NCBI GenBank assembly: GCA_965221795.1
Contig: OZ244914.1
Coordinates: 2,112,974-2,176,973 of the forward strand
Length of the DNA: 64,000 bases
Direction of reading: 5' to 3'
DNA from: Candidatus Poriferihabitaceae bacterium
GTDB lineage: Bacteria; Pseudomonadota; Gammaproteobacteria; Arenicellales; Poriferihabitantaceae
How positions within the stretch are numbered: the first letter of the stretch is position 1; each line of letters begins with the position of its first letter. Of this stretch, positions 1 to 64,000 are shown in pieces. The notes below the pieces were generated by a model. The model had not been told where the DNA came from. It did no database searches and was given only the letters and a program-made list of their open reading frames with translations. The position numbers were made by a program, and so were the translations under genes.

Positions 1-78
1 CCCTTGTGAGCCTGGGATCATGGTGAGAGGTCATAGCTTACCATGCCATCTTTCCACCTGCCCGGTCGCATCAGGGTG

Positions 79-648
79 TCAGCGGATTTCTATCGCTGCT
101 GCTTGCGGCCTCTGTGAGAGGATATAGGACATGGTATCCGACTTGCCAGACGACAGTCGTTCCAGTGTACCAAAAGCATGCTCCAACTCTCCTTCAGCCA
201 GCACATATTCGGCCCGGAATGTAGGGCGTATGCTCAGATACCGTTCATTGAAGGTCTTGTAAAAGAGGATGCCGCCGGGGGCCAGCGCATCAATCAGAAG
301 AGGGTACAGTGTACGATTCAGGTAGCGGACCACCACGATCAGGTCGAAGTGGTTGCATGGCAGTTCAATCCGGTCCAGATCCATTATGGCAGGATAGACT
401 GGAAGGCCGAGACGCAATGCAGCCCGATGACATGCCACCAATCCATTGATGGCACCGTCCACAGCAATCACTTGATAGCCGAGCTGGGCCAGGTACAGCG
501 CATTGGCACCTTGACCACAAGCTAACTCCAGTGCCAGACCTCGACCCAGAAGTGGTGGCGTCCTGTGCACCAGTTCCGGCTCCCCGGCCGGCTCCACCGA
601 GACCATGGCCGCATATTTGCGGTTCCAACGGTCTATATCCTCTTGCAT
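79..648 (-). CDS. Class I SAM-dependent methyltransferase (TehB-like)
   Basis: 189 aa; motif I ALELACGQGANALYLA, VDGA and FDLIVVVRYL..LAPGG; co-oriented downstream of moeA. Confidence 0.75.
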   Translation of the reverse strand: MQEDIDRWNRKYAAMVSVEPAGEPELVHRTPPLLGRGLALELACGQGANALYLAQLGYQVIAVDGAINGLVACHRAALRLGLPVYPAIMDLDRIELPCNHFDLIVVVRYLNRTLYPLLIDALAPGGILFYKTFNERYLSIRPTFRAEYVLAEGELEHAFGTLERLSSGKSDTMSYILSQRPQAAAIEIR

Positions 649-653
649 GTTGT

Positions 654-1904
654 TCAGGTAGCGGAACGGAAGGGCTGCACTTCGACCCAGTCCCCCGGAG
701 TCGCGCCATCCGATTCATCCGGGAGGATAATGTAACAGTTAGCGGCGCTCATGGAATGCAGGATGCCGGAACCCTGATCCCCGGTAGAGTGAACAACGGT
801 TCGACCTTCGGCATCCTGCCTCAGAATACCGCGCTGATATTCCATGCGGCCCGGCCGTTTCCGCAGTTTGGACTGGGTAGGGACCCGAATGCGCAGTTCT
901 CCCGATGATATCTCGCCTGACATCTTTTGCAGTGCTGCCCGGACAAAAATCTCAAACGTCACCATGACTGATACTGGATTGCCTGGCAAGCCAAAGAAAA
1001 CGGCATCGCCCACGATGCCGAAAGACAAGGGACGCCCGGGCTTGATGGCGACCTTCCAGAACATGACCTCGCCCAGCTTGGCCAAGGTATCCTGGACATA
1101 ATCTGCTTCGCCGACCGAAGCGCCGGCCGAGGTGATGATCATATCGGCACAACCGCTCGCCGCTTTGAATGCTTGGCGGATTGCGACTGGATCATCCCGC
1201 ACAATCCCGAGATCGACCATCTCTACGCCGGACTCGCTAAGCATGCCGTACAAGGTGTAGCGGTTGGAGTCATACAGTTCCCCGACTTCAATGGGTTCGC
1301 CCACGGAGCGCAATTCATCTCCATTCGAGAAGAATGCTACCCTGGGTCGACGAAAAACCGGCAATTCGGAGAACCCCAAGGAAGCAGCCAGCCCAAGGTG
1401 GGAAGGCCCTATCCGGATGCCCATTGGCAGGGCGATATCGCCGACATTCAGGTCTTCTCCGGCTAGGCGCACATTGGCCCCTGCTTTTTCTTGGGAAGAG
1501 ATCCGAACGGCATTTCCTTCCAGGGTGACCCGCTCCTGCATCACTACCGTATCGGTGCCGGCTGGCATCACCGCCCCCGTCATGATGCGCACGCACTGTG
1601 CGCTGCTCACCGGCTCCCGGAAAGGCTTGCCGGCAAATGCTGTGCCAATCACATGGAACATGCGTTCTCCACTGTCTGGCAATGCACTGCCTTTGAGGGC
1701 ATACCCGTCCATGGCCGAATTGGTATGGTTTGGCACCGGTACCCGACTGGGCACATTCCGGGCGATGACGCGCCCAAGCGCCTGGCGCAGGCCGACACTT
1801 TCGATCTGAGTCACCGGCTCAATCGCGGGCATGATCCGTTCCATGGCAGTCGTGGTGCGGATTGATGACGGGTCAAAATCACAGTTTGGATCTAGTGGCT
1901 TCAT
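654..1904 (-). CDS. moeA: Molybdopterin molybdotransferase (gephyrin-like Glp)
   Basis: SAMDGYA, RIMTGA, FSNGDEL, GLPGNPVS and C-terminal GDQGSGILHSM motifs. Confidence 0.95.
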   Translation of the reverse strand: MKPLDPNCDFDPSSIRTTTAMERIMPAIEPVTQIESVGLRQALGRVIARNVPSRVPVPNHTNSAMDGYALKGSALPDSGERMFHVIGTAFAGKPFREPVSSAQCVRIMTGAVMPAGTDTVVMQERVTLEGNAVRISSQEKAGANVRLAGEDLNVGDIALPMGIRIGPSHLGLAASLGFSELPVFRRPRVAFFSNGDELRSVGEPIEVGELYDSNRYTLYGMLSESGVEMVDLGIVRDDPVAIRQAFKAASGCADMIITSAGASVGEADYVQDTLAKLGEVMFWKVAIKPGRPLSFGIVGDAVFFGLPGNPVSVMVTFEIFVRAALQKMSGEISSGELRIRVPTQSKLRKRPGRMEYQRGILRQDAEGRTVVHSTGDQGSGILHSMSAANCYIILPDESDGATPGDWVEVQPFRSAT

Positions 1905-1922
1905 TTTTGTCCTTTGGGCCCT

Positions 1923-2444
1923 CTAGGATAAGGGCCGGTTCCAGTTACCGGACTGCCCCCCGGATTTGTGCACCAGACGAATGCCCCCTATTTCCATGCC
2001 TCGATCAATCGCCTTGCACATATCGTAGATTGTCAAGAGCGCAGTCTGGACACCCGTCAGAGCCTCCATCTCCACTCCGGTACGTTCCAAAGTTTCGGTA
2101 GTGACGTTGCAGAAAACTTGATTGGCTTTCGATTCGATTGTCAGCGCGAGATCAATCCGAGTCAACATGATTGGATGGCATAGCGGGATGAGCTCGGCCG
2201 TTTTTTTGGCAGCCATGATTCCCGCCACCCGGGCGACAGCAAGCACATCTCCTTTCTTGTGGTTTCCGGCTGCAATCAGTGCCAGGGTTTCCTGCCGCAT
2301 GCGGATATGGCCTTCGGCCACGGCCCGTCGTCGCGTGACGGCCTTGGCACCCACGTCCACCATATGGACATCTCCCGTTTCGTTGAAATGAGTAAGGGTC
2401 TTGTCGTTTGGCACGTCGGAAATGGAATGGGATTGGAGTTGCAT
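1923..2444 (-). CDS. moaC: Cyclic pyranopterin monophosphate synthase
   Basis: [41 protein letters not shown] motifs; exact start uncertain. Confidence 0.95.
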
Positions 2445-2497
2445 GTGCTATTGTAAGGTGAAACAGAATCCCATAGGTCATCTATACGCAAATCGCC

Positions 2498-3667
2498 ATG
2501 CCGGATCACAGTATCGTCTTTTCTATTTTTCTGATCTTTTCCGGTGCCGCATTTTTAGCAACAGTGACACTGTACCTGCGTCAGGCCATGCTCATTGCCT
2601 ATCTGGTTCTGGGCGCCTTGCTCGGTCCCTGGGGCCTTGGCCTAGTCACGGACGCAGATCTGATTCAGGACATTGCTCGGATTGGGATCATTTTTCTCCT
2701 GTTCCTATTGGGACTGAATCTGTCCCCGCAAAAATTGCTGCACCTGCTGCGTGAAACCATCTGGGTCACGCTGATTTCTTCGTTGGTCTTCAGTATATCG
2801 GCTGGCGGCATCGCCTGGCTGTTTGGTTTTGGCTGGATTGATACGTTGGTGATCGGAATATCAGCCGCATTTTCCAGCACCATCATCGGTCTCAAACTGC
2901 TGCCGACCACCGTATTGCATCACCGCCACGCCGGGGAGGTGATCATCAGTGTGCTGTTGTTGCAGGACCTGATCGCCATCATTGCTATGCTGGTGCTTCA
3001 AGGCATGGGCAAGGGGAATCTCCCACTAGCCGAAGTCGCCTTGCTGTTCGTAGCCCTCCCGGCGTTGGTCGTGGGAGCCTGGCTTGGCCAGAAATGGGTG
3101 CTGATTCCTCTCTTTTCCCGATTCGACCGAATTCAGGAATATGTTTTCCTATTGACTATCGGCTGGTGTCTGGCGATTGCCCAGTTGGCAGAGTCGTTGG
3201 GACTCTCCTATGAAATCGGTGCATTCATCGCTGGCGTGGCGATTGCCACATCCCCCATGGCTCTCTATATTGCAGAGAGTTTGAAATCTCTCCGGGATTT
3301 CTTTCTGGTGATGTTCTTTTTCGGAATCGGTGCCGGATTTGATCTGCAGGCCGCTGCGGGAGTGTTGGTGCCTGCAAGTCTGATTGGCGTGGGACTGTTG
3401 CTGCTGAAGCCGGTGGTTTTTCGTTTTGCCCTGGTGGGTCAGTCCGAGTCCAGTCGCCTTGCTTGGGAAACCGGTGTCCGATTGGGGCAGATGAGTGAGT
3501 TTTCCCTACTGATCGTTTTTGTGGCGGCCAGCCATGGACTGATCAGCGAAGATGCTTCGCTGCTGGTGCAGGTTGCTACTGTAATTAGTTTTGTGTTCTC
3601 GGCTTGGTATATTGTCCTGCGCTATCCGACACCCATCGCTGTGAATGAGAAGCTCCGGCGGGATTGA
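2498..3667 (+). CDS. CPA2-family cation:proton antiporter (KefC-like, no KTN domain)
   Basis: 389 aa highly hydrophobic; FSST.I.LK, LLLQDL, GAFIAG, LRDFFL.MFF, GQMSEFS motifs. Confidence 0.9.
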   Translation: MPDHSIVFSIFLIFSGAAFLATVTLYLRQAMLIAYLVLGALLGPWGLGLVTDADLIQDIARIGIIFLLFLLGLNLSPQKLLHLLRETIWVTLISSLVFSISAGGIAWLFGFGWIDTLVIGISAAFSSTIIGLKLLPTTVLHHRHAGEVIISVLLLQDLIAIIAMLVLQGMGKGNLPLAEVALLFVALPALVVGAWLGQKWVLIPLFSRFDRIQEYVFLLTIGWCLAIAQLAESLGLSYEIGAFIAGVAIATSPMALYIAESLKSLRDFFLVMFFFGIGAGFDLQAAAGVLVPASLIGVGLLLLKPVVFRFALVGQSESSRLAWETGVRLGQMSEFSLLIVFVAASHGLISEDASLLVQVATVISFVFSAWYIVLRYPTPIAVNEKLRRD

Positions 3668-4087
3668 GCTTCTTCCTCTCTTGCATGCTGGCGGGAGCTC
3701 CTGCTGTTATTCCATGACCGGCCCGGATTCGGAAACGTGGAACGGCGGATATTACAATGGCTGCAATCCGTGGCGAGATGGTTCTTTACGGCGTTCCTCT
3801 TCATGACCCCCGCTTCGACCGGGAGGTACACTGACTCGAATGCAGGGATCGGGCGAATAGTCGGCCGTTCCACGACTCCTGCCGATCACCGGGCCCAATG
3901 CCTGCACCTTAGCGGGAGAATTGCTATTGCTGCAGTGCAGCAGTCAGGTCGCAAAAATGATTCCATTCGTAGTATACTAAAAGTCCGCTACAATAAACCC
4001 ACAAGTCGAGTCCGTAGCTGGCGTGCAGAGAGCTAAACGGTTGGGATACTCGATTCATTTGATCTTCAAAATGGTTACGATCACACC

Positions 4088-5164
4088 ATGAATGCATCTT
4101 CTGATTCTTCGGCACCGCCTGTTTTCGTTACCGGTGCAACTGGACATGTGGGTGCCAATCTTGTCCATCGCCTTCTTAACGAAGGCAAAAAAGTTCGGGT
4201 CCTGCTGAGAAGGGGAAGCAACCATGCCGCAATGGAAGGCCTTGAGGTTGAGCGCGTCTATGGCGACCTTCGGGACCTGCAGTCCACCCGGACCGCCATG
4301 GAGGGTTGCCAAGGGGTCTATCACGTAGCGGCTAAGATTTCCACGATTGATGGCAATCGCGCCTATCGCCGCGAATTATATGAATGCAATGTTCTTGGTA
4401 CCCGTAATATACTTCAGGCTGCGCGGGAATGCGAAGCCGGCCGGGTAGTGGTGACGGGCTCTTTCAGCGCGGTCGGTTACGACTTGGATAACCCGTCTGT
4501 ACCAAGCGATGAAACCATGCAGTTCTTTCCTATGGAGCGCACGATGCCGTATGAACGCAGCAAGGCCTTTGTCGAGCATGAGTGCTGGCGTGCTGTTGTC
4601 AAGGGACAGGATGTGATTGTCGCTACCTGCTGTGCCGTGGTTGGAGGCTGGGATTATTTTCCCTCCCGATTAGGAAGAACCATGTGCGACTATACTGACG
4701 GCAAGCTTCGGGCCTATGTCGATGGCGGCTTCGAGTTCGTCGCTGCACGGGATATTGTGGAAGGGCATTTGCTTTGCATGGAGAAAGGACGTTCTGGCGA
4801 AAAGTACATTTTCAGTAGTGAGTATAAAACCATCTCTGAAATCCTGGATCTGTATGAAGAAGTGTCGGGGATCCCTCGTCCGGGGAAACGGATTCCGAGC
4901 CAAATAATGCTCGCATTTTCCGAGGTAGCGAGCGCCTACCTAAGTCGTTTTCATCCTACTTTTCCCCAGCGATTCACGCCCGGTGCCATTCGCCTGCTGC
5001 GATTGTGTCGTCACGCGAATACGTCCAAGGCGAGGCAGGAACTGGGTTATCAACCGACCACTATCCGAGCGGCGGTGCAGGAGGCCTATTCGTTTCATTA
5101 CCATCACCGTCATGCCATCACCAATCCACAAGCCAAACCTCCCAGCGAGGACATCGCGAAGTAA
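4088..5164 (+). CDS. NAD-dependent epimerase/dehydratase, 3beta-hydroxysteroid dehydrogenase-like (candidate SdmB)
   Basis: Extended SDR: VFVTGATGHVG, NVLGTRN, catalytic YERSK; first gene of the sterol operon. Confidence 0.85.
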   Translation: MNASSDSSAPPVFVTGATGHVGANLVHRLLNEGKKVRVLLRRGSNHAAMEGLEVERVYGDLRDLQSTRTAMEGCQGVYHVAAKISTIDGNRAYRRELYECNVLGTRNILQAARECEAGRVVVTGSFSAVGYDLDNPSVPSDETMQFFPMERTMPYERSKAFVEHECWRAVVKGQDVIVATCCAVVGGWDYFPSRLGRTMCDYTDGKLRAYVDGGFEFVAARDIVEGHLLCMEKGRSGEKYIFSSEYKTISEILDLYEEVSGIPRPGKRIPSQIMLAFSEVASAYLSRFHPTFPQRFTPGAIRLLRLCRHANTSKARQELGYQPTTIRAAVQEAYSFHYHHRHAITNPQAKPPSEDIAK

Positions 5165-5222
5165 TGTGTAAAAGTTAAGCATTAAGAGTTCTTTTCAATG
5201 CCCACCTGTCAACTATTGCCGA

Positions 5223-6332
5223 ATGAAGATGAATGTAAATTCGAGACTGGATGGCCCCCCTGTATTTGAGGAGGCCAACAACCTGCGCCAGAAAGTGCGT
5301 GCCACGGGCCTCGACCCCGATTATTGGTATGCAGTAGAAGAAGTAGGTAATATCAAGCCGGGAGGTGTCACTGAAGTCATTTTCTGGAAACACTCCATCG
5401 CACTGTATCGTTCTGCAGACGGCTCGTTTCATGCCCTCGAAAATCGTTGTGCACATCGTCAGGTCAAACTCTCTCTGGGCGATGTCGAAGGCTGTCAACT
5501 GGTGTGCCCGTACCATGGCTGGTCATATGATGAAACCGGCCGCCGGGCCGATAACCGGAAGGAGGGGGATGACGGGTCGCTGATCAAGCCTTCTATCAAA
5601 AGCTATCCGGTGCAGGTCCGTTATGGCCTGGTCTGGTTGTTTCCGGGCAACCCAGAGCGTGCGCAAGAGCGGCAAATCCCGGATATTCCTGAACTGGAAG
5701 GACGGAATCGTTGGGCCTGCGTCCCTCTCAGTTTCACCTGGTCGGCTCATCACTCAATGATTATTGACAACGTGAGCGATTTCACCCATGCTCACCTGCA
5801 CCGTCGATATCGACCCTTCGACGGCGCTACCCTTACCCATAGTGAAACCATTGGCGATAATGTCCATCTGTCCTACGATACTCAGGTTGGGCGCGGGCCA
5901 ATCTCCGGACGGTTCGTCGATCACAAGAAGCTGAACACCAATCGCATGGAGCTTTGCTACCAGTATCCTTATCAATGGTCGAATACCGATGATGCCATCA
6001 AGCATTGGCTGTTCGTGTTGCCGATCAATGAGCGGACTACCCGGGTCTTCTTCATGTTCTACTTCAAATCATTGAAGATCCCCTTCATTCCGATCAAAAT
6101 CCCCCGTTTTGCGATGACCGGGATTATGACCATATCCAACCGCCTTCTCATCGCACCCTTGCTGGATCAGGACCGATATGCCGTGGAGGCGGAGCAGGAG
6201 GGTTACGAGAAGTATTGGGATGCCCGTCCCATCGAATTCAACCCGGTCGTGAAGTCGTTCCAGGAAGTGACGGTGCGGAAATGGCAGGAATTCCTGGAGC
6301 GAGAAAACGGGGGCCGCGTTGCTGTCGACTGA
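5223..6332 (+). CDS. Rieske non-heme iron oxygenase (candidate sterol C-4 demethylase SdmA)
   Basis: Rieske ligands CAH...CPYH; mononuclear iron motif DNVSDFTHAHLH; operon context. Confidence 0.88.
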   Translation: MKMNVNSRLDGPPVFEEANNLRQKVRATGLDPDYWYAVEEVGNIKPGGVTEVIFWKHSIALYRSADGSFHALENRCAHRQVKLSLGDVEGCQLVCPYHGWSYDETGRRADNRKEGDDGSLIKPSIKSYPVQVRYGLVWLFPGNPERAQERQIPDIPELEGRNRWACVPLSFTWSAHHSMIIDNVSDFTHAHLHRRYRPFDGATLTHSETIGDNVHLSYDTQVGRGPISGRFVDHKKLNTNRMELCYQYPYQWSNTDDAIKHWLFVLPINERTTRVFFMFYFKSLKIPFIPIKIPRFAMTGIMTISNRLLIAPLLDQDRYAVEAEQEGYEKYWDARPIEFNPVVKSFQEVTVRKWQEFLERENGGRVAVD

Positions 6333-6339
6333 CCTCCAC

Positions 6340-7437
6340 ATGCCCTGGTCGTCCATGCTATCAGCCTCTGCCTTGCTGGAGGCTACTGCCATGATCGTGG
6401 CCTTTTTCGGGTTCCTGTTTGTGGGCTCAATGATCCTCCCGGGGCGTCGGATTGAGGGAGGGGAAGCAGAAGGGAAGGTAATCACCTACAAGCTCAATGG
6501 GCTCGCCTTGTTTCTGGCTACTGCAGCGTTTATGTCGCTTGTCCAGTTTTTCGGTTGGTTTTCCCTGTCCGCCTTATACACCCACTTTGGGGCACTTTTC
6601 GTAGTGGTCAATGTGGTCTCCTTTGCCCTTTCTGGCTGGCTGTATTGGAAAGGTATCCGGGACCGGGGCGCGTCGCCTGGATCCCCTGGGGTGTGGCGAG
6701 GATTTTTCTACGGTGTGGAACTCAATCCGAGTGCTTTTGGGGTGGATCTGAAGTTGTACAGTTATCGTCCCTCTCTGATCGGCCTGGCTCTGTTAAATGC
6801 TTCATTTGCGGTCGTGCAGTATGAGACCTATGGTTACCTGACCTTGGCCATGATTCTCTATCAGGCGTTTACTTTTCTGTATGTGCTTAACTATTTCCAG
6901 TTCGAGTATGGAATGATCCATACTTGGGATATTGTCAGCGAGCGCTTTGGATGGATGCTGGTCTGGGGCGATTATGTTCTCGTGCCGTTTTTCTACTGTA
7001 TTCCAGGTTGGTGGCTGGTGAATGCATCCGAATCGGTACCGCTGTCTCCGGTATCGGCCACGCTGATCATTCTTCTATTTGTGTTCGGCTTTTGGGTTTT
7101 TCGAGGCACCAATGGGCAAAAGCATCGCTTCAAGTCTGATCCGAACACCCGGATTTGGGGACGCCCGGCCCAGTCCTTGGATGGTCGTCTATTGGTTTCC
7201 GGGTTCTGGGGGATCGGCCGGCATCTTAACTACACGGGCGAAATCTGTGTCTATCTTTCCTTTGCCCTGACGACTGGATTCGCTTCCTGGATCCCGTACC
7301 TGTTACCTGCCTGGCTCGCCAGTCTGTTATGGCATCGTTCCCGGCGGGATGAACGTCGCTGTCATGCCAAATACGGGGAGTTGTGGGAGCGTTACACAAA
7401 GCGTGTTCGCTACCGGATGTTGCCTTTGATCTACTAA
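6340..7437 (+). CDS. ERG4/ERG24-family sterol reductase (probably Delta14)
   Basis: FFYGVELNP, D....FGWML.WGD...VPF.Y, NGQKHRF, LLVSGFWG..RH.NYTGE, DE.RC..KYG..W..Y...V.Y...P.IY; ATG at 6340 chosen over TTG 6319. Confidence 0.9.
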   Translation: MPWSSMLSASALLEATAMIVAFFGFLFVGSMILPGRRIEGGEAEGKVITYKLNGLALFLATAAFMSLVQFFGWFSLSALYTHFGALFVVVNVVSFALSGWLYWKGIRDRGASPGSPGVWRGFFYGVELNPSAFGVDLKLYSYRPSLIGLALLNASFAVVQYETYGYLTLAMILYQAFTFLYVLNYFQFEYGMIHTWDIVSERFGWMLVWGDYVLVPFFYCIPGWWLVNASESVPLSPVSATLIILLFVFGFWVFRGTNGQKHRFKSDPNTRIWGRPAQSLDGRLLVSGFWGIGRHLNYTGEICVYLSFALTTGFASWIPYLLPAWLASLLWHRSRRDERRCHAKYGELWERYTKRVRYRMLPLIY

Positions 7438-7449
7438 GCCGCCTGGATT

Positions 7450-8850
7450 ATGACTGCACAATCCCAAAATTCGATTGATCCTGGACCAGATGTAGTCGCC
7501 CCCCGTCTGAGCGGGGGTTGGCCGTTGGTGGGCCATTTGCCGAGTTTTCTGAAAGATCCGGTCTCACTGTTGCAGCGCGGCTGGCAGGAAAAGGGGGATT
7601 TATATCGTTTTCGACTCGGCCCACGTGATTTTGCCCTGTTTACTGGACCCGAGGCCCATGACTTCTATTTCAGGATGCCAGAAGAGGAATTGAACGCCAA
7701 GGCGGTATACCAGTTCACGGTGCCGATCTTCGGGCGTGGTGTGGCATACGATGTCGCCCCCGAACTGATGGCGGAACAGCTGGGATTCCTGTTCCCGGCA
7801 CTTCGTGATTCGTCCATGCGCCGGTTTGCCAAAATCATGTTTGCCGAGGCTTCGCGGTTTGCCGACTCTCTCGGCACTGAAGGAGAAATCGACCTGCCGT
7901 ATGCGATGAATGAACTGACTGTCCGAATTGCCAGTCATTGTCTCATTGGAGACGAGGTCCGCAATCAAGTCGATTCCGGATTTGCTGAAGCCTATCATGA
8001 ACTGCAAAATGGGATCAATACGCTGGGATTCTTCTTTCCCAAACTGCCTACTGCGGGCCATCGCTCCCGCGATCGTGCCCGGAAAAAAATTGCCGAGATC
8101 TTCGGCCAGGTGATGGCCAAACGCCGACGTTCTGGTATCAAGGGAGAAGATTTCATGCAGACCCTGATGGACGCTTGTTACCAGGACGGTCGGTCGTTGA
8201 GCGACGAGGAGATTACCGGTATTCTCGTGACTGTGTTGTTCGCGGGTCAGCATACCAGTGCGATACTCGGAACCTGGACCGCTCTGGAACTGCTGCGAGA
8301 TGCTGCGTACGTGGCCCGGGTGAGAGAGGAAGTGGAAAGTCTCTATTCTGAAACCGGCACCATGGATCTGGATGGTCTGAAGCGACAGGTTACCCTGGAG
8401 TATGCGGTCAGGGAAGGCGAACGATTACACCCCCCCTTGATTATACTGATTCGCAAGGTGCTCAGCCCCTTGCAGTATGGCAGCTATACGTTGCCGGTCG
8501 GTACCTTAGCCATGGTCTCGCCGGCCGTCTCCCACCGGTTGCCCCATATCTTTTCTGATCCGGATCGTTTTTTTCCGGATCGGTTTGCGCCACCTGCTAG
8601 CGAAGACAAAAAGCACCACTACACCCTGATCGGCTTTGGCGGTGGCAAACATCGTTGCATGGGGAAGAATTTTGCCATTATGCAGTTGAAAGTGATTCTG
8701 GCGGTGTTGTTTGAGCGCTTTGATTTTCGTCTCAATGCTGCCTTTCCCTCCCCGAACTATGGTAGTTGGGTGACTGGCCCCCGGGAGCCCTGCCGACTCC
8801 ATTATCGTCGACGCCCAAATGCGGGGGTATTCCAACCTGTATCGTCATGA
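7450..8850 (+). CDS. cyp51: Sterol 14alpha-demethylase, cytochrome P450 CYP51
   Basis: CYP51 signatures Y.FTVPIFG.GV.YD and I-helix FAGQHTS; EGERLHPP; heme motif FGGGKHRC. Confidence 0.9.
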   Translation: MTAQSQNSIDPGPDVVAPRLSGGWPLVGHLPSFLKDPVSLLQRGWQEKGDLYRFRLGPRDFALFTGPEAHDFYFRMPEEELNAKAVYQFTVPIFGRGVAYDVAPELMAEQLGFLFPALRDSSMRRFAKIMFAEASRFADSLGTEGEIDLPYAMNELTVRIASHCLIGDEVRNQVDSGFAEAYHELQNGINTLGFFFPKLPTAGHRSRDRARKKIAEIFGQVMAKRRRSGIKGEDFMQTLMDACYQDGRSLSDEEITGILVTVLFAGQHTSAILGTWTALELLRDAAYVARVREEVESLYSETGTMDLDGLKRQVTLEYAVREGERLHPPLIILIRKVLSPLQYGSYTLPVGTLAMVSPAVSHRLPHIFSDPDRFFPDRFAPPASEDKKHHYTLIGFGGGKHRCMGKNFAIMQLKVILAVLFERFDFRLNAAFPSPNYGSWVTGPREPCRLHYRRRPNAGVFQPVSS

Positions 8851-11800
8851 GTCAACGCTACGATATCGCTATTGTGGGGGCGGGTCCAGTCGGTAGTGTC
8901 TGCGCCTTGGCCCATGCACAAAAGGGTGCCCGGGTGGCTTTGCTCGAAGCCAATCCCAAGTCCGCCTTGCGGCTAGCCGGGGAATGGCTGCATCCGCCGG
9001 CCGTAAAGATATTGCGCAGCCTCGGGGTTGACCTTCCCCCATCGTGTTCACAGGCCACCGGGAAAGGGTTTGCCATCTTTCCAGAAGATAGTACCGAGCC
9101 CATTACCTTTCCTTACCCAAACGGCAGCCTAGGATTCACATGCGAACATTCTGCGCTGGTGGAAAGTCTCCGTAAGACTGTCAGCAGCAATCCAAATATT
9201 GAATTTCTTGTCGGTGCACGTGCATCCACGATTGAGGATGGGTGTATCGAGTATGCGCATGATGGAGCCAGTAGAACGATCCAGGCTGCTCGAATCGTCG
9301 GGGCCGATGGCCAAGCCTCTGTCGTTCGCCAGTCGTTGGGCCTGTCGGTCACTCCGAAGATCTGTTCGCAGACGGTGGGCGTCCTGTTGAGCCATGAGGT
9401 GCAGTTATCGCTGGAGGGGTATGGGTATGTGATACTTGGTGGCCCGGGCCCGATTCTCCTTTATCGGCTGGCAAGTGGTGTGGTCAGACTGATTGCCGAT
9501 ATTCCGCTGAATCGTACGACCCCCAAGGACCGAGTGGCTTTTTTACTGGACTCGTATACCGACCTATTGCCGGATTCCCTCCAGTCTGCGTTTGTCCAGG
9601 CGTTGCGATTACGGCAATTCCAGGTTGCGATCAATAAACTGAGGCCACATGTCACTTACGGCAGCTCCCATCGAGTCCTCATTGGCGATGCAGCCGGGCA
9701 TTATCATCCTATGACTGCGATGGGAATGACCTTCGGATTCGGTGATGCATTTTCCTTGGCCGAAACGGAACGTTTTGATGACTTTGTTGCGCAACGTTTT
9801 CGGGAGACTCACACCCCATCTTTTCTTGCCATGGGGCTCTACGAGGTCTTTGCCGACTATCGGGCCGAAGCAGTCGCGATCCGGCATGCCATCTATCAGA
9901 GGGCCCGGGCCAGTTCAGTGTTCCGGGATCGAACCATCCGCTTGCTGGCCTGTGAAGATACCTCGCCCGCCCGCATGGGGGTCGCGTTTTTCGGTACGGT
10001 GATTCGTGCGTTGATGGCCCAGGTCCCGAGGTCCCTGGACTGGCTGGCGTGGCAAAAATCCTGGCACACCCTACAGGCCATGATTACTCGCATTGGATGG
10101 CTGTTACAAAGTATGCGGCGACTGTACCGGATCAAATACCGGAGTGGGGCAATGGATGAGCAAGCCTGGAGTACGCTGTCGAGGGTCTTCCCACACTCTA
10201 TGCCATGGAAATCGGACACATCCAAACCCAATCACTCGAAGAGTAACCCGTCCCCAGATGCGAGACCGGCATTGCAATCTGCGATCCGCCAGTTGCTGGA
10301 AGTGCAGAATAAAGATGGCTCCTGGGAGGGGGAGATGGTCTGGTGTCCCATGCTGACAGCCCAGTATGTGCTGCTGCATCACATCATCGAACGGCCCCTT
10401 CAGCCTGACCGGTGCCGGCATGTGCTGCGATCCTTCGAACAGACCCGTCTCGCGGATGGCACCTGGGGCATGCATGAACACTCACCGCCTCACCTGTTCG
10501 TGACCACATTGGTGTATGTTGCGGCCCGGTTACTCGGGGTCGGGAGAGATGATCCATTGCTGGAACCAGCCCGACGTTTCCTGCATGCGGAGGGCGTAGT
10601 CAATATCCCGAGTTGGGGCAAATTCTGGCTGGCTATTCTCAATCTATACGACTGGCGTGGTGTGAATGCCATTCTTCCAGAGTTGTGGGTGCTGCCCCGT
10701 TGGTTGGCCATCCACCCCTCGAACTGGTATTGCCATACCCGGCTGATTTACATGGCGATGTCCGTGGTCTATGCGCACCGGTTTCAGGTACCGGTTACGC
10801 CGGTGGTCGAGTCGTTACGGCAAGAACTGTTTCCGGCCGGTTTCACCCGTGTTGATTTTACCCATGCCCGCAATGCGCTACGGGACGGCGATCTTTTCGC
10901 ACGTCCGGGCAAAATGTTGCGGGTTGGGTATGCGCTGGCACGAGGGTTTGAACGATATGGTGGCAAGGGCCTACGCCCCCAATGTGTGAAAGCTATCACC
11001 GAGCGTATCCATTGGGAGTTGAAAAGCAGTAGCCACACCTGTATATCCCCAGTCAGCGGCACACTGAATCTCCTCGCCTTATGGCTACAGGATCCAGACG
11101 ATGTGGATTTCCTGCAAGGGCTGGAACGGCTGGAGGGCTGGATCTGGGAGGACAGCGCACAGGGTGCCCGGGTCACCGGTGCCAGAAGTGCTTCATGGGA
11201 TACCGGATTTGCCTTGCAGGCCCTGGCGACCGTAGCGGGTTTTGATGGTGTGCGCGATGCTATGAAAAAAGGGGCTGATTTTCTCTTCCAGCAACAAATT
11301 CGCCACAGCTTTGAGGGATTCGCCCATGCATTTCGCAATGACCCCCAAGGCGGCTGGTGTTTTGCAGGAGGGTGGCATGGATGGCCAGTGACGGATTGCA
11401 CAGCGGAAGCAGTACTGGGGCTGATCAATGTGCATGGAAAAGCCGTTGATCGCTCCGTACTGAACGAAGCGATTCAATTCATGTTGCGCGGGCAAAATAG
11501 AGATGGCAGTTTTGGCAGCTATGAGGCGCGACGTTCCGCACTGGGTCTTGAGTGGCTGAATCCGGCCGAGATGTTTGGCGAATCAATGACAGAAGGATCC
11601 TACGTCGAATGCACTGCATCGTGTCTTGCCGCCTTTGCCGCTTGCAAGCGGCATTATCCCGATCTCATTCGGCAGACGGTCATGAAGTCGATTCTTCGGG
11701 CCGATGCTTGGCTGCGCCGTACTCAGCGGGCAGATGGTTCATGGCGTGGTGTATGGGGTGTGCAGTACATTTATGGTACCTTATTCGGAATTCGGGCTCT

Positions 11801-12341
11801 ATTGGCCGCAGGGGCCCACCCGAGTGATACCGCATTGCGCTTGGCTTGTCGCTGGCTATTGGACCGCCAGCACAGCGACGGAGGGTGGGGTGAGCATCAC
11901 AGCGGTTGTCTTTCCGGCCAATATGTCGACCATGACGAAAGTCAGGTGATTCAGACTGCATGGGCGCTGATCGCACTGCTGGAAGCGAAGGATTCGAGCT
12001 GGCATGCCATTTCCAAAGGAGCACAATATCTGCTGGATACTCAGAAAGCGGATGGAACTTGGCCCAAGCAAGACATGGCTGGGGTATTTTTCCGCACGGC
12101 CCTGTTGGACTATGTTCTGTATCGACAGTATTTTCCTCTGCATGCACTCGGTCTCTATGAGCAGCATCGCCAGATACGCTTGAATTTGACGAACACCGCG
12201 ATTCTGGATGATAACGTGAAACCGGCCGAAGCCGAATCTTCGTTGCCCTTGATCCCGCTTCATCCACCTTTGACTCCGAATCCGCCATCGCCTGAAGCTG
12301 CTCCCGGAACTGGTTCAGGGAATTACGCTTCTCTAGGATAA
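8847..12341 (+). CDS. Squalene epoxidase - oxidosqualene cyclase fusion (1164 aa)
   Basis: N-half: IVGAGPVG, RLAGEWLHP, LIGDAAGHYHPMTAMGMT (SE/Erg1-like). C-half: QW repeats, IPSWGKFWL, WYCHTRLIY, catalytic DCTAE, GVQYIYGT, GGWGE. ATG overlaps the cyp51 stop (ATGA at 8847-8850). Confidence 0.92.
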   Translation: MSQRYDIAIVGAGPVGSVCALAHAQKGARVALLEANPKSALRLAGEWLHPPAVKILRSLGVDLPPSCSQATGKGFAIFPEDSTEPITFPYPNGSLGFTCEHSALVESLRKTVSSNPNIEFLVGARASTIEDGCIEYAHDGASRTIQAARIVGADGQASVVRQSLGLSVTPKICSQTVGVLLSHEVQLSLEGYGYVILGGPGPILLYRLASGVVRLIADIPLNRTTPKDRVAFLLDSYTDLLPDSLQSAFVQALRLRQFQVAINKLRPHVTYGSSHRVLIGDAAGHYHPMTAMGMTFGFGDAFSLAETERFDDFVAQRFRETHTPSFLAMGLYEVFADYRAEAVAIRHAIYQRARASSVFRDRTIRLLACEDTSPARMGVAFFGTVIRALMAQVPRSLDWLAWQKSWHTLQAMITRIGWLLQSMRRLYRIKYRSGAMDEQAWSTLSRVFPHSMPWKSDTSKPNHSKSNPSPDARPALQSAIRQLLEVQNKDGSWEGEMVWCPMLTAQYVLLHHIIERPLQPDRCRHVLRSFEQTRLADGTWGMHEHSPPHLFVTTLVYVAARLLGVGRDDPLLEPARRFLHAEGVVNIPSWGKFWLAILNLYDWRGVNAILPELWVLPRWLAIHPSNWYCHTRLIYMAMSVVYAHRFQVPVTPVVESLRQELFPAGFTRVDFTHARNALRDGDLFARPGKMLRVGYALARGFERYGGKGLRPQCVKAITERIHWELKSSSHTCISPVSGTLNLLALWLQDPDDVDFLQGLERLEGWIWEDSAQGARVTGARSASWDTGFALQALATVAGFDGVRDAMKKGADFLFQQQIRHSFEGFAHAFRNDPQGGWCFAGGWHGWPVTDCTAEAVLGLINVHGKAVDRSVLNEAIQFMLRGQNRDGSFGSYEARRSALGLEWLNPAEMFGESMTEGSYVECTASCLAAFAACKRHYPDLIRQTVMKSILRADAWLRRTQRADGSWRGVWGVQYIYGTLFGIRALLAAGAHPSDTALRLACRWLLDRQHSDGGWGEHHSGCLSGQYVDHDESQVIQTAWALIALLEAKDSSWHAISKGAQYLLDTQKADGTWPKQDMAGVFFRTALLDYVLYRQYFPLHALGLYEQHRQIRLNLTNTAILDDNVKPAEAESSLPLIPLHPPLTPNPPSPEAAPGTGSGNYASLG

Positions 12342-12828
12342 CCGATCGACAAGACCACTGGAGGGATCGCATCTTCCTGATGGCAGAGTCCGACACAAAT
12401 CCCCAACGACAGCAATCGCCATCTCTCGACATCCGTTCTGAGTCGTAAACGCAATCAGTGCGAGATAGGTGAGTAATTGGTGATCGAATCCACGCGAGTG
12501 GCATAAGGCGTTCATCACAACACCTTGTCCGTTGCTCAATGGCCAGAGCGTGTCGCGCATGAAAGGGTTGTCGTGGGGCAGCGCGACACCAACGAGTACG
12601 CTATCAGACACGACGAAGGCTTCTTCGAATGGTCCGGTTGCACCAGCTGTGCATCCTCATAATCCGGTCAGAAGCATTCAGCGACATGGTCATTCCAATC
12701 AAGCGGCCACTTAGGCGATTGCAGTGAACCACATGAAGGAAGCGTCTGCGTATGTCAGGTCATCCAGACCGATCAGCACTCATACCAGGGAAGGCGTTGG
12801 CAGCCCGGAAACTGGGCCAGTCGATAGG

Positions 12829-13647
12829 CTACCGTACTCGTTTTAGCGCTGTTTGGGTAAAGTCCCTATCATCCAGATCAGTACCAAACTCGTAGTCGGA
12901 CCATTCCAGCACGGTGCTCTTTCCCGTCAGGTGATTTTCCATGGTGATTGTACTGGCCCGCCAAAAACGATCCAGGTACTTCCGATAATCCTTCACCGTC
13001 ATGGTTTTCAAATGTACTTCCCCGCGGTCGAAAAACTGAATTTGTATGGTCCGGAGCTCTTCTTGATCCAGCCAAACTAACTGACGGGTATATCCAGAGT
13101 CTTCACTCAAGGGAATACGCTCCAGGACGATACACTCGAGATCTCCGCAGGATTCCTCGCGCAGGTGTCGGTGCACAAATTTTTCGACCTCCACCGCCCC
13201 CATGTCCTCATAGGAAAATTCGCTGCCCATGAAGGAACCGGACTGGTTTGAGGAACTGATGGCCTTGACTCGCCTCAGGGCAGGAAGGTAGAGCCACTGG
13301 TCATCTGGAGAATCTTTATGGGCATGGACGAGAAAAGCAGTCCCCCTGACATCCCGTGGACGATCGAATACAAACAGGGTTCGGTCGCCGTCGTTATCGA
13401 CCTCCATGACCTTGATCCGCACTTCGCGTTTGCTTTCCTGCCCCTGCTTGTTGCGCAGAATCATATCCAGGTTTGCTGTGAAATTACTGAAACCCTTCTG
13501 GCGTTCACGGGCCTCAGTGGCAATCCGAAGCCCCAACTCCTCGACACTCTCCGCGCGACCGAGAGATGAATTGGTCATCCAAACAACAACAGCAAGGAGT
13601 GCTACAGACCAAGTCAACATTGGTCGAGGAAAACTCACACACATCAT
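12829..13647 (-). CDS. LolA-like outer-membrane lipoprotein-sorting family protein (secreted)
   Basis: Signal-peptide-like N-terminus; F..P.DVRGTAFL, DDQWLYLPALRRVK.I, SFMGSEFSYED motifs; the longer ORF in the track runs in from the IS. Confidence 0.8.
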   Translation of the reverse strand: MMCVSFPRPMLTWSVALLAVVVWMTNSSLGRAESVEELGLRIATEARERQKGFSNFTANLDMILRNKQGQESKREVRIKVMEVDNDGDRTLFVFDRPRDVRGTAFLVHAHKDSPDDQWLYLPALRRVKAISSSNQSGSFMGSEFSYEDMGAVEVEKFVHRHLREESCGDLECIVLERIPLSEDSGYTRQLVWLDQEELRTIQIQFFDRGEVHLKTMTVKDYRKYLDRFWRASTITMENHLTGKSTVLEWSDYEFGTDLDDRDFTQTALKRVR

Positions 13648-13749
13648 GGCTGTTTCTTTCTGCAGGTGTTCACAATCAAAATCAGTAAGCGAGATCAATG
13701 TCACAACTGTAGACTTTGGATATCGCCTTGCGAGTAGCATTTTATCATA

Positions 13750-15102
13750 CCCCGGGACCAGTCCGAAGTGCAACCGCGCCGCGATCCCGGAATGAGGGCG
13801 TAGCCCGAAGGGAGGGGTCGCGGCGGCGACCCAAAAATCCGCGCTGCGAGTGCTTCTTTTCGGCCCCGGATGGCAACCATCTCGACTCCAAGCGATCCTG
13901 ACCGAAGCCATTGACCAAGGCAAAGGCGAGTTCGGGACCTGAAGGCCGAGTGAAGCCGCTCCGGTGCATCACCGGAGGGCCCGGAGTGCCGGGGCGATGG
14001 GGGACCGTGGGCCGCGTCAGGGGGGAGCCAGACCACGGGCAAAGACCTCTGCCGGGGTACGAACCCCCGGGGCCTTCCGAGGCCGACGGTGGAGCCGGTC
14101 CTCCACCGCCCGCACCGGTGCCGCGGTCACCTGGCGGAAGTCGGTGCCCTTCGGGAAGTACGGGCGCACCCGGCCGTTGGTATGCTCGTTCCGGCCCCGT
14201 TCCCAGGAATGGTAGGGAGTGGCGAAGTAGAAGCCTGCGCCCAACGCCGCAGCGATCTCCCGGTGCTTTGCGAACTCCTTGCCGTGGTCCGCCGTGCCGA
14301 TGTGGACCCGGTCCCGAACCGGACCCATGCGCCGGGTGATCGCCTCGGTGCCCTGCGGCGGCCGTCTTGCCTTCGACCCACGCCAGGAACCGGAACTTCG
14401 AGCCCCGGTCCACTGCCGACACCAAGGCACCCCGGTGCCTCGCTCCCATGATCGGTTCCCGCTCCCAGTCCCCGATCCGGCACTGCTCCTCAACCACTGC
14501 CGGCCGCTCCGCAAGGTCCACCCAATCGGGAATGTGACCGCGTCCGGCAGAGCGGCCGCCGCGCCCATTCGGCTTCTGGCCCCGACGTCGCCGGCACCGG
14601 TACAGGATCCCTCCGGCCTGCCGATCCGTCCGCACCTGCGGGTAGATCCACTCCTGGCCCGCCATCCCTTCGCCCGGCAACCGAACCCAGCCCGCGATCT
14701 GCTCCGGGCTCCATCCTTCCTGCAACCGTCCTGCCGCGACCACCCAGCGCTCCGGTGTCCTCTTCCAGGGCACCGCCGAAGCCTCCTGACGACGGGCCGT
14801 CGCCTTGCCGTCGGCCTGCGGGTGCCGGTCGCCCCGCAGGCCGCGGTGGCGCGAGGTCTCCCGCGAGATCGTCCCGGGGTCCCGTCCGAGATCGCGGGCC
14901 ATCTCCGGTTTCGACCACCCCCGATGCAACCGGGCGTGAATCTGGCATCGTTCGGCATGGGTCAGGGGGTGGTAGTCTACGGGCATGGCAATTCTCCGTT
15001 CGTGATCAACCGAGATGGTTCGCCATCCTCTGGCCCACCGCAAGCTTTTCACCTCACGAGCCAGCGGCTTAGGGGGTGTTGCACTTCACACTGGAACGGG
15101 GG
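13750..15102 (-). mobile_element. IS30-family element copy 1, frameshifted transposase
   Basis: 25-bp imperfect TIRs (CCCCGGGACCAGTCCGAAGTGCAAC / CCCCCGTTCCAGTGTGAAGTGCAAC); 3-bp TSD ATA (13747-49, 15103-05); IS30 motifs YHPLT..ER..I, WSPEQIAG, GDWE, DHGKEF, PYHSWERG.NEHTNG..R.YFPKG split across frames. Confidence 0.9.
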
Positions 15103-15907
15103 ATACGATTATCAGTTCCGGATAGCACTGTAGAAGCCATGCCAATTTTGGAAGTTAGAGGGCAAGGCGGGAAATAGACCCTGCGGAGATGATAAGAGGG
15201 CGGGGCCTGATCGAGATTAGGCAAGCAGTGGTCCCAAGAGAGGCGGTGGCGGAATGGAACCGGTCGATTCGCGATCTTTTGCGTGGCTGGGTGCTAGGGT
15301 CGACCGGACCTTACAGAGCCGGAATCGCGAGGGAGATGCGGAAGCTCTCCGCTCCTGCTTTCAAGTCGAAGAACCCTGCCAATCATGTCCGGCCATCATT
15401 GTGAGGATACGGCCGCACCTGCTGGGAAATTGCGCCCCGGACACCGCTCGGCAGGCGAATCCGCTTCTTCCTCTTCCTGGATGCCATGCTTACAGGCTCA
15501 TCGGGAAATTTCATGTTGCGTTCCTCAGTTGTGCAGCGGGAGAAGCATGATGGGTGAGGCGGCACAGGTTCTTCGGATATGACTGCAGCACAATCTTGTG
15601 TTGCCGCGCCACAAGAAGTGGCCGTTGCGGTGGCGCTACGGCTCTGGCAGCCATGCGCCGTCAGGACGCCACAGGCAAGCGTCCATTCGATGCCCTGCGA
15701 GAGGTGCTCAGAGGGATGGAACCCAAGAAATACGATCTGGATTGGCTCGAGTGCCCGCACTGTCCAGCACCTATTTGGGCGTTCATAATTGATGGGTTCG
15801 GCTGACGTCTTTAACGGGGCAGACGGCTGCCGCAGGGAGCACCGCCTGTGCAAATGACTTGGCGTGACCACTCCATGAAAGTGGTTCGGTGGTAAAATCG
15901 CACTGCC

Positions 15908-17320
15908 ATGCAGACGAATGATGCCCTGACCGCGCTTCGGGACCTTCCTGGCCCCAAGGGGCTGCCGTTGGTCGGCGTATTGCACCAGATACGCTTCGAC
16001 CGGTTACATCTCCAACTAGAGGCTTGGGCAGACAGCTATGGTGCCCTGTTCCAGATTCCCATGGGGCCGTACTCCGCCGTTGTGGTCTCGGACGCCGCGG
16101 CTGTCCAGCGCATCCTTGTGCAGCGTCCGCAGGTCTTCCGACGCACGCGGCGGCTTGCATCAGTGGCACAGGAAATGCGGCTCAAGGGCGTATTCGCCAC
16201 TGAGGGCGAGGACTGGCGCCGCCAGCGCCGGGTCGTCACTGCGGCGCTCAACCGCCAGAAGCTCACCGACTTCTTCCCAAAGCTTGCTGTAACGGTCGCG
16301 CGCCTGCAGCGGCGCTGGGAAGGGGCGGCGGACCTGGGCGAGCCAGTGGATATCTGTGGGGACCTCATGCGCTTCACCGTCGACATCACCATGCAACTTG
16401 CTTTCAGTGTCGACGCCAACACGCTGGAGACATCAGGGCCGGTGATCCAGCGCCATCTCGACAAGGTTTTGCCCGTGCTGTACCGACGGAGCAATGCGCC
16501 CTTCGCTTGGTGGCGCCTCTTCCGCCTGCCTTCCGACCGGGCTCTCGACCGGGCACTTGAAGCCATTGAGCGCGAGGTGGGCGAGATGATTCGTGTCGCC
16601 AGGCAGCGCATGGCAGCAGATCCGGGCCGCGCACCCACCGACTTTCTGGAAGCCATGCTGGCAGCGGTGGAGGAGGAAGGATCAGGCTTCTGCGATGCGG
16701 AGATCTTCGCCAATGCCGGCAACTTGCTGTTGGCCGGAGAGGACACGACCGCCAACAGCATCGCGTGGGCGATGCACTATTTCATGCTCTATCCTGAAAT
16801 GTTCGAGCGCGTTCGCGGCGAGGCGGATGCGCTGCTCGCCCCGTCACCGGCACTGGAGGACCTTGAACAGGCGAATTGTCTGCCGGTCCTTGATGCCTTC
16901 TGCAGAGAGGTCATGCGGATCAAACCAGTGGTACCACTCCATGTCGCCGAGCCGGTGACAGACATCGAATTGCTGGGTTGTGCGATCCCGAAAGGCACAC
17001 CGATCTTCATGCTGCTCCGCTATATAGCGACCCGTGAGACGCATTTTGCCGGCGGTGACCGCTTTGATCCTGAGCGCTGGTTACCCGAATCGCAGCCCAG
17101 TCCGCATGATCGCCGAGTCTTCCTGCCCTTCGGCAGCGGCCCGCGCCTCTGTCCTGGCCGTGCGCTGGCGCTGCTTGAGATCCGCGCGGCGCTTACCATG
17201 CTTTGCCGCAATTTCGACCTGGAGCCGGTCATGTCCGCCAGCGAGGTCCATGAACACATGGCTTTCACCATGCTGCCCGCGGGGCTGAAGGCGCGTCTCA
17301 GGCGGCGGGTGGCATGCTGA
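15908..17320 (+). CDS. Cytochrome P450 (non-CYP51, family unassigned)
   Basis: LPGPKGLPLVG N-terminus, AGEDTT I-helix, EVMR (ExxR), PERW, FGSGPRLCPG heme motif. Confidence 0.92.
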   Translation: MQTNDALTALRDLPGPKGLPLVGVLHQIRFDRLHLQLEAWADSYGALFQIPMGPYSAVVVSDAAAVQRILVQRPQVFRRTRRLASVAQEMRLKGVFATEGEDWRRQRRVVTAALNRQKLTDFFPKLAVTVARLQRRWEGAADLGEPVDICGDLMRFTVDITMQLAFSVDANTLETSGPVIQRHLDKVLPVLYRRSNAPFAWWRLFRLPSDRALDRALEAIEREVGEMIRVARQRMAADPGRAPTDFLEAMLAAVEEEGSGFCDAEIFANAGNLLLAGEDTTANSIAWAMHYFMLYPEMFERVRGEADALLAPSPALEDLEQANCLPVLDAFCREVMRIKPVVPLHVAEPVTDIELLGCAIPKGTPIFMLLRYIATRETHFAGGDRFDPERWLPESQPSPHDRRVFLPFGSGPRLCPGRALALLEIRAALTMLCRNFDLEPVMSASEVHEHMAFTMLPAGLKARLRRRVAC

Positions 17321-17360
17321 TGGGCCAGACGCGATCAATGCGGCGATGCGCTGCCCATGC

Positions 17361-17475
17361 CTACAACTCACCCTCCTCCTTGAGCATATTGAGGGAGCGG
17401 GTGAAGGCGGCGACAGTGGCATTGATCTCGGTTTCGCCGTGGGTGGCGGAAAATTTTACTGCCCGGATAGCGAGT
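17361..17475 (-). pseudogene. Possible C-terminal remnant of a class III (HemL-like) aminotransferase
   Basis: Minus strand reads ..FSATHGETEINATVAAFTRSLNMLKEEGEL*, resembling the S.aH...di..t helix; upstream frame broken. Confidence 0.25.
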
Positions 17476-17754
17476 CAGATCCAAGCCGTTCACATTCATC
17501 GCGAGCCTGAGCTGGTGCGCCGCGCAGGGTATTGCCCTTCAGCTCCTGATAGCTGCAGGCGAAGGGGTCGAATGACTCCGGTGAAACATCATCTCTGCCT
17601 GTAGCCTTCGGTTCCGCCTGCGCTTGGCCGCCGCCGTGGCCGCTTCCTGCGCTGCCGCCCAGCCCGAACGGGGAGCCCCGACCATGAGCGACCAGATAAA
17701 GTCCACCTAGCCCGGCGCGTCCGTGCCTCCAGACCGCGCACGGTCAGCTGTCGG

Positions 17755-18051
17755 GTGCCGCCGGAGAACCCCGACCCCATCGGCCTTCATGTCCTGACGT
17801 GCGAGTTTGTTACCGGCTTCGATGCCGTTCGCCTGCGGTCAGGCAGTTGGTATGTCCGGTACTACCACGCCAAGCTCTTCAAGCCGTACCGGCACCTACC
17901 TCGGCACCTTCTTGAATGTTGGTTCCTGCCGCCGTACCGCCCGCCGCTCGTGCTGGTGGAGCGGGTCTGGAAACGGGCGCGACGGCTCGCGACCCACAAC
18001 CTCCACACCGACCGCTTGAAGGAACTCCGTGCACCGCGGAATCCGGCCTAA
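17755..18051 (+). pseudogene. IS630-family transposase C-terminal remnant
   Basis: YYHAKL..., WFLPPYRPPL..VERVWK.ARR.ATHN resembles the IS630 DDE motif LPPYSP.LNPIE..W. Confidence 0.6.
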
Positions 18052-18089
18052 ACCGATAGAGAAAGTCGAATCCTGTTCGTAAAAGACTA

Positions 18090-19117
18090 CCTAATTACCA
18101 TGAATCATACGCCGCATTTCAGGAGCTTTTCCGACATCGGTGGGGTTCGTAAGGCAACATAAGCAAGTCTGGGGATGAGATCGGGCAGGTGGTATCGGCG
18201 ATTGAAGCGGTATTCGAATTCGGCAAGGTCGCGTTGTGCGTATTTCGGCCGGAAGGAATGATAGCTGCTACGCAAGGCCGACTTCCGGTTGCCGAGCACG
18301 GTATTGACCCCGTAGAACTCCGGCTTTCTACCGCGGCCGACCGCCGCCGCTGACCACGACCGGATGCCGGCATCCAGCCCGGGTGACACCGTCGAAGCCT
18401 TGCAATCCGTCGGAAACCACCTCGCTACCCGCCACCAGGTGTCGACGGGCCCAGTCGGCGAGGTGCGACTGGCGGAAACTCGCGACCACGTTCCGTTTGA
18501 TACGTTGGGGGTGACCCTCTTCGGTGGTCTGCACGGCCGCTACGAATGGGGTTTTGCCTTCCGCTCCACGGCCCCGTTTGCCGCCGCTTCGCTCCCCACC
18601 CAGATACGCATCGTCCCGCTGCACCCGACCGTCCAGACGCTGGTTTCCAGTCCGATCCATCATCCCCTGCATCAGCTAGTGCTGAATCCGCCAGGCGGCA
18701 TGATAGGACCCCCCCAGTTGGCGGTGTCGCGGCATTGCCGAGCCCCCCTTCTGGGTCTGGGTCCGCAGGTAGATGGCCGGAAACCAAAGGGTCAGTGGCA
18801 ACTTGTTGGATTCGAAGATCGTGCCGGCGATGATCGAGGTCTGCCGATGGCACCGATCGCACGGGCGCAGCTTGCGGGTGTTCAGATGGCAACTCTGGTC
18901 GTGGCCGCAGTGCGGGCACATGAAGCCTTTGGGCCAGCGCAGCCGGAACAGGGCCTCGTCACATGGGTCTTCATCTCCGTATAGCTCGAAAAATGCGTTG
19001 AGACGGAGACCTTTCTGGAACGGGACCGGATTGCGCTTCTGGGTATACTCCTTTAAATCAATCTGTTACGAGTGTTCGATGATACCAAAAACCCACTTAT
19101 GATTGATGGTAATTATG
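18090..19117 (-). mobile_element. IS1595-family element, frameshifted transposase
   Basis: TIRs CCTAATTACCATGAATCATA / CATAATTACCATCAATCATA; perfect 8-bp TSD AAAGACTA (18082-89, 19118-25); fragments FQKGL, RWP.GFMCPHC, DDAYLGG, SDGL, LAEFEYRFNRR in different frames. Confidence 0.92.
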
Positions 19118-19619
19118 AAAGACTATGCGGCATTATTTAAGACTCTCTGTATAGCATCGTAGATGCGTGGTATGGTGTACACAACTTCCTGCCACTTCCC
19201 CGTGCCGAGGGAGTGACTGATTTCCAGTGATGAAACGGCTTTCAGAGATTAGCGGGCTCCTCCCTGACGGATGTGGCAAGAGTGGTCATCCCAGTTTCTG
19301 GCGGTCTATGGTCGGCTTCATCATGCGGAGCCTGATTTCGTTGGTAGAATGTGGCAATCGTCGAACGCCGAATCCAAACCAACAAAAACAGAACTGCGAA
19401 AACCCGTTCACATTTACCCCCTAGACTCGAACTCTATCTTTGCAGATACACAAAATGCCGACAGATCCATCTCTCTATAAAGCGGCCTCCGGTCGTACCT
19501 TGACCATGCCCCGGTCCGATGGTCCAGCTTCCTGGAATCGAAAAAAGGTATGGTATGCGGTCCAAAAGGGGCCAATTCTCTCCTATGGTAGTCGCAATGC
19601 GGGTCAGGCCGGTCAATTG

Positions 19620-20855
19620 ATGGCCCTTCTCTGGATGATTCTCGCTCTGTTGACAATCGCGCCCGCACAAGCAAGTGCCGACAATGGTTTTCTCGATTGG
19701 GTGGAAGTCTTCGGACGTATTTCGACCGATGTCTGGCACTATCCCGATAGTGCCGCTTATCCTGATCAGCGCTCCTATCTGGGCGGTCTTGCTCTGGAAA
19801 CTACCGTCTATATGGAACATGAGGATGGTAGGAGTATCACGTTGACGCCTTTTTTTCGATATGACGCCGGAGATCCAGAGCGGACATATGTGGATCTTCA
19901 GGAAGCCTATTTGCTGACATACGGTGATACGACTGACGGGGAATGGGAAGTACGGTTGGGTTTCGACCGAGTGTTTTGGGGAGTTGTGGAGTCACGTCCT
20001 CTGGTGAATATCGTCAACCAGACCAATCCCGTTGAACATCCGAACGAACAGAGCAAGCTGGGTCAACCGATGCTACACTACACCTTGTCGTCTGGATGGG
20101 GCATACTGGAGTTTTTCGGTATCACGTGGCATCGCGAGCGCCTCTACCCGGGCCGGCATGGACGTCAGCGCACCGGACTGATAGTGACCCCGGAACTGAC
20201 TTCCTATGAATCGGCTGCAAAAGAGTGGCATTTAGATTTTGCCAGCCGTTACAGTCACCGACTCGGTCCACTGGATATTGGAATCAGTCTGTTCGATGGC
20301 ACGAATCGCGAGCCCACACTTTTGCCGGTAACGTCTGGCTCCCAGCTGGTCCTAGCGCCACACTACGAGCAGGTTCGCCAATATGGACTGGATGCTCAAC
20401 TCACTACCGGTGCCCTGCTTCTCAAACTGGAAACCATCCATCGGGCTGGCGCGAGGAATGCCCGTTTGCAAGAGGACGATTACATGGCTTTTGTCATTGG
20501 AGGTGAATACACGATCAATTCCGTGTGGGATTCGAAGGCTGATCTGGGCCTGTTTGTCGAATGGGCGTATGACGACCGGGGGCAGTGGGCCACCAACGCC
20601 TTTGAAAATGATCTGTTCCTTGCTGCACATCTCGGGTTGAACGATGTATCCAGCACCGAATTCGTTGTCAGCCTACTGGCTTCCCGGGATAATAGTAGTC
20701 ATATTCTCGGCGTAGAATTTAGTCGTCGACTCTCGGACCAATGGTACCTGAACACCGAGGTTTCCCGATATCTGGAAATTGATGATGCGGTGGATGTTCT
20801 GTATCCAGTACGTCGCGACAGTTATGTCAGAGTGAACCTGGACTACAATTTCTGA
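19620..20855 (+). CDS. Putative outer-membrane beta-barrel protein
   Basis: Signal peptide MALLWMILALLTIAPAQA; alternating beta-strand pattern, FWGVVES motif, C-terminal ..NLDYNF; start 19620 preferred over 19440. Confidence 0.65.
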   Translation: MALLWMILALLTIAPAQASADNGFLDWVEVFGRISTDVWHYPDSAAYPDQRSYLGGLALETTVYMEHEDGRSITLTPFFRYDAGDPERTYVDLQEAYLLTYGDTTDGEWEVRLGFDRVFWGVVESRPLVNIVNQTNPVEHPNEQSKLGQPMLHYTLSSGWGILEFFGITWHRERLYPGRHGRQRTGLIVTPELTSYESAAKEWHLDFASRYSHRLGPLDIGISLFDGTNREPTLLPVTSGSQLVLAPHYEQVRQYGLDAQLTTGALLLKLETIHRAGARNARLQEDDYMAFVIGGEYTINSVWDSKADLGLFVEWAYDDRGQWATNAFENDLFLAAHLGLNDVSSTEFVVSLLASRDNSSHILGVEFSRRLSDQWYLNTEVSRYLEIDDAVDVLYPVRRDSYVRVNLDYNF

Positions 20856-21395
20856 ACAATCAGATGAAAGCCACCATTGACCAAGGGAATGCTTCTGGAC
20901 TACTGACCTAAAATTGGGAGGAGGGAAAGTCTGTGTATTGTTACTTCCCGCGGAAGAAACGAAAAAAGACATAGGAAGATTATGAATATCTCTCAGTGCT
21001 ATCAGATGGGCGATGCTGGATCACGAAAGAGCACTAACTGTTCTCGGACAGGCCGCGAAGGTCATGACTGGAATCGGACAAGCCATAGGTGGAAAGAAAT
21101 CTGTAGCCGAAGAGTGATACCCCCCCTGTCAATGACTTCCCAGGCATCCTCTAGTAATTTCTATCGATGCAGAACTCCCTTCCCGATTTCGGCCAGACTG
21201 CCGAATCGATATGGAGGAATGGCGGGCATGGCACGGTTCCTTCAGGGTATGAGATCATTAGGGACTATTGGGTAGTATCATGGATAGTGGTCAGTGCGAG
21301 AATGCCCGTGCATTTAAGAACACGATTGCAATATCTATTCGGCCTTCCGCAGAAATACCTCGACAGTCTTCAGTTTATCTGCAAAGGTGGTGGTG

Positions 21396-22418
21396 ATGGG
21401 TCAAGCCGCCTCCTGTAACCCGGTTCTCTCCATCGTATTGCGTGGGGGCGAAGTGGAATCCATGCATCGGGGCAGCGCGATTGTACGAGACATTCGGGGC
21501 CGTACGGTATTGGCCGTCGGCAACGTCTGTCGGAGTGTTTTCCCTCGATCATCCTACAAATTTATTCAGGCTATTCCATTGGTGGAATCCGGTGCGGCCG
21601 ATACCTTTGGATTGGGACCGGATCTAGTGGCACTGGCATGTGCATCCCACAACGCCGAACCGATGCACGTGCAAAGAGTGGAGCAGTGGTTGCAACGACT
21701 CGGACTTACGGACGATGACCTGGAATGTGGTTCGGCCCGACCCGGTGACCGTGCATCGGATGATTCGTTGGTCAGGACGGATACTTGCCCCGGACGAAAA
21801 CACCACAATTGTTCCGGCAAACATATGGGGATGTTAACGTTGGCCCGGCATTTGGGAGAGCCGACAAGGGGGTACAGTAATTACAATCATCCGGTCCAAC
21901 AGGCTTGGTTGGCCGTGATGCGAGACCTCACACAGGTGAATATTGACAGTCTGGTATGGGAGCGGGATGGTTGTGGATTACCAGCTCTCTGCATACCGAT
22001 GGAGGCCTTGGCTCATGCTTTTGCCCGCTATGCCCTGCCTGATGGTGGTACCAAGATACGTTCTACGGCCATGACCCGAATTCTTGACGCGGTCCGCCTG
22101 CATCCCGAAATGATTGCCGGCAGTGGACGTTGTTGCACAGCGGTAATCCGGGAAACCCAAGGAAGAATCCTGGTGAAGACAGGAGCCGAGGGAATGTTTT
22201 GCGGATCGATTCCGGATCGGGGTCTAGGCTTCGTTCTCAAAATTGATGATGGTGCCCAGCGTGGGAGCGAAGTTGCTCTGGGCGGATTGCTGGCCAAACT
22301 GGAACTACTGGACGACCAGAAAACTCGGGCTCTTTCGCCCTGGTTCCGACCGGACATTACCAACAGTCAGGGGCAAGTAACCGGACGCATGGGGCCGGGG
22401 AGTGGTTGGTCAGCATAA
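21396..22418 (+). CDS. L-asparaginase II (Rhizobium etli type)
   Basis: RSS.K..QA, CASH..EP.H, HNCSGKH, KTGAEG motifs. Confidence 0.9.
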   Translation: MGQAASCNPVLSIVLRGGEVESMHRGSAIVRDIRGRTVLAVGNVCRSVFPRSSYKFIQAIPLVESGAADTFGLGPDLVALACASHNAEPMHVQRVEQWLQRLGLTDDDLECGSARPGDRASDDSLVRTDTCPGRKHHNCSGKHMGMLTLARHLGEPTRGYSNYNHPVQQAWLAVMRDLTQVNIDSLVWERDGCGLPALCIPMEALAHAFARYALPDGGTKIRSTAMTRILDAVRLHPEMIAGSGRCCTAVIRETQGRILVKTGAEGMFCGSIPDRGLGFVLKIDDGAQRGSEVALGGLLAKLELLDDQKTRALSPWFRPDITNSQGQVTGRMGPGSGWSA

Positions 22419-22433
22419 GGTTTCCCCTCCGGG

Positions 22434-23105
22434 CTATGTCCAAGCAAACCGGGGTTGCTCGAAATGCGCTACACGGGTACTCCGCCCAAGCAGTGCGACC
22501 TCACGAAATTGATAACAGATGGCGGCACTGGGGGCAGCAATCCATTCATCCCCCAGCGGCATCTTGAGTATCGGATGGTCACTTTCTGGAATGAATTCCA
22601 GTATCGGTGCGTCATCCCGTAACAGCTCCGCCACTGGCACTCGGTGTATCTGGGCCACTTCATCTGGATTGGGGATCAGAATCGCATCCTGCCCGCCCCA
22701 TATCACCACTGGTGAAATGATATAGCCGGACCGGGTTGCATAGTCGTCGAGCAGACCCAGCACGCTGTCTCGCCTGAGGCTCAGTCCGACTTCTTCTTGC
22801 AATTCTCGGAGAGCAGCCTCGACCGTATCTTCCCCCGGGTCCACACGACCACCGGGATAGGCCCGTTGTCCGGCATGGCTGGACAGGCGGGTAGCACGGA
22901 TGGTCAGTATGAAGGCAGCCTGATCCCTGCAGTTACGCTCGAACGGGATATTTCCGATTCCCGCCGCGATGACCTGGTTGGTCAGAGTAAACGCAACGGC
23001 TGCATGCTTGTGACCCTTATGGGACAGTCGTTTGATATGAAATTCCGCCAAGTTTGCACGGACCCGTTCACGGAGCTTCTGGTCAAAAGGTACGATTTGT
23101 CGCAT
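22434..23105 (-). CDS. Nudix CoA pyrophosphatase (NudL-like)
   Basis: LTIRA..L..HAGQ.AYPGG; Nudix box EAALRELQEEVG. Confidence 0.88.
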   Translation of the reverse strand: MRQIVPFDQKLRERVRANLAEFHIKRLSHKGHKHAAVAFTLTNQVIAAGIGNIPFERNCRDQAAFILTIRATRLSSHAGQRAYPGGRVDPGEDTVEAALRELQEEVGLSLRRDSVLGLLDDYATRSGYIISPVVIWGGQDAILIPNPDEVAQIHRVPVAELLRDDAPILEFIPESDHPILKMPLGDEWIAAPSAAICYQFREVALLGRSTRVAHFEQPRFAWT

Positions 23106-23118
23106 TGGCCGGAGGTCG

Positions 23119-24129
23119 TCAGCGGGAGAAAAAGTCCCGGATCAATGCGGCTGCACGGTCCACCTGCTCTGCCTGGATATCCTTGTGAATCACCAGTCGA
23201 TATCGGTTGCCACCGCCGAACCACAGTCCACGCTCTTGACACCATGCTTCGAACTCTTCTCTCTGGCTGTTGTGACAAATCAGAAAAACCATGTTGGTGT
23301 GGGCAACATGGTCTTCTACTTGCAGCCCATCAATACCCTGTAATTGCTCTACCAGCCTATTGGCCAGTGCATGATCATCGGCCAGCCGGTCCACATTATG
23401 GTCCAAGGCGTATTCTCCCGCTGCTGCGAGAACCCCGGCCTGGCGCATCCCGCCCCCCACCATTTTGCGCCAGCGTCGGGCACAGTCAATCCAGTCTTTG
23501 GGGCCCAGCAATACAGAGCCAGCCGGAGCCCCAAGACCTTTGGACAGGCAAATGGAAACGGAGTCGAAATGCCGTGTGATCTCGGCAAGGGAAAGGCCTT
23601 GTCCCACGGCGGCATTGAAGACTCTCGCTCCATCCAGATGAAGACGGAGATTGTGTTCATGGGTGAATGCGCGGGCCGCCTTGATGTAGCTCTGAGGGAG
23701 GATTCGTCCCCCTATCGTGTTTTCCAGTGCCAGCAGTCGGGTGATGGCGAAATGGAAGTCGTTTTCCTTGATTGCAGCCCGAACCCTATCAAGCGGAAGC
23801 GTGCCGTCTGGAGCGCATTCGAGGGGTTGGGGCTGTATACTGCCCAACACGGCCGCTCCACCCCCTTCATACTTGTAGGCATGTGCCTGCTGGCCAACGA
23901 TGTATTCATCCCCGCGTCGACAATGGCTAAGTAGTGCCACCAGATTGCTTTGGGTTCCGCTGGGAAAAAACAGCCCGGCCTCATGGCCCGCCATCTCCGC
24001 CAACCGGTGCTGTAGGCGGTTCACCGTCGGGTCCTCTTGGTAGACGTCGTCGCCCATTTTCGCATTGGCCATGGCACGACGCATGCCGGCACAAGGCAAG
24101 GTAACGGTGTCGCTGCGAAGATCAATCAT
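23119..24129 (-). CDS. ltaE: Low-specificity L-threonine aldolase
   Basis: MIDLRSDTVT, GDDVY.EDPTV, PSGTQSNL, LHLDGAR.FNA, CLSKGLGAP.GS, GGGMRQAG. Confidence 0.95.
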   Translation of the reverse strand: MIDLRSDTVTLPCAGMRRAMANAKMGDDVYQEDPTVNRLQHRLAEMAGHEAGLFFPSGTQSNLVALLSHCRRGDEYIVGQQAHAYKYEGGGAAVLGSIQPQPLECAPDGTLPLDRVRAAIKENDFHFAITRLLALENTIGGRILPQSYIKAARAFTHEHNLRLHLDGARVFNAAVGQGLSLAEITRHFDSVSICLSKGLGAPAGSVLLGPKDWIDCARRWRKMVGGGMRQAGVLAAAGEYALDHNVDRLADDHALANRLVEQLQGIDGLQVEDHVAHTNMVFLICHNSQREEFEAWCQERGLWFGGGNRYRLVIHKDIQAEQVDRAAALIRDFFSR

Positions 24130-24246
24130 GGATGCGTTCAATTCGGGAACTCGAGAACAGGACAATCAACCGGGGCGGAATAAATATTGATACTTGTCTG
24201 GCTTTATGCTGCTTGCGCTCTTCCCAGCCTCGCAGGTTTTCTAGTT

Positions 24247-25601
24247 CCCCTTTTCCAGTGTGAAGTGCAACACCCTGTAAGCCGCTGGCTGGTGAGCGGA
24301 CAAGCCGCTTGCAGTGGGCCAGAGGATGGCCAACCATCTCGGTTTCTCACCAACGGAGGATTGCCATGCCCGTAGGTTACCACCCCCTGACCCATGCCGA
24401 ACGATGCCAGATTCACGCCCGGTTGTATAGGGGGTGGTCGAAACGGGAGATGGCCCGCGACTTCGGACGGGATCCCGCGACGATCTCGCGCGAGACCTCG
24501 CGCCACCGTGGCCAACGCGGCGACCGTCACCTGCAGGCCGACCGCCAGGCCACGGCCCGGTGCCAGGAAGCGTCGGCGGTGCCCCGGAAGAGGACCCCCG
24601 AGCGCTGGGCAGCGGTCGAGGACCGGCTGCAGGAAGGCGGGAGCCCGGAACCGATCGCGGGCCGGTACCGGCAGCAGGGCGAAGGGATGGCGGGCCAGGA
24701 GTGGATCTACCCGCAGGTGCGGGCCGACCGGCAGGCCGGAGGGGCGCGGTACCGGTGCCGGCGACGTCGGGGCAAGAAGCCGAACGGGCGCGGGGGGCGT
24801 CCTGCGGGTCGTAGGCACATTCCCGATCGGGTCGACCTTGCGGAGCGGCCTTCGGTGGTGGCGGAGAAGAGCCGGATCGGAGACTGGGAGCTGGATACGA
24901 TCATTGGCGCGAGACCCCGGGGGCGCTGGTATCGGCGGTGGACCGGGGCTCGAAGTTCCTCTTCCTGGAGTGGGTGGAGGGCAAGACGGCCGCCGCCGTG
25001 ACCGCGGCGCTCACCCGGCGTATGAGGCCGGTTCGGGACCGGGTTCACACCGGCACGGCAGATAACGGCAAGGAGTTCGCGAGGCATCGGGAAATCGCAC
25101 AGAAGCTCGATGCGGGCTTTTACTTCGCCACCCCCTACCATTCCTGGGAACGGGGCCGGAACGAGCACACCAACGGCCGGGTGCGCCACTACTTCCCGAA
25201 GGGCACCGACTTCCGCCAGGTGACTCCAGCCCAAGTGCAGGCAGTGGAGGACCGGCTCCACCGTCGGCTTCGTAAGGTCCTGGGATACCGCACCCCGACG
25301 GAGGTCTTTGCCCGTGGGTTGGTTCCCCCCTGACGCGGCCCACGGTCGCCCCTCGACCCCGGCACTCCGGTCCCTCTGGTGATCCACCGGAGCGGCTTCG
25401 CTCGGCCTCCCGGTCCGGAGCTCGCCCTTGCATTGGCCGATGGCTTCTGTCAGGATCGCTGGTAGTCGAGATGGCTGCCATCCGGGGCCGAAAAGAAGTG
25501 CTCGAAGCGCGAATTTTTGGGTCGCCGCCGCGATCCCTCCCTTCGGGCTACGCCCTCATTCCGGGATCGCGGCGCGGTTGCACTTCGGACTGGCCCCGGG
25601 G
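24247..25601 (+). mobile_element. IS30-family element copy 2, frameshifted transposase
   Basis: Same TIRs (CCCCTTTTCCAGTGTGAAGTGCAAC ... GTTGCACTTCGGACTGGCCCCGGGG); transposase in two frames (to 25001 and 24938-25333: GDWELDT, DNGKEF, PYHSWERG); flanks GTT/GAG, no TSD. Confidence 0.9.
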
Positions 25602-25664
25602 GAGGAAAAGCGGTTATCGGAATTCTCCGAAGATTTTCAACCGTATGAAGAACAGAGGTAGCTT

Positions 25665-26450
25665 TTGAGCAGAGAATTGGGGCACAGCCCGTGGGATGGA
25701 CTGCTGGACGAGTTGGACCAGTGGAACTTTGAAGGCGAGGAGGCGACCTTCTGGTGGCGGGATGATGATGCGGTTCGCCCACATCCCCTGCTGGACAGAT
25801 TACTGGACCTCCTTGAGCATTGGGGTGTCCCCGTTTCATTGGCAGTGATCCCAGGGAATTTGGAAGAAGTGTGGGCCGATACCCTAGACCGTTACCGGGG
25901 CATTGCGGTGCTGCAGCATGGCATTTGCCACCAGAATCATGCTGAAGCCCACCAGAAGAAACAGGAGTTGGTAGCACACCGGTCATATCCTTGGCAGGAA
26001 GAACTGGTAGTGGGACGAAGAACCATTGAGCATGTTTTCGGCAGCCGGAGCCTGCCAGTGCTGGTCCCCCCCTGGAATCGGATCGACGACACCCTGCTGC
26101 CTGCCTTGGGCTCACTGGGGTACCGCGGGCTCTCCGGTTTTGGTCCCCGAACGGCACCCAGTGTGGGGGAGCACCTGTGGATCATCAACACGCATGTGGA
26201 CTTGGTTCAATGGAAGCAGGGACGAACATTCGTTGGCGAGCAGGCGGTGATCGAACAGCTGGTGTCGCATTTGTCGGCCAAGCGTCAAGGGATGGCAGAC
26301 CGGGCTGAACCGACCGGAATCCTGTCCCACCATCAAGTCATGGACGAGTCCTGCCTCGCATTCCTCCCACGCATGTTGGAGGTCTTGGATCATCACCCGG
26401 CGGCCACCTGGTTGCCGGCGGAGCGGGTCTTTCAGTTGCCCTGGAGATAA
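25665..26450 (+). CDS. Polysaccharide deacetylase family protein
   Basis: WWRDDD, LQHG..H.NH, VPPWNRI motifs; TTG start. Confidence 0.8.
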   Translation: MSRELGHSPWDGLLDELDQWNFEGEEATFWWRDDDAVRPHPLLDRLLDLLEHWGVPVSLAVIPGNLEEVWADTLDRYRGIAVLQHGICHQNHAEAHQKKQELVAHRSYPWQEELVVGRRTIEHVFGSRSLPVLVPPWNRIDDTLLPALGSLGYRGLSGFGPRTAPSVGEHLWIINTHVDLVQWKQGRTFVGEQAVIEQLVSHLSAKRQGMADRAEPTGILSHHQVMDESCLAFLPRMLEVLDHHPAATWLPAERVFQLPWR

Positions 26451-26463
26451 TGCGAGGAATAAA

Positions 26464-27645
26464 TCATAGAGCCAGCGGAAGGAGGTGAGCCCGTAAGGTG
26501 TGAGCGGCTTGCTGGATCTGGTGGTGCTGTATATAACGTCGGATCGATTCGGCCGACATATGGGCCAGTGTTCCAGGGCGTTGTAGCAGGGACTCGATGG
26601 TTTCTACAAAACGATTCACCGAATCCATGTCGGCCGGATGGTCCACCAAAAGACCGGTCTGTCCATGATAGACCACTTGCCCGATGCCGCCGGATCGACC
26701 GCAGATCACCGGTAACCCCATAGCCAGTGCTTCTAGGGCTACCATCCCGATGGCCTCTCGGATGGCTGGCCAGAGGAGGAGATCGGAAACGGACATAAGC
26801 CGTAGCACAAAATCCCGCTCACGTCGCCCGAGGAAATGGACCCTATGATCCGGGAGCGATCGGAAACCGTCCCGTACTTGCCATTCGGCTGCACCGTCTC
26901 CCACCACTAATAACCGCCAATCTTTTCGTTGCATCCGGTCCATCACTTGTGCTAATTGGGCATAGGATGCGAGCTTTGCATCCTCCCGCATCATGGCCAC
27001 GCTCAGCAACCAGTACCGATCCGGATTGATGCAAAGGCGGGATGCGATCTCCTGACGGTGGAGGTTTCGTTTTTCCGGGTCCGGAGGTACCGCATCCAGA
27101 AACGGGGTCAGCGAAACGATTCGGTCACTTGCGCCACAAGTCTCAGCAAGGGCTATGAGGTCACGAGGGTTCAAGTTGAAGATTTTGCGGGCCCTCCGGA
27201 TCGCATTCAGGGATGCCTGATACCCGGATTGCCAAGGCCCGGAAGATTGATGGGGAGAAACCGATGCCTCTGCGCAAACATATGGAATGTCCAGTTCCTT
27301 GCAAACCCGGGGTCCGATCCAGTCCGGTGATTTGTGATAGAGGTGATAGCTGAACCAGACAACGGGTCGGTTCTGGGCAGGAAGGGGGTAGTATTGCTGG
27401 AGCAGTGCCGACACTGCCCTTTGCGCCTCCGCACGGATGGCTTCTTGGGCTCGGAGGTCGCCATGTCCCTCCCAACTGCGAAAGTCGCTGGCGATTTCCA
27501 CATCAAACCCTGCTGCGGTCAGTGCCTTTACGAACAAAGTGCCGATCGTCCGATCGCCAGAAGGGTGTCGAGATCGAGGGGATTTCATTGGCGCATAAAA
27601 CGCCAGTTTCCGTCGGTTTGCCACGAGAACGCGATCAGTATCCAT
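26464..27645 (-). CDS. Glycosyltransferase family 4
   Basis: FYAPMKSP...PSGDR N-terminus; WPAIREAIGMVALEALAMGLPVI GT4 motif. Confidence 0.88.
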   Translation of the reverse strand: MDTDRVLVANRRKLAFYAPMKSPRSRHPSGDRTIGTLFVKALTAAGFDVEIASDFRSWEGHGDLRAQEAIRAEAQRAVSALLQQYYPLPAQNRPVVWFSYHLYHKSPDWIGPRVCKELDIPYVCAEASVSPHQSSGPWQSGYQASLNAIRRARKIFNLNPRDLIALAETCGASDRIVSLTPFLDAVPPDPEKRNLHRQEIASRLCINPDRYWLLSVAMMREDAKLASYAQLAQVMDRMQRKDWRLLVVGDGAAEWQVRDGFRSLPDHRVHFLGRRERDFVLRLMSVSDLLLWPAIREAIGMVALEALAMGLPVICGRSGGIGQVVYHGQTGLLVDHPADMDSVNRFVETIESLLQRPGTLAHMSAESIRRYIQHHQIQQAAHTLRAHLLPLAL

Positions 27646-27777
27646 CGGGAAGGTGTAGGGCAAGCAATATGACCAGACGAGAGGTGAAGGGGTTACCCCA
27701 CATTCCAAACAGGTTGATAGGAATTATACAACCGGTCAAGCAAGAGCTATATCCACCCATATGGACCATCTTGCAAC

Positions 27778-28962
27778 TTATGCATAGGCCACTAACCAAT
27801 GGGCAGCCAAATACAGGCTCAGGCCGATTCCGGCAAGGCAAGCGAGCAACGGCAATACCAACGGGTAGCCACCAAATTGCCAAACCAATGAGCCGAGAAA
27901 AGGGGCCGAGGCTCTCCCGCACAAGTAGAGAAAGGCGAGTCCACCGGACTTGGCGCCAAAGCCTGATTCACCCATCAGATCCCGCGTAATGAGTGGTCGT
28001 ATGATGCTGACAATACCATAACTGCTTCCGAAGCAGATCACGAACAGCACCAGTCTTACCGGATGATGATCAGCCCACATAAGCATGACGACAGATAACC
28101 CCATGAAAGCAAACGTGGCCATGGAAATCCGATGATTGGAGGCATATCGCCCAACCGCAACCATGATCAGCCGGCCCACGACCTGCATCGGACCGATCAG
28201 GGATACCACGAGTATCGCTAGTTCGGGAGTTACGCCACGTCCATGGAGCATCGGCAGCAAGTGGTGCAAGATCACTCCATGTAAGATTGCCAACAGGGCA
28301 AAGCTGACACCGAGCAACCAGAACACGGGACTGCCAATTTGATGCCGGGTTTCTTCCCGCTTCTGTATTACTTCCCTGAAGCCGGTGACCGTGCTTGAAC
28401 GGGCTTCGAGTATTCGTGCCCCATACCAGAGGGCCGGTGCCCCGACCAATGCAACTGCCCCCGCCATGACGCGCAGGGTGTGGCGCCAACCAAAATACTC
28501 CGCCAGCAGATGAGCAGATGGAAAGCTGACACTGCCAGCGAATCCGGCAATCAGGGTAATCAGGATGATGGCCTGTCTTGCCCGAGGTCCCCGGGAACGG
28601 GTGACGATCGCAAAACAAGGTTCATAGAGACAACCGGCGAAACTGACCCCAAGGATCGACCACAAGATCAGAAACTGCCACAGATGTTGCACAAAAGAGC
28701 AGGCAAACAGGGCCGCACAGCCAAGCAGCGTACCACCAATGATCAATTGTGGCCCCTGACCACGGTCAATCATACGTCCGGCGGGCCAAGCAGCAACTGC
28801 AGAAATCAGCACGGACAGAGTGATGCCGGACGTCAGTTCGGCTTTGGACCAGCCGAGGCTTTGCTCCCAATGAATCAAAAGCGCCGGGAAAATATAATAC
28901 AGTCCAGCCCATGTGAAGACTAGGCCGACCGACATGCAGAGGATTGCCTTATCCGGCTTCAT
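27778..28962 (-). CDS. MFS transporter
   Basis: About 12 hydrophobic segments; motif-A-like GRMIDRG.G; TLIAGFAG..SFP. Confidence 0.85.
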   Translation of the reverse strand: MKPDKAILCMSVGLVFTWAGLYYIFPALLIHWEQSLGWSKAELTSGITLSVLISAVAAWPAGRMIDRGQGPQLIIGGTLLGCAALFACSFVQHLWQFLILWSILGVSFAGCLYEPCFAIVTRSRGPRARQAIILITLIAGFAGSVSFPSAHLLAEYFGWRHTLRVMAGAVALVGAPALWYGARILEARSSTVTGFREVIQKREETRHQIGSPVFWLLGVSFALLAILHGVILHHLLPMLHGRGVTPELAILVVSLIGPMQVVGRLIMVAVGRYASNHRISMATFAFMGLSVVMLMWADHHPVRLVLFVICFGSSYGIVSIIRPLITRDLMGESGFGAKSGGLAFLYLCGRASAPFLGSLVWQFGGYPLVLPLLACLAGIGLSLYLAAHWLVAYA

Positions 28963-29571
28963 TCGTAGAGCAAAAGGAGTCGGTGGGAAGGAGAGCCACT
29001 GGGCTCTCCCCTCGGTGGCCTCTGGGGTCGTCTGTCCAGCCCCCGCTTGCACGTATGGGATTGCAGAGAAGGGTTGAGTTCGGTACTTTGCAATTTTGAG
29101 TAGGTTTTGGAGACGATAAGAGAGAACCGCACATCCCACCATAGCGCGATCATGGCATGATTTTCTGCAAACCGGTCCTCTGTGAATAGTCTCGCGCCGT
29201 TCGGTCTACCGACGCTTGCATGGTTTTGCAGGGGGAGTGGAACCCGGTTCCTTCCTCGTATGCGATCGCCAAAGCATCGGATTGCCCCGGGTCGACGGAT
29301 TTGTAGACGGCGGCAGATGTCGGGACAATCGGCACCCCATCCTCTAACTTCGGTCCCCTGGGGGATCAGACTGCAGGAAGTCCGGTACGAGATCCTGTGG
29401 CCCTGCGGGTCCGCTCGAACTCCTCACTACATAACATACTGGCGATCTCTTGGTTTCGTTACCGAAGCTGTCGCCGCTCTCTGGCCGATTTGCAACCCCC
29501 CAGCGTCACCACATCCATACATCAATTATATCGATTGTTGCGCTTCAGAGTGGAACGGGGCATACGGAACA

Positions 29572-32091
29572 TCAGAAAGTGCGGCGGTAACGAACCAGCA
29601 GCATCGCTTCCCGCTCGCCTTGGGTATGTCCGGCATTGCGCGAGATGACGCTGGCCAAATGAGTCTCGCCTCCTGCCCAGGGAAGGGAATACACCATCTC
29701 CAGATCCAGTTGGCGGCCTGAGGGTTCGAGGGCTACGGTCGTTTGTCCGACTTCGACCTGCCCGTCAGCAGTCCGGCCCGAGATCCATCGCAAGCCCGCA
29801 TGTCCGGACTCCACGCGCAGGGGCTGGGAAAGTCGGATACCCATACGGTTTCCGATCACACCGAGTGAGAAAGCGCTGCTCCACAGTGTCGAGAGGCTCT
29901 GGATCATGCCATCATGCCGCATCCCGGACTCACTCAGTCCAGCATGGGCACTGGCCAGCAAACGCCAGCTAATTCCGAGGGGGCGGTGAATCGACAGCCC
30001 CACCACATGGGTTTCGGAAACCGGTTCTCCAAAAGCTCTGCTGGATCGACTGCCGGCCACTCCGCCAGATTCAGTGAGTCGCCCGCCTTGGATCGCGTAT
30101 CCGGTCCCGTTGGGCTTGTCGAAGCGGTATTCGGCCAGGAAGCCTTGAGTCTCTCCCTCACTGGGGTCGGTTGGGTCGTTGTCGTGCCCTGTGCTATGGA
30201 AGGCTGCCATCCGGATCGTACCAGGTCCAGCGGTCTGTGAGAGGCCTAAACTGATGCCATTTTGGGCGAAACCAGCCCAAGGGTTAGCGAAAGCGTTTCG
30301 ATCAGTGAATACATCGGGTCGGATAGATGGGTTGCCGTGGTCCAGTACGTCGCCCACATATGGCCCGAACCGCTTGCCGGGATGGTCCCGGTATCCAAAC
30401 CACAGTGCTCCAACGCCCATATCCTGCTCCAACGACAGAGAGCCGGGGACGCCGGTAATCAGCCAGTCCGGAGTGTCTGGCATCCGCCCGCCCGGGGAAT
30501 CTGGGTCGAACGGGGCAGTGATGTTTCGTGATTCCGGGCCGGCATCGATCTGCAGCCGAATGGTCATACGTCCTATGTGCCACCCCATGCCCAGAGGAGA
30601 CTGCCCTAGTGCTCGGAGGCGATCTTCCAGACGCAGCCTGCCTTGGCGGGTATCGGCTGGAAGAAAGTCCCCCATGGGGTGGAAGAACGGCGCATCCAGT
30701 GCATCGAAGCTCGCCACTTCGATCCTCGACCATCCCCGGGTCAAGGCATCGCCGAAGGCGGTCCCGGGGCGGAAAGTGCTGTGATGAGCGAGGGCAGAAG
30801 GGCCGGAAAGGGAGTCCCCGGTCAGCAAGCGCGTCTCGCCAACTGGCCGCGTCGCGGCTTCCAGGTCCAGGAATCCCTGACCGTACACATCGGAATTGGC
30901 GTATTCTCCCTGCCGGTTGGCCGTCGCCAGGAGGCGTTGCACGATTTCGTCATTGCCCAGCTGGCCTCGGTAATATTGCGCAAGCAGACCGATTCCCCCG
31001 GTCACGAACGGTGCGGCCGCAGAGGTTCCGGCGATCTCAATGGTCTGGTAACATTCCTTCGTTCCGACCGGGCAGTAAAATGTTGGCAAGGGGCCAATGA
31101 CGTCCATGCCCGGCGCGGCCAGACAGAAGTCTCCAGCGATACCACACTGGTTGGAGAATGCCGCGATCTTTCCTTCGGGGTTCGTTGCCACTACGGCCAG
31201 GGAGTGGCCGCGAAGCTCCGGGAGCCGTGCCGGCAGCCCAGCAACAATCTCCACCGAGCTTCCCGACTCTATGGAGTCGTCCGCATGAACTTCGCCCCGG
31301 CTATTGCCGGCAGCCCATACATAAATCGTCCGCTCGCCCGCTGGAGTATTGGCTTGGGCAATGGCATCAATGACGTGAGGAAAGCGCTGGCGTAGCTCTT
31401 CAGCAGTGAATGCCTCAATATTTCCCGGCAGTCCAAAGCTGGCATTGACAGCGGTCGCTCTGCCATTCAGGTGAGTGAAAGCCTCCGCGAACTGTTGCTC
31501 GAGGCGAGCTTCGAGACTGTGGACCATCATCGAGAGATCCTCAGGCGGGGTGTCTTCGATGATCTGGTCCAGACTGGGAAAACCGACCGAAATCACCCGA
31601 GCATCAAAGGCAACGCCATGAGTGGCGTCGTCAAGAATGGGGACACCATCGGGCTTGGCGCGTCGGCCGGCCGCCATGATGCCGCCGACGAACGTACCAT
31701 GGCCGAGGTTATGGAAACAGGATCCATCTGGAGATGGCTCAGGGCATGCGGAAAAATCGGGGTGGTAGCCAGCCAGATTATGTGTTTCAAGCTTTCCCTC
31801 GAATTTGGGGTGTGCCGGGTCGATGCCGCTATCGACAATGCCGAGTGTCACCCCCGCCCCGGTCGCCCCACGCGCATAGGCATAATCTGCCCCGATCTGG
31901 CCTAACCCATACTGGTTACGGAACTCCGGGTGCATTGCATATGCCTGTCGCAGGGTTTCCTCTGGCCCGGAAATCGGTGGCCGTATGAATTCCGTCTTCA
32001 TCTCCCCCACGGCCAGGTCATTCGTTCCGGTGCAACCCGATAGGGCAAGAGCCAGAACGCTTGCGATGACCAACAGTTGCAGATTTCGCAT
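29572..32091 (-). CDS. Lipoprotein-signal S8 (subtilisin) serine protease with C-terminal beta-domain (autotransporter-like)
   Basis: RBS GGAGA; lipobox ALSGC; triad IVDSGID / HGTFVGG / GTSAAAP; WAAGN oxyanion Asn; beta-rich C-half ending in Phe. Confidence 0.85.
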   Translation of the reverse strand: MRNLQLLVIASVLALALSGCTGTNDLAVGEMKTEFIRPPISGPEETLRQAYAMHPEFRNQYGLGQIGADYAYARGATGAGVTLGIVDSGIDPAHPKFEGKLETHNLAGYHPDFSACPEPSPDGSCFHNLGHGTFVGGIMAAGRRAKPDGVPILDDATHGVAFDARVISVGFPSLDQIIEDTPPEDLSMMVHSLEARLEQQFAEAFTHLNGRATAVNASFGLPGNIEAFTAEELRQRFPHVIDAIAQANTPAGERTIYVWAAGNSRGEVHADDSIESGSSVEIVAGLPARLPELRGHSLAVVATNPEGKIAAFSNQCGIAGDFCLAAPGMDVIGPLPTFYCPVGTKECYQTIEIAGTSAAAPFVTGGIGLLAQYYRGQLGNDEIVQRLLATANRQGEYANSDVYGQGFLDLEAATRPVGETRLLTGDSLSGPSALAHHSTFRPGTAFGDALTRGWSRIEVASFDALDAPFFHPMGDFLPADTRQGRLRLEDRLRALGQSPLGMGWHIGRMTIRLQIDAGPESRNITAPFDPDSPGGRMPDTPDWLITGVPGSLSLEQDMGVGALWFGYRDHPGKRFGPYVGDVLDHGNPSIRPDVFTDRNAFANPWAGFAQNGISLGLSQTAGPGTIRMAAFHSTGHDNDPTDPSEGETQGFLAEYRFDKPNGTGYAIQGGRLTESGGVAGSRSSRAFGEPVSETHVVGLSIHRPLGISWRLLASAHAGLSESGMRHDGMIQSLSTLWSSAFSLGVIGNRMGIRLSQPLRVESGHAGLRWISGRTADGQVEVGQTTVALEPSGRQLDLEMVYSLPWAGGETHLASVISRNAGHTQGEREAMLLVRYRRTF

Positions 32092-32131
32092 GATGTCTCC
32101 ATGATGGTAGAGTCTTCGATCTAATATGCTA

Positions 32132-32728
32132 TCCCGGGACCAGTCCGAAGTGCAACCGCGCCGCGATCCCGGAATGAGGGCGTAGCCCAAAGGGAGAGAT
32201 CGCGGCGGCGACCCAAAAATTCGCGCGTCGAGCGCCTCTTTTCGGTCCCGGATGGCAGCCATCTCGACGGCTGGCGATCCTGACCGAAGCCATCGGCCAA
32301 GGCAAGGGCGCGCTCCGGACCTGAAGGCCGAGCGAAGCCGCTCCGGTGAATCACCAGAGGGCCCGGAGTGCCGGGTTCGACGGGGGACCATGGGCCGCGT
32401 CCGGGGGGGAGCCAGCCCACGGGCAAAGACTCTGCCGGGGTACGAACCCCCAGGACCTTCCGAGGCCGACGGTGGAGCCGATCCGCCACCGCCCGTACCG
32501 GCGCCGCCGTCACCTGGCGGCAGTCGGTGCCCTGCGGGAAGTACGGGCGCACCCGGCCGTAAATCGGGCATCGTTCAGCATGGGTCAGGTGATCGTAGCC
32601 TACGGGCATGACCATCCTCCGTTGGTGAGAAACAGAGATGGTTAGCCATCATCTGGACCGCTGCAAGCTACTTTTCAGCTCACCAGCCAGCGGCTTACGG
32701 GGTGTTGCACCTCACACTGGAAAAGGGG
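32132..32728 (-). mobile_element. IS30-family element copy 3, internally deleted (597 bp, MITE-like)
   Basis: Both TIRs present; 3-bp TSD CTA (32129-31, 32729-31); transposase jumps from HAERC to GRVRPYFP. Confidence 0.9.
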
Positions 32729-33073
32729 CTAGATCGACATGCAGTTGGCAATCGAGTAGACGGCATCGGACTCATGTTCGTCAATCGTGGGGTTCATTGC
32801 GGGAGTGGTTCCGACATCGCACGGAGACGGTACTGCGCTTCACTGGGGTTTCAGGCCGTCCCATATCGCGGGACCGACTGGTTCCGGTAGAACCGCTCGG
32901 GTTTTGTATAGCACTTGCAATCAGGTTTGGGTGAAGCGCCCCGTATCTCCTGCAAGCCGCAGGATAGCAAGCTGTGCTCTCCCACCTCTGGCAAAGACAC
33001 TGCCATTTCGGGACAGGTCTGGTATGGGGTAACCGGTCCGGTCAATAAGTAGGAGATGATCACCCAATGCCCC

Positions 33074-33193
33074 TTACATACTCGACCTCATTCGTCCGTG
33101 AAATACCACGATGGGTGCCGGTACCTTGTGGATGCAACCCACACAAAACGGGAAACTTAGTACGTTCGAAATCTGGAGGTATTCAATATTCAT
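33074..33193 (-). pseudogene. 39-aa ORF with strong RBS, possibly a truncated ATPase N-terminus
   Basis: AGGAGGA then ATG; MNIEYLQISNVLSF resembles the first strand of SMC/AAA-type ATPases, then diverges. Confidence 0.3.
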
Positions 33194-33365
33194 TGAGATA
33201 TCCTCCTATCATTACTGTATTCTGTAAAGGTCAAAGGCACTAGTTGTGTCAATCTTGCTTACCTGATTCGTTTTCCTTGCATTGCGGTCGGTCGGGATAC
33301 ATCTTGATGGCCAGCGGGACACTGGCTACCAGTACCGACTTTGCTAATATGGATGTGCCATCAAA

Positions 33366-34247
33366 TTATTGCTTATTGGACCAAGGAAGTTTGTGATAGA
33401 ACATCCTGACGCGCTCGAAACATTCATCGAAATCCGGAAGATTCCCGGTTTCCAGTTCGATTGTGTTCCAATCGGCTCGGGCCCGCTGTCTGATCTCGGG
33501 ATCATCCATGGAGCCGGGACTGGGATTAATATCACGTGATGTGCACTTGATCACCAGCATTTCAAGTATCCTACCCAATGCATAGTCATCCAGATCAGGA
33601 TCCCGGATCAGGATATCAAGATCATAGACGTCCTGTTCTCGGTACCGGTCGCGAGAAGGCTGCTGAAGCAATGCCCGGTACTTCTCTGCAATCATATCGA
33701 TTAGCGAGTAGGCCAACAGAGTATTCCCATCCGATATCTGGAGGATCTGAATTTCTTCCATGGTTTCGTTGAATGAGATATCCATCGCTATAACTGAGCT
33801 GGTCATGCCCTCCAGCAGTTGTTGATGCTGCCTACTAGCCCGATCGGCATAACCGATCTTGATGCGCATTGCCGGAGCAGTCGCATCCGGAAAACGGTTT
33901 CCAGGCATTCCCTTTACGCTCTGGACCCGTAGGACAGTCCGGGGGTGCCCGCACTCCGATGCGGCACGAAGCAGGGCCGGATCAAGTGCCTTCCGCATGA
34001 TATTTCCTGCCGACTTATCCGACTCTATCGTGTCCGCAATGGAAAAATCGACATCTGCACTCAATCGCACACTGTCGTATACAAGTCCCATGAATACTCC
34101 TCCTTTGAGATATAGCATTTCACGTAATGAGGGGGTTGTTGCGATTGCATGGAGAATGATATGGGTGATCTCGCGCTGTCGCCGGGTCACTCCGGAAACA
34201 CTACGAACCCACTGGCCGATATCGATGGATGTACTTGGGTCAGACAT
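33366..34247 (-). CDS. AbiEii/AbiGii-family nucleotidyltransferase toxin (type IV TA)
   Basis: LYLKGG....L.Y...R.SADVDFS, DISFNE, AEKYRALL, R.QDVYDL. Confidence 0.88.
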   Translation of the reverse strand: MSDPSTSIDIGQWVRSVSGVTRRQREITHIILHAIATTPSLREMLYLKGGVFMGLVYDSVRLSADVDFSIADTIESDKSAGNIMRKALDPALLRAASECGHPRTVLRVQSVKGMPGNRFPDATAPAMRIKIGYADRASRQHQQLLEGMTSSVIAMDISFNETMEEIQILQISDGNTLLAYSLIDMIAEKYRALLQQPSRDRYREQDVYDLDILIRDPDLDDYALGRILEMLVIKCTSRDINPSPGSMDDPEIRQRARADWNTIELETGNLPDFDECFERVRMFYHKLPWSNKQ

Positions 34248-35082
34248 TCAGGGAAAGGCTCCAGTCTTCGGAATAGATTGGGGCATAGTCTCTTGACGGG
34301 TCCAGCTTGCAGCTCCCGCCCCGTTGCGGAGCGGAGGCCTGCCAGGTGTCTATTTTTTCATGATGAATATTCAGTCGTTCCGAGAGGATATATCCCGCTC
34401 GGCACTTGACAATCTTTTTCGGGAATTCATCAACCGCGGTGACGATTTCCTCGACCCACTGGCCAGCATGCTCCCCATAGACTTCCAGAACATGTCGCAT
34501 GCCTCCGCAAAGATCCTGTCTCCTCAGCATATCGAGAAATGTTTGTCCAATGGTAGCCAGACGCATCCGGCGACCCTGCACGACAACAGAATTTCCGACC
34601 GGTTTGCTGTCGATCATGCGGATGGGATGCCCTCGAACCGAATCAGGGTGCTTGATTCTCCGTGGTTGGAGATATTTCGGTGGTCGCGGGCGCGGGTCGT
34701 TTTCCATCATTTTCATCAATTGTGTCCTTGACTCGAGTGCATTGGCTCTGGTGAAAATTACCTCTTGGGGAATGCGGTCTGTCAGCCCCCACCACTGCAT
34801 GGCGGACAGGTGTGAAACATGGCACAACGGATCGGCCAGGCACACGATGTCCTCGAGCGGTTGATCGTGGGCGACAAGAATCCGCATGACCCGTTCGCTA
34901 TAGTCATCATCCTCGTCGATGACCCGGGCCTGGAGCAGGGACTTGTAGGCCCTGAAATATTGGTTCATGCCCGGATCAGGATACATGTCCTGAATCATTC
35001 GAAACAACTCGTAGGGTGTAATGACAGCTTGCCCCTGCTCCCTTAACCTGTTTTTCAACAGCAATCCCGCTCGGCTCATCAC
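34240..35082 (-). CDS. AbiEi-family antitoxin / transcriptional regulator (type IV TA)
   Basis: SHLSAMQWWGLTDRIP, T..QTFLDM, terminal WSLSLNV; 8-bp overlap with the toxin gene. Confidence 0.85.
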   Translation of the reverse strand: MMSRAGLLLKNRLREQGQAVITPYELFRMIQDMYPDPGMNQYFRAYKSLLQARVIDEDDDYSERVMRILVAHDQPLEDIVCLADPLCHVSHLSAMQWWGLTDRIPQEVIFTRANALESRTQLMKMMENDPRPRPPKYLQPRRIKHPDSVRGHPIRMIDSKPVGNSVVVQGRRMRLATIGQTFLDMLRRQDLCGGMRHVLEVYGEHAGQWVEEIVTAVDEFPKKIVKCRAGYILSERLNIHHEKIDTWQASAPQRGGSCKLDPSRDYAPIYSEDWSLSLNV

Positions 35083-35108
35083 TACTTGCTTAAAAATCTT
35101 TATTGTAT

Positions 35109-35180
35109 TATAATACTATTGTCTTAAAGACAATAGTATTATATATAATATATATATCCTAAGGATATATATATTATATA
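35109..35180. promoter_or_regulatory. Two abutting perfect palindromes, probable antitoxin operators over the abiE promoter
   Basis: 35109-35143: 17-bp arms TATAATACTATTGTCTT around a 1-nt centre; 35142-35180: 19-bp arms TATATAATATATATATCCT around a 1-nt centre; minus-strand TATAAT at 35107-12, 35138-43, 35173-78. Confidence 0.8.
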
Positions 35181-35201
35181 CTAGTTTTTGAGTATATAAA
35201 C

Positions 35202-36340
35202 CCCCGAGACCAGTCCGAAGTGCAACCGCGCCGCGATCCCGGAATGAGGGCGTAGCCCGAAGGGAGAGATCGCGGCAGCGACCCAAAAATTCGCGCTGCG
35301 AGCGCTTCTTTTCGGCCTCGGATGGCAACCATCTCGACGGCTGGCGATCCTGACCGAAGTCATCGGCCAAGGCCAGGGCGAAATCGGCACCATGAGGCCG
35401 AGCGAGGCCGCTCCGGCGGGTCACCGGAGTGCCGGGAGGCGATAGAGGGACCGCCGGCCGCGTCCGGGGGGGGGGGGGCAACCCACGGGCAAAGACCTCC
35501 GCCGGGGTGCGGTATCCCAGGACCTTCCGAGGCCGACGGTTGAGCCGGTCCTCCACCGCCCGCACCTGCGCGGCAGTCACCTGACGGAAATCTGTCCCGT
35601 TCGGGAAGTACTGGCGCACCCGGCCGTTGGTATGCTCGTTCCGGCCCCGTTCCCAGGAGTGGTAGGGGGTAGCGAAGGTAAAGCCCGCATCGAGCTTCTG
35701 TGCGACCTCCCGCTCCCAATCGCCGGTCCGGCTCTTCTCGGCCACCACCGAAGGCCGCCCCGGTCCGGGGTCTGGCCGCGTCCGGCAGGACGGCCGCCGC
35801 GCCCGTTCGGCTTCTGGCCCCGACGTTGCAGGCACCGGTACAGGGCTCCTCCCGCCTGCCGGTCCGCCCGCACCTGCGGGTAGATCCACTCCTTGCCCGC
35901 CATCCCTTCGCCCGGCAATCGAACCCAGCCAGCGATCTGCTCCGGGCTCCATCCTTCCTGCAACCGTTCTTCCGCGACCGCCCAGTGCTCCGGTGTCATC
36001 TTCCGGGGCACCGCCGACGCTTCCTGGCGACGGGCCGTAGCCTGGCCGTCGGCCGGTTGGTGCCGGTCGCCTCGCAGGCCACAGTTGCGCGACGTCTCCC
36101 GCGAGATCGTCGCAGGGTCCCGTCCGAGGTCGCGGGCCATCTCCCGTTTCGACAACCCCCTATACAACCGGGCGTGAATCGGGCATCGTTCGGCAGGGGT
36201 CAGGGGGTGGTAACCTACGGGCATGGCAATCCTCCGTTGGTGATCAACCGAGATGGTTGACCATCCTCTGGCCCACCGCAAGCTTTTCACCTCACCAGCC
36301 AGCGGCTTACGGGGTGTTGCACTTCACACTGGAAAAGGGG
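35202..36340 (-). mobile_element. IS30-family element copy 4, partly deleted and frameshifted
   Basis: Both TIRs; N-terminal HTH region and PYHSWERG C-terminus retained, central DDE part missing; flanks AAC/GTG, no TSD. Confidence 0.9.
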
Positions 36341-36417
36341 GTGTTCTATATAGATACAACAAGACAAAATATGGTTATCATGCAGGCCCTATCGCCCTTG
36401 CAGAGTAGGAACTTGAA

Positions 36418-38274
36418 ATGAACCCGCAGATTATCATGACCCGGCCCCACTCCCCTCGATTCCTCACGTTCGTATGGGCCCTGATGTGGGTTGTTCCCAT
36501 GGCTCCGGTCACTGCAATCGCACAGGATTCAGTGGTCCGGAAAGAAGCCATTGCCGAATTTGGCGAGCCTCTCTATGCGGATGGCATGGAACACTTTCCT
36601 TATGCAAACCCGGATGCACCCAAGGGAGGCCGGATAGTATTGAGCGATTTCGGCAGCTTTGACACTCTGAATTTCTATGTCCAGAAAGGGGAATGGCCTA
36701 GCAGTATCGGTAGAATCTATGACGACTTGATGACCGGCTCTGCTGACGAGATTGATGGCCTGTATGGGCTGATTGCGGAGAGTGTGGAGTATCCGGAAGA
36801 CAAAAGCTGGGCCATTTTCAATCTTCGGGAGGAGGCGGTCTATCACGATGGAGCCCCGATCATCGCGGCAGATTTTGTCTTTGCGCTGGAAACCATCAAA
36901 AAGCACGGCCGGGCATTCGTCAAGTCGTTCTACGAAGACATTGACCGTGCAGAAGCATTATCTGAAAAGCGGCTCCGCTTCCATTTCCACACCACCGATA
37001 CGATGAAACCCATCACCATCGCAGCCGGCATGTCGCCGCTGCCAGTGCATTACTGGCAGGACCGGGATGTGACGGCATCCACGCTCGAATCGCCATTGAC
37101 GAGTGGACCATATCGAATCAAGGAATTGGATCCCGGCCGTTCTATCACTTATGAGCGAGTGCAGGATTACTGGGCAAAGGATCTTCCGGTGAAGCGCGGT
37201 CTCCACAATATGGATGAAATTCGCTATGAGTATTACCGGGACCTGACGGTGCAATTCGAAGCTTTCAAGGCCGGCGAGATTGATTTTCGCTCAGAAGGGT
37301 CGGCAAAGCGCTGGATGACAGAATATGAGACCAAGCCAGTTGCGGATGGGAGGATTTTGCGGGAGGAAATTCCGAGCAAGAGTCCCCGGGGTATGCGGGG
37401 GTTCTTTTTCAACCTGAAACGGGACAAGTTCAGCGATATCCGGGTGCGTGAGGCGATCATGACGTTGTATGATTTTGAAGCCATACAACGTACCCTGCTG
37501 TATGGTCAGTACCAGCGCATCCACAGCTATTTCGCCAACTCCGATTATGGGGCTACCGGAGAGCCAACCGCAGCGGAAAGATCGATCCTGGAACCCTTTG
37601 CGGACCAGCTGCCGGCCGGCACCCTGAACCGGGCATTCGTCCCGCCAAAAACTGACGGCAGCGGCCGGGACCGAAAGAACCTGCGTCGGGCGCTGTCGTT
37701 GTTCCGGGAAGCCGGTTGGCAACTGAAAGATGGAAAGCTGGTTTCTGGTCGTACCGGCGAACCGCTGCAGGTCGAGTTGATGACAGCCTATCCAGAAAGC
37801 CAGCGTCTGGCACTGCCATATGTCGAAAACCTGAAACGGGCGGGCATTGATGCCTCCATCCGCTTGGTGGATACTTCACAATGGCGTAACCGGATCCATG
37901 ATTATGACTTTGATCTCTGGGTGGGCGGGCTGAATTTTTTCCCTCCACCGGGCACGGAATTGCGCAGCTTCTTCGGCTCCCAGTCCGCTGACATTCGAGG
38001 TGGGAACTCGGGCGGGATCCAGAATCCGGTCGTGGATGCTATCATCGAACAAATCATAATAGCCAAGGAGCTTGAGGTACTGCATAACCGTACCCGGGCA
38101 CTTGATCGGGTACTGCTCTGGAATCATTATGTGGTTCCGACCTACTTCAATGATGAATCCTGGGTTGCGTATTGGGACCGATTCGGGTTCCCCGAACGTC
38201 GACCATTCTACAGTGTCGGCTTCCCGGACAGTTGGTGGGTGGACCCGGTCAAGGATGCCGCACTGGAACGTTGA
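36418..38274 (+). CDS. yejA: ABC transporter substrate-binding protein, family 5 (YejA-like)
   Basis: HFPYANPDAPKGG, FDTLN, YGLIAES, RALDRVLLW..Y.VP. Confidence 0.9.
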   Translation: MNPQIIMTRPHSPRFLTFVWALMWVVPMAPVTAIAQDSVVRKEAIAEFGEPLYADGMEHFPYANPDAPKGGRIVLSDFGSFDTLNFYVQKGEWPSSIGRIYDDLMTGSADEIDGLYGLIAESVEYPEDKSWAIFNLREEAVYHDGAPIIAADFVFALETIKKHGRAFVKSFYEDIDRAEALSEKRLRFHFHTTDTMKPITIAAGMSPLPVHYWQDRDVTASTLESPLTSGPYRIKELDPGRSITYERVQDYWAKDLPVKRGLHNMDEIRYEYYRDLTVQFEAFKAGEIDFRSEGSAKRWMTEYETKPVADGRILREEIPSKSPRGMRGFFFNLKRDKFSDIRVREAIMTLYDFEAIQRTLLYGQYQRIHSYFANSDYGATGEPTAAERSILEPFADQLPAGTLNRAFVPPKTDGSGRDRKNLRRALSLFREAGWQLKDGKLVSGRTGEPLQVELMTAYPESQRLALPYVENLKRAGIDASIRLVDTSQWRNRIHDYDFDLWVGGLNFFPPPGTELRSFFGSQSADIRGGNSGGIQNPVVDAIIEQIIIAKELEVLHNRTRALDRVLLWNHYVVPTYFNDESWVAYWDRFGFPERRPFYSVGFPDSWWVDPVKDAALER

Positions 38275-38298
38275 CAGTACAGTAGAACCGATCCGGTC

Positions 38299-39411
38299 AT
38301 GCTGGCCTATATTGTCCGTCGCCTATTGCTGGTGATTCCGACTCTGTTCGGGATCATGGTGGTGAATTTCGCGATCATCCAGTTTGCCCCCGGGGGGCCG
38401 GTGGAACAGGTGATTGCCGAACTCCAGGGACAGGCAACCGAGGCTACCAGCCGATTCTCCGGTACCGGTTCGGATATTCAGGGGGGGGAGGGGGCGCTCG
38501 GTGTAGTGGGCGGACAGGGAGGAGTGAGCAAGTATCGAGGGGCCCAGGGATTACGCCCAGAAATCATTGCCGAAATTGAAAAGCAGTTCGGCTTCGACCG
38601 CCCAGCCCATGAGCGATTTATCCAGATGCTCGGGGATTACCTGCGGTTCGATTTTGGAGAAAGCTATTACAGCAACCAACGGGTGGTGGACTTGGTTTGG
38701 GATAAATTGCCAGTTTCCATCTCGCTGGGATTGTGGACTACCCTGATCACCTATCTGGTTTCCATTCCCCTTGGGATACGAAAGGCGGTGCTTGACGACT
38801 CACGCTTCGATACCTGGACCAGTGGACTGATTGTGGCGGGTTATGCCATTCCAGGCTTTCTATTTGCGATTCTGCTGATTGTACTGTTTGCGGGCGGGCG
38901 ATACTTCGATCTTTTCCCGCTGCGGGGACTGACCTCCGAAAGCTGGGAGGATTTGTCCCTGTGGCGACAGGTTCTGGATTATTTCTGGCATATCACACTC
39001 CCAGTCGCGGCCATGGTCATCGGAAGTTTTGCCACGCTGACCATGCTGACCAAGAATTCGTTCCTCGACCAAATCCAGTTGCAGTATGTCCTGACGGCAC
39101 GGGCCAAGGGGCTGGATGAGAGTCAGGTACTGTATGGTCATGTGTTCCGCAATGCCATGCTGATCGTGATTGCCGGATTCCCGGCGTTGTTCATCAGTAT
39201 CCTGTTCACCGGTTCATTACTCATCGAAGTAATCTTTTCCCTGGACGGACTGGGTCTGCTGGGATTTGAGGCGGCCATCAACCGCGATTACCCGGTCATG
39301 TTCGCGACCCTGTACTTTTTTACCTTGATCGGGCTGCTGTTGCAGATTGTCCGGGATGTGGTCTATACCATCGTGGATCCTCGTATTGACTTCGAGTCCC
39401 GGACGGTCTGA
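38299..39411 (+). CDS. yejB: ABC transporter permease YejB
   Basis: [47 protein letters not shown]. Confidence 0.92.
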
Positions 39412-40478
39412 TGGATTTGGCGACGGCCTGTCAGACCGGAACAGGGCTCGGTATGCGTACCTCGCCCATCACCCGGCAACGCTGGCAGAGCTTTCGGCGT
39501 CATCGGCGGGGTTACTGGTCGTTGTGGATCTTTCTGGTACTGTTCATATTAACCCTGGGGGCGGAACTGATCGCCAATGATCGGCCGATCCTGATTGGTT
39601 ACGAAGGCCAACTGTTCCTGCCCGTATTTCAGACGTATCCCGAAACGGTGTTCGGGGGCGAATTTGAACTGGAAGCAGATTATCGTGACCCTTTCATCCA
39701 GGACCTGATTGAAGAGAAGGGCTGGATCCTTTGGCCGCTGGTCCCTTTTTCCTACGATACCATTGATTATGAACTGGCGGTTCCGGCACCGGCTCCGCCG
39801 TCGTCTCGTCACTGGCTCGGGACTGATGACCAAGCCCGGGATGTACTCGCCAGGGCGATCTATGGTTTTCGGATCTCCATCCTGTTCGGATTGGTTTTGA
39901 CGGTACTGAGTTCCGTGGTCGGGATTGCCGCCGGAGCCGTACAGGGCTATTTTGGGGGGCTGCTGGACCTGATGATGCAGCGCTTTATCGAGGTCTGGGA
40001 AGGGTTGCCGGTACTTTATCTCCTGATTATCATGGCCGCGGTGATCACTCCCGGGTTTTTCAGCCTTCTCATTCTGATGTTGCTGTTTTCCTGGACCGGG
40101 CTGGTTTCTGTGGTGCGGGCTGAATTTTTGCGGGCTCGGAACTTTGAGTACATTCGTGCGGCCCGGGCACTCGGTGTCAGCGATCGGATCATCATGTTCC
40201 GCCATATCCTGCCTAATGCCATGGTCGCTACCCTGACCTTCATGCCCTTCATTCTGAGTGGCTCCGTCACCACCCTGACCAGCCTGGATTTTCTGGGTTT
40301 TGGGTTGCCAGTCGGCTCCCCATCCCTAGGAGAACTGTTGAACCAGGGCAAGAACAACCTGCAGGCCCCCTGGCTGGGGATCACCGGGTTTGTGGTCATC
40401 GGTTTCATGTTGTCATTGCTGGTGTTCATTGGGGAAGGCATCCGGGATGCCTTTGACCCGAGGAAGGTATTTAAATGA
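39411..40478 (+). CDS. yejE: ABC transporter permease YejE
   Basis: RRGYWSLW.F, AELIANDRP, HWLGTDDQARDV, LTSLDFLGFGLP.G.PSLGELL. Confidence 0.92.
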   Translation: MDLATACQTGTGLGMRTSPITRQRWQSFRRHRRGYWSLWIFLVLFILTLGAELIANDRPILIGYEGQLFLPVFQTYPETVFGGEFELEADYRDPFIQDLIEEKGWILWPLVPFSYDTIDYELAVPAPAPPSSRHWLGTDDQARDVLARAIYGFRISILFGLVLTVLSSVVGIAAGAVQGYFGGLLDLMMQRFIEVWEGLPVLYLLIIMAAVITPGFFSLLILMLLFSWTGLVSVVRAEFLRARNFEYIRAARALGVSDRIIMFRHILPNAMVATLTFMPFILSGSVTTLTSLDFLGFGLPVGSPSLGELLNQGKNNLQAPWLGITGFVVIGFMLSLLVFIGEGIRDAFDPRKVFK

Positions 40479-42103
40479 GACCGACTACCGATTCCAGCCC
40501 GATTCTCACGGTGGAAGAGTTATCGGTCAGCTTCCGCAGTCAGCAGCAGCAACAGGAAGTCATTACCGATGTGGTAAAGGAGGTCACCTTTGACCTACAT
40601 GCCGGGGAGACGCTTGCGTTGGTGGGCGAGTCGGGCTCTGGAAAGTCCCTGACGGCCTTGTCTATTTTGCAGTTGTTGCCCTATCCGATGGCGTTCCATC
40701 CAGGCGGTACGGTCCGTTACCGCGATACTCACCTAATCGGTGCCCCACATACAGTACTCCAGCGGATTCGGGGGAATGACATTTCGATGATTTTCCAAGA
40801 GCCAATGACTGCCCTTAATCCGCTCCATGTGATCCAGAAACAGATTGGGGAATCGCTTGCACTGCATCAGAACCTGATGGGGCCTCCTGCTCGCAGTAAG
40901 ATTCTGGAATTGTTGCATCAGGTCGAGATCCAAGACCCGGAATCGCGCCTCGAAGCCTACCCGCACCAACTGTCCGGTGGCCAGCGTCAGCGGGTTATGA
41001 TTGCCATGGCATTGGCCAACCAGCCGGAAATTCTGCTCGCCGACGAACCGACGACGGCACTGGATGTGACGGTCCAAGCCAAGATATTGGCCCTGCTGAA
41101 AGAAATCCAACGCCACCATCATCTCGGCATCCTCCTGATTACCCATGACCTCAACATGGTACGCAAGGTGGCCGACCGGGTATTGGTCATGCAAGACGGC
41201 CGTATGGTCGAAAGGGGACCGACCACACAGATTTTCACGGCTCCCCGGGAGCGCTACACCCGACATCTGTTGTCCGCCGAGCCGCCGGAGCGTGCCCCCC
41301 CGGATGCCGTCGACACTCCCGTCTTCGAAGCGGAGCAGGTCCGGGTCTGGTTTCCCATCCGACGGGGCATTCTGCGTCGCACTGTAGGGTATGTGAAAGC
41401 CGTCAATGAAGCCACCCTGTCCCTGAAACCCGGCCATACCCTAGGTATTGTCGGCGAGTCCGGATCTGGCAAGACGACCTTGGCACTGGCACTGATGCGC
41501 CTGATCCGGTCAGAGGGCTGTCTGCGCCTTATGGGTCGTGACATGCGGGCTGTGGAAGGCACTGAACTGAAAACCATGCGCCGCCAATTGCAAATGGTTT
41601 TTCAGGATCCGTATGGTTCCTTGTCTCCCCGCCTGACGGTAACGGAGATCATCAGCGAAGGGTTGGATGCACATGGATTGATTACAGACCCGGAACAACG
41701 GGACCAACGGGTAATCCAAATCCTGCAGGAAGTGGAAATCGACCCGACGGTACGATTCCGCTATCCCCATGAATTTTCCGGAGGCCAGCGGCAGCGGATT
41801 GCCATTGCCCGAGCTTTGGTCCTGGAGCCCAGGGTCCTTTTTCTGGACGAGCCTACCTCTGCACTTGACCGCACGGTGCAGGTGCAGGTGCTGGCCTTGC
41901 TGAACCGGATCCAGCGGGAACATAATCTCTCCTATGTGTTTATTTCCCATGACCTGTCAGTCGTGCGATCAATTGCCGATGACCTGATGGTCATGAAGGC
42001 CGGCGATGTGGTGGAGCAGGGCCGGGCGCAGAATGTATTCCATTCACCACAACACGAATACACCATCGCACTGCTTGATGCGGCGTTCCGGCTGGCAGCC
42101 TGA
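40475..42103 (+). CDS. yejF: ABC transporter ATP-binding protein YejF (double NBD)
   Basis: Two Walker A motifs (GESGSGKS/T) and signatures LSGGQRQR / FSGGQRQR. Confidence 0.92.
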
Positions 42104-42199
42104 GGAATCCGTTTCGCGACGGTCAGGCGGTTCCTTCCGGATAGGACGAAGTGATGAAGATAGGTCTCGGGAATAGCAGATGGTGACCTTCCGAAGTAT

Positions 42200-42817
42200 T
42201 CACGGGTCCTTGATGAATTCGAACACTTTGACAATATGGGTTACGCCGCTGACCTGGCGGGTGGCCTTGACTGCGGCTTCGGCTTCGGCCTCTGTCACCA
42301 GCCCCATCAGATACACCTTGCCCCCTTCCGTCACCACCTTGATCACATTGGGGGGGACTTCCTTGGCCGCCAGCAGTTTGGCTTTGACCTTGGTGGTGAT
42401 CAGCACATCGTTGGCCCGACTGGTCAGGCTGGTGGTGCCGGAGAGCTGAAGCTCATTCACTACCGTCAGCGTCTTTTGGTTTTCCTCGGCCAACTTTTGC
42501 GCCCGTTGGCGCAGTAGATCCGAGGCCACTTCCCCGGTCAACAGCACGATCCCGTTGATGGCTTTGACGTCCACATTGCTGGCGTTAAGGTCGGGATCGG
42601 CCTTGATGACGGATTGGACTTGCCGCTCCAGCGTGTTGTCGTCAAATACGCGAGACAGGGTACGTCTTTCCGTGACTACATTGATGGCCGTAATAAATCC
42701 GGCGCCGACGAGAAGGGGGGCGCAGGCAGTCAGCAGTTCGGCACCCAACAACAGCAGGATGCCCAACAGTGCGGTTCTGGTTCGGCAGTAGGTTCCAGCC
42801 GGGCGATTCATTCCCAT
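42200..42817 (-). CDS. Dual BON-domain lipoprotein (DolP/YraP-like)
   Basis: Lipobox LTAC; ERRT....DD, NG.VLLTGE, D..ITTKVK..L, VYLMGLVT. Confidence 0.85.
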   Translation of the reverse strand: MGMNRPAGTYCRTRTALLGILLLLGAELLTACAPLLVGAGFITAINVVTERRTLSRVFDDNTLERQVQSVIKADPDLNASNVDVKAINGIVLLTGEVASDLLRQRAQKLAEENQKTLTVVNELQLSGTTSLTSRANDVLITTKVKAKLLAAKEVPPNVIKVVTEGGKVYLMGLVTEAEAEAAVKATRQVSGVTHIVKVFEFIKDP

Positions 42818-43025
42818 CGACTTCTAGAAGGTAGAGGCGGTCAAGGCAAACAGCACAGCATGATTATACATGGGGCAAATGCTTCCCGGTAGAAGATTTT
42901 TTCACCGCAATGTCGATCTGGATGCATGGACAGGGTTTAGGATCCTGCCGGTCAGTGTGGATGTGTGGACCGGCTGCAGGAATCAGGGATGCCCTTGGGA
43001 ACTTCATGGTAAGCTGCAGGCCGTT

Positions 43026-45125
43026 TCACTCAGGGGCCAGCAAAACCACCTCTCCCTGATCAAACGTGGCCCATACCAGGTGGCGAACCACATTGCCATT
43101 CGCCTCGACACTGGCTTGGAATGCTTGACCATAATATGGTTGCGAGGCCTCGCCTCGGAGGGTTTTCAGGCGGGGAATCAGGGAATAGGTTTCCAGACCA
43201 AGAGCATACAAGCGGTCGAGGGGTGTGAAACTGTAGGGAGACTTTTCGACCGGCTGCAACAGGGGGGAGCGTTTGGGTGGCGACAAGGTATCCGATGGCT
43301 CTCCGATGGCATGGGCGTTGGGCAATGCGGTAGTGCCGGACTGAGAGATGGGTGAGACTTCTTCCTCCGATGGCTCGGATGGCATACTATTTGGCCCATT
43401 CCCGGCAGCTAATTTGCGTGAAGGGAATGAATGAGTTCTGGCCTCGGTGGTATAACGGATATCCAGCATCCAAGGCATATCGCCAAAAATCAGGCCATCC
43501 AGATCCGCATCGACTGCCGGGTCCGGCTTGCCACTGAAAATATTCGAAGTGGAGTAAATCGGTAGATTGTGCGCCTGGTGGAACCGTAGCTGGGGGACCA
43601 GTAACCGGGCATCGCGGGCATTACCAACCAGGAAGATCATGTCGATATCGCCCCGGCGCCGAGGGGTGAACTCCAGATTGCGTCCAACTGTCGCCGTCAG
43701 CTGTTTGCGCCGGGCGATGCTTTGATCGACTTCCAGGAATTGTGAAATGAGGCGGGCATACTGATCAATGGCATCCGGATAGGCCCAGTTGGAGCCCAAC
43801 GTACCACCCAGGAAGAGCCAGTGTTCAGAAAAGGCGGCGATCACACGGGCGGCCCAGTGGGAGCCATCATGAATGATGCCTGCATGGCGGTGCCCGTCTC
43901 GGAATGCGCGCGAAGCAATCTGTACGGCTTCCCGCTCGGGAGAAAGACTGAGGCCGTACAATTGGTCCGAAGAGGTTTCATGCGACACATCCGCCAAGAC
44001 CAAGGTCGGAATGTCAGGGGTCGTGCTCTCAAGGAGTGTGGCAGTTGCCTCCCGGCCTAGTGGCCCCACTACAAAATCAGCTCCACTGGTCACGGCAGAC
44101 TGATAGTAGAATGAGGCCAGCGAAGGGTCTTCCCCGATGTCCAGCACATGGACAGCCGGCTTGGTCTCCTGCGCATCTTGATGGTACGCATCCAAGAATC
44201 CTTCCTGAAAAGCCAGTGCCGCATGAGCATATGAAGACTGTAGCGGCAACAGCAGGGTGATTTGGCGGAAGTAGTCCAGATTCTGTTCCGGGATTCCGCT
44301 GAGCCATTCTCCTCTGGCGGGATGGCGTGGATAACTGTTGTACCAGAGCCTTGCCGCCCTCATCCGTTCCGGTATGGGCAGTTCCCGCAAGGCCACCAGG
44401 GTAAGCCACCCACCCACCAGATTAGTCGGCAAGCCCAAGTTGCTGGCATGTTGCTGGAGCAAGGCTTGTTCCAGCGAACTGGTTTGTTCCAGCAGGTCAA
44501 TGATTCGCTGCTGACTAACAAGTTGATCTTCGCCCACAAGCAATTGGTCGCGCTGAAACAGATTGATCAGCGCATCTACCCGCAGTCCCAGTGCCAGCTG
44601 GGCATCGGACAGGCTTTTCAGCACCCGCGCCCACTCGCCGGGTGTCCAGAGGGGGGCATCCCGTAGCGGCTCCAGATACCGGATTGCTGTTTCATGCTGA
44701 CCGAAACCCACGGCAATGCGGGCCCGTTGCAGGCTGAAACGATTGGACTGGATCCGGTTCAGGGTCACATCCAGGAGATAGTTGGCCTGGGTTTCTGCAG
44801 GGGTGAATTCCTGCAGGTCCAGAAAACCGTCGATGGCATCGAGACGGAGATCAATTGCCGCATCCAACGTCGCACGGTCTGCCCGTTCGACCAGATCCCA
44901 TGGCCCTTCGTTTTCCAGTTTCTCAATGAGGATGTCGGATTGGGGATTCAGTTTATCCAATATCACTGGATCCAGCGGAGTGGGAGCAGGCTCCGCGGTC
45001 ACTTCGGGTGGAGGTTCCGGTTCCGGAGGAGTGGCACAGCCTGCCATCAGCAGGAAGATGGAGAGTAATGTCAGGTTCCATGACCTCCACCTGCGTGGTG
45101 CTGGTCTCCATAGTGCAAAGCTCAT
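43026..45125 (-). CDS. lpoA: Penicillin-binding protein activator LpoA
   Basis: Lipobox MAGC; LLLPLQ, VVGPL, DMIFL, P.L.FH, D.DL.G..F.DMPW, RLYALG; divergent from rsmI as usual. Confidence 0.85.
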   Translation of the reverse strand: MSFALWRPAPRRWRSWNLTLLSIFLLMAGCATPPEPEPPPEVTAEPAPTPLDPVILDKLNPQSDILIEKLENEGPWDLVERADRATLDAAIDLRLDAIDGFLDLQEFTPAETQANYLLDVTLNRIQSNRFSLQRARIAVGFGQHETAIRYLEPLRDAPLWTPGEWARVLKSLSDAQLALGLRVDALINLFQRDQLLVGEDQLVSQQRIIDLLEQTSSLEQALLQQHASNLGLPTNLVGGWLTLVALRELPIPERMRAARLWYNSYPRHPARGEWLSGIPEQNLDYFRQITLLLPLQSSYAHAALAFQEGFLDAYHQDAQETKPAVHVLDIGEDPSLASFYYQSAVTSGADFVVGPLGREATATLLESTTPDIPTLVLADVSHETSSDQLYGLSLSPEREAVQIASRAFRDGHRHAGIIHDGSHWAARVIAAFSEHWLFLGGTLGSNWAYPDAIDQYARLISQFLEVDQSIARRKQLTATVGRNLEFTPRRRGDIDMIFLVGNARDARLLVPQLRFHQAHNLPIYSTSNIFSGKPDPAVDADLDGLIFGDMPWMLDIRYTTEARTHSFPSRKLAAGNGPNSMPSEPSEEEVSPISQSGTTALPNAHAIGEPSDTLSPPKRSPLLQPVEKSPYSFTPLDRLYALGLETYSLIPRLKTLRGEASQPYYGQAFQASVEANGNVVRHLVWATFDQGEVVLLAPE

Positions 45126-45182
45126 CGCGGCGAAATTCGGGTGACAATGAGTGGTAAAGTGAGAGGATACAGTATACGGGAC

Positions 45183-46070
45183 ATGTCCATGAACCGCAAA
45201 ACGGGAGTTCTGCACATTGTGGCCACGCCGATCGGGCATCTCGGTGACCTGTCTCCCCGAGCCGCGGAGGTATTGCGGCGAGCCGATCTGGTGCTGGCAG
45301 AAGACACCCGCCAATCCGGTATCCTGATGCGGCACTATAATATACGGACATCACTCCGGTCTTTCCATCAGCACAATGAAAAAGAACAGATCGCGCCGGT
45401 CCTCCGCGAACTGGAAAAGGGAGCCTGCATTGCGCTCATTAGTGATGCCGGTACACCCCTGATCTCTGACCCAGGCTATCTTCTGGTGCGTGAGGTCCGC
45501 AAACAGGGGTTCCGGGTATCCCCCATACCGGGGCCTTGCGCCCTGATTGCTGCTTTGTCAGCTTCCGGTTTGCCGACCGACCGATTTGTGTTCGAAGGTT
45601 TCGTGCCAGCGAAAGACGGGGCCAGAAAGACATACCTGCAACGGGTCGCAACGGAGGAAAGTACCATCGTGATGTATGAATCCTGTCACCGGATGATGGC
45701 TACATTGGAGCAGATGTCCGAATTGCTGGGCCCGGCCAGGACCATCGTGATCGGTCGGGAAATCAGCAAGAAATTCGAAACTTTCTACCATGGCAGCTCT
45801 GGAGAGGTACTGGTGCAGTTGATGGCGGACCCGGCCCACCAACGGGGGGAGTTTGTGATTATGGTCTCCGGGGCACCGGGCAGGGAGCCGGACGAGGTTC
45901 CTCTCCAGCATCTGTTGATGCTTCTGCTTGGGGAATTGCCAGTTAAGTCTGCCAGTCGAATTGCCGCTAACTGGCTGGGAATTCCCCGAAACCGTGCCTA
46001 TACCAAGGCACTGGAGCTGGAACGGGAGCGGCGCAAGGGTTCGTCATCTTCGGTCCGGAAGGAGCAGTGA
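45183..46070 (+). CDS. rsmI: 16S rRNA C1402 2'-O-methyltransferase
   Basis: LHIVATPIGHLGD, AEDTR, ISDAGTPLISDPG, PIPGPCA, YESCHR, REISK.FE. Confidence 0.95.
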   Translation: MSMNRKTGVLHIVATPIGHLGDLSPRAAEVLRRADLVLAEDTRQSGILMRHYNIRTSLRSFHQHNEKEQIAPVLRELEKGACIALISDAGTPLISDPGYLLVREVRKQGFRVSPIPGPCALIAALSASGLPTDRFVFEGFVPAKDGARKTYLQRVATEESTIVMYESCHRMMATLEQMSELLGPARTIVIGREISKKFETFYHGSSGEVLVQLMADPAHQRGEFVIMVSGAPGREPDEVPLQHLLMLLLGELPVKSASRIAANWLGIPRNRAYTKALELERERRKGSSSSVRKEQ

Positions 46071-46160
46071 CTGGACGGGGGCCATTGTTTGGGAATTACA
46101 CAGGAAAGTTGACAGCCTTCCTTTTATCAATCCCATCTTTTCTGTTGGCGGTACAACCGG

Positions 46161-46189
46161 TTGACATGTCGCCCAAGCCGTCTTATATT
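46161..46189 (+). promoter_or_regulatory. Near-consensus sigma70 promoter inside the cassette
   Basis: TTGACA (46161-66), 17-bp spacer, TATATT (46184-89), 41 bp upstream of ATG 46231. Confidence 0.7.
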
Positions 46190-46230
46190 CCTCGATGCAA
46201 CATCTACTCCGCGGATCAACAATGTACAGC

Positions 46231-46840
46231 ATGACCATATTCCCCCCCCCCCCCCTCCGCTAGACTGACGGCCCTCGCGGCCGCAATGGCGTTCTTCCTG
46301 CTGCTCGCAGGACCGGCACAGGCGCAAACGCCGCCTGACTGCAACAATTCCATCTGCACCGCCCGGGTTGCAGGCGTCTACGGCAGCAGGGTCGTGAACG
46401 GCTGCGGCGATCATGCCACGCCGGGCCGCTTCAAGGTGATCCTATCGAGCACCAACCCCAACGTGGAACGGTCAAGCTTCAAGAGCGGTATCAGCCTGAA
46501 TCTGGAAAAAGACTCCTCGCACGGGAGTGCCGACATGTTCCGCGACTTTGAGTGGCGCGGCGGGGCTAGAAACAGTTGGAATGATGTGACGCCAGGAACT
46601 TTCGGACAAATCGCATTTTATGGCGGCGATCTTGGCGAGAACCTCGTGGAAGTGCGGCCCAAGGCCGGTGCCCACATCTGGAGCAACACGGGCGAGCTGG
46701 TGATTCCGGTCATCAAGGTGCAGCGCAGCACCGGCAACAGAGCCTACGCGCACACAGGCGAAACCTACTTCCTGTTCACCGGCGGCAAGGGCTGCGCACG
46801 GGTCGGCCCTGGCGGCGACTTGCTCGGCGGCAACCAGTAG
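46231..46840 (+). CDS. Secreted hypothetical protein, out of frame at the poly-C tract (open ORF 46286-46840)
   Basis: With C13 or C16 it reads MTIFPPPPSARLTALAAAMAFFLLLAGPAQA-Q, a complete Sec signal; mature part Gly-rich with 4 Cys, no family recognised. Confidence 0.65.
46242..46255 (+). repeat. C14 homopolymer in the 5' end of the passenger gene
   Basis: 14 consecutive C; the frame from ATG 46231 stops at TAG 46261. Confidence 0.85.
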
Positions 46841-47113
46841 CCGAACTTAAAACCCGCCGCGGCGCGGCGAAAAACGAGAGTACACGCTTGTCGTGCGTCT
46901 CGCCTGGACGAAACCCCCGTATCTGGCCAGTTTGACGGCTATCTGAATGGGACCGCCGCGTTTCGGCTGAACACGCAAGAGAATTTGTAGGTGCTGATCA
47001 TTGATCGTGATGCCTGTCAACTTTCCTATGTAATTCCCCATTGTTTCCGGAAGTATACTTCCAGGTGAAGCTGTGGTCCCAAAAAAACTGCGCTGCCGTT
47101 ATAATCCGCAGTC

Positions 47114-47459
47114 GGGAGTCAGCTAGGCAGCCGCTCCGGCTTGAGAGTCGGGGAGGAAAGTCCGGGCTCCATAGGGCGAGGTGCCAGGTAATGCCTGGGC
47201 GACGTGAGTCGACGGAAAGTGCCACAGAAAATATACCGCCGCAACGGTTCGGTTGCGGTAAGGGTGAAATGGTACGGTAAGAGCGTACCGCGCTGCCGGT
47301 AACGGCAGTGGCAGGGCAAACCCCACCTGGAGCAAGACCAAATAGGAACCATAAGGCGCGGCCCGTGCCGGGTTCGGGTAGGTTGCTTGAGGCATTCGGT
47401 GACGGGTGTTCCAGATGAATGGCTGTCCACGACAGAACCCGGCTTATCGGCTGACTCCC
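47114..47459 (+). ncRNA. rnpB: RNase P RNA (type A)
   Basis: GAGGAAAGTCCGGGC, GGTAAGAG, GGAGCAAGACCAAATAG, ACAGAACCCGGCTTA; P1 helix GGGAGTCAGC / GCTGACTCCC; TATAAT at 47100-05. Confidence 0.96.
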
Positions 47460-47503
47460 GCCCAATTCGCATGCCGTGCAAGTCGACGGGTCTCCGGTCG
47501 GCT

Positions 47504-49969
47504 TCAGAACAGGGACTTGGAGATGTCTTCGTTGTTGGGAGTTCCGCCTCCCGCCACGTTGGCATCTGGGGAGGAAGAAATCGGGTTTCTGGGCTCGGTT
47601 CCCGACAGGAAATATTCCTCATACCCGTCGGGGTCGCCTTCCCGGGCGAGTTCTCCCGTTTCCGGGTTAATGAATCGAGTGATGATCTGGGCCGGAACGG
47701 CCTCGGGTTGCTCTGGATAGTCTGGCAGGACTTCCGCCATGAAATCCACCCAGATGGGGAGTGCTGCACTGGCACCCGATTCTCTGCGCCCAAGGTGTTC
47801 GGGTTCGTCGAAGCCGACATATACGGTCGTGGCCACATCCGGTGAAAATCCGGAAAACCAGGCATCGCGGAAATTGTTCGTGGTTCCGGTTTTGCCAGCC
47901 AGGTCGGTTCGCCCGAGGGCCAGAGCCTTTCGCCCGGTACCGGTCTGTATAACTTCCGCCATGAGGTTTCGCATCAGAAAGGCAATTTCTGGCGGGATGA
48001 CCTGAATCGGTTCGAGTGGCCCCACAGGCGACACCTGTACCATTGCGGTGACTGCTGTCCTATCGGGATTGAAGGAGTCCGGCTCTACGGGACAGCCTTC
48101 ACAGGATGCCTCAGGTGCTGGAGTCAGGTCTACGAGATTGCCGTCCGCATCTTCTATCCGGGCAATGAAATATGGTCGAACCAGTCGTCCTCCATTGGCA
48201 AAAACGGCGTATCCTCTTAGGATGTCCAGTGGAGTGGCGGTTGTTGACCCCAGTGCGAGAGAGAGGTTTCGGGGTAACTTTGCTGGATCAAAGCCAAATC
48301 GGGTCAGGTAATCCACAGTCGCATCCACACCAATGGTGCGCATCAAGCGAACAGAGACCAGGTTCAGTGACAGGCTCAGTGCTTTGCGAAGCGGGGTAGG
48401 ACCAAAAAATTTGCGGCTGTAGTTTTTCGGTCGCCAGATACCCTGAAAGTCGTCTTCCACCACAATGGGTGCAGCACTCACCAGACTGGCGGGGGTGAAT
48501 CCATTTTCCAGTGCGGCTGAATAGATGAAGGGTTTGATATTGGAACCAGGTTGGCGCTCCGCCTGGGTGGTGCGGTTGAACTTACTCAAGTAGTAGTCGA
48601 AGCCACCGGTCAGACCCAGGATGGCACCGGTATTCGGTTCCAGGGAAACCAGGGCACCGGAGACCGCAGGCATCTGACTGAGCTGCCAGTTGCCGTCGTC
48701 CTGTGCAGTGACGTATACCACATCTCCGGGGCGCACGACATCGCTGGCCGAGGCAGGTTCCGGTCCCTGACGGTTGGCACTTTGGTAGGGACGAGCCCAC
48801 TGCATGGCCTTGAGGGGGACGGAAATTTCCATCCCTTCCCGTGTAAGTGCCCCAAAGCCCTTTGCAGTGACGGACAGTACGACAGCAGGCGACAGTTCAT
48901 GGCTGGCGGGGACGGCATAGAGTGCGTCATCAATCTCTGCCTGACTCATCCGGGATAAATCAAGACGGGTTACGGGACCACGAAAGCCATGACGTTGGTC
49001 ATAGGCCAGCAATCCCTTGCGCAGAGAACGGCTGGCCTGTGCCTGATATCGGCTGTCGATGGTCAGGGTGACATTGAGTCCACGGTCATAGGCGACATTG
49101 CCCAAGTGGTCGACAATTAGCTGACGTGCCATTTCGGCGACATACGGGGCTCGGACTTCTACTTGGGCCACATGGCGGTCGGCCGTGATGGGTGCCTTTT
49201 GCGCGATATCGAAGCTCAGCTTGTCAATCTTGCCCAGATAGAACAGGCGTTGCAGAACATGATCCCTTCTCTCTTCCGCCCGTACTGGATTGGAAATGGG
49301 GTTGTCTCTCGAAGGAGCCCTTGGCAATCCGGCTAGCATGGCGATCTCTGGGACGCTGAGGTTCTCCAGATCCACACCATAATAGATCTGGGCGGCCGCG
49401 GCAAAGCCGTAGGCACGGTGGCCGAGAAAGATCTTGTTCAGATATAGTTCGAGTATTTCGTCCTTGGTCAGGGCCCGTTCCATATTGAACGCGAGGAGGA
49501 TCTCTTTCAGTTTCCGCTCGTAGGTCTTTTCCCGGTCAAGAAAAAAGTTTCGGACCACCTGCATCGTGATTGTACTGGCACCCTGTCCCCGGGATTGGCT
49601 GCGGATATTGCTGATCAGGGCTCGGACAAGGCCCAGAAAGTCGACCCCGGTATGGTGATAGAAGTTGTCATCTTCCGTGGCCAGAATTGCATCAATGAGT
49701 AGAGGAGGTGCCTGGTCCAGGGAAACGGGTACCCTCCGTTCATTGCCATATTCTGCAACCAGCTTGCCGTCGGCACTGTAGATCCGGAGCGGAATGCTCA
49801 GTGGAACCTTTCTGATTTCCTCGACCGTCGGCAACTCCGGTAGCAGGGAGATGGCATACGCGGTCAGTCCGATTGCCATCGCACCGCAAAAGGCCATGCA
49901 GAGTGCCACCACTTTGAGTGGGATTGTGACCAGCCACTGTATAGGTTGTCGAGACCGCTTCCTTCGCAT
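47504..49969 (-). CDS. mrcA: Penicillin-binding protein 1A
   Basis: N-terminal TM; TG motifs ATEDD.FY.H.GVD, GASTITMQ, RK.KE, LELYLN; TP motifs SNIK, SLN, KTG. Confidence 0.95.
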   Translation of the reverse strand: MRRKRSRQPIQWLVTIPLKVVALCMAFCGAMAIGLTAYAISLLPELPTVEEIRKVPLSIPLRIYSADGKLVAEYGNERRVPVSLDQAPPLLIDAILATEDDNFYHHTGVDFLGLVRALISNIRSQSRGQGASTITMQVVRNFFLDREKTYERKLKEILLAFNMERALTKDEILELYLNKIFLGHRAYGFAAAAQIYYGVDLENLSVPEIAMLAGLPRAPSRDNPISNPVRAEERRDHVLQRLFYLGKIDKLSFDIAQKAPITADRHVAQVEVRAPYVAEMARQLIVDHLGNVAYDRGLNVTLTIDSRYQAQASRSLRKGLLAYDQRHGFRGPVTRLDLSRMSQAEIDDALYAVPASHELSPAVVLSVTAKGFGALTREGMEISVPLKAMQWARPYQSANRQGPEPASASDVVRPGDVVYVTAQDDGNWQLSQMPAVSGALVSLEPNTGAILGLTGGFDYYLSKFNRTTQAERQPGSNIKPFIYSAALENGFTPASLVSAAPIVVEDDFQGIWRPKNYSRKFFGPTPLRKALSLSLNLVSVRLMRTIGVDATVDYLTRFGFDPAKLPRNLSLALGSTTATPLDILRGYAVFANGGRLVRPYFIARIEDADGNLVDLTPAPEASCEGCPVEPDSFNPDRTAVTAMVQVSPVGPLEPIQVIPPEIAFLMRNLMAEVIQTGTGRKALALGRTDLAGKTGTTNNFRDAWFSGFSPDVATTVYVGFDEPEHLGRRESGASAALPIWVDFMAEVLPDYPEQPEAVPAQIITRFINPETGELAREGDPDGYEEYFLSGTEPRNPISSSPDANVAGGGTPNNEDISKSLF

Positions 49970-50143
49970 TGGGCGGGTACCGATATTGGAAACCCACATA
50001 TTATATCGTATCGGTATCACCCCGTTTGCGAATCGAGCCGACTCTGGGCCAGTGTTCCTGCAAATGAGAGGTACGACTGACTACACTGTGGAAGCATATG
50101 CGATCATGGCAAGAGTGGCTGGCCATCGCGGCATATTCCTCAA

Positions 50144-51334
50144 TCACCTTGACTTGGATTGATCAGACAGCGATTCGGTATTCCGCTGTTCCTGTAAGAT
50201 CCAGGAAATCGCGGATCCGAAAGCCAGCCCCCAGAATGGTGCCCCGATATGAAGCAACGTGATGTCCGATATGGTTACCAGCAGAGTTACCAAAGCACCG
50301 GCAGTGAATCGGTGTGCAAATGCGGCGACGAATGCATCTTGCAGTACCCGCATCACCGCAAGGCCGCCAAGCACGGCGATAAAGGCCTCGGGTAGCTTCA
50401 GGGCAAGCCAGGTCATCAGTGTTCCGCATAGACCGAAAAAGAAGGCAAGCACGCTATAGGTAATACCGCCGATAAACTGGCGTGACGGATGTCCAGTGGA
50501 TGACAGGATTGCGTTCGATGGTCCAGTGACGCACATGGAGACCGCTCCAATGATCGCCAGAACCAGGGATCCGAAACCACAAGCAGTGGTCATGGCGCTG
50601 ATGGGTGGATGATGCCCGGCATGAGACAGGACAGCAAACCCTTGTGCGTTCTGTACCAGCAGTACAGTGACGGTCAGGGGAATGACCAGTTCCAGCATGG
50701 CAGGCAGGGAGAAGGTGGGCATGAACAGTACGGGACGGGTAAAGATTCCCGGCAAGGGGCCGGTATCCTGCAGGGTATCGGTCAAGAGGACGATCAGGAT
50801 GCCGGCGACTAGGGTGACCAGGATAGGTGGTGCCAGGCGTTGTAGTGAGGGGATCGCCAGGGTCAGGACAAAAATGCCGACCATCACTCCAGAAAGCAGG
50901 GGATGGTCCGTGAAAGCCCCGATCAATCCAAGACCAAAATCCAGAAAAATTCCTGCCACCATAGCCATTACGATGGGCGGGGGCAGGATGGCCATGATGT
51001 TCTTAGCCATGTGAGTGAAGCCCATCACAAGAATCAGCACCGCAGTGACCAGATAGGCTCCCACCGCTTCGGAAAAGGTCATCTGGTTAAGTGAGGTCAA
51101 TAGCAGAATGGTGCCCGGGATGGTCCACGCAAACACCAGCGGTTGACGGTATCGTACTGTAAACCAAAGGGATACCAGGCCAGCGACCGTAAAGCCGCCG
51201 AACAGCCAGGAGGCCACATGTGCATCGCTGAGCCCTGTAGTGGCTGCCACCGAGAGAATGATGGCGACTGGTCCCGTGCAGGAAAACAGGAACGCCGAGA
51301 TACCATTGGCGATGTAGATCGTGGGGGATAACAT
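50144..51334 (-). CDS. BenE-family benzoate/H+ symporter-like transporter
   Basis: SW.FG, QPL..AW.IPG, AM.AG, VQNAQG.AVL..AG..PP, GAPFWGL. Confidence 0.82.
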   Translation of the reverse strand: MLSPTIYIANGISAFLFSCTGPVAIILSVAATTGLSDAHVASWLFGGFTVAGLVSLWFTVRYRQPLVFAWTIPGTILLLTSLNQMTFSEAVGAYLVTAVLILVMGFTHMAKNIMAILPPPIVMAMVAGIFLDFGLGLIGAFTDHPLLSGVMVGIFVLTLAIPSLQRLAPPILVTLVAGILIVLLTDTLQDTGPLPGIFTRPVLFMPTFSLPAMLELVIPLTVTVLLVQNAQGFAVLSHAGHHPPISAMTTACGFGSLVLAIIGAVSMCVTGPSNAILSSTGHPSRQFIGGITYSVLAFFFGLCGTLMTWLALKLPEAFIAVLGGLAVMRVLQDAFVAAFAHRFTAGALVTLLVTISDITLLHIGAPFWGLAFGSAISWILQEQRNTESLSDQSKSR

Positions 51335-51660
51335 TATCAGCAGGGGGGGAATGCAGACCGAAAAATACAGGGAGCCTGGAGCGGTGCGGAGCCACTGAAT
51401 CGCGGTTTTGCGATGCGAAAAGCGATCACTTCAAGGGTTTCTGGTACCATGAAATACTCAGAACCTGAAACTCTACCTGAAAATAGACGCAGTCCCCTTC
51501 GGGGTTCTGATTTTTTGGAACCGGCGCAGCCCAGCAGGCAGGTCCTAACCGTCCAGGCGTGGGTCATGCTCTTGCGGCAGTTGGGCCCGGATGCCGACGG
51601 TCGTGCCGTTCGGCTTGCAAAGGGCTTCTCCCGGAATGTGCTTTAGGATGGGATTAGACC

Positions 51661-52845
51661 TCAGAAGGCCAGAAGGGATTCCTCATAGGGGTAGTGAGAA
51701 ATCACCTCGGTTCCCCGGTCAGTAACCAGGACTACCTGTTCCAACTTCACCCCTTCTCCTCCTTTGTCTGAGCCTGTAAAGCTCTCGACACAGAAGATCA
51801 TTCCCGGTTCAATCACACCATTATATTGTCTGTGTCGGTCCTCGGGATAGTATAGCTTGGGATACTCGTCCGACATGCCGATGCCATGGGCAAACAGTGG
51901 GTATCGGTGGGCAATGAACTCCTGCCGCCGAGCATAGATCCGCTCTCCATATTCGTGCAGGGTTCGTCCGGCTTGCAACTCTTCCGTGTTGTATTGCACT
52001 TCTTCCCAAGCATGACGATAAAGATCACGTTGGGCAGCAGTAGGCCTGGTTTCTCCACAAAGCCAAGTTCGGGATATGTCGGCACAATATCCGAAAGGTC
52101 CGATCATATCGGTATCAAACGCGACCAACTCCCCAGCTTGGATGATGCGGTCATTGGCTTCCTGCATCCAGGGGTTGGTACGTGGCCCGGAGGCCAGCAT
52201 CCGTCCTTCCATCCATTCACCATCATAGGCAATATTGGTTTGATGGAGAATCGACCAAAGCTGGTTTTCAGTCATGCCGGGAACGAGGGCTTCTTGCATC
52301 GCTGCCATACCATGTTCTGCGACGGCAATGGAGTAGCGCATACAGGCAATTTCTTCCTCGGACTTTATGGTCCGGGCCTGTTCCATCAAGGATTCTCCAC
52401 TCACCAAGTGCAGTCGGAGTGATTTCAGTGCGCCAAAGAAATCAGCGGGCAGGCTTTCCACTGCCACTTTGGAGTGATCGCCTTTCTCACCGATTTCGGC
52501 CAAGAATCCTGCGACAGCGCGCGCAAACTGCTTCGCCGACTTTTCCAGATTGAATCCGAGGTCGAAGGGATGAAGCGGGATCCCCAGGCGGTATTCATCC
52601 ACGAGATCATAGTGCTGATGAGAGCTTCCATAGAGGACTACCGGGCCCTCGGCAGGGAGGAAGAGAGCGCATTTTGGGATATGGGATTGAAATAGGGCAT
52701 ATTCGCGAAAATCAATCGCATAGCGTAAGCTGATGGGCTGAAGCAACACCATCAGGGGAGTATCGGTTTTTACCAGCATTTGCCGGATACGTGCAAGTCG
52801 ATACTGTCGTAACGCAGACAGGTCGATCGGGGGTGGTGTCAACAT
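51661..52845 (-). CDS. M24 metallopeptidase-fold protein, DddP (DMSP lyase)-like
   Basis: LASGPRTNPW.QE, FDTDMIG, DISR, RY...HGIG.SDEYP, CVES, KLE metal-ligand pattern. Confidence 0.75.
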   Translation of the reverse strand: MLTPPPIDLSALRQYRLARIRQMLVKTDTPLMVLLQPISLRYAIDFREYALFQSHIPKCALFLPAEGPVVLYGSSHQHYDLVDEYRLGIPLHPFDLGFNLEKSAKQFARAVAGFLAEIGEKGDHSKVAVESLPADFFGALKSLRLHLVSGESLMEQARTIKSEEEIACMRYSIAVAEHGMAAMQEALVPGMTENQLWSILHQTNIAYDGEWMEGRMLASGPRTNPWMQEANDRIIQAGELVAFDTDMIGPFGYCADISRTWLCGETRPTAAQRDLYRHAWEEVQYNTEELQAGRTLHEYGERIYARRQEFIAHRYPLFAHGIGMSDEYPKLYYPEDRHRQYNGVIEPGMIFCVESFTGSDKGGEGVKLEQVVLVTDRGTEVISHYPYEESLLAF

Positions 52846-53185
52846 GGGGTATGCAAGCTTCCATCAGATCGTACGCAATGATATTCCCGGATGGATGTTG
52901 TGCAAACTATCCAGGGAAGAATGGACTATTCCTTGTCGCAAAGCGCACTCAGACCTTCGGTTAGTTCCGGCCTTCATGGTCGTTGGATTCTGCTGGCAGC
53001 TACCGGAATCGTCTGTCCCGGATCATCTCTTGGCGAAGCACTCTGCGGCTGCTGGCGAGAGATCGAAGCTCTTTTGGGTATGCAATCCATGCTCCGCACA
53101 TCCCAGATGGGATGTTCTCCCGAAAGGGTGCCTGCTGGGCGTTGGTGCCGGGGTCGGCCCCAGCCCCAGCTTCTGCCATACCACG

Positions 53186-53950
53186 CTATCCGGCCCGAAC
53201 CGCAATTCCCTGTTCCTCCAGGACCTGTCGGATTCGTGCAGCCATGCGAACTGCGGACGGATGGTCTCCATGGACACATACCGACTCAGGCTGCACGTTG
53301 AAGATTGAGCCATCGCGGGCTGTAATGGCCTGCTCCTCAATGATTTTCAGGACTCGTTCAGCGGCTCTGCCGGCATCATTGATGACGGCCCCCTCTTCAT
53401 GGCGGGATACCAGTGTGCCATCTGCATGGTACTCGCGGTCGGCAAATACCTCCCGGATCACTGGGCCGGTTCCATCGGCCGCCTTTTCCAGATGGGTGGA
53501 CGCCTGAGCCAGAATGGGGATCTCGGGGGCGACTTGACGAATCGCCTGTACACAGATATCGGCGAGGGCCCGGTTTTCGCAAGTCATATTGGAAAGGGCA
53601 CCATGCAACTTGATATGACAACACGGAACCCCTTGGGCCTTGGCCAGACCCATAAAGGCACCGATCTGGTAGATCAGATCGGCTTGCAGGGCAGGCAAAT
53701 CCGTTACCGGTAGACGCCGGCGACCAAATCCCCGAAGGTCGGCGAATCCCGGATGAGCACCGGCCGCGACTCCCTTATCCCGACACCGTTCCAAAGTTGT
53801 GCACATTTCGGATGGGCCGCCGGCATGAAACCCGCAGGCAATATTGGCACTGGAGACAATGTCCAGCATGGCCTCATCATCGCCCATTTTCCAAGGCCCA
53901 TAGGATTCACCGAGATCGGCATTGAGATCAATGGTCAACTGTTGGTTCAT
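53186..53950 (-). CDS. pxpA: 5-oxoprolinase subunit A (LamB/YcsF)
   Basis: IDLNADLGESYG, SANIACGFHAG, GAHPG..D..GFGRR, HIKLHGAL, CVHGD. Confidence 0.93.
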   Translation of the reverse strand: MNQQLTIDLNADLGESYGPWKMGDDEAMLDIVSSANIACGFHAGGPSEMCTTLERCRDKGVAAGAHPGFADLRGFGRRRLPVTDLPALQADLIYQIGAFMGLAKAQGVPCCHIKLHGALSNMTCENRALADICVQAIRQVAPEIPILAQASTHLEKAADGTGPVIREVFADREYHADGTLVSRHEEGAVINDAGRAAERVLKIIEEQAITARDGSIFNVQPESVCVHGDHPSAVRMAARIRQVLEEQGIAVRAG

Positions 53951-54082
53951 GGCAAATCGAATAAAGGGGGAGTCATGTTTTTCGGACGATCCAAAGACCG
54001 GGTCCTCATGTACCGCCACCGTGTCACCACCGCCCGGTCGGCAGATTCCAGTGACCATCCGGTGCGAAGCCGCGGGTCCGAA

Positions 54083-55123
54083 TCAGGGATCGTATGCGGA
54101 AATGGCTCCACTGATCAAATTGTAATCCATCAAGTCGTGGGCCTGTGGGGGTGAACGAGTCAAGGGGGTTTTCCGTCCGGTTAGGGCCTGCAATTCATTT
54201 TGCCAGCTCTTGAGTGCCTCGATGGCTTCGTTCTGAGTGACCAGTGAAAACCGAAAAGGGGCCCCGGTCGGCAGTTGTGCCACAGTCGAAAGGTCTGCGG
54301 AAATCACGCTGGCGATACGGGGATATCCTCCAGTAGGTTGGTGCTCCCGCATCAGAATGACTGGAGACCCGTCACCGGTCACCTGAATGTCCCCGAGCAT
54401 CACCGGATCGGACAATCCGGTGAGGAGAGAATCGAAGGGTTCGTGGTTGCTGAGGTGCAGTTGCATGGCCATCCGGTCCCGTCGGGGGGAAACCGCAAAG
54501 GATTCGGACAGCAGCCGCTGGCGTGTCCGTTGGCTGAAGCGCTCGGCATGGGGTCCCCAGACGATCCGTATGATTCTGTGCGTGAGGTATGCCGGTGCGG
54601 GCAATATGCAGGAGGTGGTCTCGGCACTGGCTGCATACCCGATCGGTAACTCTGCAGGGGGCTGGAGTGGTTTGCCATCCAACCCTCCGACACCGGCACG
54701 CAAATGTGTACTACGTGCGCCAATTTCTACTGTGGTATCTAAGCCACCGGCAAGGTGCAGATAGCCATAGGTTCCGCTACAGGGCTGGCCTGTCAGTACC
54801 GAACCGAGGTCGAGGGATTGGCCGGGCTGCAGACGGAAGCTGGAGTGCCACGGAATGCAGATGCCATCCAGACGAGCCTGCATGGGGGCTCCAGTCAGGG
54901 CACATTGGCAGGCATCATTCCGGATGCGGAATTGCCCGCCATATCCAGCCATTTCCAGTGCCGCGGTTCCCGGCGGATTCCCGAGGAGGAGTTCGCCTTC
55001 CCGCATGGCCCAGGGATCCATGGCGCCGCCTGCAGAGAGGCCAAAGCGAGCATAGCCGGGTCTCCCGGCATCCTGTATGGTGACTGCTGGTCCGGCCGAC
55101 AGGACTTCAAGGATGGCATTCAC
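54083..55123 (-). CDS. pxpC: 5-oxoprolinase subunit C (AHS2)
   Basis: IQDAGRPG...G...GGAMD, G.YGYL..AGG, G.IQVT.DG.P..L..E.Q.TGGYP.IA. Confidence 0.9.
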   Translation of the reverse strand: MNAILEVLSAGPAVTIQDAGRPGYARFGLSAGGAMDPWAMREGELLLGNPPGTAALEMAGYGGQFRIRNDACQCALTGAPMQARLDGICIPWHSSFRLQPGQSLDLGSVLTGQPCSGTYGYLHLAGGLDTTVEIGARSTHLRAGVGGLDGKPLQPPAELPIGYAASAETTSCILPAPAYLTHRIIRIVWGPHAERFSQRTRQRLLSESFAVSPRRDRMAMQLHLSNHEPFDSLLTGLSDPVMLGDIQVTGDGSPVILMREHQPTGGYPRIASVISADLSTVAQLPTGAPFRFSLVTQNEAIEALKSWQNELQALTGRKTPLTRSPPQAHDLMDYNLISGAISAYDP

Positions 55124-55862
55124 GACAGGGCTGGGGGGTTACGATTCTTTCTCCGGCCGCCACTAACGCAGACAACTCGGCGAAACGCTCTGCATGGATG
55201 GGCGTGAAACGGACTTCGTCGCCTGGGGCCAGAAAAAAATAAGGTGGCTGGGTGCGGGAAAAAGTCAGAAACGGGGTGCGTCCAATGGTTTGCCATCCGG
55301 TAGGAATGGGGGTGGCGAACAGTACGGATTGACGTACTGCAACCGAGATCGAACCCGCTGGCACTTTCGGTTTGACATGATTCAGCCGTGGCAGGTTCCA
55401 TCGCTCGGGCAATGTTCCCAGATAGGCACATCCCGGGGCAAATCCCAGCATCAGCACGCGCAAGGTCAGGGTGCTGTGCTCTTGGATGACCGAGTCTACA
55501 TCACACCCCAGGGCTTTGGCCACGCACTCGATATCGGGCCCGGACTCTCCGCCATAATGCACCGGCAATTGCCACAGCCGGCGGCTGGCGACCGGTTCGG
55601 CAGCCAGCCAGTCACGACTCACCAGAAGCGCTGTAACTCGTTCCCGTATTTCGGCAGCGGATATCTGGAGAGGATGGTAGCGGATCAGGGTTCCGCGAAT
55701 TGCTGGAATGACTTCTTGCACCCCCTCCCATTGTTGTGCGTTTACGGCATGGCTGAAGACATGCGAGGCATTGTTGATGTCTGTTTTCAGGGAATTGCCG
55801 AACCACACCATCAGCCCACAGTCACTGACATCCGATATCCGGGGAAAGGTCAAGTCAGACAT
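55107..55862 (-). CDS. pxpB: 5-oxoprolinase subunit B (AHS1)
   Basis: PVHYGGE.GPD, GFAPGCAYLG, VPAGSI, TGWQTIGRT, PGDEVRF. Confidence 0.9.
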   Translation of the reverse strand: MSDLTFPRISDVSDCGLMVWFGNSLKTDINNASHVFSHAVNAQQWEGVQEVIPAIRGTLIRYHPLQISAAEIRERVTALLVSRDWLAAEPVASRRLWQLPVHYGGESGPDIECVAKALGCDVDSVIQEHSTLTLRVLMLGFAPGCAYLGTLPERWNLPRLNHVKPKVPAGSISVAVRQSVLFATPIPTGWQTIGRTPFLTFSRTQPPYFFLAPGDEVRFTPIHAERFAELSALVAAGERIVTPQPCRECHP

Positions 55863-55918
55863 GGTGTGATGATGCCTGGGATGGTCGGTAGACAGGGCGG
55901 CAGAATACGATGCTCCGG

Positions 55919-56590
55919 TTACTGGATGCCAGCTCCTTCCGCTTCCAGCCGAAGCCAGTCCACCAGCGAACTGCCATAGGAGATCATGGCATGTTTGCGA
56001 TAGGCTGGGCGGTCACACAAGCGGCGGTACCAGGTTTGCAGTGCCGGCAGCGAGGGACGCTTGATGGGCAGGGTGATATACCGGTGAAACAGAACACCGA
56101 GTGGAATGTCTGCCATGGAAAACCCGTCGTTGCCCAGCCAGTCATGTGCCGAAAGTCGGGCTTCCGGAATGGCCAGTACGGCACCGGTGGCCTGCACTGC
56201 GAGGGCAATGGCATCATGGTCCTGGGTCTCGGGTGGAGTGCGGACCAGTCCCCAAAAAACCGGCATGAAAGCCGGGTAGAACGTGGATTTGGTCCAATCC
56301 ATCCATTGTTCTGCCACTGCCCTCGCATAGGGGGCTTCCGGACACAGAACGCCCATGCCGTAGACCTGGGCAAGATACCGTACGATGGCATTGGACTCCC
56401 ACAGAGCCTTGCCATCATCCTCCAGTACTGGTATCAGGCCATTCGGGTTCAGTCGACGGAAGGTGGCGTGGTCATTGCCGCCAAAAGAGCCGCCGATGTC
56501 ATGTCGCGTATACGGGAGTCCGAGTTCGCCGACCGTCCACATGACACTCATCACGTTGCTTGAATTGCGCCTGCCCCAGATTTCAACCAT
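55919..56590 (-). CDS. Glutathione S-transferase (GstB-like)
   Basis: IWGRRNSSNV, NPNGLIPV, LWESNAIVRYL, QWMDW, FSMADI. Confidence 0.9.
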   Translation of the reverse strand: MVEIWGRRNSSNVMSVMWTVGELGLPYTRHDIGGSFGGNDHATFRRLNPNGLIPVLEDDGKALWESNAIVRYLAQVYGMGVLCPEAPYARAVAEQWMDWTKSTFYPAFMPVFWGLVRTPPETQDHDAIALAVQATGAVLAIPEARLSAHDWLGNDGFSMADIPLGVLFHRYITLPIKRPSLPALQTWYRRLCDRPAYRKHAMISYGSSLVDWLRLEAEGAGIQ

Positions 56591-56839
56591 GATGATTTCC
56601 GCACAGAGAAGAAGGGGGAGGGGAGATTGTACGCGGTGTCGGTGGAGCCGTAAATGGGAACAAATGGGGTCTGGAACTGGCAAAATCGGAAATTCGCATG
56701 CCGAGATTGAGATAAATTAAATAATTTTTTCTAAATAAACTATTTTATATAAATTTTATACCTTTATTCGTCGATTGATTTCGATTTTATAAAATATTAT
56801 TCTTCAATTTGCTTTTCGATTTCACACCGGTTCCGCCCA

Positions 56840-57700
56840 ATGTTCTCCGCCATCGATACCATCCAGGTCGAGCAAGTACGCCCTCCGCTTCCATTCCCGA
56901 AATTTGTCATCCGGGCTGATGAGTTGCAGGCCGCACGGACGGATCCATCGGTTCGGGTCGTGGACCTGCGTCCGGTGGCGCACATCACAGAGGGCTGCAT
57001 TCCTGGCTCGGTTCATCTTGATTATGAACGTCTGATTCGGCGCTGCGGTCCGGTCGAGGGATTGATGCCGAATCCGGAAGAGGTGGCCGATTTGCTGTCT
57101 TCGTTGGGGATTGCACCATGGCACCGGGTCGTGGCGTATGACGATGAAACCGGCGTGGAAGCCGCGCGGCTGTTGTGGACTCTAGCAGTAGTCGGGCACA
57201 GTCATTATGCCATGCTGGATGGAGGATTTGCGGCTTGGCAAGCGGCCCGGTTTCCGACCGAAAACCAGCCGGAGCTTCCACTCCGGTCAGACTACCCGGT
57301 GCTGCCCTATAACGAAGCAGTTGCCACCAAAGCACAGGTCTTGGGCGCATTGGGCCGCCCTGACATTGCGATCGTGGATACGCGCAGCGAAGCCGAATAC
57401 ACCGGTGAGGAAGCCCGCGCCCAACGGGGTGGACGGATTCCGGGGGCAGTCCATTTCAATTGGATGTCGGCGGTGGATCTGATGGGAAATGGCGAACTCC
57501 TATCCCCCTCCACGCTGATGGAGAAGCTGGCCCGACTCGATGTATTGCCCGAAAAGGAAGTGATTACGTACTGCCAGTCGAATCGACGTTGTGCCCACAC
57601 TTTTGTGGTGTTGAAATGGCTGGGCTTTGACCGAGTTCGGTCCTATGCCGGCTCTTGGTCCGAGTGGGGTAATGCAAGCGATACTCCGATCGAGAACTGA
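56840..57700 (+). CDS. Tandem-rhodanese sulfurtransferase (SseA-like)
   Basis: GCIPGSV, YDD, LDGG..AW, GRIPGA, active loop YCQSNRR, Y.GSWSEWG. Confidence 0.9.
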   Translation: MFSAIDTIQVEQVRPPLPFPKFVIRADELQAARTDPSVRVVDLRPVAHITEGCIPGSVHLDYERLIRRCGPVEGLMPNPEEVADLLSSLGIAPWHRVVAYDDETGVEAARLLWTLAVVGHSHYAMLDGGFAAWQAARFPTENQPELPLRSDYPVLPYNEAVATKAQVLGALGRPDIAIVDTRSEAEYTGEEARAQRGGRIPGAVHFNWMSAVDLMGNGELLSPSTLMEKLARLDVLPEKEVITYCQSNRRCAHTFVVLKWLGFDRVRSYAGSWSEWGNASDTPIEN

Positions 57701-57940
57701 CAGCCATCTGGAATATCTGTGAAGAGGAACACTCCTCGGAAAATCGACCCTGACCAACGCGTAACCACCTCTGGCATTCCCGGCCTTAGCCGGTGGACTC
57801 AACTTCCTTGCGGGAATCGACCGACCTAGGGAATAAAAGGCGCATGACAACGGTCCGGAGGGACTTTATACTCGGGCCTATCGTATATGTCGTGCCGGTA
57901 TGGGATTTTCGAAAGCGATGCACCTCCTGTCAAGTGAAGG

Positions 57941-58381
57941 GTGATGGCCAGCAGGTCGGATATCGACTGGTGGTGCCGGCATACTTGGCGGAGAGCATCG
58001 AAAAATACGGCTTGGTGCCTCCTTGGCTGCTCCATCGGTGATCTGGGCACCATCGCGTTTTTCCAGTACACCGGGATTCCCTGGCCGACGTTGTCGATCA
58101 TGCTGCTTGCCATTGTCAATGGCCTGCTGACTTCCATTCTGCTCGAGACTATCATTCTGGTCCGGCAGATGACCTTGACCATTGCTTTCCGGACGGCGAT
58201 CGGCATGTCTCTGATTTCGATGGTTTCCATGGAAGTAGCAATGAATGCTGTTGACTGGGCCGTGACCGGTGGCGCGGTTTTGACGTGGAAAGTCCTGCCA
58301 CTGATGTTAGCCGCTGGATTCGTGACCCCCCTTCCCTATAACTACTGGCGTCTGAAAGTATTTGGCAAGGGGTGCCACTGA
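57941..58381 (+). CDS. DUF4396-like membrane protein
   Basis: T.WCLLGC.IGD, SM..ME..MN, AGF..PLPYNY..LK..GK.CH. Confidence 0.7.
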   Translation: MMASRSDIDWWCRHTWRRASKNTAWCLLGCSIGDLGTIAFFQYTGIPWPTLSIMLLAIVNGLLTSILLETIILVRQMTLTIAFRTAIGMSLISMVSMEVAMNAVDWAVTGGAVLTWKVLPLMLAAGFVTPLPYNYWRLKVFGKGCH

Positions 58382-58710
58382 GCACTTTCGAAGTCGAATG
58401 CGGGAAGGGTCGGTATCGGAGGCCGCTCCGACCATCCTGGATATGCGATCTGATCCCGCCTATCTGATCCTGTCTCCGGTTGGCACTGCGCGTACTCACG
58501 GGCCGCCGATAGACCCGGGACCAGTAACCATGGGCGTCATTGGCCTTCTTGTTTCGGGGATTCGAGAGACCGCCGCCGGGTCGTGACTAGCCAGAATGTG
58601 GAAGGCAGGAAGATTCTGACTATGGAGTGGGCAAGATCCCGAATTCCTGCTGACCGCGCAATTCTGTTATCCTCTCGCCCCGTTTTTGGCTCCATAGCAT
58701 CCTTCTAAAC

Positions 58711-59640
58711 ATGTCAGTGCATCTGCCTCTGAGCGGTGTCATTGCCCCGGTCGTGACTCCTTTTCGGGATGACCTCGGCTTGGCTCTAGAATTATATCTT
58801 GAGCATGCCCACTGGCTCTTGGCCCAGGGAATGCATTATTTGTCTCCATTCGGTACCACGGGGGAGGCTCTCAGCCTGTCCGTTGCCGAGCGACGGGAAG
58901 CATTGGAAGCACTGGTGGATGGCGGCATCGACCCAGCCCGGCTGATGCCTGGAACCGGTCTTTGCAACGCTCCGGAAACCCTGAAGCTGTGTCGTCATGC
59001 GGTAGAGCTTGGCTGCGCCGGGGTCATGCTGCTCCCTCCGTTTTTTTACCGCAATGCTACGGATGACGGGCTATATGCGTATGTTGACCGGCTGATTCAT
59101 GAGGTCCGTCATCCGGACTTGCGCATCTGCCTTTATCACATCCCACCCATGGCCGGGATCGGGTTTTCACCAGCACTAACCAGGCGTTTGGCGACTGAAT
59201 TTCCGAATGTAGTGGTGGCTTACAAGGACAGCTCCGGCGATTTCGAACATACCCTCAAGATTCGCGAAGCCGCCCCGGTCCTGTCCGTTTTTCCGGGCTC
59301 AGAATGCTTTCTGGTGCCTGCACTGGAAGCCGGCGGCGCAGGCTGTATTTCCGCAACCTGCAACATCAACCCGGCCGCAGTGCGTGCAGTGTACGATTTC
59401 GCAACTGGGGCATGTGGGGGCGACGGTGACCTTGCCGTAGCTAACCATGCCATGGTACAGCTGCGCAGGAAGATCGAAGGGTATAGCCCGATTCCGGCGA
59501 TCAAGGGATTATTGGCCCATGCGTTGGGCGAGTCACGTTGGCGTCATGTTCGTCCGCCTCTGCTACCGGCCTCCATTGCCGACACGGATGGACTGCGGGA
59601 GTTATTGGGGAATATGCTGCCTCCGCTTGACCGGTTGTAG
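58711..59640 (+). CDS. Dihydrodipicolinate synthase-family lyase/aldolase
   Basis: FGTTGE, LPPFFY, LYHIP, Schiff-base KDSSGD; substrate unknown. Confidence 0.88.
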   Translation: MSVHLPLSGVIAPVVTPFRDDLGLALELYLEHAHWLLAQGMHYLSPFGTTGEALSLSVAERREALEALVDGGIDPARLMPGTGLCNAPETLKLCRHAVELGCAGVMLLPPFFYRNATDDGLYAYVDRLIHEVRHPDLRICLYHIPPMAGIGFSPALTRRLATEFPNVVVAYKDSSGDFEHTLKIREAAPVLSVFPGSECFLVPALEAGGAGCISATCNINPAAVRAVYDFATGACGGDGDLAVANHAMVQLRRKIEGYSPIPAIKGLLAHALGESRWRHVRPPLLPASIADTDGLRELLGNMLPPLDRL

Positions 59641-59958
59641 GTGGGTTATGGGGGGTGATCGGCCCACCCTGCTTGCTGCAACCGGGAAGAGTCAGGCGTT
59701 CCCGGATCCTCCCCAAACGGCTTGCCGATGGCGATGCTTGTTCCGGTGGGCCGGCCAGTCATTTGCTATTCGTTCTCAAATAGCACATAATAACTTCAAA
59801 GGTGCTCAGGGTCAAATCGAGCTTCGGGTCGCTGTCGCCATTTTTGTCTGGAGGCAAGGCTGTGAATTCTTCGGATGCTTCCCAATGCTTCGGATTTGGC
59901 CGTACTACCCTAGAGACCCGTTGCATTTTTCTTTGATAGACGACATTGGAGACCGAGT

Positions 59959-61590
59959 ATGAAAGACAAGATTTCCCCAAAAATGACTCCAGGTGCACTG
60001 GAGTATTCTGACCTATCTACGTATGACAAGGGCTTGGTCGATAGAGCACTGAAAAGTGGTCATAGCCGCCGAGATGTGCTCAAGCTAATGGCACTGACTG
60101 GCGTTTCCTTGGCAACCGCGCAAAATCTGCTGGCCACGGGCGGCCAGGCTATGGCAGCCACTCCCAAGCGGGGCGGTTCGGTTCGGATGGCATCCAACCT
60201 GCATGGCCCGGATGACCAACTGGATCCTCCTCGCTTTACCTCTACCATCGACTACACCCGGGGTCGCGCCCTCTATAACGGCCTGGTCCAGCACAATAAT
60301 GACCTGACCACACGGGGTGAACTTGCGGAAACGATTGAGCCGAACGCGAATGCGAGCGAGTGGACCCTGAAACTGCGCAAGGGGGTGGAGTTTCACGATG
60401 GCACACCGTTTACCGCCGATGATGTGATCTACAGCATGAACCGCCATATGGGTGAAGAGTCCACTTCGGTCGTCAAATCTGTTTTGGCCTCAATTCAGGA
60501 GTGGAAAAAAGTCAACTCCCATGAAGTGAAGTGTATTCTGAATACTCCGAACTCGGACCTGCCAACGCTGCTGGGCATTTTCCAGACCAAAATCGTCAAA
60601 AACGGGACTACTGGCGACGGAATCGGTACCGGCCCTTACAAGCTGGATTCTTTTGAGCCCGGTGTGAAGTCGGTTCATTCTCGGAACGAAAACTACTGGC
60701 GTGAAGGTGGATGGCTCGACAATATTGAGATTACCGCTATTACGGATCCGGTGGCTCGCGTCAATGCTCTGATCGCCGGGGATGTACAAATGGCAACGAT
60801 CATTGAACCCAAGGCATTCCGTCAGGTCGAGGCAGCCAGTGGAGTGACCTTGTTGTCTACCCCGGCGGCCCTGCAGGTGAGTATTTGTTGCCTGAAAAAT
60901 GCCGAGCCGGGGATGAATGACGATTTTGTAAAGGGGTTGCAATACATTCAGGACCGCGAGCGGGTGGTCAACAAGATCCTCAAGGGCAAGGGCTCGGTCG
61001 GCAATGACATGCCGGTCTCGAAGGCGCATGGGCCGGACTTCTGCAGTGAACTGCCACAGCGTGAATTCGACCCCGACAAAGCCAAGTACCATTTCGAAAA
61101 ATCCGGATACGACACGGCGGAACTCTACGTGGCCCCGGTCGCGGCCGGCATTGAGGAGGCCTGCCTGCTGGCACAGGCCAACTGTGCCAAGATCGGTTTT
61201 GATCTCAAGTTGAAGAAGGTCCCGACTGATGGCTACTGGGGTGCGGTCTGGATGAAAGAGCCTCTGAACGTGGTGACCTGGAACATGCGTCCCACGGCAC
61301 AATCTCAGATGGCTATCCAATTCGGGCCACGTGCCTCCTGGAATGATACCTTCTGGGATAATGAACGGATGGGCGTATTGTTGCAGGAGGTCCTGTCCGA
61401 GACGGATCCGGACAAGCGCCATGCGATGATGTGTGAAATGCAGACGCTGATCCACAATAACAGCGGGATCGTTACGCCGGCATTCTCCAACATCAATGAT
61501 GGGGTGGCTGATAATATCATGGGAATTCCAACGGTACCGCTGGGTCAGTTGGGTGCCTGTGAATGGCCGGAGTTTGCCTGGATTGCCTGA
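59959..61590 (+). CDS. ABC transporter substrate-binding protein, family 5 (Tat-exported)
   Basis: SRRDVLK twin-arginine signal; LRKGVEFHDG, IGTGPYKL. Confidence 0.9.
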   Translation: MKDKISPKMTPGALEYSDLSTYDKGLVDRALKSGHSRRDVLKLMALTGVSLATAQNLLATGGQAMAATPKRGGSVRMASNLHGPDDQLDPPRFTSTIDYTRGRALYNGLVQHNNDLTTRGELAETIEPNANASEWTLKLRKGVEFHDGTPFTADDVIYSMNRHMGEESTSVVKSVLASIQEWKKVNSHEVKCILNTPNSDLPTLLGIFQTKIVKNGTTGDGIGTGPYKLDSFEPGVKSVHSRNENYWREGGWLDNIEITAITDPVARVNALIAGDVQMATIIEPKAFRQVEAASGVTLLSTPAALQVSICCLKNAEPGMNDDFVKGLQYIQDRERVVNKILKGKGSVGNDMPVSKAHGPDFCSELPQREFDPDKAKYHFEKSGYDTAELYVAPVAAGIEEACLLAQANCAKIGFDLKLKKVPTDGYWGAVWMKEPLNVVTWNMRPTAQSQMAIQFGPRASWNDTFWDNERMGVLLQEVLSETDPDKRHAMMCEMQTLIHNNSGIVTPAFSNINDGVADNIMGIPTVPLGQLGACEWPEFAWIA

Positions 61591-61620
61591 TCGCTAGGGC
61601 CCGGGATCAAGGAATGGGGG

Positions 61621-61653
61621 AGGCCTGCACCGGACCGTGCAGGCCTCTTTATT
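61621..61653 (+). terminator. Intercistronic stem-loop / intrinsic terminator after the SBP gene
   Basis: AGGCCTGCAC-6 nt-GTGCAGGCCT followed by CTTTATT. Confidence 0.6.
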
Positions 61654-61701
61654 GACTTGGATTAATCCGGATAAGGAAGTCAGTTCCAGAGGAATCCGAT
61701 A

Positions 61702-62652
61702 ATGATGATTCAGATGGTGTTGCGCCGCATATGGATTGGTGCGGCGACCATGGTGGTGGTTTCGGTCATTGTGTTCGTCATGACCAGTATCCTGCCTGGG
61801 GATGTGGCCCAAATTGTATTGGGTCAGAGTGCCACCCCCGAAACCTTGGCGGCGCTACGAAAGGAGCTGGGTCTGGACCAGCCGTCGTATATCCGTTACT
61901 TCCTCTGGCTGGGCGATATGATGACCGGAGATCTCGGCACTTCCAAGGCGGGTGGGGCGGCGATTGCTGACCTCATCGGAGGGCGTTTCGGCAATACCAT
62001 GATGCTGGCCGGGCTGGTGGCGGCCATCTCGATTCCGATTTCCATTTTTTTGGGACTGTGGGCGGCCATGCATCCCGGTACCTGGTTGGACCGGACGGTC
62101 ACGTTCGGTACCCTGGCCACGATTTCGGTTCCTGAGTTTTTTATCGCGACCATCATGGTACTGGTGCTTGCCGTTCAACTGCACTGGTTGCCTTCGACAG
62201 CAATGATGCGGGACAACATGACCTTCCTGGAGCTCCTGCGTGGTTTGGCGATGCCGATCATTACCCTGGTGATTGTGGTCTCGGCACAGATGATTCGCAT
62301 GACCCGCGCCGGGATTCTGAATGTGATGAGTTCGCCCTATATCGAAATGGCGATTCTCAAAGGAGTCCCGCGGCGGAGAATTATTTTGCGTCATGCGTTT
62401 CTCAATGCCATCGGCCCCATCATCAATGTGATTGCCCTGAACCTTGCCTACCTGGTCAGCGGTGTGGTCATTGTGGAGACCATTTTTGCCTTTCCGGGGC
62501 TCGCCAAGCTGATGATTGACGGGGTGCAGACCCGAGACCTGCCATTGGTGCAGGCCTGTGCGATGATTTTCTGTGGCACCTATGTCATCCTGATACTAAT
62601 TGCGGATATTGGATCCATTGTATCCAACCCGCGCCTTCGTCACCCGAAGTGA
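61702..62652 (+). CDS. Peptide/opine ABC permease (DppB-like)
   Basis: LPGDVA..VLG, LGLDQP...RY..W, SVPEF, EAA loop YIEMAILKG. Confidence 0.9.
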   Translation: MMIQMVLRRIWIGAATMVVVSVIVFVMTSILPGDVAQIVLGQSATPETLAALRKELGLDQPSYIRYFLWLGDMMTGDLGTSKAGGAAIADLIGGRFGNTMMLAGLVAAISIPISIFLGLWAAMHPGTWLDRTVTFGTLATISVPEFFIATIMVLVLAVQLHWLPSTAMMRDNMTFLELLRGLAMPIITLVIVVSAQMIRMTRAGILNVMSSPYIEMAILKGVPRRRIILRHAFLNAIGPIINVIALNLAYLVSGVVIVETIFAFPGLAKLMIDGVQTRDLPLVQACAMIFCGTYVILILIADIGSIVSNPRLRHPK

Positions 62653-62664
62653 GGAGGAACAGAA

Positions 62665-63594
62665 ATGAATGAACCGGAAACCCAAGCGGCAGAAATCGGT
62701 CAGGATATCGTGGAGAAACTGGACCAGTTCGATGAACTTCCAGATGCACCACCCAAACGCAAACTGAAGCTTTCCTGGGTAGGCAAGATCTCGACCGCGG
62801 TGGTGGTTTTCTGGGTAGTCATTGCGGCTATTGGTCCCTGGATTGCCCCATTCCACGAAATGGACATGGATGGGGATGACAGTTTCCTGGATGCCCATAC
62901 CAATGAATATGGCACCTTCTATTTGGGTACGGACTACTTGGGCCGGGATACATTCTCCCGCATTATTTGGGGAGCTCGTATGACCATTGGCATTTCCCTC
63001 GCCTCCACGTTGCTGGCATATCTGGTCGGCATCACACTGGGAATCGCGGCTGCCGTGAAGGGGGGGTGGGTGGACATGGTGATCAGTCGGATCAACGACG
63101 CGGTCTTATCCCTGCCGTCGATCATGTTGGGTCTGATTGCCATTGCAGCATTTGGCTCTTCTATTCCTATCCTGGTCGCGATTGCCGGGATTATCTATGC
63201 TTCCAGTGTGTTCCGGATTGCCCGTGCTTTGGGTCTCGACATCATGGTGCAGGACTATGTGGAGGCGGCCCGGGTGCGGGGCGAAGGACTCTGGTGGATT
63301 ATCCGATCAGAGGTGCTGCCCAACGCGGCCATGCCACTGGCGACAGACTTCGGACTGCGTTTGGTCTTTGTGGTGCTGTTCATCTCCAGTCTGAGCTTCT
63401 TGGGACTGGGCGTACAACCTCCCCAGGCCGACTGGGGCAGCATGGTCCGGGAAAATCTGGCAGGCCTGACCTACAACTCCTGGGCAGCCGTTTGGCCAGC
63501 CTTTTCCATTGCCACATTCACCATCGCCATCAACCTGATTGTCGATGACATTTCGGCTAAATCGGGCGGCAGTCTGGCGAAAAAAATGGTATAG
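62665..63594 (+). CDS. Peptide/opine ABC permease (DppC-like)
   Basis: LGTDYLGRD.FSR, YVEAARVRG, LSFLGLGVQPPQADWG. Confidence 0.9.
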   Translation: MNEPETQAAEIGQDIVEKLDQFDELPDAPPKRKLKLSWVGKISTAVVVFWVVIAAIGPWIAPFHEMDMDGDDSFLDAHTNEYGTFYLGTDYLGRDTFSRIIWGARMTIGISLASTLLAYLVGITLGIAAAVKGGWVDMVISRINDAVLSLPSIMLGLIAIAAFGSSIPILVAIAGIIYASSVFRIARALGLDIMVQDYVEAARVRGEGLWWIIRSEVLPNAAMPLATDFGLRLVFVVLFISSLSFLGLGVQPPQADWGSMVRENLAGLTYNSWAAVWPAFSIATFTIAINLIVDDISAKSGGSLAKKMV

Positions 63595-63597
63595 CCG

Positions 63598-64000
63598 ATG
63601 AGTATACATCCAACAGAAAAATTGCTGGAGGTCAAGGATCTCCGCATCAGTGCCTATACTGACGAGAAGCAGGAAGTGCCCATCGTCAAGGGCGTCACCT
63701 TCGACCTTTTCAAGGGTCAAGTAGTGGCTCTGATCGGGGAGTCGGGTTCCGGCAAAACCACCATCTCCCTGGCATCGCTGTCCTATACCAAACCGGGCCT
63801 TGAGTTTACCGGTGGGGAGGTGCGGTTGAACGGTGAGGATGTGCTGACGGCTTCCCCTCAAAGGCAACGGGAGATTCGGGGGGCCAGTGTGGCGTATCTT
63901 GCGCAAAGTGCGGCAGCGACGTTCAATCCGGCCATCACCATTGGGGAGCAGGTGACCGAATCAGCCGTCCTCCATGGCCTGCTGGGCCAGCAAGAGGCTA
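63598..64000 (+). CDS. ABC transporter ATP-binding protein, truncated by the window edge
   Basis: LLEVKDL, IVKGVTFDL, Walker [10 protein letters not shown]. Confidence 0.88.
   Translation, partial: MSIHPTEKLLEVKDLRISAYTDEKQEVPIVKGVTFDLFKGQVVALIGESGSGKTTISLASLSYTKPGLEFTGGEVRLNGEDVLTASPQRQREIRGASVAYLAQSAAATFNPAITIGEQVTESAVLHGLLGQQEA

What the first reader, a model, noticed from the sequence alone, without database searches (positions are those of the whole stretch)
4088..12341. Compact five-gene sterol biosynthesis operon in a gammaproteobacterial-type chromosome
Seen: five co-oriented, tightly spaced genes (gaps 58, 7 and 12 bp, then a 4-bp overlap): 3beta-HSD-like SDR, Rieske oxygenase, ERG24-like reductase, CYP51 and SE-OSC. 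Known: these activities convert squalene to oxidosqualene, cyclise it, remove C-14 and reduce Delta14; the bacterial C-4 demethylase SdmA/SdmB of Methylococcus capsulatus is a Rieske plus NAD(P) reductase pair. Sterol synthesis is rare in bacteria. Inference: one transcript covers cyclisation through C-14 and C-4 demethylation, and the window shows no methanotroph or myxobacterial markers, so this may be an unrecognised sterol-making lineage.
Basis: partly seen in the sequence, partly recalled or inferred. Interest (0 to 1): 0.92.

Follow-up and report, generated by a model that had tools for sequence, protein, structure and literature searches.

The report
Known sponge-symbiont sterol gene cassette
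The five tightly packed sterol-making genes are real and intact. They are the sterol gene cassette already published for bacteria living inside marine sponges, found here in a new gammaproteobacterial symbiont genome, and not evidence of an unrecognised sterol-making lineage.

Summary
Five co-oriented genes lie at 4088-12341 with gaps of 58, 7 and 12 bp and then a 4-bp overlap. They encode an SdmB-like reductase, an SdmA-like Rieske oxygenase, a Delta14-sterol reductase, CYP51, and one protein fusing squalene epoxidase to oxidosqualene cyclase (SE-OSC).

The claim of an unrecognised sterol-making lineage does not hold.
- The same order and content is published as the msbA-E locus of a Melophlus sponge symbiont (2020). 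It is also the 'cluster of steroid genes' found in 115 of 537 Ircinia sponge MAGs across 10 phyla (2022).
- 62 of the 80 best public loci carry all five genes colinear, at 61-84% protein identity.
- The host is a closed 3.64-Mb genome of the sponge-associated family Candidatus Poriferihabitaceae (Arenicellales). Its copy groups with that family's copies.

This genome adds some context. Squalene synthase lies at a separate site. A sterol methyltransferase lies at another, clustered with an EBP-fold membrane protein, a flavoprotein and a GPP34-P450 fusion. In other symbionts these accessory genes usually flank the cassette. Within the family the pathway is patchy: 6 of 25 genomes have it, and two of those are decaying.

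No expression or lipid data exist for the cassette. The product is therefore inferred.

The parts
4088..5164 (+). sdmB/msbA-like NAD(P)-dependent SDR (358 aa). Predicted C-4 decarboxylase and 3-ketoreductase partner of SdmA.
   Evidence: NF052578 SdmB at 334 bits is the best hit; HpnA is next at 237 bits. Epimerase and 3Beta_HSD Pfam domains. TGATGHVG Rossmann motif and YERSK catalytic motif. 74-84% identical in 70 of 80 related loci.
5223..6332 (+). sdmA/msbB-like Rieske non-haem iron oxygenase (369 aa). Predicted sterol C-4 methyl oxidase.
   Evidence: NF052579 (4beta-methylsterol monooxygenase SdmA) at 395 bits; the next family scores 34 bits. Rieske and VanA_C domains. CAH...CPYH cluster ligands and a DNVSDFTHAHLH iron motif.
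6340..7437 (+). msbC / ERG24-type Delta14-sterol reductase (365 aa from ATG 6340; 372 aa from TTG 6319).
   Evidence: PF01222 at 243 bits. 246 bits to 4QUV, the Delta14-sterol reductase of Methylomicrobium alcaliphilum. It is about 50-70 residues shorter at the N-terminus than 4QUV, as is the whole sponge-symbiont family (median 367 aa).
7450..8850 (+). msbD / CYP51 sterol 14alpha-demethylase (466 aa), without a fused ferredoxin.
   Evidence: The top 56 PDB hits are all CYP51. The best is 354 bits to 6MCW, the M. capsulatus CYP51-ferredoxin fusion; the first non-CYP51 hit scores 124 bits. CYP51 signatures VPIFGRGVAYD and AGQHTS, and haem ligand FGGGKHRCMG.
8847..12341 (+). msbE-type fusion protein (1164 aa). 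Squalene epoxidase spans about residues 1-420, a linker follows, and oxidosqualene cyclase spans about residues 470-1106. The C-terminal tail is low-complexity.
   Evidence: PF08491 and FAD_binding_3 at the N-terminus; SQHop_cyclase_N and _C at the C-terminus. TIGR03463 at 729 bits. 437 bits to human LSS 1W6K and 99 bits to human SQLE 6C6N. VTDCTAEA catalytic motif and GxGxxG FAD motif. More than 120 clusters at 90% identity share the same fused architecture.

Best explanation
This is an intact copy of the sterol core cassette that circulates among bacterial symbionts of marine sponges. It is published as msbABCDE and as the 'cluster of steroid genes'. Here it sits in the chromosome of a Candidatus Poriferihabitaceae gammaproteobacterium (order Arenicellales).

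Inferred mechanism:
1. Squalene comes from the genome's single eukaryote-type squalene synthase, encoded about 1 Mb away.
2. The N-terminal flavoprotein domain of the fusion protein epoxidises squalene. The C-terminal domain cyclises the product, most likely to lanosterol.
3. CYP51 removes the 14alpha-methyl group, and the ERG24-type reductase saturates the resulting Delta14 bond.
4. The SdmA Rieske oxygenase and the SdmB reductase remove one or both C-4 methyl groups.
5. Genes at a second locus, about 1.3 Mb away, then tailor the product. They encode a C-24 sterol methyltransferase, an EBP-fold membrane protein (candidate Delta8-Delta7 isomerase), an amine-oxidase-type flavoprotein and a GPP34-P450 fusion.

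What is shown: gene identities, motif integrity, synteny and distribution. What is inferred: co-transcription, the redox partners, the exact cyclisation product, how far C-4 demethylation goes, and the final sterol.

Evolution: the copy was probably inherited within the family after older transfers between symbiont phyla. The pathway has been lost or is decaying in most relatives.
For: Gene identities and motifs.

Same cassette elsewhere: 62 of 80 loci have all five genes colinear, with median identity of 64-77% per gene.

Literature:
- PMC9531527 describes DFR, a hypothetical protein, ERG24, CYP51 and LSS in 115 of 537 MAGs from 10 phyla, with HGT and purifying selection.
- PMC10070321 reports sdmAB-containing clusters in sponge metagenomes and shows that their methyltransferases are active in vitro.

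Taxonomy: same-genus genome G005 has the same length and coordinates as OZ241969.1, titled Ca. Poriferihabitaceae.

Tree: the window's copy sits in a clade with 100% SH-aLRT support together with Poriferihabitaceae and Arenicellales copies. Class labels need 12 changes on the tree, against a minimum of 10 and a shuffled mean of 36.5.

Divergence from the same-genus copy (71-84%) is similar to that of flanking housekeeping genes (75-83%).

Pathway completeness: one SQS_PSY gene and one Sterol_MT_C gene in the genome.

Linkage of accessory genes: the own-genome accessory genes have homologues beside the cassette in other loci (SMT 59 of 80, EBP-fold protein 29, GPP34-P450 29, flavoprotein 19).

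Co-occurrence: SE-OSC and SMT are both present in 6 and both absent in 19 of the 25 family genomes.

Composition: the operon's GC content (0.53-0.57) matches the genome's (0.555).
Against: - No sterol has been measured from any bacterium carrying this cassette. I found no report of heterologous expression of its core genes.
- No transcript data cover the locus.
- SdmA and SdmB score below NCBIfam's equivalog cut-offs (395 and 334 bits against 600).
- No ferredoxin or reductase partner for CYP51 or SdmA is encoded in the operon.
- The cyclase carries Ala/His/Val at the three product-determining positions. This is neither the lanosterol (Thr/Cys-or-Gln/Val) nor the cycloartenol (Tyr/His/Ile) pattern, so the product is uncertain.
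- Genome order within the genus is heavily rearranged. Vertical descent and re-acquisition therefore cannot be cleanly separated.
Confidence: 0.85

Rival explanations
1. The cassette makes the aglycone of a specialised triterpenoid natural product rather than a membrane sterol. An example is a 30-norlanostane saponin such as the sarasinosides proposed for the Melophlus msb locus. In that case SdmAB-like enzymes would act in other oxidative tailoring.
For: PMC7074536 proposed exactly this for msbA-F, and suggested that MsbA/MsbB might install a C-23 oxo group. Two further P450s are encoded near sterol genes in this genome: window 15908-17320, and the GPP34-P450 fusion.
Against: No glycosyltransferase or other natural-product genes lie beside the operon in this window. 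The cassette occurs in hundreds of symbionts of many sponge genera that are not known for such saponins (PMC9531527). SdmA and SdmB are far closer to the C-4 demethylase models than to any other family.
Confidence: 0.1
2. The operon is a recent horizontal acquisition in this particular genome, carried on a mobile island, rather than a family heirloom.
For: The flanks are not syntenic with same-genus genomes. In relatives that have the operon it lies hundreds of kb from the KefB-MoaC-MoeA block that adjoins it here. In G004 KefB lies 2 kb from a gene that is 19 kb away here. IS30-like genes and a GC-rich (64%) segment lie just downstream. Published trees show HGT between classes (PMC9531527).
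Against: The operon's GC content equals the genome's. No direct repeats, tRNA or other RNA genes, or integrase bound it. Its nearest relatives are copies from the same family and order. Its divergence from the same-genus copy matches that of housekeeping neighbours. The whole genus is heavily rearranged, so loss of synteny is not specific to this locus.
Confidence: 0.15
3. The cassette is a non-functional relic, or works only on host-derived intermediates rather than making sterol de novo.
For: Two relatives show clear decay. In G008, CYP51 is in pieces and the SMT is in fragments. In G022, the C14-reductase survives as a fragment and the cyclase gene has an in-frame TGA. 19 of the 25 family genomes lack the pathway.
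Against: Here all five ORFs are full length with every catalytic motif. The genome keeps squalene synthase and a sterol methyltransferase. Published omega values for the family are 0.13-0.26 (PMC9531527).
Confidence: 0.05

Closest known systems
msb locus (msbA-F) of the gammaproteobacterial symbiont of the sponge Melophlus sarasinorum (GenBank MT026193; Mohanty et al. 2020, PMC7074536)
   Same: The first five genes have the same order and content: NAD(P) oxidoreductase, Rieske oxygenase, sterol reductase, CYP51-type demethylase, and a bi-functional squalene epoxidase/cyclase. The host is also a gammaproteobacterial sponge symbiont, and squalene synthase is likewise encoded elsewhere.
   Different: In msb the methyltransferase msbF adjoins the cluster and msbA/msbB overlap. 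Here the methyltransferase lies 1.3 Mb away and sdmB/sdmA are 58 bp apart. I could not align the msb sequence directly because it is not in the collections I could read.
Clusters of steroid genes (CSGs) of Ircinia sponge symbiont MAGs (Kelly et al. 2022, PMC9531527)
   Same: The architecture is DFR (= SdmB-like), a hypothetical protein (= SdmA-like), ERG24, CYP51 and LSS. The three-gene core is about 5.9 kb there; here 6340-12341 is 6.0 kb. It spans many phyla, is under purifying selection and shows HGT. Many of my 80 related loci are MAGs from that study (JAJD-JAJE accessions).
   Different: That paper did not annotate SdmA/SdmB or the epoxidase domain of 'LSS'. SMT or FDFT1 usually flank the 3' end there. 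Here the 3' neighbour is a LolA-like gene followed by IS debris.
Methylococcus capsulatus sterol pathway (SdmA/SdmB, CYP51-ferredoxin fusion, Delta14-reductase, separate SQMO and OSC)
   Same: It has the same enzyme families for every step. CYP51 (6MCW) and the Delta14-reductase of a related methanotroph (4QUV) are the closest solved structures. C-4 demethylation uses a Rieske oxygenase plus an SDR rather than the eukaryotic ERG25/26/27.
   Different: In the methanotroph the epoxidase and cyclase are separate proteins (from my own knowledge), and CYP51 carries a C-terminal ferredoxin (PMC7947880; 6MCW chain 551 aa against 466 aa here). The methanotroph SdmAB remove only one methyl group. The window's SdmA/B fall below the equivalog cut-offs built on that group. 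The organism has no pmoA (that search had no positive control).

Membership tests
Sponge-symbiont sterol core cassette (msbABCDE / CSG) | Gene order SDR, Rieske, ERG24-type reductase, CYP51, fused SE-OSC, all on one strand and tightly spaced | tested here: met
   The same order occurs in 62 of 80 related loci. The order matches the text of PMC7074536 and PMC9531527.
Sponge-symbiont sterol core cassette (msbABCDE / CSG) | Sequence relatedness to cassette members from sponge MAGs | tested here: met
   61-84% amino-acid identity for all five proteins to loci from sponge-symbiont MAGs, including Ircinia MAGs of the Kelly study. The window's copy is nested inside the family tree.
Sponge-symbiont sterol core cassette (msbABCDE / CSG) | Host is a sponge-associated bacterium | tested here: inconclusive
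   A same-genus genome is titled Candidatus Poriferihabitaceae, and all close relatives are sponge MAGs. The sample source of the window's own genome is coded in the run tables.
SdmA/SdmB bacterial sterol C-4 demethylase | Score above the NCBIfam equivalog cut-off (600 bits) | tested here: not met
   SdmA 395 bits and SdmB 334 bits. Both are by far the best-scoring families, so these are homologues outside the methanotroph-trained equivalog.
SdmA/SdmB bacterial sterol C-4 demethylase | Rieske [2Fe-2S] ligands plus a mononuclear iron motif in SdmA; Rossmann fold plus YxxxK in SdmB; the two genes adjacent | tested here: met
   (motifs read from the translations).
SdmA/SdmB bacterial sterol C-4 demethylase | Removal of C-4 methyl group(s) from a 4,4-dimethylsterol | not testable with these tools
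   Homologues remove one methyl group (methanotrophs), both (Calothrix), or need a third enzyme (Enhygromyxa) (PMC10202945). This genome has only one such pair.
CYP51 (sterol 14alpha-demethylase) | Full-length similarity to solved CYP51s well above that to other P450s, plus the B'-helix and I-helix signatures and the Cys haem ligand | tested here: met
   354 bits to 6MCW against 124 bits to the first non-CYP51. Motifs.
Oxidosqualene cyclase, lanosterol-synthase type | Catalytic Asp in the DCTAE motif, and QW repeats | tested here: met
   The Asp-Cys pair is invariant in 81 of 81 fused homologues.
Oxidosqualene cyclase, lanosterol-synthase type | Thr381 / Cys-or-Gln449 / Val453 product triad (human numbering; recalled from the literature) | tested here: inconclusive
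   Only Val453 matches. The other two positions are Ala and His, invariant in 81 of 81. The product needs an assay.
Delta14-sterol reductase (ERG24/TM7SF2/MaSR1) | ERG4_ERG24 domain with a conserved C-terminal NADPH-binding half | tested here: met
   243 bits to PF01222 (profile positions 72-432) and 246 bits to 4QUV, aligned through to the C-terminus. The N-terminus is about 50-70 residues shorter than in 4QUV.

The most novel reading that the evidence does not exclude
This genome has a single SdmAB pair, one C-24 methyltransferase and no second ERG4/ERG24 reductase. If its SdmAB stop after one demethylation, as in methanotrophs, the symbiont would make 4alpha-methyl, 24-methyl(ene) sterols. 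After burial these would give 4-methyl-24-alkyl steranes, which are normally read as dinoflagellate or other eukaryotic biomarkers.

The invariant Ala/His/Val cyclase triad may also give a protosterol other than plain lanosterol.

The EBP-fold protein, which no Pfam or NCBIfam model recognises, would be a candidate bacterial Delta8-Delta7 isomerase.
Probability: 0.15. Interest if true: 0.6.

Novelty: new member of a known kind. Interest (0 to 1): 0.3.

Why it matters
Bacterial sterol synthesis in sponge symbionts bears on how sterane biomarkers are read, for example 24-isopropylcholestane as evidence for early sponges. It also bears on who makes the unusual sterols of sponges.

This copy adds no new principle. 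It does sit in a closed genome, so the full gene inventory can be read without binning doubt:
- the core operon;
- a single squalene synthase;
- a single sterol methyltransferase;
- an EBP-fold candidate isomerase;
- a flavoprotein and a GPP34-P450 fusion.

The family also shows intact, reduced and decaying versions side by side. That makes it a convenient natural series for asking what the pathway is for. The cassette remains biochemically untested, and that is the real gap.

Tried and rejected
- RNA evidence for a single transcript. No RNA run holds the locus, and three small metatranscriptomes of the same organism label laid nothing on it.
- Consensus promoter and terminator scans. Counts were at or below the shuffled expectation, and there was no + strand promoter hit upstream of 4088. 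This is uninformative.
- Rfam scan of window 1-22000 for a riboswitch or other RNA. Nothing found.
- Repeat search for island boundaries around the operon. No direct repeats.
- Synteny-based definition of an insertion site. Same-genus genomes keep MoeA-MoaC-KefB but are so rearranged that no clean empty site could be shown.
- Methanotroph marker pmoA. None in the genome, but the search had no positive control.
- Assigning the second window P450 (15908-17320) and the GPP34-P450 fusion to a known sterol P450 family. PDB hits are generic.
- Sequence-profile search of the 244-aa membrane protein against the PDB gave nothing. Only the fold comparison pointed to EBP.
- Literature search for the family name Poriferihabitans. 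No paper found.
Full report
OBSERVATION

- 4088-5164, ATG start.
- 5223-6332, ATG start.
- 6340-7437, ATG start. An in-frame TTG at 6319 would overlap the previous gene by 14 bp.
- 7450-8850, ATG start.
- 8847-12341, with its ATG inside ATGA, so it overlaps the CYP51 stop by 4 bp.

The spacings of 58, 7 and 12 bp and the 4-bp overlap are exact.

GENE IDENTITIES

- Gene 1 is an extended SDR. Its best NCBIfam model is SdmB (334 bits); HpnA comes next at 237 bits.
- Gene 2 is a Rieske/VanA_C oxygenase. Its best model is SdmA, '4beta-methylsterol monooxygenase' (395 bits); the next family scores 34 bits.
- Both genes 1 and 2 lie under the 600-bit equivalog cut-offs. I call them SdmAB homologues, not equivalogs.
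- Gene 3 is an ERG4_ERG24 protein (243 bits). It scores 246 bits to the Delta14-sterol reductase structure 4QUV.
- Gene 4 is CYP51. The 56 best PDB matches are all CYP51, led by the Methylococcus capsulatus enzyme 6MCW at 354 bits. The first other P450 scores 124 bits. Unlike 6MCW, it has no fused ferredoxin.
- Gene 5 is a 1164-residue fusion. A squalene epoxidase domain (PF08491; 99 bits to human SQLE 6C6N) is followed by an oxidosqualene cyclase (TIGR03463, 729 bits; 437 bits to human lanosterol synthase 1W6K).

Reading the translations, every expected catalytic motif is present:
- the Rossmann motif and YxxxK in SdmB;
- the CxH...CxxH cluster ligands and the iron-binding Asp/His motif in SdmA;
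- the B'-helix and AGQHTS signatures and the Cys ligand in CYP51;
- GxGxxG in the epoxidase;
- VTDCTAEA and QW repeats in the cyclase.

IS THE ASSEMBLY SOUND?

- The window is part of a single closed contig of 3.64 Mb, rated 98% complete and 1.8% contaminated.
- An independent run from 2021, from another study, contains the operon and both of its junctions with only five base differences.
- The operon's GC content (0.53-0.57) equals the genome's (0.555).

It is not chimeric and not eukaryotic.

WHAT IT IS

A scan of one genome per prokaryotic species found 392 stretches encoding a relative of the fusion protein. The 80 best are 61-71% identical over the full length.

They come from MAGs labelled Gammaproteobacteria (Candidatus Poriferihabitaceae, Porisulfidus, Rariloculaceae, Arenicellales), Alphaproteobacteria, Nitrospirales, Binatia, Acidimicrobiia, Acidobacteriota, Opitutales, Longimicrobiales and Nitrospinaceae. 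The names and isolate codes are those of sponge-microbiome projects.

Of the 80 loci:
- 62 have all five genes colinear within 6.5 kb.
- 7 have all five but with sdmAB moved nearby.
- 7 have only the fusion gene.

Median identity to the window's proteins is 77, 72, 73, 70 and 64% in gene order. A protein-database search found more than 120 clusters at 90% identity with the same fused architecture among the top hits. Where they carry a name, they are annotated 'FAD-dependent monooxygenase' or 'squalene-hopene cyclase'.

LITERATURE

The cassette is published.
- Mohanty et al. 2020 (PMC7074536) described the msb locus of a gammaproteobacterial symbiont of Melophlus sarasinorum. [quoted passage not shown] Squalene synthase lies on another scaffold.
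- Kelly et al. 2022 (PMC9531527) found 'clusters of steroid genes' in 115 of 537 Ircinia MAGs from 10 phyla: ERG24-CYP51-LSS, preceded by 'DFR' and a hypothetical protein. Gene trees indicated horizontal transfer, and omega was 0.13-0.26. The authors noted that the unannotated genes might be SdmA/SdmB.
- Brown et al. 2023 (PMC10070321) reported sdmAB-containing clusters in sponge metagenomes. They showed that the associated methyltransferases alkylate C-24 in vitro.

Earlier follow-ups in this scan reached the same conclusion for the fusion gene in other genomes. I arrived at it independently.

I found no report of expression of the core five genes, and none of sterols measured from a bacterium carrying them.

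WHOSE GENOME

A same-genus genome (G005) has the length and coordinates of OZ241969.1, titled Candidatus Poriferihabitaceae bacterium. NCBI places that family in Arenicellales, Gammaproteobacteria. The genome has no pmoA (that search had no positive control).

It is, however, a member of a group already known to carry the cassette.

EVOLUTION

In a maximum-likelihood tree of 81 fusion proteins, the window's copy sits in a clade with 100% SH-aLRT support together with Poriferihabitaceae and Arenicellales copies. Classes are almost monophyletic: 12 label changes, against a minimum of 10 and a shuffled mean of 36.5. The branches joining phyla are very short.

Together with the fixed gene order, this fits a few older transfers between symbiont lineages followed by descent within each.

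Within the window's genus, only 5 of 13 species have the fusion gene. In the rest of the family one more has it, and in the sampled rest of the order one more. The same-genus copy is 71-84% identical. That is about as diverged as the neighbouring housekeeping genes MoeA, MoaC and KefB (75-83%). This favours inheritance plus repeated loss over a fresh acquisition.

Gene order in the genus is too scrambled to show an empty site. No repeats or RNA genes bound the operon.

REST OF THE PATHWAY IN THIS GENOME

- There is one SQS_PSY gene, closest to eukaryote-type squalene synthase, at 1.10 Mb.
- There is one gene with the sterol-methyltransferase C-terminal domain, at 0.80 Mb.
- There is no second cyclase and no second ERG4/ERG24 gene.

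Next to the methyltransferase lie four further genes:
- a 2OG-Fe(II) oxygenase;
- a 244-245-residue membrane protein with no Pfam or NCBIfam match;
- an amine-oxidase-type flavoprotein;
- a GPP34-P450 fusion.

In other symbionts these same genes sit directly beside the cassette: the methyltransferase in 59 of 80 loci, the membrane protein in 29, the GPP34-P450 in 29 and the flavoprotein in 19. They therefore belong to the same functional set and have simply been separated here.

An AlphaFold model of the membrane protein (pLDDT 84, pTM 0.79) matches only human EBP, the sterol Delta8-Delta7 isomerase. The two hits have Foldseek probability 1.00 and TM-scores of 0.54-0.63 normalised by target length. 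All other hits are below 0.25. It is a candidate bacterial isomerase.

CO-OCCURRENCE AND DECAY

Across the 25 genomes of the family, the fusion gene and the methyltransferase are present together in 6 and absent together in 19. Two of the six are decaying:
- G008 has CYP51 in pieces, no strong ERG24 hit and fragmented methyltransferases.
- G022 has an ERG24 fragment and an in-frame TGA in the fusion gene.

Three genomes keep only squalene synthase. Three same-genus genomes have a richer set, with two ERG4/ERG24 paralogues and two or three methyltransferases.

The window's genome is thus an intact but lean version.

MECHANISM AND ITS LIMITS

The inferred route is squalene, oxidosqualene, protosterol, 14-demethylation, Delta14 reduction and C-4 demethylation. 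C-24 methylation follows, and probably Delta8-Delta7 isomerisation.

Three points remain open.
1. The cyclase has Ala, His and Val at the three positions that separate lanosterol from cycloartenol synthases. This is invariant in all 81 fused proteins. Val points to lanosterol, as Mohanty et al. argued, but the triad is non-canonical.
2. SdmAB homologues remove one methyl group in methanotrophs and both in Calothrix, and need a third enzyme in Enhygromyxa (PMC10202945). This genome has one pair only.
3. No redox partner is encoded in the operon. Co-transcription is supported only by spacing, because no RNA data cover the locus.

VERDICT

The novelty claim is not.

This is a new, intact member of a published and very widespread sponge-symbiont cassette. 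Its value lies in the closed-genome inventory, the natural series of intact and decaying relatives, and the EBP-fold candidate. None of these has been tested at the bench.

Noticed in passing
Own genome G000 802692-803429 (+), outside the window; homologues e.g. L002:14901-15635: A conserved 244-aa membrane protein with no Pfam or NCBIfam hit sits beside the sterol methyltransferase. In 29 of 80 other loci it sits beside the sterol cassette. Its AlphaFold model (pLDDT 84) matches only human EBP, the sterol Delta8-Delta7 isomerase (Foldseek probability 1.00, TM-score 0.54-0.63 normalised by target). It is a candidate bacterial sterol isomerase.
   Followed up: partly
Own genome G000 799550-809545, outside the window: A second sterol-related cluster holds a 2OG-Fe(II) oxygenase, a C-24 sterol methyltransferase, the EBP-fold protein, an amine-oxidase-type flavoprotein (76-87% identical to full-length homologues in other symbionts) and a 695-aa GPP34-P450 fusion. 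In most other symbionts these genes flank the core cassette.
   Followed up: partly
window about 13750-13923, plus about 70 other places in the genome (e.g. window about 25434-25616 and 32132-32305): The first 60 or so codons of the long ORF 12829-13923 (-) match about 70 other genomic sites at 50-90% amino-acid identity. This is a dispersed repeat of about 180 bp (MITE/REP-like). The LolA-like domain covers only residues 180-362, so the true start of that gene is probably downstream of the repeat.
   Followed up: no
window 13745-18000: A GC-rich segment (64% against 55%) holds an HTH_38 (IS30-like) ORF at 13745-15052 (-) and an intact second P450 at 15908-17320 (+). The P450's closest solved relatives are generic eukaryote-type P450s. 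A 53%-identical homologue lies 4 kb from the fusion gene in a Nitrospinaceae locus (L045).
   Followed up: partly
window 12829-13923 (-): A LolA_like (PF17131) gene converges on the operon's end. Homologues (52-71% identity) lie within 10 kb of the cassette in 7 of 80 other loci. This is a weak hint of a lipid-carrier link.
   Followed up: no
L094 (G008:C1:196000-215999) and G022:C1:253220-257491: These are decaying versions of the cassette in relatives. In G008, CYP51 survives in three fragments upstream of an intact fusion gene, and the SMTs are fragmented. In G022, there is an ERG24 fragment and one in-frame TGA in the fusion gene.
   Followed up: partly
window 654-3667 compared with L089-L092: The MoeA-MoaC-KefB block is conserved in the genus but inverted here relative to the upstream neighbourhood in G011, G005 and G008. 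Genome order in this genus is extensively rearranged.
   Followed up: partly

What the first reader, a model, noticed from the sequence alone, without database searches (positions are those of the whole stretch)
4088..6332. SDR + Rieske pair: bacterial-type C-4 demethylase or a different sterol-modifying step
Seen: adjacent SDR and Rieske oxygenase head the operon, and no ERG25-type di-iron oxidase is present in the window. Known: SdmA/SdmB remove a C-4 methyl by a route distinct from eukaryotic ERG25/26/27. Sterol-acting Rieske enzymes also include Neverland/DAF-36 Delta7-desaturases and KshA. Inference: an SdmAB role is best supported by context. Whether one or both C-4 methyls are removed matters for sterane biomarker interpretation.
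Basis: partly seen in the sequence, partly recalled or inferred. Interest (0 to 1): 0.65.

Follow-up and report, generated by a model that had tools for sequence, protein, structure and literature searches.

The report
Known bacterial sterol C-4 demethylase pair
These two adjacent genes are the bacterial SdmB/SdmA-type enzyme pair that removes methyl groups from carbon 4 of sterols; they head a five-gene sterol operon already published from many sponge-associated bacteria, so the reading is right but not new.

Summary
ORF 4088-5164 is an extended SDR and ORF 5223-6332 is a Rieske/VanA_C oxygenase. They head a tightly packed operon with a C-14 reductase, CYP51 and a fused squalene epoxidase::oxidosqualene cyclase. 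No FA_hydroxylase (ERG25-type) gene lies in the window.

Both proteins hit the NCBIfam SdmB and SdmA models best, over their full length, but below the narrow methanotroph equivalog cut-offs. They are 44-45% identical to a methanotroph-type SdmA/SdmB pair. KshA-type Rieske proteins are remote (21% identity, different C-terminal domain). True HpnA forms a separate clade, and an AU test rejects grouping the SDR with it (p = 4e-7). The genome has no hopene cyclase.

The same SDR-Rieske-reductase-CYP51-fused-cyclase cassette occurs in at least 561 species-level genomes. The nearest 80 are almost all sponge-associated or other uncultured marine MAGs from several phyla. It is published as msbA-E (2020), as "clusters of steroid genes" (2022), and as sdmA/sdmB homologues (2023).

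Whether one or both C-4 methyls are removed stays open. The genome has no second SdmB/SdmC-like SDR. The pair sits in the Myxococcota-type branch, not the methanotroph branch. This is a correct, ordinary find.

The parts
4088..5164 (+). SdmB-like extended SDR (358 aa), the proposed C-4 decarboxylase / 3-ketoreductase
   Evidence: Pfam Epimerase 4.6e-34 and 3Beta_HSD 6e-19. NCBIfam SdmB NF052578 333.8 bits is the best hit, against HpnA 237 bits. 44.8% identical to the methanotroph-type SdmB of G178. Careful tree and AU test.
4130..4153 (+). Codons for TGATGHVG (residues 15-22), the Rossmann dinucleotide-binding motif of the SDR. R41-R42 follow the second strand, which suggests NADP(H) (inference).
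   Evidence: Motif positions; sequence.
4550..4564 (+). Codons for YERSK (Y155...K159), the SDR catalytic Tyr-x3-Lys. The Ser/Thr region TGSFS is at residues 123-127.
5223..6332 (+). SdmA-like Rieske non-haem-iron oxygenase (369 aa), the proposed C-4 methyl oxidase
   Evidence: Pfam Rieske 1.5e-20 plus VanA_C 1.3e-13. NCBIfam SdmA NF052579 394.6 bits; the next family scores under 34 bits. 44% identical over 346 aa to the methanotroph-type SdmA, E = 1e-105.
5448..5522 (+). Rieske [2Fe-2S] ligands: C76-x-H78 ... C95-x-x-H98 (CAHR ... CPYHGW)
   Evidence: C76 and C95 are invariant and H78 and H98 at least 90% conserved across 17 diverse family members. Positions.
5778..5801 (+). DFTHAHLH (186-193): His189 and His193 of the mononuclear iron site. 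The carboxylate partner Asp317 is at 6171-6173.
   Evidence: H189, H193 and D317 are invariant in alignment A1.
6319..7437 (+). ERG4/ERG24-family sterol reductase (C-14 reductase-like), next gene in the operon
   Evidence: PF01222 4.9e-72.
7450..8850 (+). CYP51 sterol 14-alpha-demethylase, without a ferredoxin fusion
   Evidence: PDB 6mcw CYP51 1.5e-104.
8847..12341 (+). Fused squalene epoxidase::oxidosqualene cyclase (about 1164 aa), which supplies the 4,4-dimethyl sterol substrate
   Evidence: Pfam SE, FAD_binding_3 and SQHop_cyclase_N/C. TIGR03463 728.9 bits. ATGA start/stop overlap.

Best explanation
The pair is a bacterial SdmB/SdmA-type sterol C-4 demethylase. The fused epoxidase-cyclase makes a 4,4,14-trimethyl sterol (lanosterol-type), and CYP51 plus the ERG24-like reductase remove the 14-methyl. 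The Rieske oxygenase takes electrons from a ferredoxin/reductase encoded elsewhere and oxidises a C-4 methyl stepwise to the aldehyde or acid. The NAD(P)-dependent SDR oxidises the 3-hydroxyl, which triggers decarboxylation, and then reduces the 3-ketone back. Shown here: homology, intact cofactor and catalytic motifs, co-inheritance of the two genes, and sterol-operon context. Inferred: substrate, order of steps and number of methyls removed. I lean towards both methyls (about 50%), against one (about 35%). The reasons are that the pair belongs to the Myxococcota-type branch rather than the methanotroph branch, and that the genome has no SdmC-like second SDR.
For: SdmA and SdmB are the best full-length NCBIfam hits. 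Identity to a pair that passes both equivalog cut-offs (G178: 698 and 678 bits) is 44-45%. Rieske and iron ligands and the SDR GxxGxxG and YxxxK motifs are intact. The SDR lies directly upstream of the Rieske gene in 75 of 80 related loci, the colinear five-gene cassette is present in 65 of 80, and the SDR is the most conserved protein of the cassette (median 77%). The SDR and Rieske trees are congruent: the sponge clade (100/100) nests among Myxococcota pairs, and the methanotroph pair is the sister clade. The genomes G395 and G039 carry both this SDR next to the Rieske gene and a separate true HpnA. The genome has no second SdmB/HpnA-like SDR, no second cyclase and no hopene cyclase. The literature lists the same clade (TsSOB = L032, 73% and 80% identical; Aplysina bins) as SdmA/SdmB homologues (PMC10202945 Suppl. 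Data 1; PMC10070321). SdmAB activity has been demonstrated for Methylococcus, Enhygromyxa and Calothrix.
Against: No member of the sponge-symbiont clade has been assayed. Both proteins score below the NCBIfam equivalog cut-offs of 600 bits. In Enhygromyxa salina an SdmA+SdmB pair alone gave no demethylation and needed SdmC, and this genome lacks any SdmC. Mohanty et al. (PMC7074536) linked the same cassette to sarasinosides, which keep the 4,4-dimethyl group. No electron-transfer partner is encoded nearby. I could not place the Calothrix or E. salina proteins in my trees.
Confidence: 0.85

Rival explanations
1. The pair is an incomplete demethylase of the Enhygromyxa type. The Rieske enzyme oxidises the C-4 methyl, but this SDR alone cannot decarboxylate and reduce. 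The product would be a 4-formyl or 4-carboxy sterol, or a non-homologous partner would be needed.
For: E. salina SdmA+SdmB produced only the 4-methylaldehyde and needed SdmC. The window SDR lies in the Myxococcota-type branch. The genome has no SdmC-like paralogue.
Against: SdmC is restricted to Nannocystaceae. Hundreds of genomes keep exactly this two-gene unit under strong conservation. Calothrix SdmAB alone removes both methyls. Sandaracinus amylolyticus makes zymosterol and is listed with SdmA and SdmB but no SdmC.
Confidence: 0.08
2. The pair tailors another position of the sterol, for example by installing the C-23 oxo group of sarasinoside-type norlanostanes, as proposed for MsbA/MsbB. 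The 4,4-dimethyl group would stay.
For: Mohanty et al. 2020 proposed this for the same cassette, because sarasinosides retain the 4,4-dimethyl group.
Against: The msb-sarasinoside link is itself untested. The cassette occurs in at least 561 species, from many kinds of sponge-associated MAGs. The only assayed relatives all act at C-4. The alignment to SdmA is end to end with only three gaps.
Confidence: 0.05
3. The pair is unrelated to sterols: an HpnA-like sugar epimerase plus a KshA-like or aromatic-ring Rieske oxygenase that happen to lie beside sterol genes.
For: Public annotations call relatives 'aromatic ring-hydroxylating dioxygenase subunit alpha'. HpnA is the second-best NCBIfam hit for the SDR.
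Against: HpnA scores 237 bits against a cut-off of 367.65. The AU test rejects an HpnA grouping (p = 3.7e-7). The genome has no hopene cyclase. KshA scores 33 bits over the Rieske half only, and there is no KshA_C domain. The operon packing and co-inheritance are tight.
Confidence: 0.02

Closest known systems
sdmB/sdmA homologues of the sponge-symbiont sterol cassette: msbA/msbB of the Melophlus sarasinorum gamma-symbiont (Mohanty 2020, PMC7074536); 'DFR + hypothetical protein' of Ircinia clusters of steroid genes (Kelly 2022, PMC9531527); TsSOB and Aplysina bins (Lee 2023, PMC10202945 Suppl. Data 1); Brown 2023, PMC10070321
   Same: The gene order is the same: SDR, Rieske, C-14 reductase, CYP51, fused SE::OSC. 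The window proteins are 71-81% (Rieske) and 70-81% (SDR) identical to 80 such loci, including TsSOB (L032).
   Different: Nothing essential differs. Here the sterol methyltransferase is not next to the cassette but about 1.3 Mb away in a second locus. The cassette sits at a synteny break rich in IS elements.
SdmA/SdmB of Methylococcus capsulatus (MCA1016/MCA1017; Lee et al. 2018, cited through PMC10202945 and PMC6385002; NCBIfam NF052579 and NF052578)
   Same: The two protein families, cofactor motifs and adjacency are the same. Identity to a methanotroph-type pair is 44-45%, full length.
   Different: It is a separate sister clade. The gene order is reversed: sdmA then sdmB in G178. The methanotroph operon carries bstABC transporter genes and removes only the 4-beta methyl. 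Scores here fall below the equivalog cut-offs.
Calothrix sp. NIES-4105 SdmAB and Enhygromyxa salina SdmABC (Lee et al. 2023)
   Same: These are non-methanotroph Sdm systems in full sterol clusters. Calothrix shows that two proteins can remove both methyls.
   Different: The Calothrix order is sdmA-cyp51-sdmB. E. salina needs a third protein, SdmC, which is absent here. I could not obtain their sequences, so their relative placement is untested.
Eukaryotic ERG25/ERG26/ERG27 (SMO, NSDHL, 3-ketoreductase)
   Same: The overall chemistry is the same: methyl oxidation, 3-dehydrogenation with decarboxylation, then 3-ketoreduction. The SDR is a distant relative of NSDHL (PDB 6jkg, 1.5e-7).
   Different: The oxidase is a Rieske protein, not a di-iron FA_hydroxylase. 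One SDR is thought to do both SDR steps. There is no ERG25-type gene in the window.

Membership tests
SdmA (Rieske 4-methylsterol monooxygenase, NF052579) | Rieske CxH...CxxH cluster ligands plus a 2-His-1-carboxylate iron site | tested here: met
   C76/H78/C95/H98 and H189/H193/D317. Five of the seven (C76, C95, H189, H193, D317) are invariant across 17 diverse members, and H78 and H98 are at least 90% conserved.
SdmA (Rieske 4-methylsterol monooxygenase, NF052579) | Full-length similarity to characterised SdmA, above the NCBIfam equivalog cut-off | tested here: inconclusive
   It is the best hit at 394.6 bits, covering model positions 4-346 of 351, but the cut-off is 600. It is 44% identical to a protein scoring 698 bits. 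It is a family member, not a methanotroph equivalog.
SdmA (Rieske 4-methylsterol monooxygenase, NF052579) | Partnered with an SdmB-type SDR and located with OSC and CYP51 | tested here: met
   The SDR and Rieske trees are congruent.
SdmA (Rieske 4-methylsterol monooxygenase, NF052579) | Oxidises the C-4 methyl of 4,4-dimethylsterols | not testable with these tools
   This needs heterologous expression and GC-MS.
SdmB (NF052578) | Extended SDR with GxxGxxG and YxxxK motifs, closest to SdmB among SDR families | tested here: met
   Motifs at residues 15-22 and 155-159. SdmB scores 333.8 bits against HpnA 237 bits. The clade with methanotroph SdmB has 99/90 support. It is below the 600-bit equivalog cut-off.
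SdmB (NF052578) | Decarboxylates the 4-carboxysterol and reduces the 3-ketone | not testable with these tools
   This needs an assay. The E. salina SdmB homologue fails at this step.
HpnA (TIGR03466) | Score above the curated cut-off, hopanoid (SHC) context, and a place in the HpnA clade | tested here: not met
   236.9 bits against a cut-off of 367.65. The genome has no second cyclase. The HpnA clade is separate (100/100), and the AU test rejects union with it (p = 3.7e-7).
KshA (3-ketosteroid 9-alpha-hydroxylase oxygenase) | Rieske domain plus KshA_C catalytic domain (PF19298) | tested here: not met
   The C-terminal domain is VanA_C (PF19112), with no KshA_C hit at E <= 0.001. PDB KshA scores 33 bits over residues 57-190 only. 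It is 21% identical to a KshA_C-type Rieske from a related locus.
Neverland / DAF-36 cholesterol 7-desaturase | Orthology to animal or ciliate C-7 desaturases | not tested
   No reference sequence was obtainable with the tools. From memory they are KshA-like, which would place them with the family above.
Sponge-symbiont sterol cassette (msbA-E / CSG) | Colinear SDR, Rieske, ERG24, CYP51 and fused SE::OSC with high identity to published members | tested here: met
   65 of 80 loci are colinear. TsSOB (L032) is 80% (SDR) and 73% (Rieske) identical. The gene list matches msbA-E.

The most novel reading that the evidence does not exclude
The two-gene sponge-symbiont pair, with no SdmC-like helper in the genome, may remove only one C-4 methyl, as in methanotrophs. 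Combined with the sterol 24-C-methyltransferase in this genome's second sterol locus, the bacterium would then make 4-methyl, 24-alkyl sterols de novo. That would be a bacterial source of side-chain-alkylated 4-methylsteranes, a biomarker class usually attributed to dinoflagellates and other eukaryotes (that attribution rests on my own knowledge).
Probability: 0.25. Interest if true: 0.55.

Novelty: already known. Interest (0 to 1): 0.22.

Why it matters
Sterane fossils are read as eukaryote markers. The number of methyls left at C-4 and the alkylation at C-24 are both used to assign sources. This cassette is spread across hundreds of sponge-associated bacterial species from several phyla, and many of them also carry sterol methyltransferases. 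Whether its SdmB/SdmA pair removes one or both C-4 methyls therefore decides which steranes these bacteria could contribute. That question is real and testable, but it has already been posed in the literature for this gene clade. This window adds one more complete-genome example. It also adds a clear negative: there is no third SDR in the genome.

Tried and rejected
- A locus scan with a 17-sequence alignment failed because no stretch was conserved enough. A narrower alignment worked, but it returned only the close sponge clade and no named Methylococcus, Enhygromyxa or Calothrix record.
- Cluster look-ups and a profile search gave few organism names: only Sandaracinaceae, Myxococcales and Gemmataceae MAGs.
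- I used a methanotroph-type genome (G178), recognised by scores above both NCBIfam cut-offs, as the reference instead.
- Sampling 400 Myxococcota genomes gave many SdmB-like SDRs, but I could not tell which, if any, is E. salina SdmB or SdmC.
- The plasmid collection holds no relative.
- The Lee 2018 PNAS paper is not held; its content is cited through PMC10202945 and PMC6385002.
- The promoter and terminator scan showed nothing above chance.
- The genome's FA_hydroxylase genes were considered as hidden ERG25 candidates. They are set aside because none lies near a sterol gene, and the three that were scanned against NCBIfam are only weakly OlsE-like.
- Structure prediction was not run. It would not separate the remaining hypotheses.

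Full report
**Observation**

ORF 4088-5164 (+, 358 aa) is an extended short-chain dehydrogenase (Pfam Epimerase 4.6e-34, 3Beta_HSD 6e-19). ORF 5223-6332 (+, 369 aa) has a Rieske domain and a VanA_C catalytic domain.

They are 58 nt apart and open a same-strand run:
- ERG4/ERG24-family reductase, 6319-7437;
- CYP51, 7450-8850 (best PDB hits are CYP51 structures, 1.5e-104);
- a fused squalene epoxidase::oxidosqualene cyclase, whose likely start ATG 8847 overlaps the CYP51 stop as ATGA.

Upstream lie a Na+/H+ exchanger and divergent MoaC/MoeA genes. Downstream are a convergent LolA-like gene, IS debris and a second, non-CYP51 P450 in a 64% G+C patch.

No FA_hydroxylase (ERG25-type) gene lies in the window. 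The genome's four copies are elsewhere, and the three that I scanned against NCBIfam resemble only OlsE-type lipid hydroxylases weakly.

**What the proteins are**

Against NCBIfam, the Rieske protein's best hit by far is SdmA, '4beta-methylsterol monooxygenase' (NF052579, 394.6 bits, model positions 4-346 of 351). Every other Rieske family scores under 34 bits. The SDR's best hit is SdmB (NF052578, 333.8 bits), ahead of HpnA (237 bits).

Both scores are below the 600-bit equivalog cut-offs, which appear tuned to methanotrophs. A 400-genome sample of the class found one genome (G178) whose adjacent genes pass both cut-offs (698 and 678 bits). I used that pair as a methanotroph-type reference. 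The window proteins are 44% (Rieske, 346 aa, three gaps, E = 1e-105) and 44.8% (SDR) identical to it.

The cofactor and catalytic residues are intact:
- Rieske ligands C76/H78/C95/H98;
- iron ligands H189/H193/D317 (five of these seven residues are invariant across 17 diverse relatives; H78 and H98 are at least 90% conserved);
- SDR motifs TGATGHVG and Y155-x3-K159.

KshA: PDB KshA matches only the Rieske half, at 33 bits. The C-terminal domain is VanA_C, not KshA_C. A genuine KshA_C-type Rieske gene that occurs in five related loci is 21% identical.

HpnA: two genomes (G395, G039) carry both an SDR of the window's type next to the Rieske gene and a separate HpnA that passes its cut-off. In a careful maximum-likelihood tree, the HpnA clade is separate (100/100). 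The window SDR falls in a 100/100 sponge clade. That clade nests among Rieske-adjacent SDRs of Myxococcota, and the methanotroph SdmB clade is sister to the whole group (99/90). An AU test rejects joining the window SDR to HpnA (delta lnL 97, p = 3.7e-7). The Rieske tree has the same shape, so the two genes have evolved as a unit.

The genome has no second cyclase, hence no hopene cyclase, and no second SdmB/HpnA-like SDR.

Neverland/DAF-36 could not be tested for lack of reference sequences.

**Distribution**

A scan of species-representative genomes found at least 561 with a relative. The best 80 (71-81% identical) are all uncultured MAGs, many of them sponge-associated. They carry names from Arenicellales, Ca. 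Poriferihabitans, Ca. Porisulfidus, Defluviicoccus, Rhodospirillales, Pseudohongiella, Ca. Binatia, Nitrospirales and others.

- The SDR lies directly upstream of the Rieske gene in 75 of 80.
- The full colinear cassette is present in 65 of 80.
- The SDR is the most conserved protein of the cassette (median 77%).
- In Binatia the pair stays together although it is separated from the rest of the cassette.

Within the window's own genus only 4 of 13 species have the gene. In three congeners the MoeA-MoaC-exchanger block is conserved but nothing to its right is. In one of them (G810) the cassette lies 620 kb away and its SDR gene is split by transposases. This is an accessory cassette that moves horizontally.

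**Prior knowledge**

- The cassette is msbA-E of a Melophlus sarasinorum symbiont (Mohanty 2020).
- Brown et al. 2023 call the pair sdmA and sdmB.
- Lee et al. 2023 list TsSOB (my locus L032) and Aplysina bins with fused SMO/OSC, CYP51, C-14 reductase, SdmA and SdmB.

The annotation is therefore already published, though no member of this clade has been assayed.

**Mechanism and the open question**

By analogy with the assayed systems, the Rieske enzyme oxidises a C-4 methyl in three steps, and the SDR carries out 3-dehydrogenation with decarboxylation and then 3-ketoreduction.

Three variants are known:
- methanotroph SdmAB removes one methyl, the 4-beta;
- Enhygromyxa needs SdmA, SdmB and SdmC to remove both;
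- Calothrix SdmAB removes both.

Here the Enhygromyxa-type three-protein route is excluded by the absence of any paralogue. The pair belongs to the Myxococcota-type branch, whose named MAG members are Sandaracinaceae and Myxococcales. The cultured Sandaracinus amylolyticus, whose own sequence I did not place in the trees, makes zymosterol and is listed with SdmA and SdmB but no SdmC. That case is weakened because the same organism also has ERG25/26 homologues. I therefore lean towards removal of both methyls, but only weakly.

The alternative of Mohanty et al., that the pair installs a C-23 oxo group on a 4,4-dimethyl nucleus, is not excluded. It is unparsimonious given how widely the cassette is distributed.

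**Verdict**

The thing is already known, so interest is low. The only open point is biochemical, and it needs the assay described under next steps.

Noticed in passing
own genome C1:799550-813130 (outside the window, about 1.3 Mb upstream): A second sterol-tailoring locus. It holds a sterol 24-C-methyltransferase (801304-802482, -), a 245-aa membrane protein without a Pfam hit, an amine-oxidase-fold flavoprotein, a GPP34::P450 fusion (695 aa) and an MMPL/RND transporter with a sterol-sensing domain. The same accessory genes flank the cassette in 11-49 of the 80 related loci.
   Followed up: partly
L171 (congener G810:C1:4176000-4195900), 9628-15314: In a same-genus genome the cassette lies at a different chromosomal place. 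Its SdmB-like SDR gene is split into a 105-aa and a 239-aa piece by about 4.6 kb carrying DDE transposase/DruA-like ORFs. This is a natural knockout of the SDR with the Rieske gene intact.
   Followed up: partly
window 13745-17320: An intact second cytochrome P450 (15908-17320, not CYP51; nearest PDB hits are eukaryote-type CYPs at about 1e-40). It lies in a 64% G+C patch next to an HTH_38 (IS30-like) ORF, between the operon and a LolA-like gene.
   Followed up: no
window 12829-13923 (-) and 19440-20855 (+): The LolA_like protein recurs near the cassette in 9 related loci. In L046 and L085 it is followed by a homologue of the unannotated 471-aa ORF at 19440-20855, which suggests a two-gene lipid-carrier module.
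   Followed up: no
L126 2636-5188; L124 5773-8886; L126 12052-15453: Myxococcota sterol clusters hold unusual fusions: HMG-CoA reductase::SdmB-like SDR (850 aa) and squalene epoxidase::squalene synthase (1037 and 1133 aa).
   Followed up: no
L016, L069, L073, L075, L080 (e.g. L069 4189-5265): A second, KshA_C-type Rieske oxygenase accompanies the cassette in five related loci. It is absent from this genome.
   Followed up: partly
L092-L102 (11 gammaproteobacterial genomes): A distinct Rieske family scoring 160-193 bits on the SdmA model, about 30% identical to it, with no SDR within the 1.5-kb flanks. It served as the outgroup, and its function is unknown.
   Followed up: no
L115 (G178:C1:3937000-3956000) 9088-11177: In the methanotroph-type reference the order is sdmA then sdmB, preceded by a TPR-like lipoprotein gene that may be bstC. 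This is the reverse of the SDR-then-Rieske order found in the window and in Myxococcota.
   Followed up: partly

What the first reader, a model, noticed from the sequence alone, without database searches (positions are those of the whole stretch)
8847..12341. Single-chain squalene epoxidase-oxidosqualene cyclase fusion
Seen: one uninterrupted 1164-aa frame with a complete SE domain, a roughly 80-aa linker rich in Trp/Leu/Arg (possible amphipathic membrane helices followed by a Ser/Pro spacer), a full OSC domain and a roughly 50-aa Pro-rich tail. In eukaryotes and most bacteria these are separate enzymes; I believe a few bacterial fusions have been noted but cannot check that here. Inference: the fusion may channel the epoxide between the two monotopic enzymes.
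Basis: partly seen in the sequence, partly recalled or inferred. Interest (0 to 1): 0.8.

Follow-up and report, generated by a model that had tools for sequence, protein, structure and literature searches.

The report
Known fused squalene epoxidase-lanosterol cyclase
This bacterium, a relative of sponge symbionts, really does encode the first two sterol-specific enzymes as one 1164-residue protein inside a five-gene sterol operon. The same fusion was described in 2020 as "MsbE" and occurs in hundreds of related genomes, so it is genuine and conserved, still untested biochemically, and not new.

Summary
Window 8847-12341 (+) is one stop-free 1164-codon frame. It has a complete squalene epoxidase (SE) half and a complete oxidosqualene cyclase (OSC) half, both with intact catalytic motifs.

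It is the last gene of a collinear operon: sdmB, sdmA, ERG24, CYP51, then the SE::OSC fusion. It holds the only SE and the only cyclase in a complete 3.64-Mb genome.

The fusion is not an artefact. All 80 related loci fetched carry it as one intact frame, and 62 of them carry the whole five-gene cassette. Their record titles span about 10 phyla, and many bear sponge-symbiont names.

The real spacer is 25 residues, and it has that length in 35 of 37 aligned homologues. An AlphaFold2 model on a deep alignment (pLDDT 91, pTM 0.91) predicts a fixed packing of the two halves.

Val848 (human V453) predicts lanosterol as the product.

I found no report of an activity assay or a test of substrate hand-off in the searched library.

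The parts
4088..5164 (+). sdmB-like NAD(P)-dependent sterol C-4 demethylation component (msbA equivalent)
   Evidence: NCBIfam NF052578 SdmB scores 333.8 bits, below its 600-bit cut-off. Pfam Epimerase and 3Beta_HSD also hit. The gene is collinear in 62 of 80 loci.
5223..6332 (+). sdmA-like Rieske oxygenase, 4-methylsterol monooxygenase (msbB equivalent)
   Evidence: NCBIfam NF052579 scores 394.6 bits, below its 600-bit cut-off. Pfam Rieske and VanA_C also hit.
6319..7437 (+). ERG4/ERG24-family sterol C-14 reductase (msbC equivalent)
   Evidence: Pfam ERG4_ERG24 scores 243.5 bits. It is the only member of this family in the genome.
7450..8850 (+). CYP51-like cytochrome P450 (msbD equivalent); its stop codon overlaps the start of the fusion gene (ATGA)
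   Evidence: Pfam p450 scores 181 bits. The overlap is read directly from the sequence. No ferredoxin domain is fused to it.
8847..12341 (+). SE::OSC fusion gene, 1164 codons plus stop (msbE equivalent)
8847..10187 (+). Squalene epoxidase half, residues 1-447. It carries GAGPVG (11-16), GADG (152-155) and GDAAGHYHP (280-288), plus its own amphipathic C-terminal helices.
   Evidence: Pfam SE and FAD_binding_3 hit. The motifs were located. phmmer matches human SQLE 6C6N at 4e-28. Foldseek gives TMt 0.80-0.81 to whole SQLE. The helices come from the model.
10188..10262 (+). Inter-domain spacer, residues 448-472, rich in Ser/Pro/Lys
   Evidence: It is exactly 25 residues in 35 of 37 aligned fusions, although mean column identity is only 0.58. 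It holds the region of low model confidence between the two halves (pLDDT 52-71).
10263..12164 (+). Oxidosqualene cyclase half, residues 473-1106. It carries the catalytic motif V848-T-D850-C-T-A-E and five QW-type repeats.
   Evidence: phmmer matches human lanosterol synthase 1W6K at 1.9e-129, residues 470-1106. TIGR01787 scores 510.8 bits, above its 322.7 cut-off. Foldseek gives TMt 0.86-0.87 to 1W6K/1W6J. The motifs were located.
12165..12341 (+). Pro-rich C-terminal tail (residues 1107-1164) and stop codon
   Evidence: Mean column identity is 0.24 and the length varies from 0 to about 55 residues among homologues. pLDDT is below 50 from residue 1128.
12829..13923 (-). LolA_like / DUF1329 periplasmic lipid-carrier-like gene next to the operon (association only)
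   Evidence: Pfam LolA_like scores 208 bits. A homologue lies within 8 kb of the fusion in 7 of 80 loci.

Best explanation
The gene encodes a genuine bifunctional enzyme of the MsbE type.

Inferred by homology:
- The N-terminal flavin-dependent squalene epoxidase half converts squalene, O2 and reducing equivalents into (3S)-2,3-oxidosqualene.
- The C-terminal class II cyclase half protonates the epoxide through Asp850 and cyclises it. The most likely product is lanosterol.

Shown here:
- Both halves are complete.
- SE keeps its own amphipathic C-terminal helices.
- A spacer of fixed length (25 residues) joins those helices to the first helix of the cyclase.
- AlphaFold2 predicts one defined packing of the two halves.

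Inferred, not tested:
- The fusion sits as a monotopic unit on the cytoplasmic face of the inner membrane.
- It gives 1:1 stoichiometry and short-range hand-off of the lipophilic epoxide.
- That hand-off would also limit a second epoxidation to dioxidosqualene.

The gene closes a translationally coupled five-gene cassette: sdmB, sdmA, ERG24, CYP51, SE::OSC. An unlinked squalene synthase and a sterol methyltransferase complete the pathway. Together they would give this bacterium of the Candidatus Poriferihabitaceae type de novo synthesis of demethylated, possibly C-24-alkylated sterols.

The cassette is shared among symbiont lineages of many phyla, which points to horizontal transfer.
For: Frame and domains.

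Homology of each half to solved enzymes:
- Human OSC 1W6K, E 1.9e-129 over residues 470-1106.
- Human SQLE 6C6N, E 2e-27 in the whole-protein search and 4e-28 with the SE half alone.

Motifs invariant in 37 fusions: GxGxxG, GADG, GDAxGHxHP, V848, D850-C-T-A-E.

V453 (human numbering) correlates with lanosterol in bacteria (Wei 2016, PMC4919349).

The fusion is the genome's only strong SE hit and only cyclase. The genome also holds one SQS-type gene and one gene with a Sterol_MT_C domain. The downstream sterol genes therefore depend on both halves being active.

Conservation:
- The 120 best database proteins all have both domain sets.
- All 80 loci have intact frames.
- 62 of 80 carry the full collinear cassette.
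- Spacer length is fixed.

Structure: model m77c1c57cf474 has pLDDT 91.2 and pTM 0.91. One well-placed domain alone could give only about 0.55. Each half matches its solved counterpart.

Transfer:
- Phyla are nested in a shallow gene tree.
- Only 5 of 13 genomes of the same genus carry the gene.
- No flanking genes are shared with any of the 80 loci.

Literature: MsbE in an identical msbA-E cassette (PMC7074536); "fused SMO/OSC homologs" (PMC10070321); steroid clusters that show signs of horizontal transfer and purifying selection (PMC9531527).
Against: - I found no report of an enzymatic assay of any member of this fusion family in the searched library.
- No electron donor for the SE half is identified.
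- TIGR03463 (2,3-oxidosqualene cyclase) scores 729.6 bits, below its curated cut-off of 851.
- The residue aligned with human SQLE Tyr195 is an invariant Phe75.
- The positions equivalent to human T381 and C449 are Ala779 and His844. Only V453 matches the lanosterol pattern.
- The SE half diverges faster than the OSC half: mean 56% against 71% identity to the window protein.
- One relative (L087) has SE and OSC as separate adjacent genes in different frames. The fused state is therefore not obligatory, or that copy is damaged.
- The predicted domain packing could not be inspected residue by residue. No coordinates or PAE are returned.
- Read support at the junction was not checked.
Confidence: 0.85

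Rival explanations
1. The single frame is an assembly or sequencing artefact, such as a lost stop codon or a frameshift between two adjacent genes.
For: Read coverage could not be checked. One relative, L087, does show separate SE and OSC genes in different frames across the spacer.
Against: The same uninterrupted architecture is found in all 80 independently assembled loci and in the 120 best protein clusters. These include many closed chromosomes. The genome here is a single 3.64-Mb contig. Spacer length is conserved.
Confidence: 0.02
2. Only one half is catalytic. The other is a degenerate scaffold or a membrane anchor.
For: The SE half evolves faster than the OSC half (56% against 71%). 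It has Phe where human SQLE has Tyr195. No activity data exist.
Against: All FAD-binding and cyclase motifs are invariant across 37 fusions. The genome has no other squalene epoxidase and no other cyclase. It nevertheless keeps CYP51, ERG24, SdmAB and an SMT, all of which need a cyclised sterol. Both halves fold like their solved counterparts.
Confidence: 0.06
3. The fusion confers no kinetic channelling. It persists because it fixes 1:1 expression and makes a compact cassette easier to transfer and keep intact (a "Rosetta-stone" fusion of neighbouring genes).
For: The cassette lies in a different genomic neighbourhood in every locus, and phyla are nested in a shallow gene tree. The pathway shows other fusion permutations: SE::SQS in L085 and in P0191 and others, and SQS::cyclase in P0195. 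This suggests that fusion of neighbouring genes is frequent. A split relative exists.
Against: The spacer is exactly 25 residues in 35 of 37 homologues although its sequence varies. The model predicts one defined inter-domain packing (pTM 0.91). Both point to a geometric constraint that a merely tethered pair would not need.
Confidence: 0.35
4. The cyclase half makes something other than lanosterol, for example cycloartenol, parkeol or an arborane-type triterpenol.
For: Two of the three classical specificity positions deviate from the lanosterol pattern: Ala779 for T381 and His844 for C/Q449. His is the cycloartenol-type residue.
Against: In the bacteria tested, the V/I residue at position 453 alone tracked the product (Wei 2016). 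Val848 is invariant in the family. Mohanty 2020 made the same call for MsbE. The adjacent CYP51, ERG24 and SdmAB genes fit a lanosterol-derived route.
Confidence: 0.15

Closest known systems
MsbE of the msb locus, gamma-proteobacterial symbiont of the sponge Melophlus sarasinorum (Mohanty et al. 2020, Mar Drugs, PMC7074536)
   Same: It has an N-terminal squalene epoxidase and a C-terminal sterol cyclase in one protein. A Val residue is used to call it a lanosterol cyclase. The gene order is identical: msbA (NAD(P) oxidoreductase), msbB (Rieske), msbC (sterol reductase), msbD (CYP51), msbE. The host is a gamma-proteobacterial sponge symbiont.
   Different: It comes from a different genome, and identity to MsbE itself was not measured because its sequence was not retrieved. 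The window protein carries a longer Pro-rich tail. MsbE was described in silico only.
"Fused SMO/OSC homologs" in sponge-metagenome sterol clusters (Brown et al. 2023, Nat Commun, PMC10070321)
   Same: In the Aplysina aerophoba scaffold, the ERG1 and ERG7 queries hit the same gene. It lies next to CYP51, ERG24, sdmA and sdmB (Supplementary Data 1).
   Different: Those clusters also carry SMT genes inside the cluster. Here the SMT is about 1.3 Mb away. The paper trimmed the SE part away and did not study the fusion.
Clusters of steroid genes (ERG24-CYP51-LSS) of Ircinia sponge microbiomes (Kelly et al. 2022, Microbiome, PMC9531527)
   Same: The core gene order is the same. The clusters occur in 10 phyla, their gene trees disagree with the species tree, and they are under purifying selection. 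The LSS alignment of 3765 nucleotides fits a fused gene.
   Different: The last gene is called LSS/ERG7 in the passages read, and they do not mention the epoxidase half.
Separate squalene monooxygenase and oxidosqualene cyclase genes of other sterol-producing bacteria and of eukaryotes (human SQLE 6C6N, human LSS 1W6K)
   Same: The two enzyme folds and catalytic motifs are the same. The SE C-terminal helices are retained.
   Different: Those are two polypeptides. The eukaryotic SE has an N-terminal regulatory or anchor region that is absent here. The eukaryotic OSC has about 80 extra N-terminal residues (chain residue 68 aligns with query residue 470).
SE::SQS fusions seen here (L085 1372-4425 in a Myxococcota MAG; P0191, P0203, P0216, P0224, P0247, P0254, P0264)
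   Same: SE is the N-terminal partner, fused to a neighbouring enzyme of the same pathway. The proteins lie in sterol clusters with sdmA/sdmB.
   Different: The partner is squalene synthase, the step before SE, not the cyclase. The OSC of that Myxococcota cluster is stand-alone, and it is the sister of the sponge-type fusion clade in the OSC tree.

Membership tests
Squalene epoxidase / squalene monooxygenase (Pfam PF08491; EC 1.14.14.17) | Pfam SE domain above its gathering score | tested here: met
   81.6 bits against a cut-off of 20.1, residues 150-391.
Squalene epoxidase / squalene monooxygenase (Pfam PF08491; EC 1.14.14.17) | FAD-binding fingerprints of group A flavin monooxygenases (GxGxxG, DG, GD motifs) | tested here: met
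   GAGPVG 11-16, GADG 152-155 and GDAAGHYHP 280-288 are present. They are invariant in 37 fusions.
Squalene epoxidase / squalene monooxygenase (Pfam PF08491; EC 1.14.14.17) | Overall fold of SQLE, including the C-terminal helical membrane-associated part | tested here: met
   Foldseek gives TMt 0.80-0.81 over about 480 columns to 6C6N, 6C6R and 6C6P, which are 449-451 residues long.
Squalene epoxidase / squalene monooxygenase (Pfam PF08491; EC 1.14.14.17) | Residue equivalent to human Tyr195 in the substrate/inhibitor pocket | tested here: not met
   It aligns with Phe75, which is invariant in the family. Whether Tyr is required for catalysis in bacterial SEs is not known to me, so I do not treat this as disqualifying.
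Squalene epoxidase / squalene monooxygenase (Pfam PF08491; EC 1.14.14.17) | Epoxidation of squalene with O2 and a reductase partner | not testable with these tools
   This needs an enzyme assay. No partner reductase was identified.
Oxidosqualene cyclase / lanosterol synthase (TIGR01787, TIGR03463; EC 5.4.99.7) | Both cyclase domains and the family-level NCBIfam model above cut-off | tested here: met
   SQHop_cyclase_N scores 174 bits and SQHop_cyclase_C 198 bits. TIGR01787 scores 510.8 bits against a cut-off of 322.7.
Oxidosqualene cyclase / lanosterol synthase (TIGR01787, TIGR03463; EC 5.4.99.7) | The specific 2,3-oxidosqualene cyclase model TIGR03463 above its curated cut-off | tested here: not met
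   It scores 729.6 bits against a cut-off of 851. It is still by far the best-scoring model, ahead of hopene cyclase TIGR01507 at 279 bits.
Oxidosqualene cyclase / lanosterol synthase (TIGR01787, TIGR03463; EC 5.4.99.7) | Catalytic acid in a DCTAE motif (OSC type) rather than the DxDDTA motif of squalene-hopene cyclases | tested here: met
   D850-C-T-A-E aligns with human D455-C-T-A-E. It is invariant in 37 fusions.
Oxidosqualene cyclase / lanosterol synthase (TIGR01787, TIGR03463; EC 5.4.99.7) | Val at human position 453 (lanosterol) rather than Ile (cycloartenol) | tested here: met
   Val848 is present. The rule comes from Wei 2016. Positions 381 and 449 are Ala and His, so they do not follow the eukaryotic lanosterol pattern.
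MsbE-type bifunctional SE/OSC of sponge-symbiont sterol cassettes | One polypeptide with SE N-terminal and OSC C-terminal | tested here: met
   The protein is collinear with 37 homologues.
MsbE-type bifunctional SE/OSC of sponge-symbiont sterol cassettes | Cassette order: oxidoreductase (sdmB), Rieske (sdmA), sterol reductase, CYP51, fusion | tested here: met
   The window genes at 4088-12341 follow this order. 62 of 80 loci are identical in order. The description is in PMC7074536.
MsbE-type bifunctional SE/OSC of sponge-symbiont sterol cassettes | Host is a sponge-associated bacterium | tested here: inconclusive
   The source of the window is not given. G005, a genome of the same genus, has the coordinates of L002 (OZ241969.1, a Candidatus Poriferihabitaceae MAG). 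The nearest gene-tree neighbours are Poriferihabitaceae and Arenicellales MAGs.

The most novel reading that the evidence does not exclude
The two halves form a rigid, co-evolved unit. The fixed 25-residue tether and a defined SE-OSC interface place the epoxidase product exit next to the membrane-facing entrance of the cyclase. Oxidosqualene would then be handed over without joining the bulk membrane pool. This self-contained "squalene-to-lanosterol" module, with SE acting as a general N-terminal fusion partner (SE::OSC here, SE::SQS in Myxococcota relatives), is what made sterol synthesis portable across about ten phyla of sponge symbionts.
Probability: 0.25. Interest if true: 0.55.

Novelty: already known. 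Interest (0 to 1): 0.25.

Why it matters
Bacterial sterol synthesis in sponge holobionts bears on how sterane biomarkers, such as 24-isopropylcholestane, are read as evidence of early animals. It also bears on how symbionts persist inside a phagocytic host.

The fusion itself is already catalogued. It remains the only natural single-chain squalene-to-protosterol enzyme type that turned up in the searches run here, and I found no report of an assay or a solved structure in the searched library.

It is a ready-made test case for substrate hand-off between two monotopic membrane enzymes. It is also a natural template for the SE-OSC fusions that metabolic engineers build for triterpenoid production.

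This window adds another intact member, in a closed genome that holds a single SQS, SE, OSC, ERG24 and SMT.

Tried and rejected
2. The first AlphaFold2 run used 37 close homologues and gave a poor model (pLDDT 68, pTM 0.56). I did not use it for domain packing. A 95-row alignment with stand-alone SEs and OSCs gave pLDDT 91 and pTM 0.91.
3. The promoter and terminator scan of 3600-13000 found fewer sites than shuffled sequence, and no + strand promoter-like site. It says nothing about operon boundaries.
4. I asked whether the neighbouring LolA_like gene is the known sterol carrier BstC. It is not: BstC is a TRAP T-component-type protein (PMC10942540), and no NCBIfam model hit the window gene.
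5. I tried to decide whether all SE::OSC fusions descend from one event.
   - The OSC tree puts 20 fusions and 4 stand-alone cyclases in one clade with 99% support.
   - The SE tree has an unsupported backbone with the divergent fusions scattered.
   - The question is unresolved. Only the sponge-type clade is clearly of single origin, with 100% support in both trees.
6. My motif regex missed L073 and L079 as single ORFs. tblastn showed both are intact in one frame.
7. A true transmembrane helix in the linker is rejected. No 19-residue window reaches a Kyte-Doolittle mean of 1.5.
8. Literature searches for an experimental study of the fusion, or for a description of SE::SQS fusions, found none in the library.
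Full report
**Observation**

Window 8847-12341 on the + strand is one uninterrupted frame of 1164 codons. The only longer reading starts at a TTG at 8766. The ATG at 8847 overlaps the stop codon of the upstream P450 gene as ATGA. It also gives the same short N-terminus as the closest homologues.

Pfam finds these domains:
- FAD_binding_3, residues 5-305.
- SE, residues 150-391.
- SQHop_cyclase_N, residues 477-769.
- SQHop_cyclase_C, residues 781-1105.

Among NCBIfam models, the best are the oxidosqualene cyclase model TIGR03463 (729.6 bits, below its 851 cut-off) and the squalene/oxidosqualene cyclase model TIGR01787 (510.8 bits, above its 322.7 cut-off).

Against solved structures, residues 470-1106 match human lanosterol synthase 1W6K (E 1.9e-129). 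Residues 6-301 match human squalene epoxidase 6C6N (E 2e-27 in the whole-protein search, 4e-28 with the SE half alone).

**Context**

The gene is the last of five genes on the same strand:

| Position | Gene |
|---|---|
| 4088-5164 | sdmB-like |
| 5223-6332 | sdmA-like Rieske oxygenase |
| 6319-7437 | ERG4/ERG24 sterol reductase |
| 7450-8850 | CYP51-like P450 |
| 8847-12341 | SE::OSC fusion |

The genome is one contig of 3.64 Mb, estimated 98% complete. In it:
- The fusion holds the only cyclase.
- The fusion holds the only strong SE match.
- There is one squalene-synthase-type gene about 1 Mb away.
- There is one gene with a Sterol_MT_C domain.
- There is one ERG4_ERG24 gene, the one in the operon.
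- There is no EBP.

The downstream sterol-tailoring genes only make sense if both halves of the fusion work.

**Is the fusion real and conserved?**

- The 120 best database proteins (clusters at 90% identity) are all 1113-1174 residues long, are 62-73% identical to the window protein, and carry both domain sets.
- A scan of one genome per prokaryotic species found 392 stretches that encode a relative. All 80 loci fetched are full-length.
- All 80 carry the two halves in one frame.
- 62 of 80 have the complete collinear five-gene cassette. Nine have a rearranged or truncated version. Nine have the fusion without the other four genes beside it.

An assembly artefact is therefore excluded for practical purposes.

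**Who carries it**

The record titles name these groups:
- Candidatus Poriferihabitans and Poriferihabitaceae, Arenicellales, Candidatus Porisulfidus, Thiotrichales, Chromatiales.
- Rhodospirillales, Paracoccaceae.
- Nitrospirales, Nitrospinaceae, Candidatus Binatia, Thermodesulfobacteriota.
- Bryobacterales, Vicinamibacterales, Acidimicrobiales, Opitutales, Longimicrobiales.

Many of these are sponge-symbiont names.

In a tree of the 79 fusion proteins, these phyla are nested inside one shallow tree. Most phyla form one clade each.

The gene is patchy among close relatives:
- 5 of 13 genomes of the window's own genus carry it, at only 71% identity.
- 1 of 12 other genera of the family carries it, and that copy has an in-frame TGA.

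None of the window's flanking genes recurs beside the cassette in any locus. The one exception is a LolA_like gene.

This is the pattern of a horizontally moving cassette. G005, a genome of the same genus, has the coordinates of L002 (OZ241969.1, a Candidatus Poriferihabitaceae MAG). The window's organism therefore belongs to that gamma-proteobacterial family.

**Anatomy**

The first part belongs to SE. The model shows helices at 374-392, 399-431 and 438-451. Two results assign them to SE:
- The SE half of the model superposes on the entire human SQLE construct (TMt 0.80-0.81 over about 480 columns).
- Stand-alone bacterial SEs of 444-477 residues end with the same helices (P0149, P0186, P0214).

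The helices are amphipathic. No window reaches transmembrane hydrophobicity.

The second part is the true spacer, residues 448-472. It is rich in Ser/Pro/Lys and includes the stretch of lowest model confidence between the two halves. It is exactly 25 residues long in 35 of 37 aligned fusions, although its column identity is only 0.58, against 0.85 for the cyclase half.

The Pro-rich tail is variable in length and sequence (identity 0.24) and is predicted to be disordered.

**Catalytic residues**

These motifs are invariant in the 37 fusions:
- GAGPVG (11-16).
- GADG (152-155).
- GDAAGHYHP (280-288).
- The cyclase motif V848-T-D850-C-T-A-E.

D850 aligns with the catalytic Asp455 of human OSC, and V848 aligns with V453. 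In bacteria, V453 tracked lanosterol production and I453 tracked cycloartenol (Wei 2016). I therefore predict lanosterol.

Three deviations should be noted:
- Ala779 stands at the position of human T381.
- His844 stands at the position of human C449.
- Phe75 stands at the position of human SQLE Tyr195.

**Structure**

A first model from 37 close homologues was poor. A second model used 95 rows that included stand-alone SEs and OSCs. It reached mean pLDDT 91.2 and pTM 0.91.

One correctly placed domain could contribute at most about 0.55 of a 1164-residue chain. This pTM therefore means that the relative position of the two halves is predicted with confidence.

No PDB chain covers both halves (best TMq 0.54). 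I could not inspect the interface, because no coordinates are returned.

Together with the fixed spacer length, this fits a rigid two-enzyme unit and short-range hand-off of oxidosqualene. It does not prove either one.

**Wider family**

Beyond the sponge-type clade there are fusion proteins at 35-46% identity (P0122-P0127, P0133, P0136). One of them sits in a differently ordered cluster: sdmB, P450, sdmA, SE::OSC, EBP, ERG24 (L084).

In the OSC tree, 20 fusions and 4 stand-alone cyclases form one clade with 99% support. The sister of the sponge-type clade is the stand-alone cyclase of a Myxococcota MAG. In that MAG's cluster, SE is fused to squalene synthase instead (L085).

The SE tree does not resolve how many fusion events there were.

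One close relative has SE and OSC as adjacent genes in different frames, with the break inside the spacer (L087). This is either a natural split or a frameshift.

**What is already known**

- Mohanty et al. 2020 (PMC7074536) described the msb locus of a gamma-proteobacterial symbiont of Melophlus sarasinorum. [quoted passage not shown] That is this cassette.
- Brown et al. 2023 (PMC10070321) trimmed "fused SMO/OSC homologs" for their OSC tree. Their supplementary table shows ERG1 and ERG7 hitting one gene.
- Kelly et al. 2022 (PMC9531527) reported ERG24-CYP51-LSS clusters in 115 of 537 Ircinia MAGs from 10 phyla. The clusters are under purifying selection and show signs of horizontal transfer.

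None of the passages read reports an enzymatic test of the fusion. Further searches found no such test.

After I reached this reading, a look-up of this scan's earlier notes showed that agents working on other genomes had come to the same verdict. That is not independent evidence.

**Verdict**

The fusion is genuine, intact, under constraint and very probably bifunctional, making lanosterol.

The "linker" is mostly SE itself, and channelling remains an untested inference that the fixed spacer and the confident domain packing make somewhat more likely.

As a kind of thing it is already described, so interest is low to moderate. The open value lies in biochemistry and structure, not in discovery.

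Noticed in passing
L085 1372-4425 (Myxococcota MAG GCA_039186435.1); also proteins P0191, P0203, P0216, P0224, P0247, P0254, P0264: These are a different pathway fusion: squalene epoxidase at the N-terminus joined to a squalene synthase (SQS_PSY) domain, about 1017-1200 aa in all. In the longer forms a middle stretch separates the two domains; its family was not tested. In L085 the fusion lies in a sterol cluster with sdmB, sdmA, HMG-CoA reductase, a stand-alone OSC and an SMT. I found no description of it in the searched library.
   Followed up: partly
protein P0195 (1022 aa): A third permutation: an N-terminal SQS_PSY domain fused to a complete squalene/oxidosqualene cyclase. P0207 (1063 aa) has a cyclase with a 410-residue N-terminal extension that matches no Pfam family.
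   Followed up: partly
window 12829-13923 (-): A LolA_like / DUF1329 gene lies 490 bp downstream of the operon on the opposite strand. Homologues at 52-71% identity lie within 8 kb of the fusion in 7 of 80 loci. It is not the known sterol carrier BstC. It is a candidate periplasmic sterol carrier.
   Followed up: partly
window 13745-17320: This stretch has 64% G+C, against about 55% around it. It holds the remnant of a transposase-like gene with only an HTH_38 domain (13745-15052, -). It also holds a second cytochrome P450 (15908-17320, +; 268 bits) that is unrelated to CYP51. A 53%-identical partial match lies downstream of the cassette in the Nitrospinaceae locus L045.
   Followed up: partly
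L084 7227-10505 and neighbours: A divergent SE::OSC fusion (P0123, 45% identity) lies in a differently ordered cluster: sdmB, P450, sdmA, SE::OSC, EBP-family gene, ERG24. The fusion therefore also occurs in a sterol cluster of different gene order, far outside the close 62-73%-identity family.
   Followed up: no
L087 6001-9440: A close relative of the sponge-type clade has SE (477 aa) and OSC (666 aa) as separate adjacent genes. The frame changes inside the spacer. Its sdmB is also split in two, and no ERG24 lies in the cluster. This is either a natural fission or frameshifts in a long-read assembly.
   Followed up: partly
G022:C1:254123-257491 (a genome of the same family): The only copy of the fusion found in the other 12 genera of the family carries one in-frame TGA. 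It may be a pseudogene.
   Followed up: no
window 8847-10187 versus 10263-12164, compared with L001-L080: The SE half is much less conserved than the OSC half and the other cassette proteins. Mean identity to the window is 56%, against 71% for OSC and 70-77% for the other cassette proteins.
   Followed up: no
G000:C1:801379-801549 (-) and G000:C1:1099206-1100078 (-): The sterol methyltransferase gene lies about 1.3 Mb from the operon and the squalene synthase-type gene about 1.0 Mb from it. In the published sponge-metagenome clusters the SMTs lie inside the cluster.
   Followed up: no

What the first reader, a model, noticed from the sequence alone, without database searches (positions are those of the whole stretch)
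46083..47046. Transposase-less mobile cassette delivering a secreted protein between rsmI and rnpB
Seen: a 948-bp unit with 25-bp TIRs (24/25 identical), a perfect 8-bp TSD, its own consensus promoter and one passenger gene of no recognisable family. A short stretch near the right end (46919-46990, VSGQFDGYLNGTAAFRLN) faintly resembles the IS1595 C-terminal YL.EF.FR.N motif. The TIRs differ from those of the IS1595 at 18090. Known: IS1595-family elements make 8-bp TSDs and have passenger-carrying non-autonomous derivatives. Inference: a recent insertion of a minimal gene-delivery cassette that might carry different cargo elsewhere.
Basis: partly seen in the sequence, partly recalled or inferred. 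Interest (0 to 1): 0.7.

Follow-up and report, generated by a model that had tools for sequence, protein, structure and literature searches.

The report
Transposase-less IS1595 cassette carrying switchable gene
A 948-bp jumping cassette has no transposase of its own and has recently landed between rsmI and the RNase P RNA gene; it is a known kind of element, but its one gene encodes a secreted protein headed by a slippery run of C's that looks like an on/off switch, and relatives of that gene are shared by bacteria from several phyla.

Summary
The element is real and has moved. Window 46091-47038 is a 948-bp unit with 25-bp inverted ends (24/25) and a perfect 8-bp target duplication (CATTGTTT). 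A second copy lies 1.28 Mb away in the same chromosome, with unrelated flanks and its own perfect duplication (TTTCAAAG).

The ends are those of ISNwi1-like IS1595 elements, which are abundant in this genome. The closest transposase-bearing element is a 2,773-bp one whose ends match at 21/25. A 609-bp sibling in another MAG has an identical end and keeps relics of that transposase clade. This is therefore a mobile insertion cassette, a known kind.

The cargo has its own promoter (TTGACA-17-TATATT). An ATG is followed by a poly-C tract, a signal peptide and a roughly 170-residue all-beta domain with four invariant cysteines, no known family and no fold match. The two copies differ internally only in tract length (14 vs 15 C), and both are out of frame.

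The tract is conserved across about 70 homologues in alpha- and gammaproteobacterial and acidobacterial MAGs, at 8-29 C. This fits a slipped-strand contingency gene that spreads horizontally.

The parts
45141..46070 (+). rsmI (left neighbour). Its stop codon ends 20 bp before the insertion point.
   Evidence: ORF. tblastn to relatives gives 46-55% identity.
46083..46090 (.). Left copy of the 8-bp target-site duplication, CATTGTTT.
46091..46115 (+). Left terminal inverted repeat, GGGAATTACACAGGAAAGTTGACAG.
   Evidence: The terminal GGGAATTAYATA is shared with transposase-bearing IS1595 elements of this genome.
46145..46846 (+). Captured cargo module: promoter, leader, tract, signal peptide, mature domain and stop. 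Homology to non-cassette copies of the gene family starts at about element position 55 and ends at about 756.
   Evidence: blastn extents to L056, L075 and L086.
46161..46189 (+). Sigma-70-type promoter TTGACA-17 nt-TATATT, belonging to the cargo.
   Evidence: 11 of 12 matches. Conserved in the homologous cassettes L118 and L142.
46222..46233 (+). Candidate start codons ATG 46222-46224 and ATG 46231-46233, both in the same frame (MYSMTIF-Pn).
46242..46255 (+). Poly-C tract, 14 nt here and 15 nt in the second copy. The upstream ATGs come into frame with the ORF only at 13 or 16 C, so both copies are OFF as assembled.
46259..46324 (+). Signal-peptide coding region (ARLTALAAAMAFFLLLAGPAQA, predicted cleavage AQA|Q).
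   Evidence: Alignment (A13 and Q14 invariant). The cleavage site is inferred by inspection; no signal-peptide predictor was available.
46325..46840 (+). Mature domain of about 171 residues plus the stop codon. It is all-beta, has four invariant Cys and an invariant C-terminal GGKGCARV...Q.
46853..46871 (-). GC-rich hairpin just after the cargo stop. It scores as an intrinsic terminator only for the minus strand.
46847..47013 (.). Right subterminal backbone of the cassette. It is non-coding and about 85% identical to the cassettes in L118 and L142, against 67% over the whole cassette alignment.
47014..47038 (-). Right terminal inverted repeat (reverse complement GGGAATTACATAGGAAAGTTGACAG).
   Evidence: Identical 25-mers occur in G053 and G056.
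47039..47046 (.). Right copy of the target-site duplication, CATTGTTT.
47115..47462 (+). rnpB (RNase P RNA, bacterial class A), 76 bp beyond the right TIR.
   Evidence: 343.7 bits, E = 4e-113.

Best explanation
Window 46091-47038 is a non-autonomous derivative of an ISNwi1-like IS1595-family insertion sequence, that is, a mobile insertion cassette (MIC). It keeps only the two 25-bp ends plus about 30 bp (left) and about 165 bp (right) of subterminal backbone. It has no transposase and encloses one captured gene with its own promoter.

It transposed recently into AT-rich 8-bp targets at two places in this chromosome. This was presumably done in trans by an IS1595 transposase of the clade carried by the 2,773-bp element at C1:2327544-2330316. 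Here it landed in the 88-bp spacer between rsmI and rnpB without disrupting either gene.

The cargo is a Sec-exported, disulfide-containing beta-sandwich protein of unknown biochemical function. Its expression is gated by a poly-C tract placed between the start codon and the signal peptide. Replication slippage changes the tract length and moves the start codon in or out of frame (ON at 13 or 16 C; this copy has 14 and the other 15, so both are OFF).

The same gene family, with the same tract position, is spread by horizontal transfer among co-occurring, apparently sponge-associated bacteria of different classes and phyla. IS1595-type cassettes are one of its vehicles.

Shown: the anatomy, two copies with separate TSDs, the family assignment of the ends, the absence of a transposase, the tract-length difference, the tract's frame consequences and the cross-phylum distribution. 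Inferred: which transposase moves it, real ON/OFF switching in cells, export, and function.
For: Mobility. The two copies are 99.6% identical, have unrelated flanks and each has a perfect 8-bp TSD.

Family. The terminal GGGAATTAYATA plus an 8-bp TSD is shared with more than 10 elements in the genome that carry PF12762 transposases: a 2,607-bp element in four copies, and elements of 2,773, 2,848 and 4,708 bp.

Cognate clade.
- The TIR of the 2,773-bp element matches ours at 21/25 (19 of the outer 20), and its 315-aa transposase is intact.
- G211 holds four copies of a 2,793-bp element with perfect TSDs, the TIR GGGAATTATCAAGGAAAGTTGACAA and a transposase 55% identical to that one.
- The 609-bp element L136:6193-6801 has a 25/25 identical TIR and transposase relics (E = 6e-8 and 2e-5) of the same clade.
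- 181-bp MITEs with the same TIR type and TSDs occur in G193.

No transposase in the element.

Insertion into a conserved junction. rsmI and rnpB are 10-210 bp apart in four relatives.

Switch.
- The only internal difference between the copies is 14 vs 15 C.
- All four near-identical pairs of family members differ in tract length.
- 68 of 80 homologous loci carry a C8-C29 tract at the same place.
- Called proteins in relatives read M-x(2-8)-Pn-[LA][RK]L-signal peptide.
- Genome-wide there are 41 such leader tracts, 11 ON and 30 OFF, close to the 1/3 expected for random frames.

Horizontal transfer. There is 91-92% nucleotide identity to copies in complete Paracoccaceae chromosomes over the mature domain only, and 88-89% to Ca. 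Poriferihabitans and Arenicellales copies from the tract to the stop. Cargo GC is 62% against 55.5% for the genome.
Against: - No transposase-bearing element with an identical TIR was found. The best in this genome differs at 4 of 25 positions, so trans-mobilisation by it is not shown.
- Both copies, and all seven paralogues in this genome, are out of frame as assembled. That could also mean decay, or homopolymer consensus error in a long-read assembly.
- No empty-site allele from the same species is available; the cassette-free junctions come from relatives with only 46-55% RsmI identity.
- Most family members in other genomes are not flanked by IS1595-type ends (11 of 80 loci), so the cassette is not the family's main vehicle.
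- Secretion rests on inspection of the leader, and the function is unknown (no Pfam, PDB or BFVD match).
Confidence: 0.8

Rival explanations
1. The cargo is simply a decaying pseudogene. On this view the tract is a mutational liability, the 14 vs 15 C difference is neutral slippage or an assembly error, and no regulated ON/OFF switching takes place.
For: Both copies and all seven paralogues in this genome are out of frame. Long homopolymers are error-prone in long-read consensus. No expression or read data could be obtained.
Against: - Downstream of the tract every copy keeps a long intact ORF with 38 invariant columns, including four Cys.
- The tract is kept at the same place in about 70 homologues in several phyla rather than being lost.
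- About 27% of leader-type tracts genome-wide are in frame, as expected for a population of switches.
- In-frame relatives give a sensible M-x-Pn-signal-peptide N-terminus.
Confidence: 0.12
2. Translation starts at the internal ATG 46286 (MAFFLLLAGPAQA...). The protein would then be made constitutively, and the poly-C tract would lie in the 5' UTR, where its length would at most tune transcription or translation.
For: A Met at this position is common in the gammaproteobacterial-type leaders (LAAAM...). The ORF listing and public gene calls often start there.
Against: - The residues upstream of that Met (ARLTALAAA) are conserved at the protein level and supply the only basic residue of the signal peptide.
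- Some paralogues (C1:2926043) and many homologues have no Met there at all.
- There is no purine-rich ribosome-binding site before 46286.
- A 13-residue leader without an n-region is a poor Sec signal (general knowledge).
Confidence: 0.08
3. The cassette is moved by a different transposase from the one proposed: another of the IS1595 lineages in this genome acting on the shared outer 12 bp, or a partner that has since been lost. In the latter case the element would now be stranded.
For: - All IS1595-type elements of the genome share GGGAATTAYATA but differ further in.
- G053 and G056 hold identical TIRs, yet their IS1595 transposase-bearing elements have TIRs matching at only 13-16 of 25.
- No exact-TIR autonomous element was found in the genomes searched, the JGI metagenome contigs or the viral contigs.
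Against: The inner box AGGAAAGTT(G/T) is shared only with the 2,773-bp element and its G211 relative. The L136 relic ties the exact TIR to that transposase clade.
Confidence: 0.25
4. The two copies arose by segmental duplication or recombination rather than transposition, and the flanking 8-bp repeats are coincidental.
For: None beyond the small number of copies.
Against: Homology stops exactly at the TIR tips. Each copy has its own perfect 8-bp repeat, with a chance of about 1 in 65,000 each. More than 10 sister elements show the same geometry.
Confidence: 0.02

Closest known systems
Mobile insertion cassettes (MICs), e.g. IS231-derived MIC231 of the Bacillus cereus group (De Palmenaer et al. 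2004, cited in PMC3129680)
   Same: IS-type inverted ends flank passenger gene(s). There is no transposase. The element is mobilised in trans by a related IS in the same genome and is bounded by target-site duplications. The definition is taken from PMC3129680.
   Different: The parent family is IS1595 (8-bp TSD), not IS4/IS231. The passenger is a self-promoted secreted-protein gene with a homopolymer switch. Trans-mobilisation is not demonstrated here.
IS1595 family, ISNwi1-like subgroup, including 'transporter IS' with passenger genes (Siguier, Gagnevin & Chandler 2009, cited in PMC3129680; subgroup end consensus recalled from memory)
   Same: 8-bp AT-rich TSDs and GGGAAT-TAT-type termini. 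The same genome holds full-length members with a zinc ribbon plus a DDE_Tnp_IS1595 transposase and passenger methyltransferases.
   Different: This element lacks the transposase entirely and shows no detectable relic of it. It therefore counts as a derivative of the family, not a full member.
Homopolymer contingency loci in the signal-peptide region, e.g. the poly-G tract in pilC of Neisseria (from memory); general survey of homopolymeric tracts in PMC2831843
   Same: A G/C homopolymer lies a few codons after the ATG, inside or just before the signal-peptide coding region. Length changes shift the frame. The gene belongs to a multigene family of exported proteins.
   Different: The tracts are much longer (up to 30 nt). 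They are found in uncultivated host-associated environmental bacteria of several phyla. Here the gene is embedded in a transposable cassette. Switching has not been observed experimentally.

Membership tests
IS1595 family (as a non-autonomous derivative) | 8-bp target-site duplication | tested here: met
   CATTGTTT (window copy) and TTTCAAAG (second copy), both perfect.
IS1595 family (as a non-autonomous derivative) | Terminal inverted repeats shared with elements that encode a DDE_Tnp_IS1595 (PF12762) transposase | tested here: met
   The outer 12 bp are shared with all transposase-bearing elements of the genome. TIR identity is 21/25 to the 2,773-bp element and to the G211 element. A 25/25 identical TIR sits on a deletion derivative with transposase relics.
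IS1595 family (as a non-autonomous derivative) | Encodes a zinc-ribbon plus DDE IS1595 transposase | tested here: not met
   No transposase ORF or relic was found. It is therefore a derivative, not an autonomous member.
Mobile insertion cassette (MIC) | IS ends enclosing passenger gene(s) unrelated to transposition, without a transposase | tested here: met
   One passenger ORF with its own promoter. Pfam and NCBIfam find nothing, and there is no transposase similarity.
Mobile insertion cassette (MIC) | Evidence of transposition (several copies at unrelated sites, or an empty site) | tested here: met
   A second copy has different flanks and a different TSD. rsmI-rnpB junctions without a cassette occur in four relatives.
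Mobile insertion cassette (MIC) | Mobilised in trans by a cognate transposase present in the cell | not testable with these tools
   A candidate is present (315 aa, intact, TIR 21/25). A transposition assay is needed.
Phase-variable contingency locus (slipped-strand mispairing) | Hypermutable simple repeat placed so that length changes switch the reading frame or promoter | tested here: met
   The C14 tract lies 11-20 nt after the ATGs. The frame is restored at C13 or C16.
Phase-variable contingency locus (slipped-strand mispairing) | Repeat length varies between otherwise identical alleles or copies | tested here: met
   14 vs 15 C is the only internal difference in 948 bp. All four near-identical pairs differ. 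The range across homologues is C8-C29.
Phase-variable contingency locus (slipped-strand mispairing) | Length heterogeneity within one population, and reversible ON/OFF expression | not testable with these tools
No expression data were available.
Sec-exported protein | N-terminal signal peptide with a basic n-region, a hydrophobic core and an AxA cleavage site | tested here: inconclusive
   ARLTALAAAMAFFLLLAGPAQA|Q was read from the sequence and the alignment. No signal-peptide predictor was available.

The most novel reading that the evidence does not exclude
The promoter, ATG, poly-C tract and signal peptide form a portable switch module. It is recombined onto interchangeable secreted-domain genes. 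IS1595-type cassettes like this one are a dedicated shuttle that passes such switchable surface or secreted genes between unrelated bacteria living in the same animal host. The result would be a community-wide shared pool of contingency genes for dealing with the host or with phages.

Support:
- Homology breakpoints fall exactly at the tract and at the end of the signal peptide.
- The same left-end module sits on cassettes with other cargo (L137, L141).
- Other transposase-less cassettes in this genome carry other tract-led secreted genes.
Probability: 0.3. Interest if true: 0.75.

Novelty: new member of a known kind. Interest (0 to 1): 0.45.

Why it matters
As a mobile element it is ordinary: transposase-less IS1595 cassettes are a known kind and turn up repeatedly. 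Its value is as a clean, datable example.

- The two copies are identical apart from the homopolymer length and three bases of one end. This gives direct within-genome evidence that the tract mutates far faster than its surroundings.
- It ties a candidate phase-variable secreted-protein family to a concrete vehicle for spread between bacterial phyla in an apparently sponge-associated community.
- If the switch is real, contingency loci, so far studied mainly in pathogens, would also be a common strategy of uncultivated animal symbionts, and would be exchangeable between them.

Tried and rejected
- Transposase relic at 46919-46990: rejected.
Rejected.
- Exact-TIR search in JGI metagenome contigs and viral contigs: no hits.
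- Exact-protein look-up of the cargo in public assemblies: not on record.
- Sequence and fold searches for a function all came back empty or insignificant: Pfam, NCBIfam, PDB by sequence, Foldseek against PDB and BFVD (best E about 3e-3, TM below 0.4, generic Ig/lectin-like beta-sandwiches).
- Literature: no paper was found that describes homopolymer switches in sponge symbionts, or that contains the Candidatus names in the record titles.
- An automated ON/OFF call across the 80 foreign loci is noisy, because chance upstream ATGs inflate the ON class. It is used only qualitatively.

Full report
**1. The observation**

The window holds GGGAATTACACAGGAAAGTTGACAG at 46091-46115 and its near-perfect inverse at 47014-47038 (24/25). 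The pattern occurs nowhere else in the 64 kb, and none of 100 shuffles gave a match. The 8 bp outside each end are both CATTGTTT. Inside there is one long ORF (46286-46840, + strand) and one strong sigma-70-type promoter, TTGACA-17-TATATT at 46161-46189. rsmI ends at 46070, and rnpB (Rfam RF00010, 343.7 bits) runs 47115-47462.

**2. It is mobile**

The window is C1:2112974-2176973 of a closed 3.64-Mb chromosome. A second copy lies at C1:3440109-3441057. It is 949 bp long, 99.6% identical, has unrelated flanks (it lies about 0.9 kb upstream of rpsF and rplI) and has its own perfect duplication, TTTCAAAG.

The two copies differ only at positions 7, 9 and 11 of the left TIR and by one C in a poly-C tract.

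In four relatives (two same genus, one same family, one same order) rsmI and rnpB are separated by only about 10-210 bp, too little to hold a cassette. Without the element the spacer here would be 88 bp. No same-species empty allele was available.

**3. Which family**

The genome holds about 30 PF12762 (DDE_Tnp_IS1595) matches and a population of elements that all start GGGAATTAYATA and are flanked by perfect 8-bp, AT-rich duplications.

- Elements with a transposase: a 2,607-bp element in four copies, and elements of 2,773, 2,848, 3,327 and 4,708 bp. Most also carry DNA methyltransferase passengers.
- Elements without a transposase: the present 948/949-bp pair, plus elements of 1,046, 1,322, 1,567 and 1,632 bp.

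By the ISfinder definitions quoted in PMC3129680 the former are "transporter IS" and the latter are mobile insertion cassettes (MICs).

**4. The likely helper**

- In this genome the closest ends belong to the 2,773-bp element C1:2327544-2330316. Its TIR GGGAATTATATAGGAAAGTTTGCAA matches ours at 21/25 (19 of the outer 20). It has a perfect TSD and an intact 315-aa transposase with a zinc ribbon and a DDE domain (E = 1e-42).
- In a same-family genome (G211) a 2,793-bp element is present four times, each copy with a perfect TSD. Its TIR is GGGAATTATCAAGGAAAGTTGACAA, with the same inner box as ours. Its transposase is 55% identical to the 315-aa one and only 35-40% identical to the other IS1595 transposases of this genome.
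- In a Pseudomonadales MAG (G053) a 609-bp element has one TIR identical to ours at 25/25. Reading inward from that end, it keeps residues 6-33 and 278-299 of the same transposase clade (E = 2e-5 and 6e-8).
- G193 holds 181-bp MITEs of the same TIR type with TSDs.

The TIR type therefore belongs to that clade and exists in autonomous, MITE and MIC forms. Whether the 315-aa enzyme actually moves the cassette is inferred, not shown. No autonomous element with an exact TIR was found in the genomes searched, in JGI metagenome contigs or in viral contigs.

**5. The supposed transposase relic**

The peptide VSGQFDGYLNGTAAFRLN (46919-46990) does not align with five IS1595 transposases better than shuffled versions do. 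It has no Pfam hit at E<=10. In the homologous cassette of Ca. Azotimanducus (L118) the residues at the three motif positions are C, L and P. In addition, the L136 relic shows that the end with this TIR lies next to the transposase start, not its C-terminus. The resemblance is chance.

The right 165 bp are nevertheless conserved between cassettes, at about 85% against 67% over the whole cassette alignment. I read this region as transposition backbone.

**6. The cargo**

The ORF has no Pfam or NCBIfam family. It has 77 unnamed homologues in the large protein collection. An alignment of 22 members shows a signal peptide ending AQA|Q, four invariant cysteines and an invariant C-terminus, GGKGCARV...Q.

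AlphaFold2 gives an all-beta model (mean pLDDT 81.8, pTM 0.78). Foldseek finds nothing significant in PDB or BFVD: best E is about 3e-3 with TM below 0.4, and the hits are generic Ig-like and lectin-like sandwiches. A PDB profile search is also empty. The biochemical function is therefore unknown. An exported binding protein is my inference.

**7. The poly-C tract**

A run of 14 C sits between the ATGs at 46222 and 46231 and the signal peptide (46242-46255). With 14 C the ATG frame stops at TAG 46261. With 13 or 16 C it reads MYSMTIF-Pn-SARLTALAAAMAFFLLLAGPAQA|Q.... The second copy has 15 C and is also out of frame.

Several lines point to a slipped-strand switch rather than damage.
- The tract length is the only internal difference between the two copies.
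- All four near-identical pairs of family members in the fetched loci differ in tract length.
- 68 of 80 homologous loci from other genomes have a C8-C29 tract at the same position.
- Where the frame is open, public gene calls read M-x(2-8)-Pn-[LA][RK]L...signal peptide.
- The residues between the tract and the internal Met are conserved as protein, and some members lack that Met.
- The genome has 107 poly-C/G tracts of 9 nt or more, against about 10 poly-A/T. Of these, 41 have the layout ATG, tract, signal peptide, and 11 of the 41 are in frame, close to one third.

Still open: homopolymer consensus error, real switching in cells, and the fact that all seven paralogues here are OFF (about 6% by chance).

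**8. Spread**

A scan of one genome per species found 119 relatives, 80 of which were kept. They lie in MAGs labelled Paracoccaceae, Aestuariivita, Rhodospirillales, Arenicellales, Pseudomonadales, Pseudohongiella, Ca. Poriferihabitans, Ca. Azotimanducus, Ca. Azophilus and Bryobacterales. Many of these are closed chromosomes.

- The window copy is 91-92% identical in nucleotides to Paracoccaceae copies, but only over the mature domain (element positions 221-748).
- It is 88-89% identical to Ca. Poriferihabitans and Arenicellales copies from the tract to the stop.
- Other copies align from about position 55, that is, including the promoter but not the TIR.

The gene with its promoter was therefore captured between IS ends, and the leader and the mature domain recombine as separate modules. 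Cargo GC is 62% against 55.5% for the genome.

IS1595-type ends lie within 1.5 kb of the gene in 11 of 80 loci and are enriched near it. The cassette is thus one vehicle among others. Cassettes with the same left module but other cargo exist: L137 (2,124 bp, a different secreted protein plus a TnpB remnant) and L141 (2,781 bp, a secreted protein plus AbiEii).

**9. Effect at the insertion site**

Neither neighbouring gene is interrupted. A TATAAT box at 47100-47105 remains in front of rnpB. The cargo points towards rnpB, and no plus-strand terminator is predicted between them; the hairpin at 46853-46871 scores only for the minus strand. Read-through from the cassette promoter into rnpB is therefore possible. 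This is inference.

**10. Verdict**

The element is a new member of a known kind (an IS1595-derived MIC). The more interesting part is the cargo: a candidate contingency gene that is shared horizontally. Earlier notes of this scan on the same genome had already flagged the poly-C leaders. I re-derived that here independently and added two things: the cassette link and the tract-length difference between the two copies.

Noticed in passing
Whole genome (G000), e.g. C1:364013, 954062, 1674328, 3350354: There are 107 poly-C/G tracts of 9-30 nt against about 10 poly-A/T of 9 nt or more. Of these, 41 follow an ATG within 50 nt and precede a signal peptide attached to various mature domains; 11 are in frame and 30 are out of frame.
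   Followed up: partly
window 46097, 46099, 46101 (left TIR positions 7, 9, 11): All three substitutions between the two otherwise identical copies fall within 5 bp of the left TIR. The same positions 7-11 are the variable spacer between the conserved GGGAAT tip and the AGGAAAGTTGACA box in all related TIRs. Why they changed so fast is unexplained.
   Followed up: partly
G000 C1:2327544-2330316: This 2,773-bp IS1595 transporter element carries, besides the transposase, a 506-codon N6/N4 DNA methyltransferase with a weak Mrr-like nuclease domain. The gene begins with a 21-nt poly-G tract, which may make it a phase-variable modification gene riding on an IS.
   Followed up: partly
G000 C1:630881-632202: A 1,322-bp transposase-less cassette with IS1595-type ends and a perfect TSD (CTTATTTA). 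Its only cargo is a TnpB (OrfB_IS605 / Cas12f1-like TNB) gene.
   Followed up: partly
G000 C1:269233-270799, 1433801-1435432, 3281990-3283035: Three further transposase-less IS1595-type cassettes. Two carry other secreted-protein genes led by a poly-C/G tract. One carries a methyltransferase fragment plus a small secreted protein.
   Followed up: partly
window 46847-47013 vs L118:4560-4720 and L142:6370-6530: The non-coding right subterminal region of the cassette is more conserved between genomes (about 85%) than the cassette alignment as a whole (67%). No conserved ORF and no Rfam family was found there. It may hold transposase binding sites.
   Followed up: partly
Same-genus genomes G005, G006, G007, G008, G011: In these relatives rsmI and rnpB are 6-13 kb apart instead of adjacent, so this junction may be a recurrent landing site for foreign DNA. 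The inserts were not examined.
   Followed up: no
L118 and L142 (Ca. Azotimanducus G052, Ca. Azophilus G045): Homologous cassettes in two differently named MAGs share the same right flank and lack the outer part of the left TIR. They may be one-ended, immobilised copies sitting inside a larger shared segment.
   Followed up: no
L165:594-3386 (G211, four copies): The 2,793-bp autonomous relative carries a 408-aa ORF as a second gene; by inspection only (not scanned against Pfam) it looks like an rve/IS481-like integrase. This could be a nested IS or a passenger.
   Followed up: no
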